A stretch of 64,000 nucleotides of DNA, from NCBI GenBank assembly GCA_963666345.1, contig OY762721.1:544001-608000 (forward strand), in the 5' to 3' direction. A program made the position numbers and the translations under genes. The notes under the pieces are model-generated. The model was given only the letters and a program-made list of their open reading frames with translations. It was not told where the DNA came from and did no database searches. The stretch is from Desulfatiglandales bacterium (GTDB lineage Bacteria > Desulfobacterota > DSM-4660 > Desulfatiglandales > Desulfatiglandaceae). Of this stretch, positions 1-64,000 are shown piece after piece. Every line of letters starts with the position of its first letter. The first letter of the stretch is position 1.

Positions 1-86
1 CGGTTCTTTTTTATAATTCTCGTGTAACCATATTTATTAAAATAATTGGCTAACTGATAGACAACAAGAAAAGGGAGGCTGGAGAG

Positions 87-1478
87 ATGAAAAATTTGCC
101 CAAGTATCTGTGTATTGCCATGGTGGCGTTTTTTGTATTCGGCAGTAATCCGGTTCAGGCGCAAAGCCTTCAGGATGCTATAAGCCACGTCTTGCAGACA
201 AATCCTGAAATCAGGGCGAATGCCTACAATCGCCTGGCAAGAGACCAGGAGGTAAAAAAGGCTGAATCCGGGTACTATCCAACCCTGGATGTCTCAGCCG
301 GACTTGGGGTCAACGAACTGGAACATCCCTTGAGCGATACACTCTATCCAAGATCGACCATCCTGAGCCTCAGGCAGAACATATTCAGTTTCGGCGTCAC
401 CACCAATGAGGTGCGCAGGCAGAAGTCCAGGGTAAAGTCCCAGGCCTACCTGCTTCAGGCAAATTCGGAATATCTGTCCCTGCAGACGGCCCGAGTCTAC
501 CTGAACCTCCTTCGCGCCATGGAGCTCCATGAACTTGCCAAGGAAAACCTGGTTAATCACGAAAGAATTTACGACCAGATGAAGTTGCGAAGCAAATCCG
601 GGGTAGAGCGCAAAGCCGATCTTGACCAGGTCATGGGAAGACTTGCACTGGCCCGGTCCAACATAGTGGTCACTGAGGCCAATATCGAGGACGCAAAAAC
701 GGATTATCTTGCCGTAGTCGGCATTTACCCTGAGGACCTGGCCAAACCGGACCCGGTTGACCTGGAGTTTCCCAAGACGATGGATGACGCGGTCATGTTC
801 GCCGTGGAAAACTACCCCCTCATAAAATCGGCCAAAGCCGACCTGGAGGCGAGGGAATTCCAGTTCAAGACCGCGAAGAGCGACGTCTATCCCACCCTCG
901 ATTTGACTGCCGATTACAAGTGGGAAAACGATGTGGACAACGATGGTTACAGCGAAGAGTTCTCAGCCGCCGCCATAGTAAGATTCAACATATTTAACGG
1001 AGGCTACGACAAGGCACGCATCGCGGAGACGGCTCACCTTATCAAAGAGGCGGAAGAGATATTCAAGAATACGGAGCGGCAGACGGTCCAATCGATTCGA
1101 CTTTCATGGGAAGCATATAACGCGGCTAAAGACAAACTCACCCATCTTGACGACTACGTGGAAGCCACGGGCCTGACAGTAGACGCCTTCTCAAAACAGT
1201 GGATGGTCGGAAGACGCACCATGTTCGACGTCCTCGATACACAGGCCGAATATATCAACGCCAAGTCGGATCTCGTTACCGCCGACTATGACAAGATATA
1301 CTCCGAATACAGGGTTCTGAGCGGCATGGGCCATCTGGTTCACACCCTCGGTCTGGAGTGGCCTGAAGAAAGCACGATAGAAGAAAAGCCGGAATGGAAG
1401 GGGACTGAAATAATGGTTCCCCGCGAGGTGATCGAGAGTCAGAAATTTGTCAAAGGCTGGGCTCTATACGATGAATAG
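87..1478 (+). CDS. lapE: Type I secretion outer-membrane channel, TolC family (LapE/AggA-like)
   Basis: N-terminal signal peptide (..VQAQSLQDAI..TNPEI), TolC-type motifs YYPTLD, LRQNIF and GRRTMFDVLD; RBS GGGAGG/GGAG; lies directly upstream of lapG/lapD and the T1SS genes. Confidence 0.9.
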   Translation: MKNLPKYLCIAMVAFFVFGSNPVQAQSLQDAISHVLQTNPEIRANAYNRLARDQEVKKAESGYYPTLDVSAGLGVNELEHPLSDTLYPRSTILSLRQNIFSFGVTTNEVRRQKSRVKSQAYLLQANSEYLSLQTARVYLNLLRAMELHELAKENLVNHERIYDQMKLRSKSGVERKADLDQVMGRLALARSNIVVTEANIEDAKTDYLAVVGIYPEDLAKPDPVDLEFPKTMDDAVMFAVENYPLIKSAKADLEAREFQFKTAKSDVYPTLDLTADYKWENDVDNDGYSEEFSAAAIVRFNIFNGGYDKARIAETAHLIKEAEEIFKNTERQTVQSIRLSWEAYNAAKDKLTHLDDYVEATGLTVDAFSKQWMVGRRTMFDVLDTQAEYINAKSDLVTADYDKIYSEYRVLSGMGHLVHTLGLEWPEESTIEEKPEWKGTEIMVPREVIESQKFVKGWALYDE

Positions 1479-1507
1479 GCCTGTTTGAGCTTCCGGCAGT
1501 GCCCTGA

Positions 1508-1556
1508 GCGCATCCTGTTTGATGCGCGGAAGGAAGTCTTTAGGCTTCCTTCCGCG
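1508..1556. other. Two overlapping intergenic hairpins (GCGCATC/GATGCGC and CGCGGAAGGAAG/CTTCCTTCCGCG); possible mRNA-stabilising element or weak terminator
   Basis: Inverted repeats read directly between lapE and lapG; no U-tract follows. Confidence 0.4.
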
Positions 1557-1647
1557 ATGGGGGATCTTTAAGGTTAACATCCCATTTTACTGAGAATATG
1601 ATATCAGCCGGATTATTCCAATGGCACTCAAATGAGGTGCCTTACAG

Positions 1648-2328
1648 ATGATATTAGGCCGTAAAAAAAAAATAGGGCCGATCCCCCTTATTCTTGCATT
1701 ATTGACATGCCTGCTTATTGCCGGGCCCGTCAGTACAAAGGAAACCTTCCATATCAGCCCGGAGCTCCTCAAAAAGGCTGAAGCCAAGTATGGAAAAGAC
1801 GCGGCGGAGCGGTTGGTCAGCTGGGAGAATCTGATCCGAAACGACACCGGCACCACCGATCAGGAAAAACTGAGCAAGGCCAATAAATTTTTCAACGAAA
1901 CCGTTCAGTTCGTAAACGACATAGACCTTTATGGAGTAAAGGATTACTGGGCAACACCGTTTGAGTTTCTTGCCAGGTGCGCGGGTGATTGCGAAGACTT
2001 TGCCATTGCGAAGTTCTTTACCCTTAAGGCGATGGGCATAAAGGAAGAAAAGCTGAACATATCTTATGTCAAGGCACTGCAATACAATATTCACCATATG
2101 GTGCTGACCTATTACAGCAGACCGGGGGCCGAACCCCTGGTTCTCGACAATCTGGTCGACAGTATAAACCGGGCCTCCCAACGCCCGGATCTGATGCCTA
2201 TATTCAGTTTCAACGGTACCGGACTCTGGCTGGCCAAACAGAGGGGGCGCGGGAAACTGACCGGCAGCAGCAGCAGGCTCAAGGCCTGGGGTGCCCTCCT
2301 TCAGAGGATGGCAGGTAACGAACTGTAA
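1648..2328 (+). CDS. lapG: Periplasmic transglutaminase-like cysteine protease (BTLCP), LapG
   Basis: DYWATPFEFL..GDCEDFAIAK (Cys), HMVL (His) and VLDN (Asp) catalytic triad; N-terminal hydrophobic signal; adjacent to lapD. Confidence 0.93.
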   Translation: MILGRKKKIGPIPLILALLTCLLIAGPVSTKETFHISPELLKKAEAKYGKDAAERLVSWENLIRNDTGTTDQEKLSKANKFFNETVQFVNDIDLYGVKDYWATPFEFLARCAGDCEDFAIAKFFTLKAMGIKEEKLNISYVKALQYNIHHMVLTYYSRPGAEPLVLDNLVDSINRASQRPDLMPIFSFNGTGLWLAKQRGRGKLTGSSSRLKAWGALLQRMAGNEL

Positions 2329-2342
2329 AAAAAGGCAAAAAT

Positions 2343-4325
2343 ATGACCCTTTACCGCCAGCTCATAATTTTCACCCTTATTCTTTTTCTGGTTCTTTTTT
2401 CAGGCACATGGTTTGCCAAGCTGAATTCTACCCGTTCATTCTTGACGGATCAGCTCGAAAGCCATGCCCAGGATACCGCGACTTCCCTCGGTCTGTCCAT
2501 TTCTCAATACATCCAGGACATTGAGCAGGACATGCCGATTGCGGAAAGCATGATAAACGCGGTCTTTGACCGTGGATACTACAGGTTCGTCAGGTTCATA
2601 GATACAAAGCAGAAGGTTCTGGTGGAACGCACTCTGGATATCAAAATCGAAAATGTGCCGGAGTGGTTTATCCGGATGTTTCCGCTTAAGACCCCCGAAG
2701 CAAGTTCAAATGTCATGTCAGGGTGGATACAGGCCGGGACTATTTACGTGAAAAGTCACCCCGGTTACGCCTATAAGACCCTGTGGGAAGATACCGTCAG
2801 CATGACCAAATGGTTTATTGCCTGTGGTCTTTTTGTTCTTATAGCGGGGGCGGTCGGGCTTCGTTTTCTGCTCAAGCCTCTCGTGCTGGTTGAACGCCAG
2901 GCGGACGCCCTGTGCAGGAAGGAATACCAGCTGCAGGAACGGATACCATGGACAAAAGAGTTGAGGCGCGTGGTCGAGGCCATGAACCGAATGACCAACA
3001 AAGTAAAAGAGATGTTCGAGGAACAGGTTGTTCACGCGGAAGGACTCAGGGAGCACGCGTACCACGATGATTTGACCGGTTTGGGAAACCGCCGTTACTT
3101 TGCCGGTCAGATAACCGCGCGGCTTGACCGCAGGGACAGCGCCGCAAAAGGAGTCGTACTTCTCATTCAGATACGGGAACTGGAGAAGCTTAACAAGGAA
3201 CGGGGCCTCCAGGCCGGTGACGAACTTCTCAAAAGGGTGGCCTCTTTGATACAGGAATACACCGCCGGATATGCCAATGCAGTGCTCGCCCGTCTTACCG
3301 GGGGGGACTTCGGCATCTATCTCCCCGACACCCCGCCTTTTGAGGCGGAAGACATTGCCGCGGGTCTTGCAGACAGACTCAGCCAGCTTGTGGCGGAAGG
3401 CATAACCATAACGGATAATGTCGGGCATATCGGCGCGTCCACCTATGATGTCTCCACCACACTCGGCAGGCTCCTGTCCGAGGCCGACCTCGCGCTCAGG
3501 ACAGCCATTCAGACCGGGCCCAACGCCTGGAATGTCCACGCAATCACGGGGGAGGCGGCCAAGATGCCGCTCGGGCAGCAGCAGTGGAAGATTTCCCTTG
3601 AAAAGGCGCTTCAAAAACGCAGTATCAGTCTTGATGCCCAACCGGTTGTAGACACCGGGGACAGGGATAAGATCCGTCATCTCGAGATATTTTCCAGGAT
3701 AATCCAGGAAGACGGCAAACCGTTGAGTGCCGGAGTGTTTCTGCCCTTTGCCGAACAGCTGAAGCTGGTTTCCACACTGGATCGCCTGGTGCTTGAACAG
3801 ACGAGGGATCTTGATCCGAAACGGCTGGGCGTGGACAGGGTCGCGGTTAACGTCTCTCCCGCTTCCCTGAGGGAAGACGACTTCAGGCAATGGGTAAAAT
3901 CATTTCTAAAGGATCTTCCGGCGGATGCCCCTCGAATCATATTCGAGTTTACCGAATTCGGGGCGGTGCATAATCTTGACCTGGTAAAGGAATTCAGGGC
4001 CTATGTGCACGACCGGGGGCATTTCATGGGGCTTGATCATTATGGGCAGAGCTTCTCTCATCTGGGTTATCTGCAGTCCCTGCGTCCCGACTATGTAAAG
4101 ATAGACAGGGCCTACACGGGAGAACTCAAGGACAAGGAAAACGACAGCAGATTCTATATAGGCTCACTTTGCAGCGTGGCCCACAGTATAGATATATCGG
4201 TGATTGCCGAAGGCGTGGAAACGGAAACTCAATGGCAGGCACTCAAGGAACTGAATATTGACGCGATTCAGGGTTATCTCATCGACAAACCCAAACCGAT
4301 CTTGGAGATGGGAGAAGACGCCTGA
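2343..4325 (+). CDS. lapD: LapD c-di-GMP receptor (TM-periplasmic-HAMP-degenerate GGDEF-degenerate EAL)
   Basis: MTLYRQL start, SHAQDTATSLGLS, FDRGYY, GWIQ loop typical of the LapG-binding site; GGDEF degenerate (GGDFG) and EAL degenerate (EIF, DHYGQS). Confidence 0.93.
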   Translation: MTLYRQLIIFTLILFLVLFSGTWFAKLNSTRSFLTDQLESHAQDTATSLGLSISQYIQDIEQDMPIAESMINAVFDRGYYRFVRFIDTKQKVLVERTLDIKIENVPEWFIRMFPLKTPEASSNVMSGWIQAGTIYVKSHPGYAYKTLWEDTVSMTKWFIACGLFVLIAGAVGLRFLLKPLVLVERQADALCRKEYQLQERIPWTKELRRVVEAMNRMTNKVKEMFEEQVVHAEGLREHAYHDDLTGLGNRRYFAGQITARLDRRDSAAKGVVLLIQIRELEKLNKERGLQAGDELLKRVASLIQEYTAGYANAVLARLTGGDFGIYLPDTPPFEAEDIAAGLADRLSQLVAEGITITDNVGHIGASTYDVSTTLGRLLSEADLALRTAIQTGPNAWNVHAITGEAAKMPLGQQQWKISLEKALQKRSISLDAQPVVDTGDRDKIRHLEIFSRIIQEDGKPLSAGVFLPFAEQLKLVSTLDRLVLEQTRDLDPKRLGVDRVAVNVSPASLREDDFRQWVKSFLKDLPADAPRIIFEFTEFGAVHNLDLVKEFRAYVHDRGHFMGLDHYGQSFSHLGYLQSLRPDYVKIDRAYTGELKDKENDSRFYIGSLCSVAHSIDISVIAEGVETETQWQALKELNIDAIQGYLIDKPKPILEMGEDA

Positions 4326-4437
4326 GGGTAATAAGGCCCTGTCCGTCAGGGAATGATGCCGGGGGGTTATTTGAAAGGCCACTGTACCTTCATGTCCGGA
4401 ATCAGCGGGACTGAAGGTACGCTTTTTTCAGATGTGT

Positions 4438-4767
4438 CTACAGGATATCATCGACCATCAGATCATTGGAAAACAATTTTTGCCGGAGCTTCTGGCGCTC
4501 CCTTATTCTTTTCTGGGCCTCTTCCGGAAGTTCGGTGAATTGAATGACTTTTTTATCTATCAACAGGTTGATGAGATCCTCAAGTGTGCGTATTACACCG
4601 CTGTCGGAAAGGTTCAGCAATAATCGAAGGTAGGACGCGTCATCGTTTTTATTCAGGAATTCTATTACTTCGTCGTCCACAGCGGACTTGACATCGGCGG
4701 CTTTAGAGCCTTTTATACTGGTCAGAGAAATTATGTTACCATCATTGTCACGTTCTGCGTAAAGCAT
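4438..4767 (-). CDS. Small conserved hypothetical protein of lap/T1SS clusters (109 aa)
   Basis: ATG at 4767 preceded by AAGGAG (the ORF track starts at 4821); MLYAERD..G.I and SD..IRTLEDLINLLIDK.VIQFTELPEEAQ resemble a small family I recall from lap loci. Confidence 0.7.
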   Translation of the reverse strand: MLYAERDNDGNIISLTSIKGSKAADVKSAVDDEVIEFLNKNDDASYLRLLLNLSDSGVIRTLEDLINLLIDKKVIQFTELPEEAQKRIRERQKLRQKLFSNDLMVDDIL

Positions 4768-4880
4768 GGTTTTTCTCCTTTTTTGACAATCGTTTTCTAA
4801 TGCTTTTAACATCATTTTCACGTTATTTTCAATTAAAAAATTTCAAACTTAAAAACTTAGGGAAAGTTTAACTGAATAAA

Positions 4881-7055
4881 ATGCCTGATACAAAAAGCGA
4901 CCTCAATGAACCGGTTGAGACCTGGACCCACGGTGAGGAGACGGAAACGCATGATGACCCTCTTCTTGACTGCCTTATACGATTTACGAGGCTGCACGAC
5001 CGGCCCGCCTCGAAAACGGCCCTGACTACAGGCCTGCCCCTTGTCAAAAACCGCCTCACGGTGGAATTGTTCGCAAGGGCCGCCGAACGGGCTGATCTGA
5101 CCTCTCGCGTCATAAAAAAGCCTCTCAAAAAGATCTCCAACCTGCAGCTTCCGGCCGTCCTGCTTCTGCATGATAAACAGGCATGCATACTTGCGGAAAG
5201 AAATGCCGATACGTTCAAACTGCTTTTGCCTGAAACCGGTATGGGAGAAAAAGACATACCCAGGAAAGAGCTTGAAAAACTTTACTCGGGTTATACCATA
5301 TTTATCCGCCCGAAATTCAGGCTCGACAGAAAATCTCTTGAGGACCTGGGCTATCTTTCCACAAAAAGCTGGTTCTGGGGGACCATTTTCAAGTCATGGC
5401 GGATCTACCGGGATGTCTTTGTCGCCTCTTTTCTCATAAACCTGTTCGGCCTTGCCAGCCCCTTTTTCGTTCTCAACGTATACGACAGGGTCATTCCGAA
5501 CAATGCCTTTGAAACCCTCTGGGTGCTCGCGATAGGTATCGCGGTCATATATCTGTTCGCCCTGATCATGCGAGCCCTGCGCGGGTACTTTGTTGATGAG
5601 GCGGGTAAAAAGGCCAACCTCAGGATATCATCCCTGCTTCTTCACAAGGTCCTTGGCCTGCGCATGGAGGTGCGGCCCAAGTCGATCGGCTCCTTTTCCA
5701 AAAACATGCAGGAATTCGAGAGCATCAGGGATTTCATAACATCCTTTTCCATCACCGCCTTGATAGACCTCCCCTTTGTGGGACTGGGTCTTCTGGTTAT
5801 CTGGTATATCGGAAAGGACATAGTCTTCGTTCACATCGCCGCCATACTGCTTCTGCTTCTCTACGCGGTCATAATCCAGGGGCCGCTCCAGAAGGCGGTA
5901 AGAAACACCTTCCAGGCATCGGCGCAGAAAAACGCCCTCCTGGTTGAAGGGCTGACCGGGCTTGAAACGATCAAGATGCTGGGGGCGGAAAGTCAGGTCC
6001 AGAGGGCCTGGGAGGAGGCGGTCGCCTATATCGCGAAATGGAGCGCAAAATCGAGGCTTCTCTCCTCGTCCGTGAACCATTTTTCCTTTTTCGTTCAGAG
6101 CATAGTGGTGGTGTTTGTGGTCATCGGGGGCGTGTACATGATCTCGGAAGGCCTTCTCACCCAGGGGGGCCTGATCGCGCTTGTGATCCTTTCCAGGCAG
6201 GCGGTGGCGCCCATGGCGCAGGTGGTCAATCTTGCCACCCGCTTTCATCGTGCCAAGGCGGCTCTTAAATCGCTCAACAGCATTATGGATCTTCCCGTGG
6301 AAAGGCCTGCGGGAAAGACTTTTCTTCACAGGGCCAGGTTCGAGGGGGCGATAGGGGTAAAGAACCTCATATTTGCCTACCCGGGCCAGACCATGAACGT
6401 CATAAACGATGTCACCCTCAATATCGGAGCAGGCGAGAAGGTGGGCATAATAGGGCCTGTGGGCTCCGGAAAAACCACATTCGGAAAGCTGGTCCTGGGT
6501 CTTTTTGAGGCCAACAGCGGCATGGTCAGCATGGACGGCACCGATATCAGGCAGATCGATCCGGCGGAACTCCGTCGTTTCATAGGGTATGTGCCGCAGG
6601 ATATAACCCTTTTCAGAGGCACGGTAAGGGACAACATCACCATCGGCACCCACGACGTGGATGACAGGCTCATCATGAACGCGGCAAAAAACGCGGGCGT
6701 GGACATATTTGTCAAGAAACACCCGATGGGTTTCGACATGGAGGTGGAGGAATCGGGCAGGGGGCTCTCAGGGGGCCAGAGGCAATGCATAGTGCTTGCC
6801 AGATCCCTCATTCTCGACCCGCCCGTGCTGGTACTTGACGAACCCACCAGCAACATGGATAACAGGACTGAAGCATTGTTGAAACACAACCTTTCAAAGA
6901 TCATACAAGACAAGACACTGCTTTTGATCACCCACAGGGCCTCGCTCCTTGAGATGGTGGATCGCCTCATCGTCATCGACAGCGGCTCTGTCGTGGCCGA
7001 CGGGCCAAAGGGCGCTGTCCTAGAGGCACTCAAAAGCGGTCAGCTCAATCTATAA
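4881..7055 (+). CDS. lapB: Type I secretion ABC permease/ATPase with C39-like N-terminal domain (LapB/LssB type)
   Basis: DDPLLDCL, NVYDRVIPN, Walker A GPVGSGKT, LSGGQRQ signature, LDEPT. Confidence 0.93.
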   Translation: MPDTKSDLNEPVETWTHGEETETHDDPLLDCLIRFTRLHDRPASKTALTTGLPLVKNRLTVELFARAAERADLTSRVIKKPLKKISNLQLPAVLLLHDKQACILAERNADTFKLLLPETGMGEKDIPRKELEKLYSGYTIFIRPKFRLDRKSLEDLGYLSTKSWFWGTIFKSWRIYRDVFVASFLINLFGLASPFFVLNVYDRVIPNNAFETLWVLAIGIAVIYLFALIMRALRGYFVDEAGKKANLRISSLLLHKVLGLRMEVRPKSIGSFSKNMQEFESIRDFITSFSITALIDLPFVGLGLLVIWYIGKDIVFVHIAAILLLLLYAVIIQGPLQKAVRNTFQASAQKNALLVEGLTGLETIKMLGAESQVQRAWEEAVAYIAKWSAKSRLLSSSVNHFSFFVQSIVVVFVVIGGVYMISEGLLTQGGLIALVILSRQAVAPMAQVVNLATRFHRAKAALKSLNSIMDLPVERPAGKTFLHRARFEGAIGVKNLIFAYPGQTMNVINDVTLNIGAGEKVGIIGPVGSGKTTFGKLVLGLFEANSGMVSMDGTDIRQIDPAELRRFIGYVPQDITLFRGTVRDNITIGTHDVDDRLIMNAAKNAGVDIFVKKHPMGFDMEVEESGRGLSGGQRQCIVLARSLILDPPVLVLDEPTSNMDNRTEALLKHNLSKIIQDKTLLLITHRASLLEMVDRLIVIDSGSVVADGPKGAVLEALKSGQLNL

Positions 7056-7075
7056 ACAGACAGGAGAACAGTAAA

Positions 7076-8437
7076 TTGCCCAAAGGCGGTGAAAAACCTC
7101 AGAATCACGATCTCTTCTACCGTATGCCCGCAGGGGATGTAGATCTTGCAAAAGATATAAAGACTTCCATCCTGGCCCAGACCCCCAGGGGCGGAAGATC
7201 CATACTTTACGTCGTTATCATCCTCTTTGCCCTGTTTTTCTACTGGGCATCGGTGTCCGAGGTCGAAGAGGTCACAAGGGGGGACGGCAAGGTCATCCCT
7301 TCAGGCCAGATACAGATGGTCCAGAACCTGGAGGGAGGAATCATTTCAAAGATACTCGTTCAGGTGGGCGACCAGATAAAAAAGGGACAGCTGCTCCTGA
7401 GTATCGATGAGACTCGATTTTCATCCTCGTTTCAGCAGAACCGCGTCAAGTACCTTTCATTCAAGGCCAAGGCGGCACGGCTCAAGGCCGAGGCGAGCGG
7501 CAGGACCTTTAAGGTGCCGGAAGACGTGGTCAAGGAAAAGCCCCAGATCGCCAGGCGGGAAGAGGAACTCTACCAGTCAAGGAAAAAGGAGTTCAAATCG
7601 AGCCTGGACATACGAAGGGAACAGATAATACAGCGTAAACAGGAATTGAGGGAACTCAATACCAAGCTCACTGAGCTTACCAGGACGAACAGGCTCATAC
7701 AAAAAGAGCTGGAGCTGACCAAACCGCTTGTGGCCGAAGGCGCGGTCTCCGAGGTGGAGGTGCTCCGGCTTGAGCGCCAGGCAAGCGAAATGGCCGGACA
7801 GATTGCCACGACCAGAGATGCGATTCCGTCGGCCGAGTCAAAATACCAGGAGGCGCAGCTCGCGCTTAACGAGATAAGGCTCGGCTTTTACAACAAGGCC
7901 AAAGCGGAGCTGAACGACGTGCTGGCCCAGCTTGAGGAATTCTCCGCCACCGAAATAGCGCTCAAGGACAGGCTCAGGCGCACATCCGTGCGCTCGCCCG
8001 TAAACGGCACCATCAACCGTATCCTCGTAAACACGGTAGGGGGCGTGATCCAGCCAGGCATGGACCTGATAGAGATCGTTCCGATGGATGAAACCCTGCT
8101 TGTGGAGGCCAAGATCAAGCCCTCGGATATCGCCTTTCTGAGGCCCAAACAGAAGGCCAAGGTCAAATTCACCGCCTATGATTTCACTATCTACGGCGGC
8201 CTTGACGCGGAGCTGGAACACATAAGCGCCGACAGCATCACCGATGAACAGGGAAACAGCTATTACCTGGTAAATCTAAGGACCAAAAAAAACTACCTGG
8301 GAAAGGAAAAAGACCCTTTGCCCATCATCGCGGGTATGATAACATCCGTGGACATACTGACAGGTAAAAAGACGATCCTGTCATACCTTTTAAAACCTGT
8401 CCTGAGAGCCAAATACATGGCATTAAGGGAGCGGTAA
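7076..8437 (+). CDS. lapC: HlyD-family T1SS membrane fusion protein (LapC)
   Basis: Single TM helix, GKVIPS..Q.VQNLEGG, long coiled coil, RSPVNG, KFTAYDFTIYGGL, YLLKP..ALRER; TTG start after AGGAG. Confidence 0.92.
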   Translation: MPKGGEKPQNHDLFYRMPAGDVDLAKDIKTSILAQTPRGGRSILYVVIILFALFFYWASVSEVEEVTRGDGKVIPSGQIQMVQNLEGGIISKILVQVGDQIKKGQLLLSIDETRFSSSFQQNRVKYLSFKAKAARLKAEASGRTFKVPEDVVKEKPQIARREEELYQSRKKEFKSSLDIRREQIIQRKQELRELNTKLTELTRTNRLIQKELELTKPLVAEGAVSEVEVLRLERQASEMAGQIATTRDAIPSAESKYQEAQLALNEIRLGFYNKAKAELNDVLAQLEEFSATEIALKDRLRRTSVRSPVNGTINRILVNTVGGVIQPGMDLIEIVPMDETLLVEAKIKPSDIAFLRPKQKAKVKFTAYDFTIYGGLDAELEHISADSITDEQGNSYYLVNLRTKKNYLGKEKDPLPIIAGMITSVDILTGKKTILSYLLKPVLRAKYMALRER

Positions 8438-8441
8438 TCAT

Positions 8442-9065
8442 ATGAATATCCTTTTAAGCAGTGCGAACAGATCCGTATTGAAAAGATGGAACAACCTCCT
8501 TGCCGAGGTGCACAGCCTGGAGCAGACCACATCGGTTGATGAACTCAAGGCCCGGTCAGGGGAAAACATCTACGACCTGATCCTGGTGCACCGATCAATG
8601 ATCGACAGGGAGCTTTTCTCCGGGCTTCTGGAATCATCCCCTGAAAACAGGTTTTTCCTTCTATCCGATCAGCCGGATGAGGAAGAAGGCCTGGTTTTCC
8701 TTAAGCGCGGGATCGTGGGATACGGGAACACCTATATCTCGCAGCCACGCCTCCTTGAGGCCGTAAGGACCATATCAAACGGCTCCGTGTGGGTGGGCCA
8801 GAAGGTAATCCAGGCTCTGATAGCGGAGGCCCATGCCAGGGTAAAGGATAAAGACGTGTCAGCCGTTGATAAGGAAAGGCTTGAGACCCTTACCCCCAGG
8901 GAAAATGAGATCGCCCAACTAGTCTCAAAAGGCAGGTCCAATCTCGAGATCGCGGCCGAGCTTGATATCACCGAGCGCACGGTAAAGGCGCATCTGACAT
9001 CCATCTACGAAAAGACCGGCACAGGCAGCAGGCTCAGCCTGGCACTCCTTATAAACAACGGTTAA
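8442..9065 (+). CDS. LuxR/NarL-family transcriptional regulator with atypical (pseudo-)receiver domain
   Basis: C-terminal HTH LTPRENEIA..G.SNLEIA..L.ITERTVKAHL; receiver lacks the acidic pocket and has His at the phospho-Asp position (DLILVH). Confidence 0.85.
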   Translation: MNILLSSANRSVLKRWNNLLAEVHSLEQTTSVDELKARSGENIYDLILVHRSMIDRELFSGLLESSPENRFFLLSDQPDEEEGLVFLKRGIVGYGNTYISQPRLLEAVRTISNGSVWVGQKVIQALIAEAHARVKDKDVSAVDKERLETLTPRENEIAQLVSKGRSNLEIAAELDITERTVKAHLTSIYEKTGTGSRLSLALLINNG

Positions 9066-9106
9066 GCCCGCGCCTTCTCACAGCCAAGCATCTTGTGTGA
9101 CAAATA

Positions 9107-9147
9107 AAAAACTGCCGTGAACATTAAAATCTTTCACGGCAGTTTTT
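9107..9147. terminator. Bidirectional intrinsic terminator (AAAAACTGCCGTGAA-11nt-TTCACGGCAGTTTTT)
   Basis: Perfect 15-bp inverted repeat including A/T tails, between the convergent luxR gene and the AbiEii remnant. Confidence 0.8.
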
Positions 9148-9481
9148 CTTTCAGGTAAGCAAATTTTCGAGCAGCATAATATTCACGAACATCTTTTTCG
9201 ATAATTGAACCGAGTTTGACCTTAAAGTCTATATCTTTCAAACGATCAATCTTTTCTCTGAATTTTCCTGCCTGAGCTGAATTTAGCACTGGAAGCACAA
9301 TTCCCTTTCGAAGCAGAAACTCGATGTCAAATCCGTCCCTGACTTCCCCTTGATCCATAAAAGCGGCGACTTTATTTTTCATAGCCTGCTCCAGGGTAAG
9401 CGCCTTTAAGATGACCTGTTTGTTGGAAAATCTGGAAAACGCAATTTTTTCCTGAAAATCGATATTTGGTATTTCCCTTTT
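9134..9481 (-). pseudogene. 5'-truncated AbiEii-like nucleotidyltransferase (C-terminal part only)
   Basis: The frame extends upstream of the 82-aa ORF as KREIPNIDFQEKIAFSRFSNKQVILKALTLEQAMKNKVAAF..EVRDGFDIEFLL (K..A...R..RD.FD motif of AbiEii, with R changed to Q); the resemblance stops at the repeat junction at ~9481. Confidence 0.6.
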
Positions 9482-9499
9482 CGGCAGGGCAAAAATCTT

Positions 9500-9540
9500 T
9501 TCATCCGTTTTGATCCTGTTTTGTCAAGCGCAGCGGGCGG
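9500..9540 (+). repeat. 41-bp direct repeat, copy 1 (TTCATCCGTTTTGATCCTGTTTTGTCAAGCGCAGCGGGCGG)
   Basis: Identical to 10305-10345 and 10549-10589; similarity to copy 3 extends left to 9481. Confidence 0.95.
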
Positions 9541-9609
9541 TCAATAAGAAACGCATAAAATCATGGGCGTCCCCCTCTGTACCCTATGCTCGTATTTGCA
9601 GAATTTCTC

Positions 9610-9900
9610 CTAAAGCCTATGTCTCCAGTACCATGGCTCTCGGCTGCAATGCATAACGGCCAATATTAAAATATAATTATTTTCAATGGTATATAGGACA
9701 GCATATGGGAAACGTCTAGTCAGGCAACGGCGAATGTCCTCGTCAATTTCACGATATAATTCCGGGTTCTCAACTATTTTTTCGATCGCGTTTTCTATCT
9801 CAGTTAAAAACGCCGATGCCAATGATGGGCTTTTATCAGAATAATAAATCGCAGCTTCGTTGAATTCACCGCGTGCTTCCGGATGGAATGAAAATTTCAT
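9610..9900 (-). CDS. RelE/ParE-family toxin
   Basis: FHPEA..EF.EA..YY, RRCL..RFPY.VLY, ILAVMH.SREP.YW..R. Confidence 0.88.
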   Translation of the reverse strand: MKFSFHPEARGEFNEAAIYYSDKSPSLASAFLTEIENAIEKIVENPELYREIDEDIRRCLTRRFPYAVLYTIENNYILILAVMHCSREPWYWRHRL

Positions 9901-10124
9901 TTGTCTTCAATAAGCTTTCGAACGCCTTCCATTACCTCAACACCAGGTATCGGCCTGACTCGACCACTTCGCACCTCATCACGGCGTTTTTTTGCTTCGG
10001 CCAGCCAGATTTCACGAACCGATTCCTGATCAAGACTCTCAACAAGTCTTTCAGCCAGCAGAGCCCTTGATTCGCCGGACAAGGCCATGGCCTTGATTGT
10101 CAATTCATCCAAAGATATAGCCAT
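9897..10124 (-). CDS. Putative addiction-module antitoxin
   Basis: RALLAERLVESLD..W..EA..R..E..SG.V..IP pattern; GGAGGTG RBS; 4-bp ATGA overlap with the toxin. Confidence 0.85.
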   Translation of the reverse strand: MAISLDELTIKAMALSGESRALLAERLVESLDQESVREIWLAEAKKRRDEVRSGRVRPIPGVEVMEGVRKLIEDK

Positions 10125-10304
10125 TATACATCACCTCCAAAAATTATATTCTCATACTATATCATAACCACCTGTTAATTCAAGTATTAACCAAAATTTC
10201 GCTGAAACAAAAGTCTCCGCTAGTCATAAAAAGCGTGAATTCAGCTTTGAATTAGATAACCCAAGGTGAATGTCTATCAATCATAGGATTCTTTTGTAAA
10301 TCTT

Positions 10305-10345
10305 TTCATCCGTTTTGATCCTGTTTTGTCAAGCGCAGCGGGCGG
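10305..10345 (+). repeat. 41-bp direct repeat, copy 2
   Basis: Identical core; followed by GGGGCCGAGGGGTC and GGTTGGAGAAACAGCAT, as in copy 3. Confidence 0.95.
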
Positions 10346-10548
10346 CTAAAAAAAGGGGCCGAGGGGTCCAGGGCCCAAGTGCAATGCGGTTGGAGAAACA
10401 GCATGTTTTTTCCTCCGTGCTCTCTGTGGTCCCTGTGATAAACAAAAGGCTTTTAAATTCTACCCATGCGTTGAAAAAAGAAAAACAGCCTACCTTTTGC
10501 GAAGCAAATGGGGCTTTTGCTCTGCCAAGATCGGCAGGGCAAAAATTC

Positions 10549-10589
10549 TTCATCCGTTTTGATCCTGTTTTGTCAAGCGCAGCGGGCGG
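10549..10589 (+). repeat. 41-bp direct repeat, copy 3
   Basis: Identical core; preceded by the hairpin TTTTGCTCTGCC-AAGATC-GGCAGGGCAAAA (10515-10544). Confidence 0.95.
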
Positions 10590-10739
10590 TTAAAGGGAAG
10601 GGTTCGAAGGGGCCGAGGGGTCAAGTGATCCGCCACAGAACAGGCGGATAAAAATGGGGTTGGAGAAACAGCATAAAAGTCATTTACAAATGATATCAAG
10701 GTCTTATTGGAACATCCGTTCATCTGACATCCCGCACAA

Positions 10740-10780
10740 AAAGACTGCCGTGAAGGTGTTTTACCATCACGGCAGTCTTT
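10740..10780 (-). terminator. Intrinsic terminator of adhesin 1
   Basis: AAAGACTGCCGTGA..TCACGGCAGTCTTT inverted repeat 40 nt past the stop codon. Confidence 0.8.
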
Positions 10781-10820
10781 GTTTTTAATGGGTTATGTTA
10801 TTGGTTGCCGTTCATTCCGG

Positions 10821-13800
10821 TTAATCGTCTATGTCGATATCGTCCAACAGAGAGTTGAGTTCATCACCGACTGTTAAATCACCGTAATCGATGTTGTCGA
10901 AAGTCACACTGCCAAGTTCGGTAGTCTCAGCCGCATCTCCGTAAAGCACCAGCTCGGCATCCCCGCCGTCATCTCTCACACCATAATGATCGATACCGGC
11001 AATATTCGTGAAATCTATCAGATCATCCTCTGACTGGTCATAGTCAATGATAGTGTCATGACCCTCGCCCGCCCTGAATATGTCGGTTCCGTCACCTCCC
11101 GTCATGGTGTCGTCGCCCGCGCCTCCGTCAAGTATGTCGTTACCGGCGCCGCCGTCAAGCGTGTCGTTACCCGCGCCTCCCGACAGGTAGTCGCTTCCGC
11201 CGTTTCCGTTCAGGGTGTCATTGCCTGCTTCGCCTTCAAGGATGTCGGTGCCGTCACTGCCGCTCAAAGTGTCGTCACCCGCGCCGCCTGCCAGGTGGTC
11301 GTTTCCTGCATCCCCCACAGCCGTGTCATTGCCCGCGCCGCCCTGGAACACATCATCGCCGGTTGTGGCCGCATACGGATGATCGGTGATACCTACGGTC
11401 AGGTCGGCTGTGTCCTCGCTTCCGTCCGCGTCCTGAACCGTGTAGGTGAAGGTGTCACTCGTTCCCGGCGGGATATCGGATGCGACTGGCGTGTACACGT
11501 AATCGCCCGCGTCGTGCCCGTCATAAGCCACGGTATAGACCTGGAGCGAACCATTTGCCGTAGTCACGGTTATCACGCCGTTTCCATCCGGGATCTCCCC
11601 GTCCACCTCAGTTACAAGCATCCCTCCGTCATTGCCGGCATCGTCATTATCCAGGACGTTTCCTGAAGCTGCCACAGCATCTGTCCAGTCGAAATCAGGG
11701 GCCGTGACCGTGATAACCGTCTCGCTCGTCTCCAGATCGTAGGCTGTGTAGCTCAGGTTTTTCATATCCACCTTGAGGTTACCCGACCAGAAAGTGTTGT
11801 CATCAGCGCTGAGCCTTACGTAGTATGTGCCGTTCTCATCAATGCCGGTAAAGATCTTTATCCCGTCAGAAGTCACCGACTGTGAGGCTCCTACCTGGAC
11901 ACCGTCCTTGTAAAGCGCCACCGAAACCGTGTCATCGGGATTATATTTTTTCACATCGATATAGACTGACACACTTGCTTGATGGCTCGCATCCGCCTCT
12001 AAAGAAAAGTGGCTTGTGTCAACGGTGACTACGTTCGAACTCCATCCAGAGGGATCAACACTCCATGTTCCGGAAACAGCGGTCGTTGTTGGTCCCGTCC
12101 ACACAGGAGGCTCGGTCACAGTACCGTCATATGTCACATCGCTTCCGGGACTCCAGAAACCTTCCTCTGCAGTGCCGGAATCGCCAAGCGCCGTGGGAAC
12201 CCCGTCCTTGATGGTGATGGTGAGATCCGCCGAGGCCGTGTCCCCGTCCCCGTCCCTTATGGTGTAGGTGAATACCTCGGGCGTGTCCTCTGTCACGTTT
12301 GCAGGTGAGGAGTAGCTGTAGTCGCCGGTTTCAAAGTTGACCGAAAGGGTACCACCTTCATGAGTCGTAATGGTCAGGGTATCGGTGCCGCTGTCGTATT
12401 CCGGGGAACTGGTATCATACACTTCATCCGGATCTATGGTCCCGTTTCCGTCCGTGTCGTGCGCGATGGAAACGACCTCCAGGGTGCCCTCGCCGTCCGC
12501 GCCGAAATCAACCCCGTCCAGAAGGCTCCCGGTCGCGGGAGTTATCACGGAACCCGCCAGCACATCCGCCAGATCGGCAAGGTCATCCACGATCACGGCG
12601 GGGATTTCTTCCGGTGTAATACCGTCGTATGCAATCGGATCAAGGGTGGCAGTCGATGTTATATCGTCTCCCATACCGAGTGCGAACGAGATGATATGGT
12701 TATCTTCCAGAAAACCTTCCCACACGCCCTCATCGGTCGACCCTATTTCATAACCATCGTTCGGATCACCGTCTGAGAGAAAGTACGAGACGTTCTGTGC
12801 ATCCGTGATTGCGCCCGAATCATTAAAGGCATCCATTGCTTCCTCAATGGCCGCTTCATAGTTTGTGCCTCCATTTCCGGCATAATCGTTAAGGCCTGTA
12901 ATATAGTTCTGCGCATCCGTTGCCGTCATCCAGGTGGAGCCGTAAGCACTCGCGCTCGAGCTGAAGGTCACAATTCGCACCATGACGTCTCCCCTGTCAT
13001 CGTACTCGCTTATAAGATTGTCGATCGCCTCCTTTGCAACGGCAAGCCGCGTTGCATACCCGCTGACTCCGGACCCCCAATCCATACTTCCAGACATATC
13101 CAGGATGATCATCAGGTTGGTGCTGGGAGCCGTGGCCTCATCCACATCAGTGCTGATATCGGATGCTAACGGCGCATCGTCATCGACAGTCACGGTAAAG
13201 CTGCCTTGAGCCGTGTCACCATCGCCGTCCGTTGCCGTGAAGCTGAAATCAAGCTCCAGGTCGTCTTCTGCATCAACGGTCCCGTGCATGAGTGCAAGGC
13301 TCTGGCTGTAGGTGTAGGTTCCGTCACCGTTCACCGTAATCGCGAATACCTCGGTTGATGTTCCGTCTATGTAGGCCTTGTTATCAACGCTGCTCCATAC
13401 CACGTCCTGGCCGTCTGCTGTCTGCACCCCCGCGGTATCGAGCTCGATAACCAGGGGGTCAACAGCGGCAGGACCGTCACTGCCATAGTCTATGTCAAGG
13501 GTACCGGTGGAATTAACATCTCCATCGGGCATATCGGCAAGATCACCGACATGGCCGGTATAACTATCACCCGGATTACCTTCCGAAAGTGCCTCTTCGT
13601 CATATGAAGCGTCGGTTACAGTGAGGATCTCAGGCGCATCATCGGTCCCGTTTATCGTAATAGTCAAGGTCGCCATGCTCGTGTCGCCGTCGGCGTCCCG
13701 CATGGAGTATGTGAAGATATCGGTAAGCGTCTCACCCTCGTCCAGTGATTGGACATCTCCATTATCATTATCCAGTTCATACTCGTAGCTGCCGTCGGCA

Positions 13801-16800
13801 TTCAAAGTCACCGTCCCGTAGTCGCCTGCCAGGGAACTACCCGGGTTAACAGGTGTGCTGGAATCTCCTATCTCTCCGGTACGCACCCATGTCACGGCCG
13901 GGCCTCCGTCCGCGCCGGCGTCATCCGCCACTCCGTCCGTCGTGTTTGCGTCGCCGCCGGGCACATCTACGCCTGTAAGCACATTGCCCGTGGCAACCGT
14001 GCTGCCATCCTCTGTAACCGAGTCTGAATCATCCTCTGCCGTCGGGGCATCATCACCGAAACGCAGCAGTGTGCCGATGTCGATGGTGTCGGCAGCCGTA
14101 TCACCGTCACCATCAGTCGCCGTGGCGGTCAACGTAACGCTGCCTGCATCGGCCAGAGTAATTATTTCGTTCGGATCAGAGGTCGAGTGCATAACCGCCC
14201 GTGCCTGATCCAGGGTCACATTACCGGTGCCGTCAACACTCACGGTAAAAACGATATCGCCGCTCTCGGCATTTAAGGCATCCGTGCCCTCACGACCTAC
14301 TACTTCGCCACTTTCAACAAACAGAAAGACATCGTTGCCGCTTTTCGAGTCAACCAGGCCGGAGTCAACACCGGCCGTAGCCACGCCCAAAGTGTAGGCC
14401 ACAGACTCCAGCCCGTCGGCCCCACCCTCAATGTCAAAGTATGTGCTGAAGTCCTTGGTGTCGTCGGTGCCAAAATCGCTTTCATCGACTTTCACCCCTG
14501 CATTCCAGGTAACATTGATGTTCACGTCCTCGTAATCGGAATCCGTGTCCCAGAAAAGATCTTCCCAGTTCTGGTTACCCGCCCATTCATTGTCCTGAAC
14601 ATGGGAATAGCCGTCCACGTTAAGCGCCGCGTTATCAAAAAAGATATTTGCACCCTCGCCGGTCAGCGCTGTGCCGTCTTGCAAGGCCTGCCACACGCCA
14701 CCTACCTGCTGGAAGGTAATGTCATCGCCATCTGCAAGATCGGGGTTTTGCCCTGCACCGTCAGGGATAATGAAAAAGCCCACCTGCTCCGGTGCATAGC
14801 CTTCCACTGTTACCGGTCCGCCTGCGGCCTTGACATTCGCCCAGATGATTTCGCCTGTGGTCGGATCGCCATTTCCATCTTTGATGTAGTACCCATAACT
14901 GTTGTCATAGCCAGCAACCCCAACATTCTGATACTCGGCGGTAAAGCTGTATGTTTCAGCACCCGCCTGCGCGGTAATGCTCGGTACATCATCCACTATG
15001 TCGATATAAATCGTCGCAGTGTCAGTGTTTCCGTTTGCATCCGTCACCTTGTAGGTAAAGGATTCAGCATTATCCTCTGTGTTCGTCCCGTTATCAGATG
15101 CCGGATCAGTGTCAAACGGCTTGGTCAACGTGTATATATAACTGCCGTCAGAGTCGATCTCGATCTCACCGTAACTGCCCGTAGCACTCCCAACCAGCTC
15201 ATAGGTAAGCGTCCCAAAACCTCCACTTACATTGCCCGTCAGGCTGTTGCTCGCATCCGTCTCTCCAATGCTCCCGGGTAAACTACCAGTTACCGTACCA
15301 GCTGCAAGATCAGCACCGTCCTCATTAAGATCAAGGGCTTCCTCGTAAACCGTAACTTCATCATCGTTTGTCGCAACAAGACCACTGTCTGTTAAGTCAA
15401 TCGTCAACGTCGTGGTCGAAAGATCTCCATCTCCATCCTCTATCGTGTACACAAACACATCGCTTACATCACTTGTGATTCCGTCCGATGTGGATTTGTA
15501 CGTGTACCCACCATCTGCATCAAGCGTAAGATTACCGTACAGTCCCGCTATCTCAGTGCCTACATTTCCACTGGCATCCGTCGTCGTGTCTCCTCCAGCT
15601 GCCCTTACTCCTACTACTCCTCCTCCTGACTCGTAGCCGTCCGCTCCAGCCTCGTCATTAGAAAGTACTCCATTTGCCGCCGCTACCGTAAGAGTAGCTC
15701 CTTCGTCTACATCTCCTGTGTCAAACGTCGCCGTAGGTACATCATCCACTATGTCGATATAAATCGTCGCAGTGTCAGTGTTTCCGTTTGCATCCGTCAC
15801 CTTGTAGGTAAAGGATTCAGCATTATCCTCTGTGTTCGTCCCGTTATCAGATGCCGGATCAGTGTCAAACGGCTTGGTCAACGTGTATATATAACTGCCG
15901 TCAGAGTCGATCTCGATCTCACCGTAACTGCCCGTAGCACTCCCAACCAGCTCATAGGTAAGCGTCCCAAAACCTCCACTTACATTGCCCGTCAGGCTGT
16001 TGCTCGCATCCGTCTCTCCAATGCTCCCGGGTAAACTACCAGTTACCGTACCAGCTGCAAGATCAGCACCGTCCTCATTAAGATCAAGGGCTTCCTCGTA
16101 AACCGTAACTTCATCATCGTTTGTCGCAACAAGACCACTGTCTGTTAAGTCAATCGTCAACGTCGTGGTCGAAAGATCTCCATCTCCATCCTCTATCGTG
16201 TACACAAACACATCGCTTACATCACTTGTGATTCCGTCCGATGTGGATTTGTACGTGTACCCACCATCTGCATCAAGCGTAAGATTACCGTACAGTCCCG
16301 CTATCTCAGTGCCTACATTTCCACTGGCATCCGTCGTCGTGTCTCCTCCAGCTGCCCTTACTCCTACTACTCCTCCTCCTGACTCGTAGCCGTCCGCTCC
16401 AGCCTCGTCATTAGAAAGTACTCCATTTGCCGCCGCTACCGTAAGAGTAGCTCCTTCGTCTACATCTCCTGTGTCAAACGTCGCCGTAGGTACATCATCC
16501 ACTATGTCGATATAAATCGTCGCAGTGTCAGTGTTTCCGTTTGCATCCGTCACCTTGTAGGTAAAGGATTCAGCATTATCCTCTGTGTTCGTCCCGTTAT
16601 CAGATGCCGGATCAGTGTCAAACGGCTTGGTCAACGTGTATATATAACTGCCGTCAGAGTCGATCTCGATCTCACCGTAACTGCCCGTAGCACTCCCAAC
16701 CAGCTCATAGGTAAGCGTCCCAAAACCTCCACTTACATTGCCCGTCAGGCTGTTGCTCGCATCCGTCTCTCCAATGCTCCCGGGTAAACTACCAGTTACC

Positions 16801-19800
16801 GTACCAGCTGCAAGATCAGCACCGTCCTCATTAAGATCAAGGGCTTCCTCGTAAACCGTAACTTCATCATCGTTTGTCGCAACAAGACCACTGTCTGTTA
16901 AGTCAATCGTCAACGTCGTGGTCGAAAGATCTCCATCTCCATCCTCTATCGTGTACACAAACACATCGCTTACATCACTTGTGATTCCGTCCGATGTGGA
17001 TTTGTACGTGTACCCACCATCTGCATCAAGCGTAAGATTACCGTACAGTCCCGCTATCTCAGTGCCTACATTTCCACTGGCATCCGTCGTCGTGTCTCCT
17101 CCAGCTGCCCTTACTCCTACTACTCCTCCTCCTGACTTGTAGCCGTCCGCTCCAGCCTCGTCATTAGAAAGTACTCCATTTGCCGCCGCTACCGTAAGAG
17201 TAGCTCCTTCGTCTACATCTCCTGTGTCAAACGTCGCCGTAGGTACATCATCCACTATGTCGATATAAATCGTCGCAGTGTCAGTGTTTCCGTTTGCATC
17301 CGTCACCTTGTAGGTAAAGGATTCAGCATTATCCTCTGTGTTCGTCCCGTTATCAGATGCCGGATCAGTGTCAAACGGCTTGGTCAACGTGTATATATAA
17401 CTGCCGTCAGAGTCGATCTCGATCTCACCGTAACTGCCCGTAGCACTCCCAACCAGCTCATAGGTAAGCGTCCCAAAACCTCCACTTACATTGCCCGTCA
17501 GGCTGTTGCTCGCATCCGTCTCTCCAATGCTCCCGGGTAAACTACCAGTTACCGTACCAGCTGCAAGATCAGCACCGTCCTCATTAAGATCAAGGGCTTC
17601 CTCGTAAACCGTAACTTCATCATCGTTTGTCGCAACAAGACCACTGTCTGTTAAGTCAATCGTCAACGTCGTGGTCGAAAGATCTCCATCTCCATCCTCT
17701 ATCGTGTACACAAACACATCGCTTACATCACTTGTGATTCCGTCCGATGTGGATTTGTACGTGTACCCACCATCTGCATCAAGCGTAAGATTACCGTACA
17801 GTCCCGCTATCTCAGTGCCTACATTTCCACTGGCATCCGTCGTCGTGTCTCCTCCAGCTGCCCTTACTCCTACTACTCCTCCTCCTGACTCGTAGCCGTC
17901 CGCTCCAGCCTCGTCATTAGAAAGTACTCCATTTGCCGCCGCTACCGTAAGAGTAGCTCCTTCGTCTACATCTCCTGTGTCAAACGTCGCCGTAGGTACA
18001 TCATCCACTATGTCGATATAAATCGTCGCAGTGTCAGTGTTTCCGTTTGCATCCGTCACCTTGTAGGTAAAGGATTCAGCATTATCCTCTGTGTTCGTCC
18101 CGTTATCAGATGCCGGATCAGTGTCAAACGGCTTGGTCAACGTGTATATATAACTGCCGTCAGAGTCGATCTCGATCTCACCGTAACTGCCCGTAGCACT
18201 CCCAACCAGCTCATAGGTAAGCGTCCCAAAACCTCCACTTACATTGCCCGTCAGGCTGTTGCTCGCATCCGTCTCTCCAATGCTCCCGGGTAAACTACCA
18301 GTTACCGTACCAGCTGCAAGATCAGCACCGTCCTCATTAAGATCAAGGGCTTCCTCGTAAACCGTAACTTCATCATCGTTTGTCGCAACAAGACCACTGT
18401 CTGTTAAGTCAATCGTCAACGTCGTGGTCGAAAGATCTCCATCTCCATCCTCTATCGTGTACACAAACACATCGCTTACATCACTTGTGATTCCGTCCGA
18501 TGTGGATTTGTACGTGTACCCACCATCTGCATCAAGCGTAAGATTACCGTACAGTCCCGCTATCTCAGTGCCTACATTTCCACTGGCATCCGTCGTCGTG
18601 TCTCCTCCAGCTGCCCTTACTCCTACTACTCCTCCTCCTGACTCGTAGCCGTCCGCTCCAGCCTCGTCATTAGAAAGTACTCCATTTGCCGCCGCTACCG
18701 TAAGAGTAGCTCCTTCGTCTACATCTCCTGTGTCAAACGTCGCCGTAGGTACATCATCCACTATGTCGATATAAATCGTCGCAGTGTCAGTGTTTCCGTT
18801 TGCATCCGTCACCTTGTAGGTAAAGGATTCAGCATTATCCTCTGTGTTCGTCCCGTTATCAGATGCCGGATCAGTGTCAAACGGCTTGGTCAACGTGTAT
18901 ATATAACTGCCGTCAGAGTCGATCTCGATCTCACCGTAACTGCCCGTAGCACTCCCAACCAGCTCATAGGTAAGCGTCCCAAAACCTCCACTTACATTGC
19001 CCGTCAGGCTGTTGCTCGCATCCGTCTCTCCAATGCTCCCGGGTAAACTACCAGTTACCGTACCAGCTGCAAGATCAGCACCGTCCTCATTAAGATCAAG
19101 GGCTTCCTCGTAAACCGTAACTTCATCATCGTTTGTCGCAACAAGACCACTGTCTGTTAAGTCAATCGTCAACGTCGTGGTCGAAAGATCTCCATCTCCA
19201 TCCTCTATCGTGTACACAAACACATCGCTTACATCACTTGTGATTCCGTCCGATGTGGATTTGTACGTGTACCCACCATCTGCATCAAGCGTAAGATTAC
19301 CGTACAGTCCCGCTATCTCAGTGCCTACATTTCCACTGGCATCCGTCGTCGTGTCTCCTCCAGCTGCCCTTACTCCTACTACTCCTCCTCCTGACTCGTA
19401 GCCGTCCGCTCCAGCCTCGTCATTAGAAAGTACTCCATTTGCCGCCGCTACCGTAAGAGTAGCTCCTTCGTCTACATCTCCTGTGTCAAACGTCGCCGTA
19501 GGTACATCATCCACTATGTCGATATAAATCGTCGCAGTGTCAGTGTTTCCGTTTGCATCCGTCACCTTGTAGGTAAAGGATTCAGCATTATCCTCTGTGT
19601 TCGTCCCGTTATCAGATGCCGGATCAGTGTCAAACGGCTTGGTCAACGTGTATATATAACTGCCGTCAGAGTCGATCTCGATCTCACCGTAACTGCCCGT
19701 AGCACTCCCAACCAGCTCATAGGTAAGCGTCCCAAAACCTCCACTTACATTGCCCGTCAGGCTGTTGCTCGCATCCGTCTCTCCAATGCTCCCGGGTAAA

Positions 19801-22800
19801 CTACCAGTTACCGTACCAGCTGCAAGATCAGCACCGTCCTCATTAAGATCAAGGGCTTCCTCGTAAACCGTAACTTCATCATCGTTTGTCGCAACAAGAC
19901 CACTGTCTGTTAAGTCAATCGTCAACGTCGTGGTCGAAAGATCTCCATCTCCATCCTCTATCGTGTACACAAACACATCGCTTACATCACTTGTGATTCC
20001 GTCCGATGTGGATTTGTACGTGTACCCACCATCTGCATCAAGCGTAAGATTACCGTACAGTCCCGCTATCTCAGTGCCTACATTTCCACTGGCATCCGTC
20101 GTCGTGTCTCCTCCAGCTGCCCTTACTCCTACTACTCCTCCTCCTGACTCGTAGCCGTCCGCTCCAGCCTCGTCATTAGAAAGTACTCCATTTGCCGCCG
20201 CTACCGTAAGAGTAGCTCCTTCGTCTACATCTCCTGTGTCAAACGTCGCCGTAGGTACATCATCCACTATGTCGATATAAATCGTCGCAGTGTCAGTGTT
20301 TCCGTTTGCATCCGTCACCTTGTAGGTAAAGGATTCAGCATTATCCTCTGTGTTCGTCCCGTTATCAGATGCCGGATCAGTGTCAAACGGCTTGGTCAAC
20401 GTGTATATATAACTGCCGTCAGAGTCGATCTCGATCTCACCGTAACTGCCCGTAGCACTCCCAACCAGCTCATAGGTAAGCGTCCCAAAACCTCCACTTA
20501 CATTGCCCGTCAGGCTGTTGCTCGCATCCGTCTCTCCAATGCTCCCGGGTAAACTACCAGTTACCGTACCAGCTGCAAGATCAGCACCGTCCTCATTAAG
20601 ATCAAGGGCTTCCTCGTAAACCGTAACTTCATCATCGTTTGTCGCAACAAGACCACTGTCTGTTAAGTCAATCGTCAACGTCGTGGTCGAAAGATCTCCA
20701 TCTCCATCCTCTATCGTGTACACAAACACATCGCTTACATCACTTGTGATTCCGTCCGATGTGGATTTGTACGTGTACCCACCATCTGCATCAAGCGTAA
20801 GATTACCGTACAGTCCCGCTATCTCAGTGCCTACATTTCCACTGGCATCCGTCGTCGTGTCTCCTCCAGCTGCCCTTACTCCTACTACTCCTCCTCCTGA
20901 CTCGTAGCCGTCCGCTCCAGCCTCGTCATTAGAAAGTACTCCATTTGCCGCCGCTACTGTAAGAGTAGCTCCTTCGTCTACATCTCCTGTGTCAAACGTC
21001 GCACTCGGACCGTCATCCTCAAAGCTGAACATGGCGCTGATATCCAACTCATCGGTGGCTACATCACCATCTCCATCTGTCACTGTTACCTTGGCGCCTA
21101 TAACTCCTGCGCTAAGATTCATCGCATCGTCATAATTCGTGTCATCATCATGCGTCAGGGACAGATACTGCGTCAGCGTCACTTCGCCTGTGTCGCTGTC
21201 TATCGTAAAGTCAAAAGCAACATCACCACCTGCTCGACCCTCGATCGTGCCTGCGTTGTTGTAAAGCAACACGTCAGTGCCGTCCGTGGTGTCAAGACCA
21301 GAATCAGTTCCATCAGAGGATATCGTCAGGCTGAACTCGCTCGTTCCTCCTTCTTCATCCGCTCCATAGGCTGAGCCTGTAGAGTTAACTAGAACCGCAC
21401 TGGCCTGGCCAAGAGCTCCACTTACATCATCTCCGTCTGCACTCTCGTCTACACTGATGCTGGCTCCCTCAGAACCTATGGTGGCACTCGGGCCGTCATC
21501 GTCAAAGCTGAACACCGAAGCACCAAGATCAATGGAGTGATCGGCTGTATCTCCGTCGGCATCCGTTACCGTGGCTTTGATCTGAAGGTCGCTCGACAAA
21601 GTCGTCGTCAAGGTCTCTGTGTCGTCATGGTCACTATCATCACCGTGCCAGATGGCTGCCAGCTGATTGAGCTCTACATCTCCTGTGCTCGGATCAAGGG
21701 TGATGGTGAAGTAGTCGGTTCCGCCAGCAGAACCCGTGATCACATCACCACTCTGGGTCATGATGATCTCTTCTCCCTGGCCGTATCCGTCTCCGTCTGT
21801 TGCATCCGTATCTGTCGCATCAATAGCATACAGACCAGAGCCAACACCGCTGCCGGTGTCGTTCAGAACCAGCTCGTAATCAACACTGCCCGCTCCATCC
21901 TCACCGTAATCAATCGCAGGAGTAAAGTTGTCCGCAAAATTGTGCTCAGCATCAGTGCTAAGATCGCTCTCGTCTACACTGAACGTATCAGCGGCAATAA
22001 CTTCTCCAGCATCAATGCTCGGGCCGTCATCGTCAAAGCTGAACACGCCTTGACTCAGATCAAGAGAGGCAGAGGCCGAATCATTGTCGGAATCTGTCAC
22101 AGTCTTGGTAAGCAGTATAGAACCGGGTAAGGCATTGAGCGTCTCAACATCGTCGTGCTCTGTTGCAGGGTCATCACCGGGCAGGTCGTGCCAGATGTTA
22201 TTGGACTGACTAAAGGTGACATGTCCGAATGTAGGAGATTGAGGGTCGTTGTCCACGCTGATCCGGAAGTATTCCGTCTGCCCAACCTTTCCTACTATGT
22301 CTCCAAATTCCTGGTACAGCAGGATCTCTTCGCCCTGGCCGTAGCCGTCTATGGACGTCTCGATATCTGTCGGATCAAGGGCATAAAGACCTGATCCCAC
22401 ACCTCCCACCAGCAAAACGCCACCGCCTGCGATGGCATCTCCCAGATCCGGGTTGGAAGCCATCTGCCCCTGAAGCGACAGCCTGTAATCCACATAACCA
22501 GGACCGTCAGCTCCAAAGTTGTCTCCGTCGTCATCAAAATTGTCAGAAAAATCAGCCGTCACGCTATGGATCCCGTCATCAATGCCGTCATCCTCAACAG
22601 GAACCTCTACGGGATCGGGAACTGGAGATTCGTCCAAAGTTAATGTGTCAAGATCAATATCACTCAGATACACAACCGGTGTGTCGTCATCCACGTTGAT
22701 GAGGAAACTGCCGTCAACCGTGTCCCCATCACCGTCCGTCACCCGGTAGTCAATGGTAAAATCAAGGTTTTCCTCAAATGTGCCTGACTCGGGATGCATA

Positions 22801-25637
22801 ATCGGGGCAAGCTGGGTGACCGTGTAATCCCCTGAGCTTGTATCCGCCAGTTGGACCTCGATCACCTCCACCCACTGCCCGAAGCCGTTATCCGATATCA
22901 GCAGATCTGAGGTAGCTATCATACTGCTCCCTACAAAATCATAGTCCCCTTCTCCTCCCTGATACTGGGAGATGACAAGGTTCTGGCCGTCAGGCGAAAG
23001 CTCATATTTGAACTCCCCTGGCATAGCCATCGGAAATCCATTTGGCACGGCTGCGATGAACTCAACGCCGTTTGGCGGCCCTTCGTAACCGTACTCAGGA
23101 AGGCTTGCACCGGTAAGGAGCACAGTACCGGGACCGTCCGCTCCGTAGCTGTGTGCCAGGGTGCCTGTGGTGTGGAGGGGCTCGGGAAGATCGTCTTCTC
23201 CGCCGAAGTTGGGATCGTCATAGGTCTCGACAGCGTTCTCGTCATCCAGGAGCACATCCGGGTTGTCTTCCACTATCACCGGGGTGTCGTCATCAACGTT
23301 TATGAGGAAGCTTCCGTCCATGGTGTCACCGTCAGCATCGGTCACCTGGTAGTCGACGGTAAAATCAAGGTTTTCTTCAAATGTGCCTGACTCAGGATGA
23401 AACACCGGCGCATTCTGGGTAACCGTGTAATCACCGGAACTGGCCTCTGCCATGGTAACAGTAAGCACAGCAACAGGACCATCTCCCTGGTCCTGGTAGA
23501 TTGTAAGGGTCTGTCCCTCGTCTGTTACCTGCGAGCTGAATCCACCCTCAGATGGCAGGTCAGCACCTGTAAGAAGCACAGTGCCTGCACCATCTGCTCC
23601 GTAGCTGTGCGCCAGGGTGCCTGTGGCATTGGCTGTTGCACCAAGGTCACCCTCACCACCGAGGTTCGGATTATCATAGGGAACTTCTGCATCTTCATCA
23701 TCTAAGAGCACATCGGGGTTGTCTTCAACAATAACAGGTGCATCGTCATCAACCGTTACCGTAAAGGCACCATCCTGCGTATCCCCGTCCGCATCCGTCA
23801 CTGTAAAGGAGACATCTATTATGTTGTCATCTTCCGTGTTTATTATCTCATGGGCCAAGGCCTGGTTAAGCGTAAAGGTGTATTCACCCCCCTCAACAGA
23901 TGGATCAACTACTATTGTCCAGGCATTGTCAGCACCAGTAAGGGTAAGTGTCTCAGCATCCCAGGCGGCACCTGCCGCTGAAAGAGCGAAACCTGCACCA
24001 TTTGATCCTGCACCGTCCGCTCCAAAGGACACTCCAAGGTTTCCCGTGGCTGTAATCGCCTCACCTTCAAGGTCACCACCTTCGTAACTGTCACCAATGT
24101 TTCCTCCTTCAAGCCCTTCTTCATCCACTGACACACTGGTAGTATCTCCAATCACCGGGATGTCATCCGTCACCTGAAGCGTCACGATTACCGCGGGGGC
24201 TTCGTCACCGTCTGCGTCCTGCCCAACAATAGCCACAGTGTCAAGCACATTCGTCTGCTCGCCCTGGTCGTCCTGACCCAGAAGCACGTTATCCAAAAGG
24301 GTGTAGGTATAGGTGCCGTCAATGTTTACCAGCAAAGAGGCAGCTGCTGCCGTGTCGTCCGTGCCAAGGAACGTTCCGTCCTGGCCCCAGTAAACGGTTG
24401 CGCCTGCCGCAAAATCCTCTCCACCGACGCTGAAACCGACAGCCGAGCCAAATCCGTCGGCCCCCCAGTTCACGTTATCCACTATGGTCCCGCCGACCGA
24501 GTCTACTCCTCCGTCATCCTCATCTATGCCGCCTTCCATTTTCTCGTCTTCCACCGTCACGGTGTCGGAGATCGCTGGTCCCATCATGGTATAATTGGAG
24601 TCATCAAATGGGCCTTCCGGCTCGTATTCCCAAGCTTCGGGGATATCGTCATCAAATGTCACTGCCAGGGTGCCGTTTGCAGTATCGCCGTCACTGTCAA
24701 ACACTGTGTAGGTAAGTGTGGCGGTGGCGTCGTTTTCAGTATTATCGCCTTCCTCACCGTCCAAAGATTCGTGCAGCACGTTATCCAATAACGTAACAGT
24801 GTATTCACCTGTAAGCGGGTTTACCTGCACCTCAAAAAGGGGCGTATCCGCTCGATCACCATCTGATATAACGGCTGTAAGCGTGCTTGTGCCTGCATCC
24901 CAGCTGTAGGTGACTTCCTCCGTGCCTACCATGGCGGTCTGACCGTTCATACCGGCAAAACCGATAAAGCCCGGGCCGTCTCCTCCAAAGTCGTGCGCGA
25001 GCACACCGCTGAAGGTCGCTTCGTTAAAGTCATCATCAGGGTCAACAACTTCATCCCCGATACCGCCTTCTATACCTCCGGGCAGGCCTTCATCGTCCAC
25101 CGTCGCAAAGGACTCACCCGCGGTAGGCTGATAATCAATATCGTCCCCGTCAAACGGATCAACCGCATCACCCGTTAGCCCGGTCGTCTCGGCGCCGCTT
25201 CCGGGGGTGACCTCTTCTCCCGTCAGGTCAAAGCTCACAATCGGGTGGCCTCCGCCTGCCCCTGCTGCCCCGCCCGCAGCGGTTGCCTCAAGCTCTATCT
25301 CCTCTCCGCCTTCAAGAAGCGCCTGCTGGATCTGCTCGGCATCGGCTGTGGCCTCGGCCACATCTTCAGGAGCAACACCCGCATACACATCCTCATCTAT
25401 TACGATATCGCTCATCCTGCCGATATCAAGCTGCGTGGGGGGAGGTCCGTCAAGCATTATGGAGACGCTTCCGTCATCCTCGGTTATTATGCGGTCAAAG
25501 GCGAAGATCGGGCTGTTTACCGACAGGACCCTGGTAGCGCCGTCCTCGGATACGGCCTTTACCTTACCGTAGATGATAAATGCCTTGCCTACCGCCTGAT
25601 TCGTACCGGATGCCTGCGTAGATGCCGTGTCTGCCAT
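10821..25637 (-). CDS. Giant retention-module RTX adhesin 1 (LapA-like, 4938 aa): retention module with TAAG site, Ig-like repeats including 8 x 251 aa, vWA, RTX nonapeptides, T1SS C-terminal signal
   Basis: N-terminal VG..II.G.VKA..EDG..RVL..IFAFD; LEATAAG at residues ~116-122; v[20 protein letters not shown] repeats; AAGGAG RBS. Confidence 0.93.
14983..21002. repeat. Intragenic tandem array, 8 x 753 bp (251 codons), almost identical copies
   Basis: The unit start GGTACATCATCCACTATG recurs at 14983, 15736, and so on; the only differences I noticed are at 17138 (E to K) and 20958 (synonymous). Confidence 0.97.
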
Positions 25638-25660
25638 GGTGATATCTCCTTATATTGGAT
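24646..25660. repeat. ~1-kb block (RBS, retention module and first Ig-like domain) shared by all three adhesin genes
   Basis: Aligns without gaps to 33024-34038 (offset 8378) and 39296-40310, with one short divergent patch and a few SNPs. Confidence 0.9.
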
Positions 25661-25694
25661 CGATTTTATGGCTTTTTATTGCAATTTTGCCCCT

Positions 25695-25740
25695 AATCTA
25701 GCCTGTAGCGCCCTTACGGTCTATTGTACCTTGGTACAGG
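25695..25740 (-). promoter_or_regulatory. Adhesin 1 promoter: palindrome TGTACC-TT-GGTACA (25725-25738) abutting TAGACC-17nt-TAGATT
   Basis: The 22-mer GTCTATTGTACCTTGGTACAGG is conserved at identical spacing upstream of all three adhesins. Confidence 0.7.
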
Positions 25741-25810
25741 CTTTTAAACTTTTTTATGAAAAAATGGAGCTTTCAAGCCTAAAAATCCTTTCCAAAAGCG
25801 GTTTGCCGAT

Positions 25811-25859
25811 AAAAAAACTGCCGCGAAGGCGCTGAAATCGTCTTACACGGCAGTCTTTT
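25811..25859 (-). terminator. Intrinsic terminator of adhesin 2
   Basis: ACTGCCGCG..CACGGCAGT; the C/A mismatch on + is a G-U pair on -, followed by a U-tract on -. Confidence 0.7.
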
Positions 25860-25891
25860 GCTGTTACAGGGTTATATGTTATTGCTATTGT

Positions 25892-28800
25892 TTATGTTGT
25901 AGGGTCTTCCGGATCCACGTCAACCTGCCCTAACAGAGAGTCAAGTTCATCACCGACTGTTAAATCACCGTAACCGATGTCATCGAAGGTGACGCTCCCA
26001 AGTTCGGTATTGGTGTCGTCATAAAGGACCAGTTCGGCATCATCGCCGTCCGCTCTCACACCATAGTGGTCCAGACCGGCAATATGAGTGAAATCAACAA
26101 GATCACCCTCGGCCTGATCATAATCCATGATGGTGTCATGACCCTCACCCGCCCTGAACGTGTCAGCTCCTCCATCTCCTGTCAAGGTGTCGTCGCCGGC
26201 ACCGCCGTCAAGTACGTTCGCGCCGTTGTTTCCGGAAAGGGTGTCGTCATAGTCGGAGCCTGTGAGGTTTTCGATACTGTTGAGATGATCCCAGCCGGAA
26301 CCGCCTGTATTCTGCCAGCCGCCATTGTCGAGATCTACGTTGACCGAACTTCCTGCGTCTGCATAGGACGCGGTATCGTTGCCGCCTTGGCCATCCAACC
26401 AGTCGTTACCGGCACCACCGGCCAGGTAGTCGTTGCCCTGCCCGCCGAAAAGCACGTCGTCTTCAGTACCACCGGCAAGGATGTCGTCGCCGCCTTGGCC
26501 ATTCAACCAGTCGCTGCCGGCACCGCCTGCAAGGATGTCGTCGCCGTGACCCCCGAAAAGATCATCGTTACCACCGTTTCCGATCAGGATGTCATTTCCT
26601 TCATTGCCGGATAATGTATGCCCTGAATTGTTATCAATGAGTATCTCGTCCTGCCAGGTCCCGTTAATGCCGCCGGAACCGTCGCGGGTCACGGTCACGT
26701 TTCCCGTATCCGACTGCGATCCGGCGCTGTTCGTGTAGACAAACGAACCCCCGGAGGTCCCGTCGTCGTCAAAGGAGACCGAATCAGGGGAAAGGGTCAC
26801 GGAATCTGCCCCGTCAGAGGAATCGATCCCTGTGATCGCCTGGTCCACACCGTCGGGAGGCGTGTCATTTGCCAGAAGCGCCCAGTCGGGAATCTCAACT
26901 GTTCCATTGCTTGAATACCTGGCGATAACGTTATCATCCCGCACAACCAGAGGACCGTTTCCAGGATCGATGCCGATGTGGAGAGTCGCCCCGTCAGTAT
27001 CACCGTCATTATCAATGAGGGTATAGTCAAAATCCTCACTGATCGCTCCGGTAATTATGGCAGGAGGAGTGTAGGTGTATTCACCTGTATCAAAATCAAG
27101 CTCTATGGTGCCGCCCGAACCGATATCGATAGTCTGAACAGGATTTCCTTCCTCATAAAAGTAAGTCACCCCGTCCACGATAATCGACTGCACATGCCCG
27201 CCGTCCGCTCCGAATTCAGCAGACGTGCCGCTTCCCAGATAACCGCTTAAAGGCAGCGCGTACGCGGTGTTGGCAAGGATGGTTGAAAGCTGACTCAGAT
27301 CGGTTACAACAACCGCCGGTATTTCAGAGCCGGAGGCCCCGTCATAGGCAAGTGGGTTGAGATCGTCTTCATCAACATTTTCACCCATGCCCATGGCATA
27401 GGATCTGATGTCATTGGAATCCAGGAAACTCTCCCAGGCCGCCTCATCAGAGGAATCAATACCTTGGCCGCTACTGGGTTTTCCATCCGAGATAAAATAG
27501 GAAACGCTCTGCGCCCCGGGGATCGTTCCCGGATCCGCGTAAGCGGATTCCACCGCTGCTACGGCATCCTTATAGTCGGTGCCGCCGCCCGCGTTAAGAG
27601 ACATCAGCGCGGCCTTTGCCTCGTCGATGCTCAACCATCTGTCATCATCTGATCCGGCTTCCCAGGCCGAACCATTGAACGCGATCAGCTTTACACTCAC
27701 ATCGCCCAGGGCGTCATACTGCTCAAACAACTCATTTATGGACGTCTTTGCAAGCTCAAGCCTTGTCAGGCCATCCACGCCGGATTGATCACCCATGCTT
27801 CCCGAGACATCAAGCGTTATGATCAGGTTGGTGTCGGTCTCAAAGCTTGAGGTCTCCTCGCTCGAGACATCCTGGGCCACAGGCATATCATCGTCAAAGG
27901 TTATGCCGAACGTTCCGTCAACCGCATCCCCGTCGGCATCCGTGACCGTGTAGGTGAGCTGAACCTCAGCGTCGTTCTCATAAGGGGCCTCGGGTGTGCC
28001 CAGATCGAAGGTGATCTGTTTGACGTTGTAATCACTGCTGTCATCGCCTGAGGTGTCGTCACTTCCGGTCCGGGCCGAGAAGCGGATTTCATCGAAGCCG
28101 CCTTCGGGACCCGTGATCACGAGCTGGAAATCGCCCCCTGTGCTGTCCGCCGTGAATGTGGTGGCAGCCTGGACCAGATTGCCGTTGTTGTATAGCTCGT
28201 AAGCGCCGACCTCGTTCCCCACGCCGCTTTCCGTGGAGTAGAAAACGTTGATGTCCACAGTGGCCGTGGTGGCGATCATTCCGTCGGCTGCCTCACCCGC
28301 TCCATTCTGAAGCTCAAAGGTCATGACCTCGGACGTGGTGTCGGACGAGTTGCCGTCTTGGCCGAGATAGTTAATCTCATTGCTGTAGGAGGCGCTGCCG
28401 TCAACATCCGAGGTAATGCCGAAGGCCGTCCCGTCACCTGATTCATTCGAGTTAAAGTTGAGGGCGGCATCGGGATCTTCCGGTACAGCCACGGTAACCT
28501 TTACCATATCGCCTGCTGCCATGCCGCTGCCGAGATCCGTATTTCCGGTGTTTACGCTTATCTGCTGAGGATCGAGAAGCTCCGGAGGATCATGAAGCAC
28601 GTTATCAAGCAGAGTAACCGTGTAAGCGCCTGTTGAGGGATCGGTCACCTCAACCTGGAAAAGATCCGTGCCGTCCCTGTCACCACCGGTTATGGTGGCG
28701 GTCAAAGTGTCTGTGCCCGCATCCCAGCCGTATGTAACGGTCTCTGTGCCCACGGTAGCCGTATCACCATCCATCGAGGCAAAATCAATATCTCCGGCTC

Positions 28801-31800
28801 CGTCCGCGCCGAAGCTGTGCGGCAGGACCCCGCTCGTCGTGAACAGTTCACCTGCCACATCGCCCGGTCCTTCCGGGATTCCGCCCTCCAGGCCTTCATC
28901 GTCAAGCGTCGCAGCCGTTACGGCACCGGCGGTCGGGCCGTCATCATCAACCGTCACTGTAAAGCCGCCGTTCTGTGCGTCGCCGTCGGCATCCGTCGCG
29001 GTGAACGATACGTTGATTGTATTGTCATCCTCGGTGTCCGCTTCAGTATGCGTAAGTGCCTGGTTCAATGTGAACGTGTATTCCCCACCTTCAACAGATG
29101 GATCTACAACGATCGTCCAGGCATTATCCGCTCCGGTCAGAGTCATAGAGGCCGCATCCCACGCGGCTCCCGCAGCTGAAAGTGCAAAACCTGATCCTGC
29201 AGCAGCCGGGCCATCCGCACCAAAGGATACCCCAAGATTGCCAGAAGCCGTAACCGCCTCACCCGGCAGGTCGCCACTTTCGTAACTGTCTCCCGCGTTT
29301 CCTCCTTCAAGGCCTTCCTCATCCACTGATACGCTGGTCGGTATCCCGATTACCGGCACATCATCCGTCACAAACAGGTCGACATATACCGGAGGGCCTT
29401 CGTCACCGTCAGCGTCCTGACCGGTTATAGCCACCGTAGCAAGTATGTCCATCTGCTCGCCCTGAATCTCCTGACCCAGAAGCACGTTATCCAAAAGGGT
29501 GTAGGTATAGGTACCGTCAATGTTTACCAGCAAAGAGGCAGCTGCTGCCGTGTCGTCCGTGCCAAGGAACGTTCCGTCCTGGCCCCAGTAAACGGTTGCG
29601 CCTGCCGCAAAACTCTCTGCACCGACGCTGAAACCGACAGTTGAGCCAAAGCCGTCGGCTCCCCAGTTCACGTTATCCACTATGGTCCCGCCGACCGAGT
29701 CTACTCCTCCGTCATCCTCATCTATGCCGCCATCCATTTTCTCGTCTTCCACAGTGGCAGCTTCAAAATCAGGACCCGCAAAGTTTACGGAAGCAAGCAT
29801 CGGGCCATCAATGTAATCGATTGGGCCCTCATCATACCACATCTCAGGCATGTCATCGTCAAAGGTGACGTTAAAGGTGCCGTCAACCGCGTCCCCGTCA
29901 GCATCCGTAACCGTGTAGGTAAGGGTGGCTAAAGCGTCATTTTCAGTATTGTCGCCTTCCTCACCGTCGAGAGAGTCATGAAGCACGTTATCAAGCAATG
30001 TCACCGTATAGGCGCCTGTAGAGGGATCGGTCACCTCAACCGTGAAAAGGGCCGTGCCGTCCCTGTCACCACCGGTTATGGTCGCGGTCAGTATGCCCGC
30101 GTCCCAGCCGTATGTAACAGTTTCAGTCCCTATAAGGGCCGTATCATCGTCCATTGAGGCAAAATCAATAGCACCGGGTCCGTCCGCGCCGAAGTCATGG
30201 GGAAGGATGCCTGTTAACTGGGTCGCCTCGCCTGCCACATCACCCAAGCCGCCGGGGATTCCGTCTGACAGACCTTCGTCGTCCAGGGTTACGGAGTATT
30301 CTTCGTTCCCAAAACCACCGGTTGCAGACACAGTATCCATGGCCCCTGCAGGAAGTCCGAAAAAGGTCTCAAGCGCGCCTTCAGCCGAACCGGATGAGGT
30401 AAGCCTCGCCATAAAGCTGCCCTCAGCCGGGGTTCCCCCGCCCTCGTCATGGCTCTTTACAACAGACACATTTCCGATGCTTCCCCAGCCTGAAAGGTCA
30501 CCGCTTTCAAAGCTTTCTGCCACTACTCCGTTAACCGCCAGGTTGTCTATCAGCAGGTGCGAGTCAACCCCCGTATCGATCGTGTTCATCGCCCCGAACC
30601 CGATCTCAAGCGGACCGTCTACAGTTGCAACATGAGTGAACGTTGCCCAGCCGGTCGCGTTGAAATCACCCACCTGGCTGACATCCGCCAGTTTGGTGGC
30701 AACCCCGTCGATCACCACGAATCCGAAGTCATTAAACGGCGCGTAGTCATCAGCATCAAACGACCAGCTGAAGGTCACCTCGTCCCCCGCGTTTACATCA
30801 AGTGTGGTGCTTATGGCTGACCCGTTGGTCGCATCTGTAAAAGGTGAGTAAGGCACTTCAGTGACAGGTATGATCGGCATATCGTCCGTCACCTGAAGGG
30901 TGACATTTACCGCCTGCAGGTCACCGTCTGCGTCCTGACCGGTTATGGACACCGTGTCAAGCACGTCCGTCTGCTCGCCCTGCACGCCCTGACCCAGAAG
31001 CACGTTATCAAGAAGGGTGTAGGTGTATGTGCCGTCACTGTTAACCAGAAGCGAGGCCGCAGCTCCACTACCCGTTGTACCTTGGAACGTGCCGTCCTGA
31101 GCCCAAAAAACGGTCGTGTTCACATCAAAGCTCGCCTGACCAACGCTGAACCCTGTCGCGGAAGCAAATCCGTCCGCTCCCCAGTTCACGTTATCCACTA
31201 TAGTGCCGTCGACCGTGGCTACTCCTCCGTCATCCTCATCAATACCCCCATCCATCTTCTCGTCTTCCACGGTAACCGTGTCGGAGCCGCCTTCAACATA
31301 AAGCTCGGGCATGTCGTCCGTTACCTGAAGCGTGACATCTACCGCCTGCAGGTCACCGTCTGCGTCCTGACCGGTTATGGATACCGTATCAAGCACGTCC
31401 GTCTGCTCGCCCTGGTCGTCCTGACCAAGAAGCATGTTGTCGAGAAGCGTGTAGGTATAGGTGCCGTTACTGTTCACCAGAAGTGAGGCCGCCGCACCCT
31501 CCCCTTCGGTTCCAAGAAAATTACCGTACTCATCCCAGTACACGGTCGTGTTCACATCAAAGCTCGCCTGACCAACGCTGAACCCTGTCGCGGAAGCAAA
31601 TCCGTCCGCTCCCCAGCTCACGTTATCCACGATGGTCCCGTCAACAGAGGAAACTCCTCCGTCATCCTCATCTATGCCCCCTTCCATCTTCTCGTCTTCC
31701 ACGGTAACCGTGTCGGAGCCGCCTTCCACATAAAGTTCGGGCATGTCGTCCGTTACCTGGAGCGTGACGTTTACCGCAGGGGCTTCATCACCGTCCGCGT

Positions 31801-34015
31801 CCTGACCAACAATAGCCACAGTGTCAAGCACGTCCGTCTGCTCGCCCTGGTCGTCCTGACCCATGAGCATGTTGTCCAAAAGGGTGTAGGTGTATGTGCC
31901 GTCGCTGTTTACTATAAGCGAGGCTGCAGGAGTCGGCAGCTGATCCACAACTTCCACGGACATCATTAAGGCCGGGCCCGTGGAGGAAGCCATCAGCCCC
32001 TCCCCCATGAAATTACCGTACTGATCCCAGTACACGGTGGTTCCGGCCTCAAAGCTCTGCTCACCGACCGTGAACTGAACCACGGAACCAAAATCATCGG
32101 CCCCCCAGTTCACGTTGTCTACTATGGTCCCATTTACTACTCCCAGCCCTCCGTCATCCTCATCATTTCCGCCGGTCATCTTCTCATCTTCCACGGTAAC
32201 CGTGTCGCTTGATCCGCCGCCAACCGTGATCTCCCCGCCGATGACATTGAACACCCAGTTGCCGTCAGGAGAGGTAGAGGGATTACTGGTCGTTTCAAGC
32301 CCAAGCATGCCTGCCTGATCACCAGCCTGAGGAAGCTCGTAGTAATTAACCCCGTCCCCCGCGGTCCAGCCGGCCCTTGCAATCACACCGCCAAGTCCGT
32401 CCGTGCCGCCGCTTGCATCACCGGTCGTCCAGTCTATGTTCTCATAGCGGAACTCAAAGCCGAAATCGCCGTCCCCCTGATCAAAGATGCGCAACTGAAA
32501 CCCGTTAACAAGGCTCGTATCCTGGCTATAAAATCCCACATCATCCCAGGTGATCGTGATCACACCGTTTACCTCGTCAAGGTCATACCAGACAAGGTTG
32601 CTTCCGGTGGAATTACCCCCGGGGGAGACATTTCCATCCGCTCCCCGTGTGTCGACATCCGCGAAGAAGGGCGCGATCATAGGATTAGAGGTCGCTCCGG
32701 TGATCGCGAAAGGGGTATAGGTGCCCATGGCACTTTCAAAGGTAATGTTACCGTTGTTGTTGATGTAAAAACCATTGTATGTCTGGCCGAAAAGGTTCAT
32801 GCCGCCCGTGAAGATAGAGGTGACATCAATAAATCCGGTCGAACCGTCATCATTGGCCGCAAGGAAATTCTCTCCGAATCCATTGGGGCCGCCAAGGTTG
32901 TTCACCAGGACGTTTCCGCCTTCACCAGGTCCGGGAATACCCGTATAGGAAGAAGCCATAGCAACAACATCCTGGCCGTCCGGCTCTTCAGGCTCGCCTT
33001 CGTCTCCCAGCAGTTCAGGCGTGTCGTCATCAAATGTCACTGCCAGGGTGCCGTTTGCAGTATCGCCGTCACTGTCGCTCACCGTGTAGGTAAGTGTGGC
33101 GGTGGCGTCGTTTTCAGTATTATCGCCTTCCTCACCGTCCAAAGATTCGTGCAGCACGTTATCCAATAACGTAACAGTGTATTCACCTGTAAGCGGGTTT
33201 ACCTGCACCTCAAAAAGGGGCGTATCCGCTCGATCACCATCTGATATAACGGCTGTAAGGGTGCTTGTGCCTGCATCCCAGCTGTAGGTGACTTCCTCCG
33301 TGCCTACCATGGCGGTCTGACCGTTCATACCGGCAAAACCGATAAAGCCCGGGCCGTCTCCTCCAAAGTCGTGCGCGAGCACACCGCTGAAGGTCGCTTC
33401 GTTTCCGTCATCATCAGGGTCAACAACTTCATCCCCGATACCGCCTTCTATACCTCCGGGCAGGCCTTCATCGTCAACCATGGCAAAGGACTCACCCGCA
33501 GTAGGCTGATCATCAATAGCATTCCCATCAAGCGGATCAACCGCATCACCCGTTAGCCCGGTCGTCTCGGCGCCGCTTCCGGGGGTGACCTCTTCTCCCG
33601 TCAGGTCAAAGCTCACAATCGGGTGGCCTCCGCCTGCCCCTGCTGCCCCGCCCGCAGCGGTTGCCTCAAGCTCTATCTCCTCTCCGCCTTCAAGAAGCGC
33701 CTGCTGGATCTGCTCGGCATCGGCTGTGGCCTCGGCCACATCTTCAGGAGCAACACCCGCGTACACATCCTCATCTATTACGATATCGCTCATCCTGCCG
33801 ATATCAAGCTGCGTGGGGGGAGGTCCGTCAAGCATTATGGAGACGCTTCCGTCATCCTCGGTTATTATGCGGTCAAAGGCGAAGATCGGGCTGTTTACCG
33901 ACAGGACCCTGGTAGCGCCGTCCTCGGATACGGCCTTTACCTTACCGTAGATGATAAATGCCTTGCCTACCGCCTGATTCGTACCGGATGCCTGCGTAGA
34001 TGTCGTGTCTGCCAT
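25892..34015 (-). CDS. Retention-module RTX adhesin 2 (~2707 aa): retention module with TAAG site, nidogen-like (NIDO) domain, Ig-like repeats, vWA, RTX, T1SS signal
   Basis: ATG at 34015 matches the adhesin 1 start and RBS; NDDGS..YINNNGNITF..IAPFFADVDTR (NIDO); DVSGS MIDAS; GG.GND repeats. Confidence 0.92.
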   Translation of the reverse strand: MADTTSTQASGTNQAVGKAFIIYGKVKAVSEDGATRVLSVNSPIFAFDRIITEDDGSVSIMLDGPPPTQLDIGRMSDIVIDEDVYAGVAPEDVAEATADAEQIQQALLEGGEEIELEATAAGGAAGAGGGHPIVSFDLTGEEVTPGSGAETTGLTGDAVDPLDGNAIDDQPTAGESFAMVDDEGLPGGIEGGIGDEVVDPDDDGNEATFSGVLAHDFGGDGPGFIGFAGMNGQTAMVGTEEVTYSWDAGTSTLTAVISDGDRADTPLFEVQVNPLTGEYTVTLLDNVLHESLDGEEGDNTENDATATLTYTVSDSDGDTANGTLAVTFDDDTPELLGDEGEPEEPDGQDVVAMASSYTGIPGPGEGGNVLVNNLGGPNGFGENFLAANDDGSTGFIDVTSIFTGGMNLFGQTYNGFYINNNGNITFESAMGTYTPFAITGATSNPMIAPFFADVDTRGADGNVSPGGNSTGSNLVWYDLDEVNGVITITWDDVGFYSQDTSLVNGFQLRIFDQGDGDFGFEFRYENIDWTTGDASGGTDGLGGVIARAGWTAGDGVNYYELPQAGDQAGMLGLETTSNPSTSPDGNWVFNVIGGEITVGGGSSDTVTVEDEKMTGGNDEDDGGLGVVNGTIVDNVNWGADDFGSVVQFTVGEQSFEAGTTVYWDQYGNFMGEGLMASSTGPALMMSVEVVDQLPTPAASLIVNSDGTYTYTLLDNMLMGQDDQGEQTDVLDTVAIVGQDADGDEAPAVNVTLQVTDDMPELYVEGGSDTVTVEDEKMEGGIDEDDGGVSSVDGTIVDNVSWGADGFASATGFSVGQASFDVNTTVYWDEYGNFLGTEGEGAAASLLVNSNGTYTYTLLDNMLLGQDDQGEQTDVLDTVSITGQDADGDLQAVDVTLQVTDDMPELYVEGGSDTVTVEDEKMDGGIDEDDGGVATVDGTIVDNVNWGADGFASATGFSVGQASFDVNTTVFWAQDGTFQGTTGSGAAASLLVNSDGTYTYTLLDNVLLGQGVQGEQTDVLDTVSITGQDADGDLQAVNVTLQVTDDMPIIPVTEVPYSPFTDATNGSAISTTLDVNAGDEVTFSWSFDADDYAPFNDFGFVVIDGVATKLADVSQVGDFNATGWATFTHVATVDGPLEIGFGAMNTIDTGVDSHLLIDNLAVNGVVAESFESGDLSGWGSIGNVSVVKSHDEGGGTPAEGSFMARLTSSGSAEGALETFFGLPAGAMDTVSATGGFGNEEYSVTLDDEGLSDGIPGGLGDVAGEATQLTGILPHDFGADGPGAIDFASMDDDTALIGTETVTYGWDAGILTATITGGDRDGTALFTVEVTDPSTGAYTVTLLDNVLHDSLDGEEGDNTENDALATLTYTVTDADGDAVDGTFNVTFDDDMPEMWYDEGPIDYIDGPMLASVNFAGPDFEAATVEDEKMDGGIDEDDGGVDSVGGTIVDNVNWGADGFGSTVGFSVGAESFAAGATVYWGQDGTFLGTDDTAAAASLLVNIDGTYTYTLLDNVLLGQEIQGEQMDILATVAITGQDADGDEGPPVYVDLFVTDDVPVIGIPTSVSVDEEGLEGGNAGDSYESGDLPGEAVTASGNLGVSFGADGPAAAGSGFALSAAGAAWDAASMTLTGADNAWTIVVDPSVEGGEYTFTLNQALTHTEADTEDDNTINVSFTATDADGDAQNGGFTVTVDDDGPTAGAVTAATLDDEGLEGGIPEGPGDVAGELFTTSGVLPHSFGADGAGDIDFASMDGDTATVGTETVTYGWDAGTDTLTATITGGDRDGTDLFQVEVTDPSTGAYTVTLLDNVLHDPPELLDPQQISVNTGNTDLGSGMAAGDMVKVTVAVPEDPDAALNFNSNESGDGTAFGITSDVDGSASYSNEINYLGQDGNSSDTTSEVMTFELQNGAGEAADGMIATTATVDINVFYSTESGVGNEVGAYELYNNGNLVQAATTFTADSTGGDFQLVITGPEGGFDEIRFSARTGSDDTSGDDSSDYNVKQITFDLGTPEAPYENDAEVQLTYTVTDADGDAVDGTFGITFDDDMPVAQDVSSEETSSFETDTNLIITLDVSGSMGDQSGVDGLTRLELAKTSINELFEQYDALGDVSVKLIAFNGSAWEAGSDDDRWLSIDEAKAALMSLNAGGGTDYKDAVAAVESAYADPGTIPGAQSVSYFISDGKPSSGQGIDSSDEAAWESFLDSNDIRSYAMGMGENVDEDDLNPLAYDGASGSEIPAVVVTDLSQLSTILANTAYALPLSGYLGSGTSAEFGADGGHVQSIIVDGVTYFYEEGNPVQTIDIGSGGTIELDFDTGEYTYTPPAIITGAISEDFDYTLIDNDGDTDGATLHIGIDPGNGPLVVRDDNVIARYSSNGTVEIPDWALLANDTPPDGVDQAITGIDSSDGADSVTLSPDSVSFDDDGTSGGSFVYTNSAGSQSDTGNVTVTRDGSGGINGTWQDEILIDNNSGHTLSGNEGNDILIGNGGNDDLFGGHGDDILAGGAGSDWLNGQGGDDILAGGTEDDVLFGGQGNDYLAGGAGNDWLDGQGGNDTASYADAGSSVNVDLDNGGWQNTGGSGWDHLNSIENLTGSDYDDTLSGNNGANVLDGGAGDDTLTGDGGADTFRAGEGHDTIMDYDQAEGDLVDFTHIAGLDHYGVRADGDDAELVLYDDTNTELGSVTFDDIGYGDLTVGDELDSLLGQVDVDPEDPTT

Positions 34016-34038
34016 GATCAAATCTCCTTATATTGGAT
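31308..34038. repeat. 2.73-kb direct repeat, near-identical to 37580-40310
   Basis: Constant offset of 6272; adhesins 2 and 3 share their first ~900 aa apart from a few substitutions (EDD/EGD, LPG/LAG). Confidence 0.93.
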
Positions 34039-34072
34039 CGGGTTAATGGATTTTCAAATTTATTGTAGTCCT

Positions 34073-34118
34073 TATTTAGACTGTGCCGTCCTTTCAGTCT
34101 ATTGTACCTTGGTACAGG
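34073..34118 (-). promoter_or_regulatory. Adhesin 2 promoter: palindrome (34103-34116) plus TAGACT-17nt-TAAATA
   Basis: Same 22-mer, with the palindrome 88 nt from the ATG. Confidence 0.68.
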
Positions 34119-34184
34119 TTGTTAAACTTTTTTATTAAGCCTTTAATTTTGTTTGGGATTTTTTTTAAGCGTATAATGACATAA

Positions 34185-34226
34185 AAAGACTGCCGCGAAG
34201 GTTACGAACCTTTCACGGCAGTCTTT
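34185..34226 (-). terminator. Intrinsic terminator of adhesin 3
   Basis: AAAGACTGCCGCGAAGG..TTTCACGGCAGTCTTT, with a G-U pair and U-tract on the - strand. Confidence 0.78.
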
Positions 34227-34260
34227 GTTCTTGCAAGGTTATGTTTTTACTGTTTATTGT

Positions 34261-37200
34261 TTACGGGGTTCCATCATCGATATCAAGATCACCCAAAAGT
34301 GTGGTAAGAGGATCTCCTGCTAACGAGTCAAAATCGATGTTGTCGAAGGTGACGCTGCCAAGCTCATTTTCTCCGCTGTCCAACAGGACCAGCTCGGCCT
34401 TTCCTCCGTCATCTCTCACATCATAATGATCAAGACCGGCAATATGGGTGAAATCGATGACATCACCCTCTGCCTGATCATAATCCATTATGGCGTCATG
34501 TCCCTCGCCCGACTTGAAGGTGTCCGCATCGTCCCCGCCTGTCAGGGCGTCGTCACCCGAGCCGCCGTCAAGCATATCTTCACCCGAGCCGCCGTCTATG
34601 GTGTCATCTCCCTCCTGTCCGTAGATGATATCGTCTCCGGCCCCGCCGTCTATGGTGTCATTTCCGCCGTCGCGACCGCTCTCGGCAGAAAGGGCCTCAT
34701 GATTGGCCTTGATGTAATCTGCGATCTGGTCGAGATCACCGCCATACTCATCAATCAGCGCCTGCCAGCCGCTTCCGTCAACGGTCGAAGCCGCCAGATC
34801 ATCAGTGTAAGGCGCATCACCGAAGATGATGTCGTCTCCCTCTCCACCGTCTATAGTGTCGTCTCCGGCCGGATCAAGGGTAGCCTGGCCGCCGGAAAGT
34901 TCGCCGATAATGGCGCTCAACTGTTCAGGTGAAGTAACGTTGTCCGCTACATGACCAGGCGTACCGGGAGGTGAACCTTCCACCTGATCCAGCATCTCCA
35001 GCGCCGAATCACCCACATTAATGCCCACGGCCTCAATCATGAAATCTGAACCGGTCAGGATGGAACTAACCTCGTCGGCAAAAGAACCGCCGGTAGTTGG
35101 GCTTCCGTCAGAGACAAACACCACGTTGTTCATGTCCGCTCCTGAGTGCGGCCCTGCCCCGCTGATCCATGTGTCCGCCTGAGCCAGGGCGGCCGCATAA
35201 TTGGTCAATCCCCCGGCAGTGAGGCCGTTGACCGCCGCTACGGCAGCCGCAAGTTCACCGGCGTCGTCAACACCTCCTGAGGTAAGATTGTAGGTGCCCA
35301 CCGGGGAAGCTGAATAGCTGAACTCGATTATATGAACACGTACGTTTTCCGCTTCGTATGACTGGAGATCTGCCAATGCATCATTGACCGCCGCCTTAAG
35401 TCCATTAAGTCTGCTCCCTACCATACTCCCTGAGGTATCAAGTACGAAGACGATATTCGCGGTATCGCCCGCTCCTATGCCGGCTCCGCCCGGATCACCT
35501 ATCAGAATGTCATCCCCGCCGGCGCCCGCAATCTCGCCGGAACCGGTATCGGGTACAGTCCAGAGAGGTTCTGAACCGGCTTCATCGTCATCTCCCGATC
35601 CTACTATAAGAACCGGCTCGTCAGCACCGTTAATCGTGATCGTCAGGGTGGCCATGCTGGTGTCGCCGTCGGCGTCCCGCATGGAGTATGTGAATGTGTC
35701 GGTAAGAGTTTCACCATCGTCCAGTGACTGGACACCTTCATCATCATTATCAAGTACATACTCGTAGCTTCCGTCGCTATTCAGGGTCAGGGTGCCGTAG
35801 TCGCCTGCCAGAGAAACGCCAGCGTCAACCGGTGTGCTGGAATCTCCTATATCTCCTGTACGCACCCATGTCACGGCCGGGCCGCCGTCCGCGCCTGCGT
35901 CATCCGCTGTGCCGTCCGTTGCGTTTTCGTCGCCTCCCGGCACGTCAATTCCTGTAAGCACGTTTCCTGTGGCGGTCGTGTTGTCGTCCTCCGTGACCGA
36001 GTCTGAGTCATCCGCTGCAGTCGGGGCATCATCACCAAAGCGCACCAGGGTCCCGATGTCGATGGTGTCGGCGGCGGTATCACCGTCACCATCAGTCGCC
36101 GTGGCAGTCAGAGTAACGCTGCCCGCATCGGCCAGGGTGATTATCTCGTCCGGGTCGGAGGTCGCGTGCATGACCGCCCGCGCCTGATCCAGGGTGACAT
36201 TACCCGTGCCGTCGACACTCACGGTGAGAACGATATCACCGCTCACGGCAGCCGTGGCATCCGTGCCCTCACGACCTACCACTTCACCATTTTCAACAAA
36301 CAGAAATACATGGTTGCCGCTTTCAGAATCTATGAGGCCTGAGTCAACGCCGGCCGCAGCCACACCCAAAGTGTAGACCACCGACTCAAGCCCGTCTGCC
36401 CCGCCCTCAATGTTGAAGTAGGTGCTGAAGTCCTTTGTGTCGTCTGTATCAAAATCGCTTTCATCGACTTTCAGACCCGCATTCCAGGTAACATTCACAT
36501 TCACGTCCTCGTAGTCGGAATCCGTGCTGCCGAGGAGGTCCTCCCAGTTCTGGTTTCCCGGCCATTCATTGTCCTGGACATGGGAATAGCGGTCCACGTT
36601 CAGCGCAGCATTGTCGAAGAAAATATTTGCCCCTGTGCCTGTCAAGGGAGTATCTGTATCCGTCTCATAGGCCTGCCACACACCGGGGCTGACCTCCTGG
36701 AAGTAAACCTCCTCGCCGTCTGCAAGACCGGAATTTTGCCCTCCTCCGTCCGGTATGATGAAAAAGCCCACCTGCTCGGGTGGATAACCTTCCACTGTTA
36801 CAGGCCCAGAGGCAACCTTTACGTTCGCCCAGATGATTTCACCTGTTGTCGGGTTACCATCTCCATCCTTGATGTAATAGCCGTAACTGTTGTTATAGCC
36901 TGCAACGCCAACGTTCTGATACTCGGCGGTAAAGCTGTATGTTTCAGCACCAGACTCCGCGGTAACACTCGGCCCGTCATCACTGAAATAGATCTGATCA
37001 CCTATGTCGGTGCTGTCCGTATCGATATCACCGTCACCGTCGGTCACGGTAACAACCGCACTGATCTTGCCTGTCAGGTCTACCGTTTCATCATGGCTAC
37101 TGCCGCCCGTGGGGTTGGTAACAGACGCATACTGCGCTAAGCTCACCGTGCCGTCATCCGCATCTATGGCTACTGCAAAGGCAATAGCGCCGGACGGATC

Positions 37201-40200
37201 AGCCGTGTCCGTGCCATCTCCTGCCTCAGTGCCGATCCGACCAACTACCAGGTCCCCTGACTTGTACAGAAAGATCTGCGTACCGTCTGTCGTCTCAAGA
37301 CCGGAATCAGTACCGTCCGCCGCAATAGAAAGCGATACAACAGTCGTGCCGCCTTCCTCGTCTGCACCGTAGCTCGAACCACTAGTATCAACCAGGCTAT
37401 AGTAACCCTGCGCGTACTGCGCTGTCGTAAGATCACTTGATGTGCCCGTCAATCCACCGAACAGTGCACTTACCGCCGGATCGGTAGTGTCGTCATCCTG
37501 TACACCGTCAGTCTCATCAACCGTAACGGTACTGGGCACTTCTCCATCAATAAGTGGCGCCTCTACGATATCCGCTACCGGCATGTCGTCCGTTACCTGA
37601 AGCGTGACATCTACCGCCTGCAGGTCACCGTCTGCGTCCTGACCGGTTATGGATACCGTATCAAGCACGTCCGTCTGCTCGCCCTGGTCGTCCTGACCAA
37701 GAAGCATGTTGTCGAGAAGCGTGTAGGTATAGGTGCCGTTACTGTTCACCAGAAGTGAGGCCGCCGCACCCTCCCCTTCGGTTCCAAGAAAATTACCGTA
37801 CTCATCCCAGTACACGGTCGTGTTCACATCAAAGCTCGCCTGACCAACGCTGAACCCTGTCGCGGAAGCAAATCCGTCCGCTCCCCAGCTCACGTTATCC
37901 ACGATGGTCCCGTCAACAGAGGAAACTCCTCCGTCATCCTCATCTATGCCCCCTTCCATCTTCTCGTCTTCCACGGTAACCGTGTCGGAGCCGCCTTCCA
38001 CATAAAGTTCGGGCATGTCGTCCGTTACCTGGAGCGTGACGTTTACCGCAGGGGCTTCATCACCGTCCGCGTCCTGACCAACAATAGCCACAGTGTCAAG
38101 CACGTCCGTCTGCTCGCCCTGGTCGTCCTGACCCATGAGCATGTTGTCCAAAAGGGTGTAGGTGTATGTGCCGTCGCTGTTTACTATAAGCGAGGCTGCA
38201 GGAGTCGGCAGCTGATCCACAACTTCCACGGACATCATTAAGGCCGGGCCCGTGGAGGAAGCCATCAGCCCCTCCCCCATGAAATTACCGTACTGATCCC
38301 AGTACACGGTGGTTCCGGCCTCAAAGCTCTGCTCACCGACCGTGAACTGAACCACGGAACCAAAATCATCGGCCCCCCAGTTCACGTTGTCTACTATGGT
38401 CCCATTTACTACTCCCAGCCCTCCGTCATCCTCATCATTTCCGCCGGTCATCTTCTCATCTTCCACGGTAACCGTGTCGCTTGATCCGCCGCCAACCGTG
38501 ATCTCCCCGCCGATGACATTGAACACCCAGTTGCCGTCAGGAGAGGTAGAGGGATTACTGGTCGTTTCAAGCCCAAGCATGCCTGCCTGATCACCAGCCT
38601 GAGGAAGCTCGTAGTAATTAACCCCGTCCCCCGCGGTCCAGCCGGCCCTTGCAATCACACCGCCAAGTCCGTCCGTGCCGCCGCTTGCATCACCGGTCGT
38701 CCAGTCTATGTTCTCATAGCGGAACTCAAAGCCGAAATCGCCGTCCCCCTGATCAAAGATGCGCAACTGAAACCCGTTAACAAGGCTCGTATCCTGGCTA
38801 TAAAATCCCACATCATCCCAGGTGATCGTGATCACACCGTTTACCTCGTCAAGGTCATACCAGACAAGGTTGCTTCCGGTGGAATTACCCCCGGGGGAGA
38901 CATTTCCATCCGCTCCCCGTGTGTCGACATCCGCGAAGAAGGGCGCGATCATAGGATTAGAGGTCGCTCCGGTGATCGCGAAAGGGGTATAGGTGCCCAT
39001 GGCACTTTCAAAGGTAATGTTACCGTTGTTGTTGATGTAAAAACCATTGTATGTCTGGCCGAAAAGGTTCATGCCGCCCGTGAAGATAGAGGTGACATCA
39101 ATAAATCCGGTCGAACCGTCATCATTGGCCGCAAGGAAATTCTCTCCGAATCCATTGGGGCCGCCAAGGTTGTTCACCAGGACGTTTCCGCCTTCACCAG
39201 GTCCGGGAATACCCGTATAGGAAGAAGCCATAGCAACAACATCCTGGCCGTCCGGCTCTTCAGGCTCGCCTTCGTCTCCCAGCAGTTCAGGCGTGTCGTC
39301 ATCAAATGTCACTGCCAGGGTGCCGTTTGCAGTATCGCCGTCACTGTCGCTCACCGTGTAGGTAAGTGTGGCGGTGGCGTCGTTTTCAGTATTATCGCCT
39401 TCCTCACCGTCCAAAGATTCGTGCAGCACGTTATCCAATAACGTAACAGTGTATTCACCTGTAAGCGGGTTTACCTGCACCTCAAAAAGGGGCGTATCCG
39501 CTCGATCACCATCTGATATAACGGCTGTAAGGGTGCTTGTGCCTGCATCCCAGCTGTAGGTGACTTCCTCCGTGCCTACCATGGCGGTCTGACCGTTCAT
39601 ACCGGCAAAACCGATAAAGCCCGGGCCGTCTCCTCCAAAGTCGTGCGCGAGCACACCGCTGAAGGTCGCTTCGTTTCCGTCATCATCAGGATCAACAACT
39701 TCATCCCCGATACCGCCTTCTATACCTCCTGCCAGACCTTCATCGTCAACCATGGCAAAGGACTCACCCGCAGTAGGCTGATCATCAATAGCATTCCCAT
39801 CAAGCGGATCAACCGCATCACCCGTTAGCCCGGTCGTCTCGGCGCCGCTTCCGGGGGTGACCTCTTCTCCCGTCAGGTCAAAGCTCACAATCGGGTGGCC
39901 TCCGCCTGCCCCTGCTGCCCCGCCCGCAGCGGTTGCCTCAAGCTCTATCTCCTCTCCGCCTTCAAGAAGCGCCTGCTGGATCTGCTCGGCATCGGCTGTG
40001 GCCTCGGCCACATCTTCAGGAGCAACACCCGCGTACACATCCTCATCTATTACGATATCGCTCATCCTGCCGATATCAAGCTGCGTGGGGGGAGGTCCGT
40101 CAAGCATTATGGAAACGCTCCCGTCACCCTCGGTTATTATGCGGTCAAAGGCGAAGATCGGGCTGTTTACCGACAGGACCCTGGTAGCGCCGTCCTCGGA

Positions 40201-40287
40201 TACGGCCTTTACCTTACCGTAGATGATAAATGCCTTGCCTACCGCCTGATTCGTACCGGATGCCTGCGTAGATGTCGTGTCTGCCAT
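34261..40287 (-). CDS. Retention-module RTX adhesin 3 (~2008 aa): retention module with TAAG site, NIDO, Ig-like domains, vWA, RTX, T1SS signal
   Basis: ATG at 40287; 5' 2.7 kb shared with adhesin 2; internal ~1.3 kb homologous to adhesin 1; DTSGS MIDAS. Confidence 0.92.
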   Translation of the reverse strand: MADTTSTQASGTNQAVGKAFIIYGKVKAVSEDGATRVLSVNSPIFAFDRIITEGDGSVSIMLDGPPPTQLDIGRMSDIVIDEDVYAGVAPEDVAEATADAEQIQQALLEGGEEIELEATAAGGAAGAGGGHPIVSFDLTGEEVTPGSGAETTGLTGDAVDPLDGNAIDDQPTAGESFAMVDDEGLAGGIEGGIGDEVVDPDDDGNEATFSGVLAHDFGGDGPGFIGFAGMNGQTAMVGTEEVTYSWDAGTSTLTAVISDGDRADTPLFEVQVNPLTGEYTVTLLDNVLHESLDGEEGDNTENDATATLTYTVSDSDGDTANGTLAVTFDDDTPELLGDEGEPEEPDGQDVVAMASSYTGIPGPGEGGNVLVNNLGGPNGFGENFLAANDDGSTGFIDVTSIFTGGMNLFGQTYNGFYINNNGNITFESAMGTYTPFAITGATSNPMIAPFFADVDTRGADGNVSPGGNSTGSNLVWYDLDEVNGVITITWDDVGFYSQDTSLVNGFQLRIFDQGDGDFGFEFRYENIDWTTGDASGGTDGLGGVIARAGWTAGDGVNYYELPQAGDQAGMLGLETTSNPSTSPDGNWVFNVIGGEITVGGGSSDTVTVEDEKMTGGNDEDDGGLGVVNGTIVDNVNWGADDFGSVVQFTVGEQSFEAGTTVYWDQYGNFMGEGLMASSTGPALMMSVEVVDQLPTPAASLIVNSDGTYTYTLLDNMLMGQDDQGEQTDVLDTVAIVGQDADGDEAPAVNVTLQVTDDMPELYVEGGSDTVTVEDEKMEGGIDEDDGGVSSVDGTIVDNVSWGADGFASATGFSVGQASFDVNTTVYWDEYGNFLGTEGEGAAASLLVNSNGTYTYTLLDNMLLGQDDQGEQTDVLDTVSITGQDADGDLQAVDVTLQVTDDMPVADIVEAPLIDGEVPSTVTVDETDGVQDDDTTDPAVSALFGGLTGTSSDLTTAQYAQGYYSLVDTSGSSYGADEEGGTTVVSLSIAADGTDSGLETTDGTQIFLYKSGDLVVGRIGTEAGDGTDTADPSGAIAFAVAIDADDGTVSLAQYASVTNPTGGSSHDETVDLTGKISAVVTVTDGDGDIDTDSTDIGDQIYFSDDGPSVTAESGAETYSFTAEYQNVGVAGYNNSYGYYIKDGDGNPTTGEIIWANVKVASGPVTVEGYPPEQVGFFIIPDGGGQNSGLADGEEVYFQEVSPGVWQAYETDTDTPLTGTGANIFFDNAALNVDRYSHVQDNEWPGNQNWEDLLGSTDSDYEDVNVNVTWNAGLKVDESDFDTDDTKDFSTYFNIEGGADGLESVVYTLGVAAAGVDSGLIDSESGNHVFLFVENGEVVGREGTDATAAVSGDIVLTVSVDGTGNVTLDQARAVMHATSDPDEIITLADAGSVTLTATATDGDGDTAADTIDIGTLVRFGDDAPTAADDSDSVTEDDNTTATGNVLTGIDVPGGDENATDGTADDAGADGGPAVTWVRTGDIGDSSTPVDAGVSLAGDYGTLTLNSDGSYEYVLDNDDEGVQSLDDGETLTDTFTYSMRDADGDTSMATLTITINGADEPVLIVGSGDDDEAGSEPLWTVPDTGSGEIAGAGGDDILIGDPGGAGIGAGDTANIVFVLDTSGSMVGSRLNGLKAAVNDALADLQSYEAENVRVHIIEFSYSASPVGTYNLTSGGVDDAGELAAAVAAVNGLTAGGLTNYAAALAQADTWISGAGPHSGADMNNVVFVSDGSPTTGGSFADEVSSILTGSDFMIEAVGINVGDSALEMLDQVEGSPPGTPGHVADNVTSPEQLSAIIGELSGGQATLDPAGDDTIDGGEGDDIIFGDAPYTDDLAASTVDGSGWQALIDEYGGDLDQIADYIKANHEALSAESGRDGGNDTIDGGAGDDIIYGQEGDDTIDGGSGEDMLDGGSGDDALTGGDDADTFKSGEGHDAIMDYDQAEGDVIDFTHIAGLDHYDVRDDGGKAELVLLDSGENELGSVTFDNIDFDSLAGDPLTTLLGDLDIDDGTP

Positions 40288-40310
40288 GATCAAATCTCCT
40301 TATATTGGAT
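37580..40310. repeat. 2.73-kb direct repeat, near-identical to 31308-34038
   Basis: See the partner copy. Confidence 0.93.
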
Positions 40311-40344
40311 GGATTACATGCCTTTTTATCATTATTTGTGTTCA

Positions 40345-40390
40345 AGGATAATCTTGCCAACTATTTTAGTCTATTGTACCTTGGTACAGG
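40345..40390 (-). promoter_or_regulatory. Adhesin 3 promoter: palindrome (40375-40388) plus TAGACT-17nt-TATCCT
   Basis: Same 22-mer, with the palindrome 88 nt from the ATG. Confidence 0.7.
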
Positions 40391-40472
40391 TTTTATATAT
40401 TTTTTGAAGAAAATCCTAAAGTAAAGGGTATTGTGCTGCTGTTTACGGAACAACAGAGGCGCGGGCTGTTTT

Positions 40473-40760
40473 ATAATAAAGGCTGTATGTGACTTTTAAA
40501 GGGTGAAAGAAAAAAAGCTGTTTGCTACCGAAAGAGGTTTCATTAATAAATCAGTAGATATTACAATATACCTGACAAGAATATTTATGGGTGACAGTCC
40601 TGGAGAAATATGCCAAGACTATCACTTCCGGAAACATAGTCCCGCGGCCGGTGTCATGGAACGGGTGAAGAAACGGATAGAAGGCGATAAGCTGTTCAGG
40701 AAAAGGCGGATTAGATAAAATTGAAGTTGATGGGTAACAAAAGTCGAACGGAGATCCCCT
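40473..40760 (+). pseudogene. Decayed C-terminal HTH tail of a REP-associated tyrosine (Y1/RAYT-like) transposase
   Basis: IKAVCDF*RVKEKKLFATERGFINKSVDITIYLTRIFMGDSPGEICQDY..KHS..GVMERVKKRIEGDKLFRKR with an in-frame stop and frameshifts, ending KSRTE; resembles the DnaA-C-like tail of such transposases as I recall it. Confidence 0.5.
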
Positions 40761-40761
40761 T

Positions 40762-42414
40762 ATGTTCCGGCGGATACTGGATTGTGCCAGCAGGCAAACC
40801 TCAAAAATCGCCTTTCTTGAAGAAATCCTGAAGATACTGATGGATTTTTCGGGGTGCGACTCAACCGCCTTTCTTATGCAGGACGGGAAGAAATACCACT
40901 GTTTCAAGTCCTATAAAAAAAGCGGGGACCCGTTCGATTTTGAAATCATAAATCTCATTCACGGGCAAAAGTCTCTTGAAGGGATGAAATATCTGAGAAA
41001 ATGGGGCCGGGGCATTCCCGGTTTCCCCCCTTTTTTCCGTTACAGAGATGGGGGTTTGTGGGTAAACGATACATCTGAATTTTTGGATGAATGCCCTGAC
41101 CCTGTTGTCGAGATTTTAAAGGAACTTATTCCTGCCGTATCATCATATCCTTCTGCGGCCCTTGTACCCATTGAAGCTGACGGCTCTCATGCCGGAATTT
41201 TACAACTGGGAAGCAGGAAGGCTTATCACTTCAAAGAGACTGAAACGGACAACTATAAAGGGATAATCGAAAGCATCGGCACTGCGTTGAAGGTCTGGCA
41301 GGTTCATTCAGCCCTTAATGAGCGAGTCAAGGAACTCACCTGCCACTACAATATACTGCAACTGTCCGATCAACCGGACAGGACCCTGGATGAAATTTTC
41401 AAAGGGGTTGTTGAGCTTCTTCCCCCTGCATGGCAATTCCCGGACGCTGCCACGGCCCGGATCGTATTTGACGGAGAGGTCTATGCATTGCCCGATTTTC
41501 AAAAGGCAAAAGACAGGCAATCATCCTATATAATCGTTAAGGGCAAAAAACGTGGGTTCATAGAGGTGGCATACACCGAAGATAAGCCTGAGCTGGATGA
41601 GGGCCCGTTTCTGAGGGAAGAAAGAGAGCTTATTGAAAGCGTTTCGAGAGAATTATCGCTGATCATCCTGAGAAGAGTAAGCGAAGAAGAAAAGAGCGAG
41701 CTGTTGGATCAGCTCAGACACGCCGATCGGTTGGCTATTATAGGCCAACTGGCCGCAGCCGTGGCTCATGAACTGAATGAACCACTGGCAAATATCCTGG
41801 GATTCTCTCAGCTTGCATTGAAATCGGAAGGAGTTCCCGAACAGACAAGGCAGGATATTGAGAAAATATCAGCCGCATCTCTTCATTCAAGAGAAATCAT
41901 CAAAAAATTATTGGCGTTCGCACGACAGACACCCTCAAAAAAATCCCTTGTAAGCCTGAATCAGGTTGTAAAGGAAACACTCTATTTCCTTGATTCCAGA
42001 TGCGCTAAGGAAGGCATCACCATGAAATTATCCCTCCACCCCGACATTCCGGATATCATCGCAAACGCGGGACAGCTCATGCAGGTCCTGACAAATCTGG
42101 TGGTAAATTCCATGCAGGCGATGCCCGAAGGCGGCAATCTCACCATCAGCACCCTTAACAAGGGGGATTATGTTATTCTTGCCGTGGAAGACACGGGAAT
42201 CGGCATGAGCGAGGATGTCAAGGAAAAGATTTTCACGCCTTTTTTTACAAACAAAGTCGCCGGGCAGGGAACAGGCCTGGGGCTGCCGGTCGTCCATGAC
42301 ATCATAATGGCCCATGGAGGAAGGATGAAAGTGGAAAGCGATGTCGGTCAAGGAACAAGTTTTGAGATCCGTCTGCCGGTCAACCGGCCGGAAAGGACCA
42401 GGACAGATGATTAA
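40762..42414 (+). CDS. Cytoplasmic sensor histidine kinase (GAF-like domains, HisKA, HATPase)
   Basis: H-box HELNEPL, N-box NLVVNSMQA, DTGIG, FTPFFT, GTGLGL; no TM helix. Confidence 0.92.
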   Translation: MFRRILDCASRQTSKIAFLEEILKILMDFSGCDSTAFLMQDGKKYHCFKSYKKSGDPFDFEIINLIHGQKSLEGMKYLRKWGRGIPGFPPFFRYRDGGLWVNDTSEFLDECPDPVVEILKELIPAVSSYPSAALVPIEADGSHAGILQLGSRKAYHFKETETDNYKGIIESIGTALKVWQVHSALNERVKELTCHYNILQLSDQPDRTLDEIFKGVVELLPPAWQFPDAATARIVFDGEVYALPDFQKAKDRQSSYIIVKGKKRGFIEVAYTEDKPELDEGPFLREERELIESVSRELSLIILRRVSEEEKSELLDQLRHADRLAIIGQLAAAVAHELNEPLANILGFSQLALKSEGVPEQTRQDIEKISAASLHSREIIKKLLAFARQTPSKKSLVSLNQVVKETLYFLDSRCAKEGITMKLSLHPDIPDIIANAGQLMQVLTNLVVNSMQAMPEGGNLTISTLNKGDYVILAVEDTGIGMSEDVKEKIFTPFFTNKVAGQGTGLGLPVVHDIIMAHGGRMKVESDVGQGTSFEIRLPVNRPERTRTDD

Positions 42415-43762
42415 CGACCCTTCTTCAATGAATATGGAATGCATTCTAGTCGTGGATGACGCCCCCGGCACTCTAGAGATCATCCGTCGAAATCTGACCT
42501 CAAAAGGATACCGTGTCTTTACCGCAGGCAACGTGGCGGAGGCGGTCAGTATCCTTGACACGACGATAATGGATCTGGTTGTTACCGATTTGAAGATGCC
42601 GGGAGCCGACGGATTCGATCTTTTAAGACATGTAAGGGAAAACTTCAAAGATATTGAAGTGGTTATGATAACCGGTTTTCCCAGCATCGAGGGGGCGGTC
42701 AGGGCCGTAAAGATAGGCGCGGAAGAATACCTGCCGAAACCCTTTACCGATGAAGAGCTCTTTTCCACGGTCACTCATGCATTGCAAAAACTGCGGGAGA
42801 GAAGAAATGCCCGCAATAAAACCACACCCTTTGACCATTATGGAATAATCGGGGAGTCAAAGGCGATGCGCAGTGTCTTCAGATTCATAAGAAGGGCATC
42901 TGAGACATCGGCGACAGTGCTTATATGCGGTGAAAGCGGCACCGGGAAAGAGGTCGTGGCACGGGCAATACATTACAACGGCAAAAGGGCCGCCGCACCT
43001 TTTGTTCCTGTTAACTGCGGGGCGATTCCGGAAAATCTGCTCGAAAGCGAGCTCTTCGGCTATGTAAAGGGCGCCTTTACAGGGGCTGTAGAATCGCGTG
43101 CCGGTTTTTTTCAAATCTCCGATAAAGGCACGATATTTCTGGATGAAATCAGTGAAGCAAGCCTTCCAATGCAGGTCAAACTCCTCAGGGTGCTTCAGGA
43201 TAAAGAGATATTCATGCTGGGCTCCAGCCGGTTGGCCAAGGTGGATGTCAGGGTTATGGCCGCCACAAACAGGAATCTCACCGAGCTGGTCAAAAAACGT
43301 GCCTTCAGGGAAGACCTGTTCTATCGCCTGAATGTGGTCACAATCGACATACCCCCTTTGAGGCAGAGGAGGGAAGACATAGCACCTTTAGCCCATCATA
43401 TGATCGGCAAATTTGCAAAGGAATTCGATAAAGAGCCGCCCCATATCTCAGATGAGGCTTTCAAGGCCCTTGAGACATATCAATGGCCTGGAAATGTCAG
43501 GGAATTGGAGAATATTATCCAGCGCCTGGTGGTCATGACGGAAGGCCATAAAATAGAGGTCTCGGACCTCCCCTCTTTAATGCGCTTTTCCGCCCCGAAC
43601 TGCTCAAGCCTGGATCGTTCCCTGAAGGAGGTTGAAACAGGGTACATTCGAAATGTCCTGGAAAGCGTTGACGGAAACAAGACACAGGCGGCAAGGATAC
43701 TGGGCATAGACCGCAAGACCCTTCGGGAAAAACTTAAGTCATCCGAAACAGGCGCTGCTTGA
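42407..43762 (+). CDS. Sigma54-dependent response regulator (NtrC/AtoC family)
   Basis: REC (VVDD, TDLKMP), GESGTGKE, GAFTGA, WPGNVREL, Fis-type HTH; ATG at 42407 overlaps the kinase stop. Confidence 0.93.
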   Translation: MINDPSSMNMECILVVDDAPGTLEIIRRNLTSKGYRVFTAGNVAEAVSILDTTIMDLVVTDLKMPGADGFDLLRHVRENFKDIEVVMITGFPSIEGAVRAVKIGAEEYLPKPFTDEELFSTVTHALQKLRERRNARNKTTPFDHYGIIGESKAMRSVFRFIRRASETSATVLICGESGTGKEVVARAIHYNGKRAAAPFVPVNCGAIPENLLESELFGYVKGAFTGAVESRAGFFQISDKGTIFLDEISEASLPMQVKLLRVLQDKEIFMLGSSRLAKVDVRVMAATNRNLTELVKKRAFREDLFYRLNVVTIDIPPLRQRREDIAPLAHHMIGKFAKEFDKEPPHISDEAFKALETYQWPGNVRELENIIQRLVVMTEGHKIEVSDLPSLMRFSAPNCSSLDRSLKEVETGYIRNVLESVDGNKTQAARILGIDRKTLREKLKSSETGAA

Positions 43763-43774
43763 CCGGCTTAAACC

Positions 43775-43808
43775 GGGTAATTTCTCCTCAGCGGGACAAA
43801 ACTCCCCA
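43775..43808. promoter_or_regulatory. Putative tandem enhancer sites GGGTAATTTCTCCTCA and GGGACAAAACTCCCCA
   Basis: Two similar quasi-palindromic 16-mers, 18 bp apart start to start, ~160-190 bp upstream of a sigma54-like promoter. Confidence 0.5.
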
Positions 43809-43963
43809 TGTTAGCGGAAGCCTCCCTATACCGCAAAAGGACTCCCAAGGGCTCCCCTTTCCCACATCTTTTCCCCATTAACCAACCGTTGTTACACCTT
43901 TTTTTTGCACCTTTTTTTTCTGATTCAAAAGAAATCAGGGAACAATCCGTTATTTCAGCTAAT

Positions 43964-43979
43964 TAGCACGCAAATTGCA
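43964..43979 (+). promoter_or_regulatory. Sigma54 -24/-12-like promoter TAGCACGCAAATTGCA
   Basis: Matches TGGCACG-N4-TTGCW except for GG to AG; lies between the activator gene and the operon. Confidence 0.55.
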
Positions 43980-44031
43980 TTTCCTTTTCAATAGATGAAA
44001 AGACATTGCAACAATTTTCAAACCATGATTC

Positions 44032-44373
44032 ATGGAGATGAAAATTATGACGTCCTTGACTAAAAAAAAGCCCTGCCCCACCGAGCAGCCCAGTGGACTC
44101 TGTTTAACTTGCAACAAATTCCCAACATGTGTCTATCCAAAAAATTCGCTTAGACCTGTCTTGTTCTGCGATGAATTTGAAGGCTATGAAGACTTCCCGC
44201 CTCAGCCTGTGCGCATAATTTCGCCCTCCCGCCCTGTCGTCTCCAGTGACACTGAAGATCAAGAGGACAGCTCATTACCGCTGCTGGGACTTTGCCGGAT
44301 CTGTGAAAGGCGCCATGAATGCACATATCCCAAACCGGAAGGGGGCGTGTGGCACTGCGAAGAGTACCTGTAA
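44032..44373 (+). CDS. Small Cys-rich hypothetical protein with a duplicated GLCxxC-x5-C..C-[DE]-E-[FY] motif
   Basis: GLCLTCNKFPTC..FCDEF and GLCRICERRHEC..WHCEEY; start codon uncertain. Confidence 0.7.
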   Translation: MEMKIMTSLTKKKPCPTEQPSGLCLTCNKFPTCVYPKNSLRPVLFCDEFEGYEDFPPQPVRIISPSRPVVSSDTEDQEDSSLPLLGLCRICERRHECTYPKPEGGVWHCEEYL

Positions 44374-44429
44374 CAATAAAAAGGCCCGGTCTTTGTCCTG
44401 TATAAAAGATCTATTTCAAAAGGAGCGGC

Positions 44430-45278
44430 ATGTCAGAAGAGCGTATACTGGATATCATCAACAGGCATGAAGGGCAGCTTGGGGGCCTGATAAGCGTACT
44501 CCAGGATATTCAAAACGAATACAGCTATCTTCCTGAAAAAGCATTGAGGCTCGTGGCGGACAAGACAGGCTCCTCGCTGGTAGATATTTACGGTGTGGCT
44601 ACCTTTTACAGGTCCTTCAGCCTGAAGCAGAGGGGCAAGCACCTCATATCGGTCTGCACGGGAACCGCATGCCACGTGCGGGGGTCCGCGAATATCCTGG
44701 ATGAATTCGAGCAACGCTTGGGAATAAAGGCTGGAGAGACAACTTCGGACAAACTGATTACCCTGCAAACCGTGAATTGTCTCGGGGCGTGTGCCCTCGG
44801 TCCTATCGTGGTCGTTGACGGTCATTACTTTTCCGATGTCAAGCGGCCGATGGTGAAGCAGATCATAAAATCTGCAAAAAGCGGCCTCGACCGGGTGGAT
44901 ATCGAGACAGATGAACGGATCTTTCCTGTCGACGTGAGCTGTCCAAGATGCAACCGCAGTCTTATAGACAGAAAGGTATATATCGAAGGGTACCCGTCCA
45001 TACTGGTTATGGTCTCGTTCGGGGAAAGGCATGGCTGGCTGAGGCTTTCAAGCCTGTATGGGAGTTATTCGGTGGAGCATGAGCATGAAATACCGCCAAA
45101 AGAGGTCGTTCACTTCTTCTGCCCCTACTGTAATGGGGAACTGGCCGGGGTTTCGATCTGCGCATCCTGCGGCGCGCCAATGGTACCTATGATCGTCAAA
45201 GGGGGAGGCACGGTGCATATCTGTTCCCGCCGGGGTTGCAAAGGGCACATGCTCAACTTGAGCAAAGTCGCTTTTTAA
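44430..45278 (+). CDS. NuoE/HydC-like [2Fe-2S] subunit with a C-terminal Cys-rich extension
   Basis: GVATFY, CTGTACHVRG, CLGAC; extra CPRC, CPYC, CASC and CSRRGC motifs. Confidence 0.88.
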   Translation: MSEERILDIINRHEGQLGGLISVLQDIQNEYSYLPEKALRLVADKTGSSLVDIYGVATFYRSFSLKQRGKHLISVCTGTACHVRGSANILDEFEQRLGIKAGETTSDKLITLQTVNCLGACALGPIVVVDGHYFSDVKRPMVKQIIKSAKSGLDRVDIETDERIFPVDVSCPRCNRSLIDRKVYIEGYPSILVMVSFGERHGWLRLSSLYGSYSVEHEHEIPPKEVVHFFCPYCNGELAGVSICASCGAPMVPMIVKGGGTVHICSRRGCKGHMLNLSKVAF

Positions 45279-45334
45279 AAGCACCCCGGTCCTTTGGCTT
45301 TGATCGGGACGGAGGATATATTTCAGGTCAATCG

Positions 45335-47185
45335 ATGAGAAGACTTACATCCATAGAAGATTTCGAGGCCCTGCAGAACAGGTTGAAAGCCGAGCGGGAC
45401 GATGGTTTACCCACGATTATCATCCCGTCAGGCACATGCGGCCAGGCCAGCGGCGCAAACGACCTGATTCGGGTGGCAAAACGGGAGATACTTCAGAGAA
45501 AATTGACCCGCAGGGTCAACCTGAGAATCACCGGTTGCCACGGATTCTGCCAGATGGAGCCCTCCGTACTGGTGGAACCTGAAGGCACCTTTTATCCAAA
45601 AACAGACATGAAAGGAATGAAGAGGATAATTGATGCGGTTATAAACGGGAAGATCTTGGAAGATCTGCTATTCAAAGACCCGGATACCGGAATGCCGATC
45701 CAACGTCAACAGGATCTGCCGTTTTTCAAAAGGCAGGTCCGGACCATCATGAGCCATAATGAGAAAGTCGACCCTCTTCATGTCAACGACTACATAGGCT
45801 CAGGAAGATACTCGGCCCTGGCCGAGGTCCTGAAAAAGGGAGACCCCGGCTGGACAATCGAAGAGGTCAAAATCAGCGGGCTGCGCGGACGCGGCGGGGC
45901 GGGTTTTCCCACAGGCCTCAAATGGGAACTGCTGGCAGGGCAAAATCACGATCCCGGGAAATTTCTGGTCTGCAATGCGGATGAAGGCGATCCGGGCGCC
46001 TATATGGATCGCAGCGTTTTAGAGGGAAACCCCCACGCTATTATCGAGGGGATGATCATAGGCGCCTATGCGACCGGTGCAACAGGGGGAGTGATTTATG
46101 TCCGGAACGAATACCCTCTTGCCATAAAACATCTTATCATAGCCCTTAGGCAGGCCGTAGAGACAGGACTGCTTGGAGATAACATCCTGGGAACCGGTTT
46201 TTCTTTTCATATCCATATGGTCAGGGGGGCGGGCGCCTTCGTATGCGGAGAGGAGACAGCCCTGATCAGTTCAATAGAGGGGAAAATGGGCGAACCCAGA
46301 CAGCGTCCGCCTTTTCCCGTGCAAAAGGGAATAAACGGGAAACCGACAGCCATAAATAACGTTGAGACATGGGCAAACATACCGGTCATCTTCGACCGGG
46401 GAGGTCGTGAATTCTCCAAGACAGGGGTAGAGAATAACTCAGGCACCAAAATTTTCAGCCTCGTAGGCAAGGTCAAATACACGGGGCTGGTGGAAGTGCC
46501 GATGGGCATGAAGATTAAAGACATAGTCTACGAGATCGGAGGAGGGCCGTCGGGAAAAGCAGGAATAAAGGCGGTCCAGACCGGGGGGCCTTCGGGCGGT
46601 TGCATACCGGCCCATCTTTTCGACCTCCCCATTGATTACGACAGTCTCAAAGGGGTCGGATCGATCATGGGCTCGGGCGGCATGATCGTCATGGACGAAA
46701 AAACCTGTATGGTGGACATGGCGAAATATTTCATGAGCTTTCTGAAGGATGAGTCATGCGGCAAATGTTTTGTGTGCCGCAAGGGTATCCAGCGAATGCA
46801 TGAGATCCTGGATGACATCTCGCAAGGCAAAGCCACAATGCTGCATCTGGACCTGCTGGAAGAGTTGGCACAGGTGGTAAAAGACGCAAGCATGTGCGGC
46901 CTTGGCCAGACAGCCCCCAATCCTGTCCTGTCCACCCTCAGATACTACCGTGATGAATATGTCGCCCATATCAAGGAGAGACGCTGCCCGGCCGGTTCCT
47001 GCAAGTCCCTGATCACATATTCAATAAACGAACTCTGCACTGGCTGTCATCTCTGCAGCGGGGCATGCCCTGCAGATGCCGTTACCGGCAACAAAAAAGA
47101 GGCGCACTCCATTGACCCGGCCAAATGTGTCAGGTGCGGCGCCTGCATGAGCGTCTGCAAATTCGATGCTATAGAGGTTGTTTAA
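45335..47185 (+). CDS. NuoF/HydB-like NADH/FMN-binding subunit with N-terminal Trx-like domain and C-terminal 2x[4Fe-4S]
   Basis: GLRGRGGAGFPTG, NADEGDPGAYMD, CGEETAL, GGPSGG, CGKCFVC..CGLG, HIKERRCPAGSC, two CxxCxxCxxxC motifs; ATG at 45335 chosen over the track start. Confidence 0.92.
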   Translation: MRRLTSIEDFEALQNRLKAERDDGLPTIIIPSGTCGQASGANDLIRVAKREILQRKLTRRVNLRITGCHGFCQMEPSVLVEPEGTFYPKTDMKGMKRIIDAVINGKILEDLLFKDPDTGMPIQRQQDLPFFKRQVRTIMSHNEKVDPLHVNDYIGSGRYSALAEVLKKGDPGWTIEEVKISGLRGRGGAGFPTGLKWELLAGQNHDPGKFLVCNADEGDPGAYMDRSVLEGNPHAIIEGMIIGAYATGATGGVIYVRNEYPLAIKHLIIALRQAVETGLLGDNILGTGFSFHIHMVRGAGAFVCGEETALISSIEGKMGEPRQRPPFPVQKGINGKPTAINNVETWANIPVIFDRGGREFSKTGVENNSGTKIFSLVGKVKYTGLVEVPMGMKIKDIVYEIGGGPSGKAGIKAVQTGGPSGGCIPAHLFDLPIDYDSLKGVGSIMGSGGMIVMDEKTCMVDMAKYFMSFLKDESCGKCFVCRKGIQRMHEILDDISQGKATMLHLDLLEELAQVVKDASMCGLGQTAPNPVLSTLRYYRDEYVAHIKERRCPAGSCKSLITYSINELCTGCHLCSGACPADAVTGNKKEAHSIDPAKCVRCGACMSVCKFDAIEVV

Positions 47186-47246
47186 CGACCCGGGAAAAGC
47201 CTTCTATTGAAACAGGCTCGACCCCGGGAGTTGAGGATTTCGAATT

Positions 47247-47924
47247 ATGATAAAAATGAGCATCAACCGTTTACCCGTTTCAGTGGAAGAGGGAACGACC
47301 ATTCTGGAGGCTGCAAAATCCGTGGGTTTTCCGATCCCGACCCTCTGCTACATGGAAGGCCTGTCCCCGTATGGTGCGTGTCGGCTCTGCGTGGTGGAAA
47401 TCGGAGAAGGGCCCGGTTCCAGGCTGGTATCCTCATGTACTTATCCGGCAGAAGAGGGGCTCAAGGTTCGAACCGCCTCAACCCGAGTACTCAAGGCAAG
47501 AAGGATGATACTGGAGCTTCTCCTTGCCTCCTGTCCTCAGTCGAAGACCATTCAGGACCTTGCTTCGGCCCATGGAATCAGGCAGCAGCGATTCAGGCAG
47601 GAATATGAAGACTGCATCCTGTGCGGATTATGCGTGCGCATGTGTGAAGAGCAGATGAGGGCCAAGGCCATCGGTTTCAGGGGCAGAGGAGAGAACCGGA
47701 GCATAGGCACCCCTTTTGATGTCCAGTCGGAAACCTGCAGGTTCTGCGGCGGGTGCATGTATGTATGCCCGGCCTGCCAGTTGAGATGCACGTACACTGA
47801 ACCGGAAAAGGCTATTTGCGGGGGCTGTGAAAACCTCAGGCCTCCATGCATCGAAAAGGAACCCTTTGACGATATGATGTGCTACATGGACCCCTGTGTG
47901 GCCTGCGAGATACGGAAGGACTAA
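47247..47924 (+). CDS. HoxU/NuoG-N-terminal-like Fe-S subunit with no catalytic domain
   Basis: IPTLC..GACRLC..SC [2Fe-2S]; CILCGLCVRMC and CRFCGGCMYVCP; additional Cys-rich tail. Confidence 0.88.
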   Translation: MIKMSINRLPVSVEEGTTILEAAKSVGFPIPTLCYMEGLSPYGACRLCVVEIGEGPGSRLVSSCTYPAEEGLKVRTASTRVLKARRMILELLLASCPQSKTIQDLASAHGIRQQRFRQEYEDCILCGLCVRMCEEQMRAKAIGFRGRGENRSIGTPFDVQSETCRFCGGCMYVCPACQLRCTYTEPEKAICGGCENLRPPCIEKEPFDDMMCYMDPCVACEIRKD

Positions 47925-47945
47925 TTAAGAAAGGAGAACGGCGAC

Positions 47946-49529
47946 ATGTCACTTTCAAAAATAAACGCCTCTGCCGCTACATTGACCAAAAACAGGACTG
48001 AAGGATCCATAGTACCCTCTTCAGGCATGTGCGTGACATGCGTGGATGGCTGTATAGGCATGTGCGAAATAGGAAAGTCCGCCTACCGGGGTCATGAGGT
48101 GATTTATCCCCAGCCCTTTGGGGTCATAACCACTGCTGGAGAAAAAGATTACCCGGTGGATTACTCCCATTTTAATATCATGGGTAGCACGGTCGGGGCC
48201 CACGGCATAGAAGAAGACAGTGACAGGGCCATATTCCCATCGGTAAACCTTGAAGTGGTTATCGGCCATGACAAAGGCCTGAAATTTCGTTACCCCTGGA
48301 TCATTCCGGGAATCGGTTCAACCAATATCGCCAAACAGAACTGGGATGGGCTGGCAATAGGATCGGCACTGGCGGGGACAGGTCTCACGATAGGTGAAAA
48401 CGTCGCAGGCATGGACCAGGGCTGTAAGATAAAGCATGGGCGCGTAGTAGACACGGTGGACCTCAAAAGAAGGGTGAAGCTCTACCAGAATCACCAGCGC
48501 GACGGCTACGGGGCGATCATTCTTCAGGCCAACATAGAGGATACACGTCTGGAGGCGCAGGAATATGCCATAGAAAACCTGGGCATTGAGTGTGTCGAGC
48601 TGAAATGGGGTCAGGGAGCGAAAAGCATAGGGGGTGAGGTAAAGATCCGGGACCTGAAAAAGGCCCAAATGCTTCATGACCGTGGTTATATAGTAATTCC
48701 CGACCCGAAAGATCCGGTGGTGATCAGGGCCTTTGAGCGGGGGGCGTTCAAGGAGTTTGAAAGACACTCGCGGGTCGGGATGGTAACCGAAGAGGCATTC
48801 GCCAAACGCATCGAGGAACTGAGAAAAGCGGGTGCCCGTTATATATCTTTAAAAACAGGCGCTTATCGGCCTTCTGATCTTGCAAGGGCTCTTGCATATT
48901 CTTCCAAGTACGGGTTGGATTATCTTACCGTCGACGGTGCGGGCGGAGGCACGGGCATGAGCCCCTGGCGTATGATGAATGAATGGGGAATTCCCCCCGT
49001 ATACCTCCACTCACTCCTTTTCAGCTACGCGGAAAAACTTTCAGCAAAAGACAGATATGTGCCTCCCCTGGTGTTGGCAGGTGGATTTACCCTTGAGGAT
49101 CATATCTTCAAGGGCCTGGCCCTCGCGTCACCTTACGTCAAAATGATAGGCATGGCCAGGAGCCCGATTGCCGCAGCTATGGTAGGAAAGACTATCGGCC
49201 AGGCCATCGACGCCCATCAGCTTCCCGTTTATGTGGAACGTTTCGGCAGCTCAAAGGATGAAATTTTTGTCACATCCCCTTCACTGCGCAAAGAATTGGG
49301 TGACAAGGAATTCGAGAATCTGCCGGCCGGCGCCATAGGTCTTTATACCTATTATGAAAGGCTTGCCCATGGATTGCGTCAACTCATGGCAGGTTCAAGA
49401 AAGTTTTCCCTTGATCAGGTCAACAGGCATGATATCGCGGCATTGACGGAGGAGGCCGCCAATATAAGCGGGATCAGGTATATCATGGATGTGGACAGGG
49501 AGATGATTGAGGATATCCTTGGATGTTAG
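47946..49529 (+). CDS. Stand-alone FMN-binding glutamate-synthase-family protein (GltB2-like)
   Basis: IGEN, ELKWGQGAKSIGG, TVDGAGGGTG, LAGG; N-terminal CVTCVDGCIGMC; AAGGAG RBS. Confidence 0.85.
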   Translation: MSLSKINASAATLTKNRTEGSIVPSSGMCVTCVDGCIGMCEIGKSAYRGHEVIYPQPFGVITTAGEKDYPVDYSHFNIMGSTVGAHGIEEDSDRAIFPSVNLEVVIGHDKGLKFRYPWIIPGIGSTNIAKQNWDGLAIGSALAGTGLTIGENVAGMDQGCKIKHGRVVDTVDLKRRVKLYQNHQRDGYGAIILQANIEDTRLEAQEYAIENLGIECVELKWGQGAKSIGGEVKIRDLKKAQMLHDRGYIVIPDPKDPVVIRAFERGAFKEFERHSRVGMVTEEAFAKRIEELRKAGARYISLKTGAYRPSDLARALAYSSKYGLDYLTVDGAGGGTGMSPWRMMNEWGIPPVYLHSLLFSYAEKLSAKDRYVPPLVLAGGFTLEDHIFKGLALASPYVKMIGMARSPIAAAMVGKTIGQAIDAHQLPVYVERFGSSKDEIFVTSPSLRKELGDKEFENLPAGAIGLYTYYERLAHGLRQLMAGSRKFSLDQVNRHDIAALTEEAANISGIRYIMDVDREMIEDILGC

Positions 49530-49669
49530 TTTAATGCCGGTAAGATACGGTGCGTCATCCTTGCTCCGGCTATGTTTGCCATGCATCTAATGGAAATATT
49601 AAAAAACTTCACCGCGCAAGAAAAAAGGCCCGGGTTATCGTAACCGGCGATGTCTGCCCAAAAGGGGCT

Positions 49670-51139
49670 TCAGGCGTAGTCCGGCTCCAGCCTGTTTTGA
49701 AGTGAATATCGCTCAAAAAACTCTATAAGCTCCTGCTTGATAAGATCCGCCTTTTCAAGCGCGTTCAGGTATTCATCCTTTAACAGGGTAATTTTATCCA
49801 TATTCTTCAGGAACTCCTCGCGGAACGCGTCCTTTTTTTCCATACCCCTTTCGTATTCATCCCTGAGAGAATTCAAACCGTCTTTCAATGCAATCAGGTA
49901 CTCCTCTTTAAGGGTGACGAGTCTCTCAACTGCCTTTTCATATTCACCACGCAGGCTGCACACGCTGTTTTCCCTGGCGCAGAGATATTGCTCCTTGAGT
50001 TCCTTAAGCAGCTCCTTTACCGATATTATCTTATCGACCCTGTAGGCATTGCTTCCTGCAAAGGCGAAGCCTTTATCCAGCACCCCCTTTCTGGCATTAT
50101 CGAGCGCAAGTGAAATACAGTAGGGAGCGGTCTTTATGTCGCAGCTCTTGAGACACCGCCACGCGCACTTGTGGGATTGTCTTTTGCCGGAGGCCACATC
50201 CCTCAAAAAATCGTTCTCTATGGCCCTGCCTGGCATGCCCACAGGACTCTTTATGATCTTTATGTCGCCCTTACTGCATGACACATACGACTCCTTGAAC
50301 CTTATATCCGCATCGCACTCATGGGTTGCAACAAACCTTGTCCCCATCTGAACACCCTTTGCACCCAGCTTTAGGGCGTTGTAGATATCAGCACCGGTAA
50401 AAATGCCCCCCGCGGCGATTACGGGGATTGTCCTGCGCCAATCATCCTCGTATTTCTTTATCTCGGCAACTACCCCTGGAAGGATATTTTCAAGGGCGAA
50501 ATCGGCATCATCGATCTGATCCTCTTTAAAGCCCAGGTGACCTCCCGCCTTGGGCCCTTCCACAACGACCGCGTCCGGGATGTCTGAATATTTTTTCGCC
50601 CAGGATCTGAATATAAGGCCTGCCGCCCTTACGGAACTCACGATAGGCACTACCTTGACACCGGCCGATCTCAGGTCGGCAACAGGAATTCCCTTTATCG
50701 GGAGTCCGGCCCCGAGGAATACCATATCCACCTTTTCTTCTATCGCGACCCTTAAAAGGGAACTGAAATCATTGACCGCCACCATGATGTTGACGCCGAT
50801 AATACCGGAGGTGTTTTCTCTTGCCTTTCTAATCTCCCTTCTGAGGGCGATGGCATTGGCGTCCCTGTTTTTCGCATAATATTCAGGATCAAGCATACCT
50901 ATGGAATTGGCTGCAATAATACCGATCCCTCCTTCATTTGCGACCGCTGAGGCGAGGCCTGAAAGGGATATTCCGACCCCCATTCCACCCTGTATGATCG
51001 GCAGCCTTGACACTGTATCACCGATCCTCAATTTGGGCATTGTGAGCCATCCGATCCTAGAGATATCAAATTTAGGCCATTCTATGTTATTAAAGCATAT
51101 CTTGGGAAGCTGGAACTTGGGAAATTTAATGAAATCCAC
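49670..51139 (-). CDS. Nitronate-monooxygenase/FabK-family FMN protein (FabX-like Cys motif) with a C-terminal coiled-coil extension
   Basis: IIQGGMGVGIS, VVEGPKAGGHLG, VQMGTRF, SPVGMPGRA, CAWRCLKSC..YCI; GTG start after AAGGAG. Confidence 0.85.
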   Translation of the reverse strand: MDFIKFPKFQLPKICFNNIEWPKFDISRIGWLTMPKLRIGDTVSRLPIIQGGMGVGISLSGLASAVANEGGIGIIAANSIGMLDPEYYAKNRDANAIALRREIRKARENTSGIIGVNIMVAVNDFSSLLRVAIEEKVDMVFLGAGLPIKGIPVADLRSAGVKVVPIVSSVRAAGLIFRSWAKKYSDIPDAVVVEGPKAGGHLGFKEDQIDDADFALENILPGVVAEIKKYEDDWRRTIPVIAAGGIFTGADIYNALKLGAKGVQMGTRFVATHECDADIRFKESYVSCSKGDIKIIKSPVGMPGRAIENDFLRDVASGKRQSHKCAWRCLKSCDIKTAPYCISLALDNARKGVLDKGFAFAGSNAYRVDKIISVKELLKELKEQYLCARENSVCSLRGEYEKAVERLVTLKEEYLIALKDGLNSLRDEYERGMEKKDAFREEFLKNMDKITLLKDEYLNALEKADLIKQELIEFFERYSLQNRLEPDYA

Positions 51140-51559
51140 GCGGATAATTCTCCTTTTTTGAAAATCCTGGCAGAGACCCTCATTTTCTTAAGCCTATAAA
51201 AGTTAGGACAATCAGGGATGGATGTCAAGGAATTACAAAGGAATGGGACATTGACGCAGGATGTAATTACTTGAATTTCACCCCCCTGTTATGCTAATTA
51301 TTCTCCTATAAATAAATGCCGCTCAAGGAACCGGGCACGGAGTGAGCCGACTCCAAAATCTCAGTTATTTCTGATTTTGGAGCATTATAGGCATTTATCC
51401 TGCTTCACTCAGAAACAGACATTTTCATGGCCTGTCTTTTAAAACCGGATTTCCTATAATGGAATGAATATTGTTTGCCCTTTATCGTCTATATCACGCT
51501 AAACAGTGTAAAGGTGTTTATCCACCTTTTGAGGCTTTTAAGTAAAAGGAGATTTCCGA

Positions 51560-53242
51560 GTGGGTCTTAAATGGTTTTTTTTCCAGTCTCTCGGCGGCCT
51601 TGGACTCTTTATTTTCGGTATGAAGATAATGTCCGAGGGGTTACAAAGGATCGCAGGGAAAAAGATGCGCCAGATACTTGGCTTTGTATCCAACAATCGT
51701 GTTGTAGGATGCACGGTAGGGGCACTCGTAACAAGTGTCATACAGAGTTCAAGCGCCACCACCGTGATGCTGGTGAGCTTCGTGGATGCAGGCCTCATGT
51801 CGCTGCGTCAGGCCATCGGAGTGATCCTGGGTGCCAACATCGGTACGACTGTCACGGCCCAGCTCATTGCCTTCAATATCACGCGTTATGCATTACCCGC
51901 CATTGCCTTGGGAGTCGCACTAAAGTTTTTCATAGGTCGGAGAAAATGGATCTACATGGGAGACGTGCTCCTGGGATTCGGACTCGTCTTTTTTGGTCTT
52001 GCTACCATGAAAAGCGGGTTCGCTCCTCTGAAAGACCATGAACTTTTCATCTCCTTTTTTACCAATTTCAGTGCCGCCAGCATGCCGGGGATAATAATGT
52101 GTGTGTTTGCCGGGGCGATTCTCACCATGATACTCCAGAGTTCAAGCGCCACGGTCGGAATTACCATGGCACTGGCAAGCCAGGGGCTTATCGATTTCAG
52201 TGCCAGCGTGGCCCTTATCCTGGGAGAAAATATCGGTACTACAATCACCGCCCAACTGGCCGCCCTAGGGGCGAATCTTAACGCCAGGCGCACCGCCAAT
52301 GCCCATACCCTGTTCAATGTATTCGGGGTTTGCCTAATGGTTCTTTTCTTTCCCCTGTTCATCAAACTGGTGATGTTTTCGACATCTTCGCTGCTCCAGA
52401 CAGGCCCCCCGGATCTCATAGTATCAGGAGAAAAGCCCAACATTTTGCGTTACATAGCCAACTCTCACACTCTCTTCAATGTGGTTAACGCCATTTTCTT
52501 TCTTGCAATACTTCCCTTTCTCATACGAGTGACCATCTGGCTTTCACCGAAACCGAAGGGGGAAGACAGGCTGGCAGATCTTCACCATGTCAACTATATC
52601 GACTACAAATTCATCAATACCTCCCCGGTTGCCCTTACTCAGGCAAGGGCTGAAATCGAGCGGATGGCCGAGGTTGTTCTTCTGATGTATGACGATGTGA
52701 TCATGTCGATCAAACAGAGGAGATTCAAGCAGCTCTCCAAGTGGAAAAAGAGGGAGGAGGATATCGACAACCTCCAGAGGGAAATCATAGCCTTTCTCGT
52801 CAAGGTGATGCAGGGCTCAATCACCCCTGATGAGTCAAAAGAGGTTGCCTCGCTCATGAGGATGGCAAACAATCTGGAAAGAACCGGAGACGCCATAGAA
52901 AACATAGCCTACCTGGGTGAGGAACTGATCGGTCAGGACCTCCATTTCTCTGAAGGGGGAAGCAGGGATTTTGATACCATCTCCAATGAAGTACGAAAAT
53001 TTCTCTGCCTCATAAGGGATTCGATTCCAAAAGATTCCGGAGACATATTAGCTATCGGGGACAAATTTGAAAACAATATCGACTTGATGCGCGAGGAGAT
53101 GAAGGGGAATAACATAGTGCGCCTTCAAAGCGCAACCTGCACGGTAGATCCGGGACTGATCTTTGTCGACATGTTAAGTGCCTTTGAAAAAATAGGCGAT
53201 TTCTGCTTCAATGTGGCCCAGGCGATCGCGGGGGTCAAGTGA
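51560..53242 (+). CDS. Na/Pi cotransporter family protein with C-terminal PhoU domains
   Basis: Two QSSSAT repeats, GANIGTT/GENIGTT, LERTGD and FEKIGD. Confidence 0.92.
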   Translation: MGLKWFFFQSLGGLGLFIFGMKIMSEGLQRIAGKKMRQILGFVSNNRVVGCTVGALVTSVIQSSSATTVMLVSFVDAGLMSLRQAIGVILGANIGTTVTAQLIAFNITRYALPAIALGVALKFFIGRRKWIYMGDVLLGFGLVFFGLATMKSGFAPLKDHELFISFFTNFSAASMPGIIMCVFAGAILTMILQSSSATVGITMALASQGLIDFSASVALILGENIGTTITAQLAALGANLNARRTANAHTLFNVFGVCLMVLFFPLFIKLVMFSTSSLLQTGPPDLIVSGEKPNILRYIANSHTLFNVVNAIFFLAILPFLIRVTIWLSPKPKGEDRLADLHHVNYIDYKFINTSPVALTQARAEIERMAEVVLLMYDDVIMSIKQRRFKQLSKWKKREEDIDNLQREIIAFLVKVMQGSITPDESKEVASLMRMANNLERTGDAIENIAYLGEELIGQDLHFSEGGSRDFDTISNEVRKFLCLIRDSIPKDSGDILAIGDKFENNIDLMREEMKGNNIVRLQSATCTVDPGLIFVDMLSAFEKIGDFCFNVAQAIAGVK

Positions 53243-53327
53243 ACAGATTGAAACCTTGAATCCTATGGGATCACAAACACTCAGCAAGAAATGCCCGTTC
53301 TTTTCTGCCTATATTACAGCGCTTCTT

Positions 53328-55994
53328 TTAGTACTTTACATCATAGGTAAACAGGTATTTTTCACCCTTTTCGATCGGTTCAAAGCTCGCCCCTATTCTT
53401 TCCGCCATCCTGATGAGACCCTTGTTGCCGGGAAGAAACCGCGCCCACAGCCTTTTAAGACCCTGTTTTTTCGCCATCTCTATCCCTATATCCACCAGAA
53501 GGGTTGCAACCCCATGCCTCTGCCAGGGATCACCCACAACGACAACCCATTCGGCCTCTTCTCCGTCCGGATTTCCCGTGAACCTGGTCAAACCAACCAT
53601 CAGGGGGCGCTCCCCTGATCGATCAATCGCTACCATTGCAAGATCCCTGTCGTAGTCTATCTGGGTGAACCTTGCCAGCACCTCCGGTCCGAGAGTCTTC
53701 ACATTGGCCAGGAAGCGGTTGCAGATTGTCTCCTCACTCATATTTTCAAACAGCTCAACGAGCATCGGCCCGTCCTCAGGCCTGATAGGCCTGATAAAAA
53801 GCTTCAGGCCCGTTCGTGTTTCAGCCTCCATTTCGTACTGATACGGATAAGAGCTGATTGCCAGATGCATTGGAGCCGGTTTATCATTAGGTTTTATCAC
53901 AACCCTCGCATCTACCGCATAGGCATCATTTTTCGTCATTATAAGAGGGTTTATATCCAGTTCGGCGATTTCGGGCAAATCCGTCACAAGCTGGGAAATC
54001 CTCACCAATATCTCCTCAAGCAGTTCCAGGTTGACTCCCGGCTGCCCCCTGTAGCCCCTGAGCAGTCGGTAGACCTTGGTCTCCTCCATTATCCTTCTTG
54101 CAAGAAGACGGTTGAGCGGCGGAAGACCAATGGCCCTGTCCTTGAGCAGTTCCGTCATTACCCCTCCCATACCGAAGAGGATTACAGGTCCGAAGTCGGG
54201 GTCCTGTTTTGATCCGACTATTACTTCATAACCCTTCTCCTTAATCATCTCCTGAATAGTGACCCCTCCAAAATCGGCATCAGGATCATACGTCTTTACA
54301 GATGCCTCGATTTCTTCAAAGGCATCGATTACCTCGTCGGCGTTACGCAAATCCAGTCTTATGCCGCCTGCATCCGATTTATGGGTTATACTGTTTGAAT
54401 GTACCTTTGCCACCACCGGATAACCCATGTTGTGGGCAAACTGAACCGCCTTAAGGGCCGTTGTAGCAACGATAGTCCTGTTAATGGGTATTCCGTAAGA
54501 GCTGAGAAGAGATTTCGACTCCATCTCGGTCAGAAGCCCCCTTTTCTTTTCAAGTGCCCTTTCAACGATTGTCCTGGCGCCCAGTCTGTCGTAAACGATC
54601 TCTTTTGAAAGCTCTTTGGGAATCTCCTGAAGAAGTTTCAGGTTCCGCTCGTAATTATAGAGATAGTAAAACGCGCGGATGGCCCCTTCCGGCGATGGAT
54701 AGGTGGGTATTCCCTGATCATTAAGATATTTCCGGCCCGGTTCCACTTCAAGCCCCCCCAGAAGGACCGCGAAAACAGCGCAGTCCCTTCCGGCCAGTGT
54801 GCCGGCAAGCTCTCTGGCTATCTTTTCCGAGGGATAGTTTCCAACAGGAGGAGTCATAAAGAGGATGGCATCGAATTCCTCCGCCTTTATGCATATCTCT
54901 CCGACACTCTTAAGCATCTCAATGGTTGCCGAACCTGTAAGATCTATAGGATTTCCATGACTCCAGAACGAGGGCGCCACCTTGTTTATCTTTTCAATTG
55001 TATCAGGCCTCAGAGGTGCCGGTTCCATATCGTATCTTGCAAGGTAGTCGGCGGCCATGACCCCCGGGCCGCCTGCCGTGGTTATTATGGCGAGATTGGG
55101 CCCCATCGGCTTCGGTTGTTTTGCCATGAGCTCAGCACATCCGAAAAGATCTTCCAGGGTCTCGACCCTTACTATGCCCGCCCGCTTGAACGCCGCATCA
55201 TAAACGGCATCAGCTCCCGCAAGAGATCCAGTATGCGACTGCGCCGCCTTTGCGCCGGCATCAGACCTCCCACTCTTGAGAACCACTATCGGTTTTATAC
55301 GGCTCACGGCGCGAGCGGCGCTCAGAAATCCCCTGGGCTCCACGACTCCCTCAATATAAAGCAGAATGCTGCTGACTTTCGGATCAAGCCCCAGGTAATC
55401 TATAAGGTCCCCGAAATTCACATCCAGCATTGAACCTATGCTTATAAAATGGCTGAAGCCGATCTTTTCCTTGGCCGCAAAATCGAGCACGCTTGCGCAG
55501 ACAGCACCGCTCTGAGATATAAAAGCGAGGCTGCCCGAAAGAGGCATGCTATGGACAAAGCTGGCATTCAGGTTGGAGGCCTCGGCCACTACCCCCATGC
55601 AGTTAGGCCCTACCACCCTTATACCGCCTTGATGAGCTATCTCTTTTATCCTTTTCTCGATCAGGGCGCCTTCACGCCCCACCTCTTTTCCACCGGCCGA
55701 GATTATAACCGCACCGCCCACACCACATTGAGCGCATTCCTCCATGATATCCGGGACAGTGGCAATCGGGGTACATATGACCGCCAGATCAACAGGCTCT
55801 TCCAGGGAACTCAGTGTGGGAAAGGTCCTCATGCCTAGGATCTCTCTTTTTTTAGGGTTGATCGGGTACACGCTTCCCTCAAAGACTTTGAGATTCTCTA
55901 TTACCGACCTTCCTATGGCCCCTTCCCTGTCGGTTGCGCCTATAACCGCTACCGATTCCGGTTTCAATATCTTTTCTATGTTATAAAGACTCAT
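53328..55994 (-). CDS. NDP-forming acyl-CoA-ligase-like/GNAT fusion (Pat-type protein lysine acetyltransferase)
   Basis: P.SVAVIGA, GPNCMG, SQSGA, SHTGSLAG, ATP-grasp HKSDAGG, C-terminal GNAT RFTQIDYDR..WQRHGVA. Confidence 0.9.
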   Translation of the reverse strand: MSLYNIEKILKPESVAVIGATDREGAIGRSVIENLKVFEGSVYPINPKKREILGMRTFPTLSSLEEPVDLAVICTPIATVPDIMEECAQCGVGGAVIISAGGKEVGREGALIEKRIKEIAHQGGIRVVGPNCMGVVAEASNLNASFVHSMPLSGSLAFISQSGAVCASVLDFAAKEKIGFSHFISIGSMLDVNFGDLIDYLGLDPKVSSILLYIEGVVEPRGFLSAARAVSRIKPIVVLKSGRSDAGAKAAQSHTGSLAGADAVYDAAFKRAGIVRVETLEDLFGCAELMAKQPKPMGPNLAIITTAGGPGVMAADYLARYDMEPAPLRPDTIEKINKVAPSFWSHGNPIDLTGSATIEMLKSVGEICIKAEEFDAILFMTPPVGNYPSEKIARELAGTLAGRDCAVFAVLLGGLEVEPGRKYLNDQGIPTYPSPEGAIRAFYYLYNYERNLKLLQEIPKELSKEIVYDRLGARTIVERALEKKRGLLTEMESKSLLSSYGIPINRTIVATTALKAVQFAHNMGYPVVAKVHSNSITHKSDAGGIRLDLRNADEVIDAFEEIEASVKTYDPDADFGGVTIQEMIKEKGYEVIVGSKQDPDFGPVILFGMGGVMTELLKDRAIGLPPLNRLLARRIMEETKVYRLLRGYRGQPGVNLELLEEILVRISQLVTDLPEIAELDINPLIMTKNDAYAVDARVVIKPNDKPAPMHLAISSYPYQYEMEAETRTGLKLFIRPIRPEDGPMLVELFENMSEETICNRFLANVKTLGPEVLARFTQIDYDRDLAMVAIDRSGERPLMVGLTRFTGNPDGEEAEWVVVVGDPWQRHGVATLLVDIGIEMAKKQGLKRLWARFLPGNKGLIRMAERIGASFEPIEKGEKYLFTYDVKY

Positions 55995-56135
55995 ATGCAA
56001 TACCTCATATTAAGATGCCAAAAGGGCTCTATCCGGAATTTTTCCGGTTACCTGCTTCTAGAGAACCCCCTATAAACTTAATCAGTTGATTTTCCCATTT
56101 TTTTATTTGGCTCAAGAGACTTTCAACCCAAAGAC

Positions 56136-56627
56136 TCAATCAAGACGGTCAAAAAGCTTCTGCATCTCCTTTTTGAGGCTCTCAGGTACCGCATCAAGCC
56201 TTTCCCTGGACAGCTCAACATACTCACCTGAGGCCCTGGCAAGTATAACTTCATCCTCGGTTGTTATTTCAGCCCCAGCCCTTATTGCATTTCTTTCTTT
56301 TCCATTTCTGAGAAACCCTTTCACCCTTAAAGGACTTCCAATAGGGACAGGCCTGACATACTTGACCTCCATCTTTCTTGTAACAAAAAACACCCTTTTA
56401 AAATATATCACGGCCCACGACATTATTTCATCCAGCAGGGCGGAGATTATTCCGCCGTGGGCCATATTTTCCCATCCCTCGTAATATTTCTTAAGCGTGA
56501 CATCGGAACATATTTCATCGCCGCATCGGTAGAAATGCATGTCAAGACCAATAGGATTGGCCGTACCGCAGGCAAAGCAACCGTAACCTTCAAGTTTTTC
56601 TATCGGTATCCTTTCTTTTTCATGCAT
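56136..56627 (-). CDS. PaaI-family hot-dog thioesterase
   Basis: CFACG..NPIGL, HGGIISALLDE. Confidence 0.9.
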   Translation of the reverse strand: MHEKERIPIEKLEGYGCFACGTANPIGLDMHFYRCGDEICSDVTLKKYYEGWENMAHGGIISALLDEIMSWAVIYFKRVFFVTRKMEVKYVRPVPIGSPLRVKGFLRNGKERNAIRAGAEITTEDEVILARASGEYVELSRERLDAVPESLKKEMQKLFDRLD

Positions 56628-56663
56628 AACCTAATCTCCAATAATATCGGGAATATGCAAAAC

Positions 56664-57557
56664 CTAATTGAAAAATATCGTAAACCAGGTCATTTCATAA
56701 TCCCACTGTCCGAGCACCTCAAAGCCGTATCTTTGCACCAGGGATAACACCTGTCTCGAGTCACTTCGCATGAGACCTGAAAGGATATACGCCCTGTCCT
56801 GCCTGAAGGTCTCATCCTCGATCAGTTTGATTAGGACTTCATAGTGCAGGTTGGCTAACACAAGATCCGACCTTTCAGATCTGAATTCCTCGGCAGATGC
56901 CTCAATAACCTTCACTTTTCTCCCGAGACCGTTTAGTTTTACATTTCTCTTTGCGGTCTTTACGCACAGAGGATTTATATCTACTGCAAGAGCCGTTTCC
57001 GCCCCGAGAAGTGCCGCCGCAATTGCCAAGACACCGGTACCTGTTCCAAAATCGATTACATTTTCGAATCTATTTTCTTTATAAGCCAGGCATACCGCCT
57101 CAAGGCAGTGCTTCGTTGTAGGGTGAAGACCGTTACCGAATACCAGACCCGGGTCGAGAATCAGAGAAATCAGCCCCGCTTCCGTGGCATCATCGACCCA
57201 TGGAGGAGAAATAATGAACCGCCCGAGCCTCAATCTTTCCGGGATAAGGCCCTGCCACTGTTCATAGGAAAAATCATACTTATCCAGGATAACCAGTTCC
57301 GGGTGAATCTGTCTCAGCTTTTGAATTTCTTCATCCGCCGGTCTTGAAAAAAAGAGAAAATTGTCACCCTCTTCAACCCAGTTTCCCATGAAGCTGCCGC
57401 CTAGGATACCCTCGTCCGATTCTCCGACCCGACCCTCCACAAGATAAATATACAGATCGTTGCCGGGTCTTTCGCAATGCTTCAAGGTCCCGGGGTCATC
57501 CTGGCCTTTAATATTCACCTGATCTTGCCGTATCAATTTCATATATTCTTGTACCAT
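56664..57557 (-). CDS. PrmA-like SAM-dependent methyltransferase
   Basis: DPGLVFGNGLHPTT, DFGTGTGVLAI, ANL, LSG; start codon uncertain. Confidence 0.8.
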   Translation of the reverse strand: MVQEYMKLIRQDQVNIKGQDDPGTLKHCERPGNDLYIYLVEGRVGESDEGILGGSFMGNWVEEGDNFLFFSRPADEEIQKLRQIHPELVILDKYDFSYEQWQGLIPERLRLGRFIISPPWVDDATEAGLISLILDPGLVFGNGLHPTTKHCLEAVCLAYKENRFENVIDFGTGTGVLAIAAALLGAETALAVDINPLCVKTAKRNVKLNGLGRKVKVIEASAEEFRSERSDLVLANLHYEVLIKLIEDETFRQDRAYILSGLMRSDSRQVLSLVQRYGFEVLGQWDYEMTWFTIFFN

Positions 57558-57689
57558 TTGAGCCGGACAAAGTCATTGTATCTTGAAATCTCACCTTCCG
57601 GAGGCGAAATCCACCCAAAAACATGCAAGCCTTGTTCACAGTTTCTAATCCGAAACAAGGCCTGGCCCCTCTGCCTCTACACGCCTTTC

Positions 57690-57867
57690 CGATAAAGGCT
57701 ATCATATCATTGGCCGATATCTCAAAGAAATAGTGTCCGTATCCCGGCCTTCCCAGACCGGCCACCAGCCGCATCCCCGGAAGGTCTCTCCAGAAACGGA
57801 TCGTCATATCCATATCGGCCGTGACCATTGCGGGGTGATTTATACCCGTATATCTTACCATATTCAT
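57690..57867 (-). pseudogene. Truncated VOC/glyoxalase-family gene
   Basis: GINHPAMVTADMDMTIRFWRDLPGMRLV..HYFFEI..IAF is a VOC N-terminus with two apparent Leu to Pro changes; the second half of the fold is absent. Confidence 0.55.
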
Positions 57868-58138
57868 CTCCTTTCATATCCCTTCATATAAGAATAAAAA
57901 AGTTCATTCCCCACCCCTAGACAGGCTCGGAAGGGCCGAAAGCATAAGGCAATGCATTTGTTACTTATTACTGTGTCGCCTAATTTTTAACTTCCCAAGG
58001 ACACATCGATATTAACATACCGAGGCGCTAAATTCCTGGGCCTGAACGGTCCTGATTCTTTCCACCCGGCCGGGCAGACTTTTTGACTTTCAAAATATAA
58101 TGGTTATCAAACAGTAATACCTATAATCCTTAATTTAG

Positions 58139-59254
58139 GTGCTGATCATGAAAATATTTTACGTTTTTATATCTTTTTCCATTCTTCTTTTATCACTTTT
58201 ATTTTTTCAACCATATGTAACAGGATCGGGAAAAGCCATGGAAAAAACAGATAAAAATCTTGAAAAAGCTACCTTAGCCGGCGGCTGCTTCTGGTGCGTT
58301 GAGTCGGACCTTGAAAAAGTTGAAGGCGTCAAAGAGGTCATATCCGGCTATACGGGAGGAAACAGGGAAAACCCCACATACGAAGAGGTTTCATCAGGAA
58401 CAACCGGCCATATAGAGGCGGTCCAGGTTATCTATGATCCAAAGGTTATCACCTATGAAAAGGTCCTCGATATCTTCTGGAAACATATAGACCCAACCGA
58501 TCCGGGGGGGCAGTTCGTGGACAGGGGCTCTCAATACCGAAGCGCAATATTCTATCACGATGAAGAACAAAAACAGAGAGCGGAAGACTCTAAAAAAGGG
58601 CTTCAAGATTCAGGTATATTTCAAAAACCGATCGCAACCGAGATCCTGCCGCTTCTGGCATTTTACAGGGCCGAGGATTACCACCAGAACTATTATAAGA
58701 AAAATCCGATTCGCTATAAATTTTACCGGTTCAATTCCGGTAGAGATCAGTTTTTGAAAAAAACATGGAAAGGCATTGATTTGCCCAATCAAAGCTCGGC
58801 AAAAAACAGGTATAAAAGACCTGATAAAAAAGAAATCAGGAGAATGCTGAATCCGGTTCAATACGACGTAACCCAGAATGACGGCACTGAACCCCCTTTT
58901 AAAAATGAATACTGGGACAATAAAAAGGAGGGCATATATGTGGACATAGTCAGCGGTGAGCCGCTTTTCAGCTCCCTCGACAAATTTGAGTCAGCCACTG
59001 GATGGCCCAGCTTTACAAGGCCCCTTGATCCCAAAAACACCGTTCAGAAACAGGATAAAAGCCTTTTCATGACACGCACCGAGGTCAGGAGCAGATATGC
59101 TGATTCCCATCTGGGGCATGTATTCAATGACGGACCGCAGCCGACCGGCCTGCGCTACTGTATAAACTCGGCCTCCCTCAGATTCATTGCCCTGGAGGAT
59201 CTTGAAAAGGAAGGATACGGCAGCTATTTGAAGCTATTTGAAAAGGCTCCTTGA
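58139..59254 (+). CDS. msrAB: Exported methionine sulfoxide reductase MsrA/MsrB fusion
   Basis: [36 protein letters not shown]-terminal hydrophobic signal; start may be the ATG at 58148. Confidence 0.95.
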
Positions 59255-61981
59255 ATCCCGGGAGATCTGCCTCATCCTCAAAAACTTTTCAAAACCGACT
59301 ATCATATAGATCAACGTGCTGTTACCGATTACCATGGCCCACTCCGAGATACCCATTGGACGGCTTTCAAAAATCCTGTTGAATAAAGGAGCGTATGTAT
59401 AGGCAAGTTGAAGCAGTGTCATCATGGCCACACCCGCGATCAGCCACATGTTGGAAAACACACCGAGACTCCACATCGATTTGGTGAGGGAGCGGCAGTT
59501 GAACAGGTAAAACATCTCCCCAAAGACGAATACATTAACAGCCAGTGTCCTTGCAAGCTCAACATCTCCACCCTTTAAGACAAGCTCTGCCTTAAAGAGT
59601 CCGAAGGCTCCTAATAGCATGAGAAAACTGACCAGGACTATCCTGAATATGAGGGTGGGCGTCAAAACATGTTCTTTTGTATCCCTTGGCGCCCGATCCA
59701 TTATCCCAGGTTCCTTAGGCTCTACTGCGAGCATCAGCCCCAAAAGCAGGGCAGTGGTCATGTTTATCCAGAGTATCTGAAGAGGCATGATCGGCAGAGT
59801 GGTCCCGAACAATATGGCGACAAGGATGACCAGGCCCTCGCCTCCGTTTGTAGGAAGGGTCCAGGTTATGAACTTTATGAGATTATCGAATATACCTCTA
59901 CCCTCCTCTACCGCGGCCTTTATGGTTGCGAAATTATCATCGGTAAGGACCATGTCGGCAGCCTCTTTAGAGACTTCAGTCCCTGTGATACCCATCGCAA
60001 CTCCGATATCGGCCTGCCTGAGCGCAGGGGCGTCGTTGACCCCGTCTCCGGTCATTGCCACAATGTTTCCTCTTTTTTGCAATAACACAACAAGGCGAAG
60101 TTTTTGTTCCGGAGACACCCTGGCAAATACAGCGGTCCTTTCCATCTGTTCCGTCAGCTCATCATCAGGCAGTCCGGCGATGTCCGCGCCTGAAAGGACC
60201 TCTCTTGTGTGATAGGAGCACGATTCTCCACACAGGCCGAGCTGCTTGGCGACAGCTGCCGCCGTGCCTGCATGATCACCGGTTATCATCTTCACCAGGA
60301 TACCTGCCTTCTGGCATGCTTCCACTGCCTCGACAGCCTCTGGTCTGGGCGGATCAATCATCCCCTGAAGCCCCAGAAACTGCAGCCCTTCCCTGAGATC
60401 TTCGTGAGTTATCCTATTCGTTTCCGGAGGCATCTCCTTTCTGGAAAAAGCAAGCACCCGGAGGCCCTTTTCCGCCATTTTCTCGACCCAACCGTGAATC
60501 TCATTAGGGTCTGCGGCATCCGGTTCCCCCTTTTCATTAAATGCCAGGCTGCATTCCATGCAGAGGCTCTCTAAGGAGCCTTTTACATATATGACCTTTG
60601 GTTTTCCTTTGCCCCGGTCGTGAAGAGTGGCCATATACTGTCGCACCGATTCAAAGGGGATAGAATCTACCCTGGGCATCTCCTTTTCAAGTTCACCTTT
60701 GGCAAACCCCGCCTTTCCCGCAGAGGCAATCAATGCCCCTTCAGTGGGATCGCCTTCGACACGCCATCCCTCATCGGTCTCTTTAAGTAAAGAATCATTG
60801 CAAAGGACTCCTGCCCGGAAGAGTTCCTTTAAGGCCTCATTGGAAGCCATATGAAGGCCTCCCTGATCAGGCAGGACAGAACCAGAGGGAGAGTATCCGA
60901 CGCCAGAAAGGCTGTAGTGTCGTCCCGCGGCATAGACATCTTCAACTGTCATCTGATTCTGTGTAAGAGTACCGGTCTTATCCGAGCATACAACTGTTGT
61001 GCTTCCAAGCGTCTCTACGGCAGGCAGTTTTCTTATAATGGCATTTCTTTTCGCCATCCTAGCCACACCTATTGCAAGAGTAATGGTTATTGCTGCCGGA
61101 AGACCTTCCGGTATGGCCCCAACCGCAAGGGCAACAGAGGCAAGAAACATCTCCACCAGATCCTGCCCTCTAAGGCTTCCCATCACGAAGGTAAACGCGG
61201 CCATGCCAAGTATCACATAGAGAAGTATCCTGCTGAAATATTCTATCTTTCCGGTAAGAGGCGTTGCCAGGATCTCTGCAGAGGATATAAGCTCGTTGAT
61301 TCGTCCTATCTCGGTCTTATCTCCTGCGGCAATCACCATGCCACTTCCTGAGCCATAGGTTACAAGTGTCGAGGAATAGGCCATGTTTCTCCTGTCGGCT
61401 ATAACCGTATCTCCTTCAATGATCCTCTCATCCTTCTGAACGGGAATGCTTTCACCGGTAAGGGCGCTTTCATCTATCTGGAGCTCTCTTGTCTTGAAAA
61501 GACGAAGGTCGGCTGGGACCTTGTCCCCCGACTGAAGCAGCACAATATCTCCCGGAACAAGGCTTGAAGACTGAACCTTCCTCTTTTCCCCATTTCTAAG
61601 GACCGTGGCCTCACTCACCATGGCCCTAGCAAGGGCATCTATCGCCCTGAGGGCCTTTGCCTCCTGTATAAAGCCTATGATCGAGTTTACAAGTACAACT
61701 CCGAATATAACCCCTGCATCGACCCATTCCCTTAAGAAGAGGGTCACACCTGTTGCCGCAAGAAGTATGATAACCAGGGGCTGGTTGAACTGAAGAAAAA
61801 ATCTAACCAAAGGCCCCTGGCCTTTCTTCTTTGTCAAGCGGTTGGCGCCGAAGGCCCTTTCCCTGTCAAGTGCGTTCCGGCTTGAAAGGCCTGCTTCAAG
61901 ATCGGTCTCTAACAGACCCTCTATGTCCTCGACACTCAGGTTGTGCCACTCGCCCTTTGGCAGAGTATCCATATGAATCAC
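59234..61981 (-). CDS. Cation-transporting P-type ATPase (P2A, Ca2+-type)
   Basis: [33 protein letters not shown]. Confidence 0.95.
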
Positions 61982-62258
61982 ACCTTTCCACCTGAAATGG
62001 AGTAAACAATGGTTACAGGAAGCAACAGGAAAAATACAAGATCATTTACCGTCTTTACGGAGTAGGGAATCACCATCTTGAGAAAAACTGCCGACATGAG
62101 AATTGCATAAATCAACGCAATGTTCTGTAGTGCGTTTTCCACTTCAAAGGTTATCAGTTATCAGAAGCATCTTTCATTCAAAAGTTGTATATCCATTGAC
62201 CGCCTTCCTGATAAATACCACAAAGGGGCGCCTGTGGGAAGCTTTCTCAAATGCAAAT

Positions 62259-62289
62259 AAAAAGGCCTCCCTGAAATTCAGGGAGGCCC
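62259..62289 (-). terminator. rrn operon terminator
   Basis: GGCCTCCCTGAA-ATTCAGGGAGGCC hairpin with a U-tract on -, just past the 5S gene. Confidence 0.85.
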
Positions 62290-62297
62290 AATAATAA

Positions 62298-62413
62298 TTC
62301 GGCGGCGTCCTACTCTCCCACGCAGTCTCCCACGCAGTACCATCGGCGCTGAAGAGCTTAACTGCCGTGTTCGGGATGGGAACGGGTGTTTCCTCTTCGC
62401 TATTGCCACCGAA
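62298..62413 (-). rRNA. rrf: 5S rRNA
   Basis: Reverse complement contains CCCGTTCCCATCCCGAACACGG, GCCGATGGTACTG and GGGAGAGTAGG; paired ends. Confidence 0.97.
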
Positions 62414-62499
62414 AACTCTGAACCGGTTGATTCAACCGGTCTTTTAACTTATTAAACTGAATACAGGGGACGATCAAAGACGATAAATATCAAAATTTT

Positions 62500-64000
<1,501 letters not shown>

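Follow-up and report, generated by a model that had tools for sequence, protein, structure and literature searches.

A widespread operon proposed to encode a Type-2-like Bfu flavoenzyme with a remote relative of the glutamate synthase FMN domain

A run of five genes on the forward strand (44032..49529) of the window, the 64,000-nt stretch of Desulfatiglandales DNA analysed here, encodes a small Cys-rich protein, NuoE-, NuoF- and HoxU-like subunits (BfuC, BfuB and BfuA) and an FMN TIM-barrel protein (GltB2L), and we propose that its product is an iron-sulfur flavoenzyme of the Bfu (HydABC-type) family, similar to Type 2. The reading that we favour, though tentatively and as something just short of probable, is a sigma-54-controlled Bfu-type complex that would reductively aminate 2-oxoglutarate with free ammonia. 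Since relatives of GltB2L sit among nitrogen-assimilation genes, the operon may be an unrecognised route from ammonia to glutamate. It is very widespread and apparently undescribed so far; literature searches found no publication describing it, in line with the first-pass annotation, which knew of no biochemically characterised example.

Operon layout and the Bfu core

The five open reading frames lie on one strand with spacings of 21-61 nt (Table 1). The tight run described by the first-pass annotation is genuine, and the gene arrangement is far beyond chance. Next to the operon lie genes for a histidine kinase, a sigma-54 response regulator and a Na/Pi transporter, together with a convergent NMO/FabK-like gene. 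Domain searches of the operon genes and these neighbours returned no H-cluster, NiFe, molybdopterin or membrane Nuo domain and no GATase, GXGXG or GltD domain, in line with the earlier claim that these modules, GltB1 and GltB3 included, are absent.

Table 1. Features of the operon and its upstream region (window coordinates).
Feature	Position	Strand	Basis
Sensor histidine kinase	40762..42414	+	Pfam HisKA + HATPase_c, weak GAF match
NtrC-family sigma-54-dependent response regulator	42341..43762	+	Pfam REC + Sigma54_activat + HTH_8
Candidate sigma-54 (-24/-12) promoter TAGCACGCAAATTGCA	43964..43979	+	pattern match
Small Cys-rich protein, 113 aa	44032..44373	+	no Pfam/NCBIfam match
NuoE-like BfuC/HydC-type subunit, 282 aa	44430..45278	+	PF01257, 160.8 bits
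NuoF-like BfuB/HydB-type subunit, 616 aa	45335..47185	+	Pfam Complex1_51K, SLBB, NADH_4Fe-4S, C-terminal 2x[4Fe-4S]
Small BfuA, HoxU/NuoG-N-like, 225 aa	47247..47924	+	Pfam Fer2_4 + 4Fe-4S dicluster
GltB2L, FMN TIM-barrel protein, 527 aa	47946..49529	+	PF01645

BfuB starts with a thioredoxin-like domain, continues with an FMN/NADH domain and ends in a 2x[4Fe-4S] ferredoxin domain; it also has a [4Fe-4S] site and a His/Cys metal site. It keeps the motifs GDPGAYM, H-x5-C-x4-C, GAGAFVCGEE and GGPSGG; of the HydB features named by the first-pass annotation, the first two of these motifs and the ferredoxin domain are thus present. Its nine top PDB relatives, ranging from 707 bits (7T2R_B) to 607 bits (7P5H_B), are all B subunits of Bfu-type complexes (7T2R, 9BOV, 7Q4V, 9N5U, 8A6T, 8OH5, 9MQX, 7Q4W and 7P5H) and match over near full length except for the truncated 7Q4W_B (470 aa), whereas non-bifurcating FDH-beta and NuoF reach at most 379 bits. 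According to the accessible part of PMC12018979, A201, M203, F281 and GGPSG are conserved in Bfu enzymes and missing from non-bifurcating ones; the BfuB residues aligned to these, and to D195, are identical. The NuoF-like subunit can clearly be assigned to the Bfu family by homology. Its N-terminal domain holds just three Cys (C35, C68, C72), and C35 is kept in 43 of 65 sequences. The TTG start at 45236 given by the ORF tool was rejected, as it runs into the preceding gene; the ATG gives the length in Table 1.

BfuC has its best solved relative in a bifurcating HydC (8A6T_C, E 3.9e-42). Its C76, C81, C117 and C121 are conserved in 57 of 57 sequences, and so are the eight Cys (C171, C174, C231, C234, C244, C247, C265 and C270) of a zinc-ribbon-like C-terminal extension of 130 aa. 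BfuA is closest among solved structures to 9MQX_A (E 9e-35) and contains one [2Fe-2S] and two [4Fe-4S] motifs followed by a C-terminal tail of ~50 aa with 8 further conserved Cys, its Cys being kept in 75-77 of 77 sequences. 9MQX_A, with 247 aa, is the small chain-G-like subunit in the WOR-Bfu structure. Best PDB relatives and signature residues support the HydABC/Bfu affiliation that had been suggested for the trio, which may bifurcate electrons.

GltB2L, the small Cys-rich protein and the proposed electron path

The last gene had been read as an FMN GltB domain, which stands in so far as PF01645 is matched above its cut-off (34.6 against 20.4 bits); the match is weak and partial, however (residues 279-352 on positions 185-257 of the 369-position profile), and GltB2L is not an ordinary GltB2, the canonical GltB2 of the same genome scoring 310 bits. 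Comparison of the two by hhalign gave a probability of 96% (E 3.9e-9) and paired their KWGQGAK and DGAGGGTGMSP motifs, the GltB2L family profile finds GltS at E 0.08 only, and phmmer found no solved relative. Pfam searches returned no amidotransferase or GXGXG part and no PF01070 (FMN_dh) match in GltB2L. In structural comparisons its AF2 model (pLDDT 84.6) resembles mandelate oxidase, IDI-2 and flavocytochrome b2 (5ZZP, Z 25.3; 1HUV, Z 25.2; 1VCF, Z 25.1; 1FCB, Z 24.5) more closely than GltS (6S6S_A, Z 19.6). The alignment with GltS is the longest, at 341 residues, and the barrel is also near IMPDH by fold. GltB2L is related only remotely to the FMN domain of glutamate synthase, and it is presumed to be the catalytic subunit.

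No Cys of GltB2L is conserved, in the alignment, at the position that we take to hold the [3Fe-4S] ligands of GltS. All four Cys of an N-terminal motif, C29-x2-C32-x3-C36-x3-C40, are conserved in each of the 80 closest loci, and the motif recurs in 73 of 73 members of the wider family. The invariant Cys sets of this N-terminus and of the BfuC and BfuA tails fit an added electron path. The 113-aa protein consists of two repeats GLCxxC-x5-C-x11/12-CEE[FY] with eight Cys (C24, C27, C33, C46, C88, C91, C97, C109) invariant in 40 sequences; with no match in Pfam or NCBIfam, it belongs to no known family. Among the best 120 of its 3561 homologues there is no Pfam domain and no informative name. The gene is present in 45 of the 56 closest loci with enough upstream DNA, and its product could serve as an Fe-S or Zn carrier or as an assembly subunit.

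We infer that the five proteins form one complex, and with it the substrate, the direction of electron flow and any bifurcation or confurcation. BfuB (FMN) and BfuC would be the core handling NADH and a low-potential partner, which in the window's form would be ferredoxin, via the C-terminal 2x[4Fe-4S] domain of BfuB, and in most relatives NAD(P)H, via a GltD-like domain fused at the same place. Electrons would pass through the Fe-S chain and Cys-rich tail of BfuA and reach the FMN of GltB2L by way of its N-terminal Cys cluster. At this FMN the imine of 2-oxoglutarate and free ammonia would most probably be reduced to glutamate, making the complex an amidotransferase-free, ammonia-dependent glutamate synthase. 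Counted against this scheme are the potentials (NADH suffices to make reductive amination of 2-oxoglutarate, at about -130 mV, exergonic, and the characterised Bfu enzymes named in the cited papers have third substrates between NAD and ferredoxin in potential), the weak GltS similarity, the closer non-GltS folds, the missing [3Fe-4S] Cys, the variability of the BfuB N-terminal Cys and the AG in the window's -24 promoter element.

Conservation, regulation and nitrogen-gene neighbourhoods

A neighbourhood comparison, as the first-pass annotation had proposed, covered the 80 closest loci of 596 species genomes from many phyla, each gene being counted only in loci with enough upstream DNA, and found nearly perfect synteny with nuoEF/hoxU: the HoxU-like gene lies directly upstream of GltB2L with a gap of ~20 nt in 76 of 76 loci, and the NuoF-like (63/63) and NuoE-like (60/60) genes are always present. 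No conserved gene follows the operon in the related loci, and operon-linked GltB2L proteins share 76-86% identity across phyla. A fusion of NuoF with a GltD-like NAD(P)H module (Fer4_20 + Pyr_redox_2) is found in 49 of 63 loci, this long form of BfuB carrying the module at the C-terminus in place of the ferredoxin domain; the earlier statement that GltD is lacking thus holds for the 64-kb window but not for most relatives, and a BfuB-GltD fusion together with GltB2L amounts to the module pairing of NADPH-GltS.

A homologue of the sigma-54 regulator (>50% identity) precedes the operon in 42 of the 52 loci that extend far enough, and in most long loci so does a histidine-kinase homologue (40-59% identity), co-conserved with the operon. 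The best NCBIfam match of the response regulator is TIGR01818 ntrC (438.7 bits, under the 558.6 cut-off), and the protein probably starts at an ATG later than the ORF start, because its REC domain begins at residue 35. The candidate promoter lies 68 nt 5' of the first ATG and has AG at its -24 element, the consensus being GG. When the interval from the regulator to the NuoE-like gene was searched with the pattern NNGCA[CT]-N5-[CT]TGC[ATC], 24 of 43 related loci gave a match, against a chance expectation of about 0.03-0.04 matches per locus, and all 24 have GG at -24. Expression of the operon would be under the control of this histidine kinase and NtrC-type sigma-54 activator of its own.

Members of the wider GltB2L family occur in 109 of 201 sampled genomes of the window's phylum, and of the 73 loci fetched, 31 lie beside at least one of nrpR (20), glnA (8) and amt (6), NrpR being a nitrogen repressor responsive to 2-oxoglutarate according to the accessible part of PMC9765008. 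A NifA-like activator (TIGR01817, 527 bits), an isocitrate dehydrogenase and an N-acetylglutamate-synthase-like gene each turn up in single loci as well. In a quick tree, the 20 operon-linked GltB2L proteins form one clade (SH-aLRT 100) nested in the larger family, and 9 of the 19 rows of its sister clade (support 97) are nitrogen-linked. Window-type loci themselves are beside nrpR in 1, glnA in 0 and amt in 0 of 80 cases, so the link rests on the sister subfamilies, whose neighbourhoods lend indirect support to a tie with amino-acid and ammonia chemistry.

Known systems and competing readings

WorABCSL, a tungsten aldehyde oxidoreductase-Bfu (PDB 9MQX), is a Type 2 Bfu (Schut et al., 2022; PMC9304861), described also in the accessible part of PMC12018979. 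The operon resembles it in a BfuB with all domains and signature residues, a [2Fe-2S] BfuC, a small BfuA lacking a catalytic domain and closest to 9MQX_A, and a separate catalytic subunit that would be fed through BfuA. It departs from Type 2 in that an FMN TIM barrel with four Cys near its N-terminus takes the catalytic place of a tungstopterin, NiFe, FeFe, Fdh, CODH or POR module, BfuC and BfuA carry extra Cys-rich tails, an 8-Cys small protein is added, and most relatives have GltD where BfuB has its ferredoxin domain; the main text and one supplement file of PMC9304861 mention no glutamate-synthase-type module. The Nfn-Bfu/Stn enzymes (NfnABC of Caldicellulosiruptor and Thermococcus, StnABC of Sporomusa; 9BOV, 9N5U, 8OH5) share the BfuBC core, their BfuB subunits scoring 645-686 bits, and a GltD/NfnB-like NADPH-FAD module, but in Nfn-Bfu the latter is in the A subunit rather than at the BfuB C-terminus as in the operon's long form, GltD is altogether absent from the short form in the window, and the operon has an additional FMN catalytic subunit. 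With GltS (NADPH-GltS alpha/beta, Fd-GltS and split GltB1/B2/B3) there are in common the FMN TIM barrel, QGAK and GGTGxSP, an Fe-S cluster presumed to feed the FMN, the GltD-like pairing in most relatives and the nitrogen-gene neighbourhoods of sister subfamilies; unlike GltS, GltB2L has no amidotransferase, central or GXGXG domain, its Cys ligands have moved to the N-terminus, and electrons would arrive via a Bfu module. The alpha-hydroxy-acid oxidases/dehydrogenases and type-2 IPP isomerase give the top structural scores to the barrel, but at 12-16% identity, and themselves have no Fe-S motif or such operon context.

Given this fold, which is at least as near to those enzymes and IMPDH as to GltS, it is possible, though somewhat unlikely, that GltB2L, within the same Bfu-type complex, has another substrate (a small oxidant, for example, an N-alkyl amino acid or a different 2-oxo/imino or 2-hydroxy acid), the GltS label being only a superfamily resemblance. 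Homologues of the GltS domain can have other chemistry, as N-methylglutamate synthase does; in addition, the PF01645 match is partial, there is no canonical Fe-S site, amidotransferase or GXGXG domain, and window-type loci have a dedicated two-component system and no nitrogen genes. On the other hand, the aligned motifs are those of GltS, PF01070 is not matched, sister subfamilies are embedded in nrpR/glnA/amt clusters, the GltD fusion recreates the GltS alpha/beta pairing, and the operon has no conserved substrate-specific transporter or accessory enzyme, which fits a central metabolite. Clearly less probable is that no stable holo-complex exists, the Bfu trio supplying or balancing reduced ferredoxin or NADPH while GltB2L would be a free-standing, ferredoxin-dependent enzyme that is merely co-expressed; the small Cys-rich protein might act as a carrier for the trio. 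The invariant order of HoxU-like gene and GltB2L, the monophyly and exceptional conservation of the operon clade and its clade-specific Cys-rich extensions on BfuA and BfuC argue for a complex, and the window's short form would have no third substrate site without GltB2L. Separate action would suit the 63 of 73 wider-family loci that have no adjoining Bfu genes, since the Cys motif kept there indicates that a GltB2L-type protein can use a soluble donor; in three loci (L109, L114, L154) a nearby trio lies on the opposite strand and is not co-transcribed with the GltB2L-type gene, and NuoF-GltD, NuoE and HoxU have, without GltB2L, the domain set of an Nfn-Bfu-like transhydrogenase (PMC12018979, accessible part).

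An oxidative complex, already raised by the first-pass annotation, in which glutamate or another amino acid would be catabolically deaminated with NAD+ and ferredoxin or NADP+ as acceptors, seems slightly less probable still. GltS chemistry is formally reversible, and many carriers, judged from their names, are protein- or polymer-degrading anaerobes. Yet with glutamate oxidation at about -130 mV and NAD+ at -320 mV, electron transfer to NAD+ and ferredoxin would be strongly uphill, GDH for that reaction is already encoded in five of five complete operon-bearing genomes and in the source genome, and sister subfamilies lie beside glnA and amt under NrpR/NifA-like control. The idea of an ordinary split archaeal-type GltS, in which GltB2L would use glutamine with GltB1/GltB3 from elsewhere, is close to refuted. 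The source genome does encode a GATase+GXGXG fusion (L007), and GXGXG is present in 8 of 15 other operon-bearing genomes; but L007 adjoins its own canonical, ferredoxin-fused GltB2 near glnA, and the need for GltB1/GltB3 considered in the first-pass annotation is contradicted by the five complete operon-bearing chromosomes, where GXGXG and GATase_2 are found in none (14/14 and 13/14 in control genomes under the same searches), GltB2L is the sole PF01645 match, and GS is present. Overall, GXGXG is absent from 7 of 16 operon-bearing genomes, these five and two of uncertain completeness.

Turning back to the favoured ammonia-dependent synthase, the source genome has GDH, GS and a split canonical GOGAT, which, with the GXGXG-bearing genomes, indicates that the enzyme is not a simple replacement. 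In some loci (L096, L155) GltB2L-family genes share a cluster with canonical GltB2 and GltB1/B3, which speaks for a distinct role.

The operon, its regulators and its Bfu core

Seven genes on the + strand, defined by open reading frame calls together with Pfam and NCBIfam searches, span 40.7-49.5 kb of the window (see the table of features). A histidine kinase and an NtrC-family sigma-54 response regulator are separated by a 270-nt intergenic region from a five-gene run, whose internal gaps are 56, 56, 61 and 21 nt; the first-pass annotation had described the reading frames, domains and spacing of this run correctly. It had also called the last gene an FMN GltB-domain gene, of which the match to PF01645 (the glutamate-synthase FMN domain) stands, and the encoded protein, here named GltB2L, is not an ordinary GltB2. 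The candidate -24/-12 motif in front of the operon reads TAGCAC, so that the first G of the -24 GG is missing, and a sigma-54-type -24/-12 motif lies between regulator and operon in 24 of 43 related loci.

Features of the window and of other stretches (L007 and L008 from the same genome, G000; L096 from a related genome)
Feature	Location	Strand	Length	Domains and remarks
Large secreted adhesin-like protein (probable)	window 34261-40293	-	2010 aa	NIDO, three DUF5801, VWA, RTX calcium-binding repeats
Histidine kinase	window 40762-42414	+		
NtrC-family sigma-54 response regulator	window 42341-43762	+		
Candidate sigma-54 -24/-12 motif	window 43964			TAGCAC-N5-TTGCA
Small Cys-rich protein	first of five genes	+	113 aa	no family match
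NuoE-like protein (BfuC)	second of five genes	+	282 aa	PF01257, zinc-ribbon-like tail
NuoF-like protein (BfuB)	window, ATG at 45335	+	616 aa	thioredoxin-like N-terminal, 51-kDa FMN, SLBB, NADH_4Fe-4S, C-terminal 2x[4Fe-4S]
HoxU/NuoG-N-like protein (BfuA)	fourth of five genes	+	225 aa	
GltB2L	last of five genes	+	527 aa	sole family match PF01645 (Glu_synthase), 34.6 bits, residues 279-352
NMO/FabK-like FMN protein	window 49670-51139	-		PF03060, 190.5 bits
ADP-forming acetyl-CoA-synthetase-like protein	window 53328-56000	-	890 aa	CoA_binding, Succ_CoA_lig, ATP-grasp_5, fused GNAT acetyltransferase domain
Canonical split GOGAT cluster	L007 3589-14440 (stretch G000:C1:1209000-1224000)			
Stand-alone GltB2L paralogue	L008 5028-6689 (G000:C1:3835036-3836625)	-	553 aa	41-45% identical to GltB2L
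HTH + cupin regulator	L096 6669-8042	-	457 aa	HTH_3/HTH_31, cupin

The NMO/FabK-like gene is convergent with the operon, and its product ends in a C-terminal stretch of about 100 aa with a repetitive, coiled-coil-like appearance. None of 80 related loci has the gene, which places it outside the system, and a search of related loci for conserved downstream partners returned none beyond regulator genes. On the opposite strand, the 2010-aa adhesin-like gene comes immediately before the regulator pair, and the 890-aa protein has the architecture of a Pat-type protein acetyltransferase.

Searched against all solved structures, BfuB has as its nine best matches the B subunits of Bfu (HydABC-type electron-bifurcating) enzymes (7T2R, 9BOV, 7Q4V, 9N5U, 8A6T, 8OH5, 9MQX, 7Q4W and 7P5H), at 607-707 bits and near full length in eight of them, the truncated 7Q4W_B (470 aa) scoring 615 bits. 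In contrast, the beta subunit of NAD-dependent formate dehydrogenase and complex-I NuoF reach 379 bits at most, and both terminal domains are absent from them. By Pfam the protein has the full Bfu domain set including the [4Fe-4S] site and the His/Cys metal site, and the ligands C458, C475, C478, C481, C521, H545, C551 and C556 are kept in 65/65 sequences. Residues A201, M203 and F281 and the GGPSG loop of Thermococcus NfnB have been described as conserved in Bfu and absent from non-bifurcating enzymes (PMC12018979), and in the alignment to 9N5U_B the window's protein is identical at A201, M203, F281, GGPSG 396-400 and D195. Hence the first-pass claim of a HydABC/Bfu-type NuoF holds. The N-terminal B5 site, which has four Cys ligands in Bfu, retains only C35, C68 and C72, with C35 in 43/65 sequences; in one active enzyme this site is reported to carry Zn, and it is described as dispensable (PMC12018979).

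The two smaller subunits agree with this assignment. BfuC matches PF01257, keeps its four [2Fe-2S] Cys in 57/57 sequences and has bifurcating HydC (8A6T_C) as its best solved relative; its tail adds eight Cys, also in 57/57 sequences, and gives weak zinc-ribbon matches only in Pfam at E up to 10. BfuA keeps C34, C45, C48, C64 and two CxxCxxCxxxC motifs in 77/77 sequences, and its best solved relative is 9MQX_A, a small chain-G-like subunit from a tungsten aldehyde oxidoreductase-Bfu entry; its C-terminal tail has eight Cys in 75-77 of 77 sequences and returned nothing useful in Pfam at E up to 10. Judged by sequence, the trio thus belongs to the Bfu (HydABC) family. The operon corresponds to, and may be called Type 2-like after, the Type 2 Bfu of Schut et al. 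(2022; PMC9304861), in which the catalytic part is a subunit of its own that feeds a small BfuA.

The small protein at the head of the operon has eight Cys in two repeats, GLCxxC-x5-C-x11/12-CEE[FY], which are invariant in 40 sequences. At E up to 0.001 its family numbers 3561 proteins, the best 120 of which carry no Pfam domain and no informative name; Pfam at E up to 10 gave nothing useful for the protein itself, and its AF2 model is poor (pLDDT 59.4, pTM 0.23). Many homologues (P0272-P0300) are of roughly double length, about 220-228 aa, which suggests a duplicated or fused two-repeat unit.

GltB2L and its distribution

GltB2L forms a divergent branch, and its sequence motifs indicate a relation to glutamate synthase (GltS). 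The PF01645 match exceeds its cut-off of 20.4 bits and covers 74 residues. A phmmer search found no credible relative among solved structures, and a family profile retrieved de novo TIM barrels there, with GltS only at E 0.08. Profile-profile comparison with the canonical GltB2 of the same genome gave a probability of 96% (E 3.9e-9, 187 columns), pairing ELKWGQGAK with EFKYAQGAK and DGAGGGTGMSP with DGSYGGTGAAP. The AF2 model has pLDDT 84.6 and pTM 0.87, with low confidence only at residues 1-34, which include the Cys motif, and Foldseek and a wide structural search place it in the FMN-linked TIM-barrel superfamily, the Foldseek matches including the GltS chains 7MFM_G and 1OFD_A. The highest structural scores (Z 24.5-25.3, at 12-16% identity) are to mandelate oxidase/dehydrogenase, type-2 IPP isomerase and flavocytochrome b2, followed by IMPDH/GMP reductase (Z 21-23), and the longest alignment, 341 residues, is to Azospirillum GltS (6S6S_A; Z 19.6). 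The likeness to alpha-hydroxy-acid dehydrogenases is one of fold alone, PF01070 giving no match at E up to 0.01, and fold alone leaves the chemistry of GltB2L unfixed. The ESM Atlas returned only "putative glutamate synthase" clusters and no structure, and a literature search for the 2-oxoglutarate-binding residues of GltS found none.

At its N-terminus GltB2L carries C29, C32, C36 and C40 in 80/80 sequences, with nothing useful in Pfam at E up to 10 for this region, and no other Cys is conserved among the 80. The Cys ligands of the canonical GltS [3Fe-4S] cluster, which we take to lie inside the synthase domain, thus have no counterpart, so that the internal Fe-S site is not kept.

Few uncharacterised proteins are as strongly conserved as GltB2L. 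Within protein clusters at least 8000 relatives are significant (8000 of 8000 candidates scored in a word-indexed search), and an exhaustive search of 50%-identity representatives gave 1047 at E up to 0.001, of which 168 have an E of 1e-30 or lower. The best 120 relatives are 77-100% identical and come from many phyla, the fullest name among them being "FMN-binding glutamate synthase family protein", and identity is 76-86% across Planctomycetota, Zixibacteria, KSB1, Acidobacteriota, Bacteroidota, Desulfobacterota, anammox bacteria and others. With one genome per species, at least 596 stretches encode a relative, and gene order was counted in the best 80, using as denominators the loci with enough upstream DNA; as these are the closest relatives (75-83% identity), the counts hold for this clade only. 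The HoxU-like gene is directly upstream of GltB2L in 76/76 loci, and the NuoF-like (63/63) and NuoE-like (60/60) genes are likewise always present, which bears out the conserved synteny that the first-pass annotation had proposed as a check. The Cys-rich gene is found in 45 of 56 loci and the sigma-54 regulator, at >50% identity, in 42 of 52. The NuoF-like protein has the short form seen in the window in 14 loci; in 49 of 63 it is a long form of about 1050-1100 aa, in which a GltD-like end (Fer4_20 + Pyr_redox_2) replaces the ferredoxin domain (as in L014, a complete chromosome).

Nitrogen genes around the wider family

In an even sample of 201 genomes from the window's phylum, 109 have a GltB2L-family match at E up to 1e-100, falling in identity bands of about 77, 65-67, 52-56, 46-51 and 40-45%. 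For gene context we used 73 loci, comprising 72 fetched regions, about one per genus with duplicates in three genera, and the paralogue of the window's own genome; matches at contig ends (e.g., in genomes G020, G021, G105, G187, G205, G148 and G179) and most second matches within a genus were left out. The C-x2-C-x3-C-x3-C motif is kept in all 73 proteins. Bfu genes in any orientation lie beside the family member in 10/73 loci, and all 7 proteins at >=60% identity have them in the same operon. In 3/73 (L109, L114 and L154, from G012, G036 and G174) a NuoE/NuoF/HoxU-like trio is found on the opposite strand, <5 kb from a stand-alone family gene of 47-53% identity, so more than one subfamily may have gained or retained the Bfu association.

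Family members often have nitrogen genes as neighbours. The gene for NrpR, a nitrogen repressor responsive to 2-oxoglutarate (PMC9765008), lies beside 20/73 family members, mostly divergent and about 1.3 kb upstream, while glnA is found in 8 loci, amt in 6 and any of the three in 31 (30/70 once same-genus, same-band duplicates are removed). By simple arithmetic, chance would place a one- or two-copy gene of a 3-4 Mb genome no more than 6 kb from a given gene in <1% of genomes. Furthermore, of the two genera in which the 64-67% Bfu-linked form occurs, one has nrpR directly upstream of the operon (L093, L100). Single loci carry a NifA-like GAF-sigma-54 activator (TIGR01817, 527.2 bits against a cut-off of 528.85), isocitrate dehydrogenase, NAD synthase or an N-acetylglutamate-synthase-like gene, and in L096 and L155 a canonical GltB2 with GltB1/GltB3 shares the cluster with the family gene. 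In a quick maximum-likelihood tree of 82 rows (SH-aLRT support only, midpoint root; L094, L120, L125 and L129 dropped for internal stops), the 20 operon-linked proteins group together in one clade with support 100, and its sister clade consists of 19 stand-alone proteins, 9 of them nitrogen-linked, the union having support 97.

Several loci show further arrangements. Two family genes of 40-43% identity to the window's protein are adjacent in L116 (G041:C83), and in L159 (G056:C30) about 5 kb separates a Bfu-linked copy of 67% identity from one of 54%. The HTH + cupin regulator of L096 recurs beside stand-alone family genes, with look-alikes in L092, L097, L103, L105, L138, L145 and L153; recurrent "unknown" reading frames beside stand-alone homologues turned out to be shadow frames of this opposite-strand gene. 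Apparent long fusions in L131 and L147 contain no extra domain.

Proposed function and its alternatives

The reading we prefer, at somewhat less than an even chance, is a glutamate-forming Bfu complex. Conversion of 2-oxoglutarate to glutamate by GltB2L is putative and draws on the nrpR, glnA and amt context of the wider family, and GltB2L is likewise a putative third-substrate module joined to BfuA, conserved gene adjacency being what is seen. NAD(H)/ferredoxin-coupled bifurcation by the complex is putative too. NADH would enter at the FMN of BfuB, and a low-potential partner would dock at its C-terminus, this being ferredoxin in the window and NAD(P)H via GltD in most relatives. From there BfuA, with its Cys-rich tail, would relay the electrons to the N-terminal cluster of GltB2L and on to its FMN, which would reduce 2-iminoglutarate, the imine that 2-oxoglutarate forms with free ammonia. 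Coupling in the opposite sense is equally plausible; exergonic amination would then drive the reduction of ferredoxin or NADP+ by NADH.

Against the nitrogen reading count the window-type loci themselves, since among 80 of them nrpR is found once and glnA and amt not at all. The same Bfu complex acting on another substrate is accordingly a serious competitor, to which we give a distinctly smaller chance; the TIM-barrel scores would accommodate it, and the motifs shared with canonical GltB2 point to GltS. That the Bfu trio and GltB2L are co-expressed but separate enzymes seems unlikely; the many stand-alone members of the family speak for it, and the HoxU-like gene, always directly upstream in the window's clade, speaks against it. 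A complex prediction for the HoxU-like protein and GltB2L with alignments scored 0.00 ("no answer") and is evidence neither way. An oxidative role of the complex we hold to be slightly less probable still.

An ordinary split GOGAT is very improbable. The operon itself encodes neither amidotransferase (GltB1) nor GXGXG domain (GltB3) by Pfam. The window's genome, a single contig of 4.16 Mb, does hold such parts, but they sit beside their own GltB2: a ferredoxin-fused GltB2 (310 bits) is next to a GATase+GXGXG fusion, close to glnA, and GDH is also present. Five complete operon-bearing chromosomes from other phyla (L014, L057, L062, L069, L080) gave no match to GXGXG (PF01493) or GATase_2 (PF00310), and their PF01645 matches are GltB2L alone, at 37-44 bits, plus a sub-26-bit match in four of the five; GS and GDH are present in 5/5. 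In control genomes the same searches found PF01645 in 14/14, GXGXG in 14/14 and GATase_2 in 13/14. These counts show that GltB2L does not need GltB1/GltB3, a dependence on distant copies that the first-pass annotation had entertained. Since GXGXG is present in 5/5 operon-bearing genomes of the window's phylum and in 3/5 further ones of unknown completeness, hence in 8/15 of all the others (absent in 7/15), GltB2L is not simply a GOGAT replacement either.

The canonical cluster in L007 is set in an odd gene run, in the order glnA, a class-II tRNA-synthetase-like gene, MvhD (FlpD), MetV-like (DUF5981), MetF-like, GltS-like, GltB2 and GATase+GXGXG; the second GltS-like protein there has 464 aa (69.6 bits) and the fusion 881 aa. 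The stand-alone paralogue in L008 carries the same N-terminal CTLCRADCKGKC-type motif as GltB2L and has selA, adenylate kinase and phosphoglycerate mutase genes as neighbours, with no Bfu or nitrogen genes nearby.

Going by redox potentials, NAD(P)H-dependent GDH is unfavourable at micromolar ammonium, and GS-GOGAT costs ATP. Electrons at the level of ferredoxin would give ammonium assimilation that is ATP-free and has a high driving force. We offer, as a speculation that is doubtful at present, that a glutamate-forming Bfu complex gives energy-limited anaerobes a third way to assimilate ammonium, one that needs no ATP, or, as a variant, that amination drives the reduction of ferredoxin or NADP+. 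Along such a route the Bfu core would pool electrons from NADH and reduced ferredoxin (or NADPH), and the amidotransferase-free glutamate synthase would fix ammonia at low concentration, sparing the ATP cost of GS-GOGAT; the wider set of stand-alone proteins, which share the N-terminal Cys motif and have NrpR/NifA-type control, would be ferredoxin- and ammonia-dependent glutamate synthases.

If glutamate is indeed made from free ammonia with low-potential electrons, the textbook picture of GDH and GS-GOGAT would be incomplete for a large part of the sediment and digester bacteria, and nitrogen and redox fluxes would be assigned wrongly in metabolic models of these uncultured phyla. For the Bfu family this would also mean a new third reaction and, in the BfuB-GltD fusion, a new arrangement of domains. 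No published description of a Bfu enzyme with a GltS-like subunit was found in the literature; the types listed by Schut et al. (2022; PMC9304861) are hydrogenase, Nfn, F420, Wor, Fdh, Bam, Codh, Por, Mbh, Nuo and Rub, and the main text and one supplement text of that paper name no GltS-like type, though its other supplementary tables could include one. A complete genome with the short five-gene form is a compact target for expression and assay. A marine-sediment metatranscriptome (X8) contains contigs that match several parts of the operon at 90-98% identity, one of them crossing the junction of the Cys-rich and NuoE-like genes; as contigs of relatives, with DNA carry-over possible, they hint at most at RNA from the operon.
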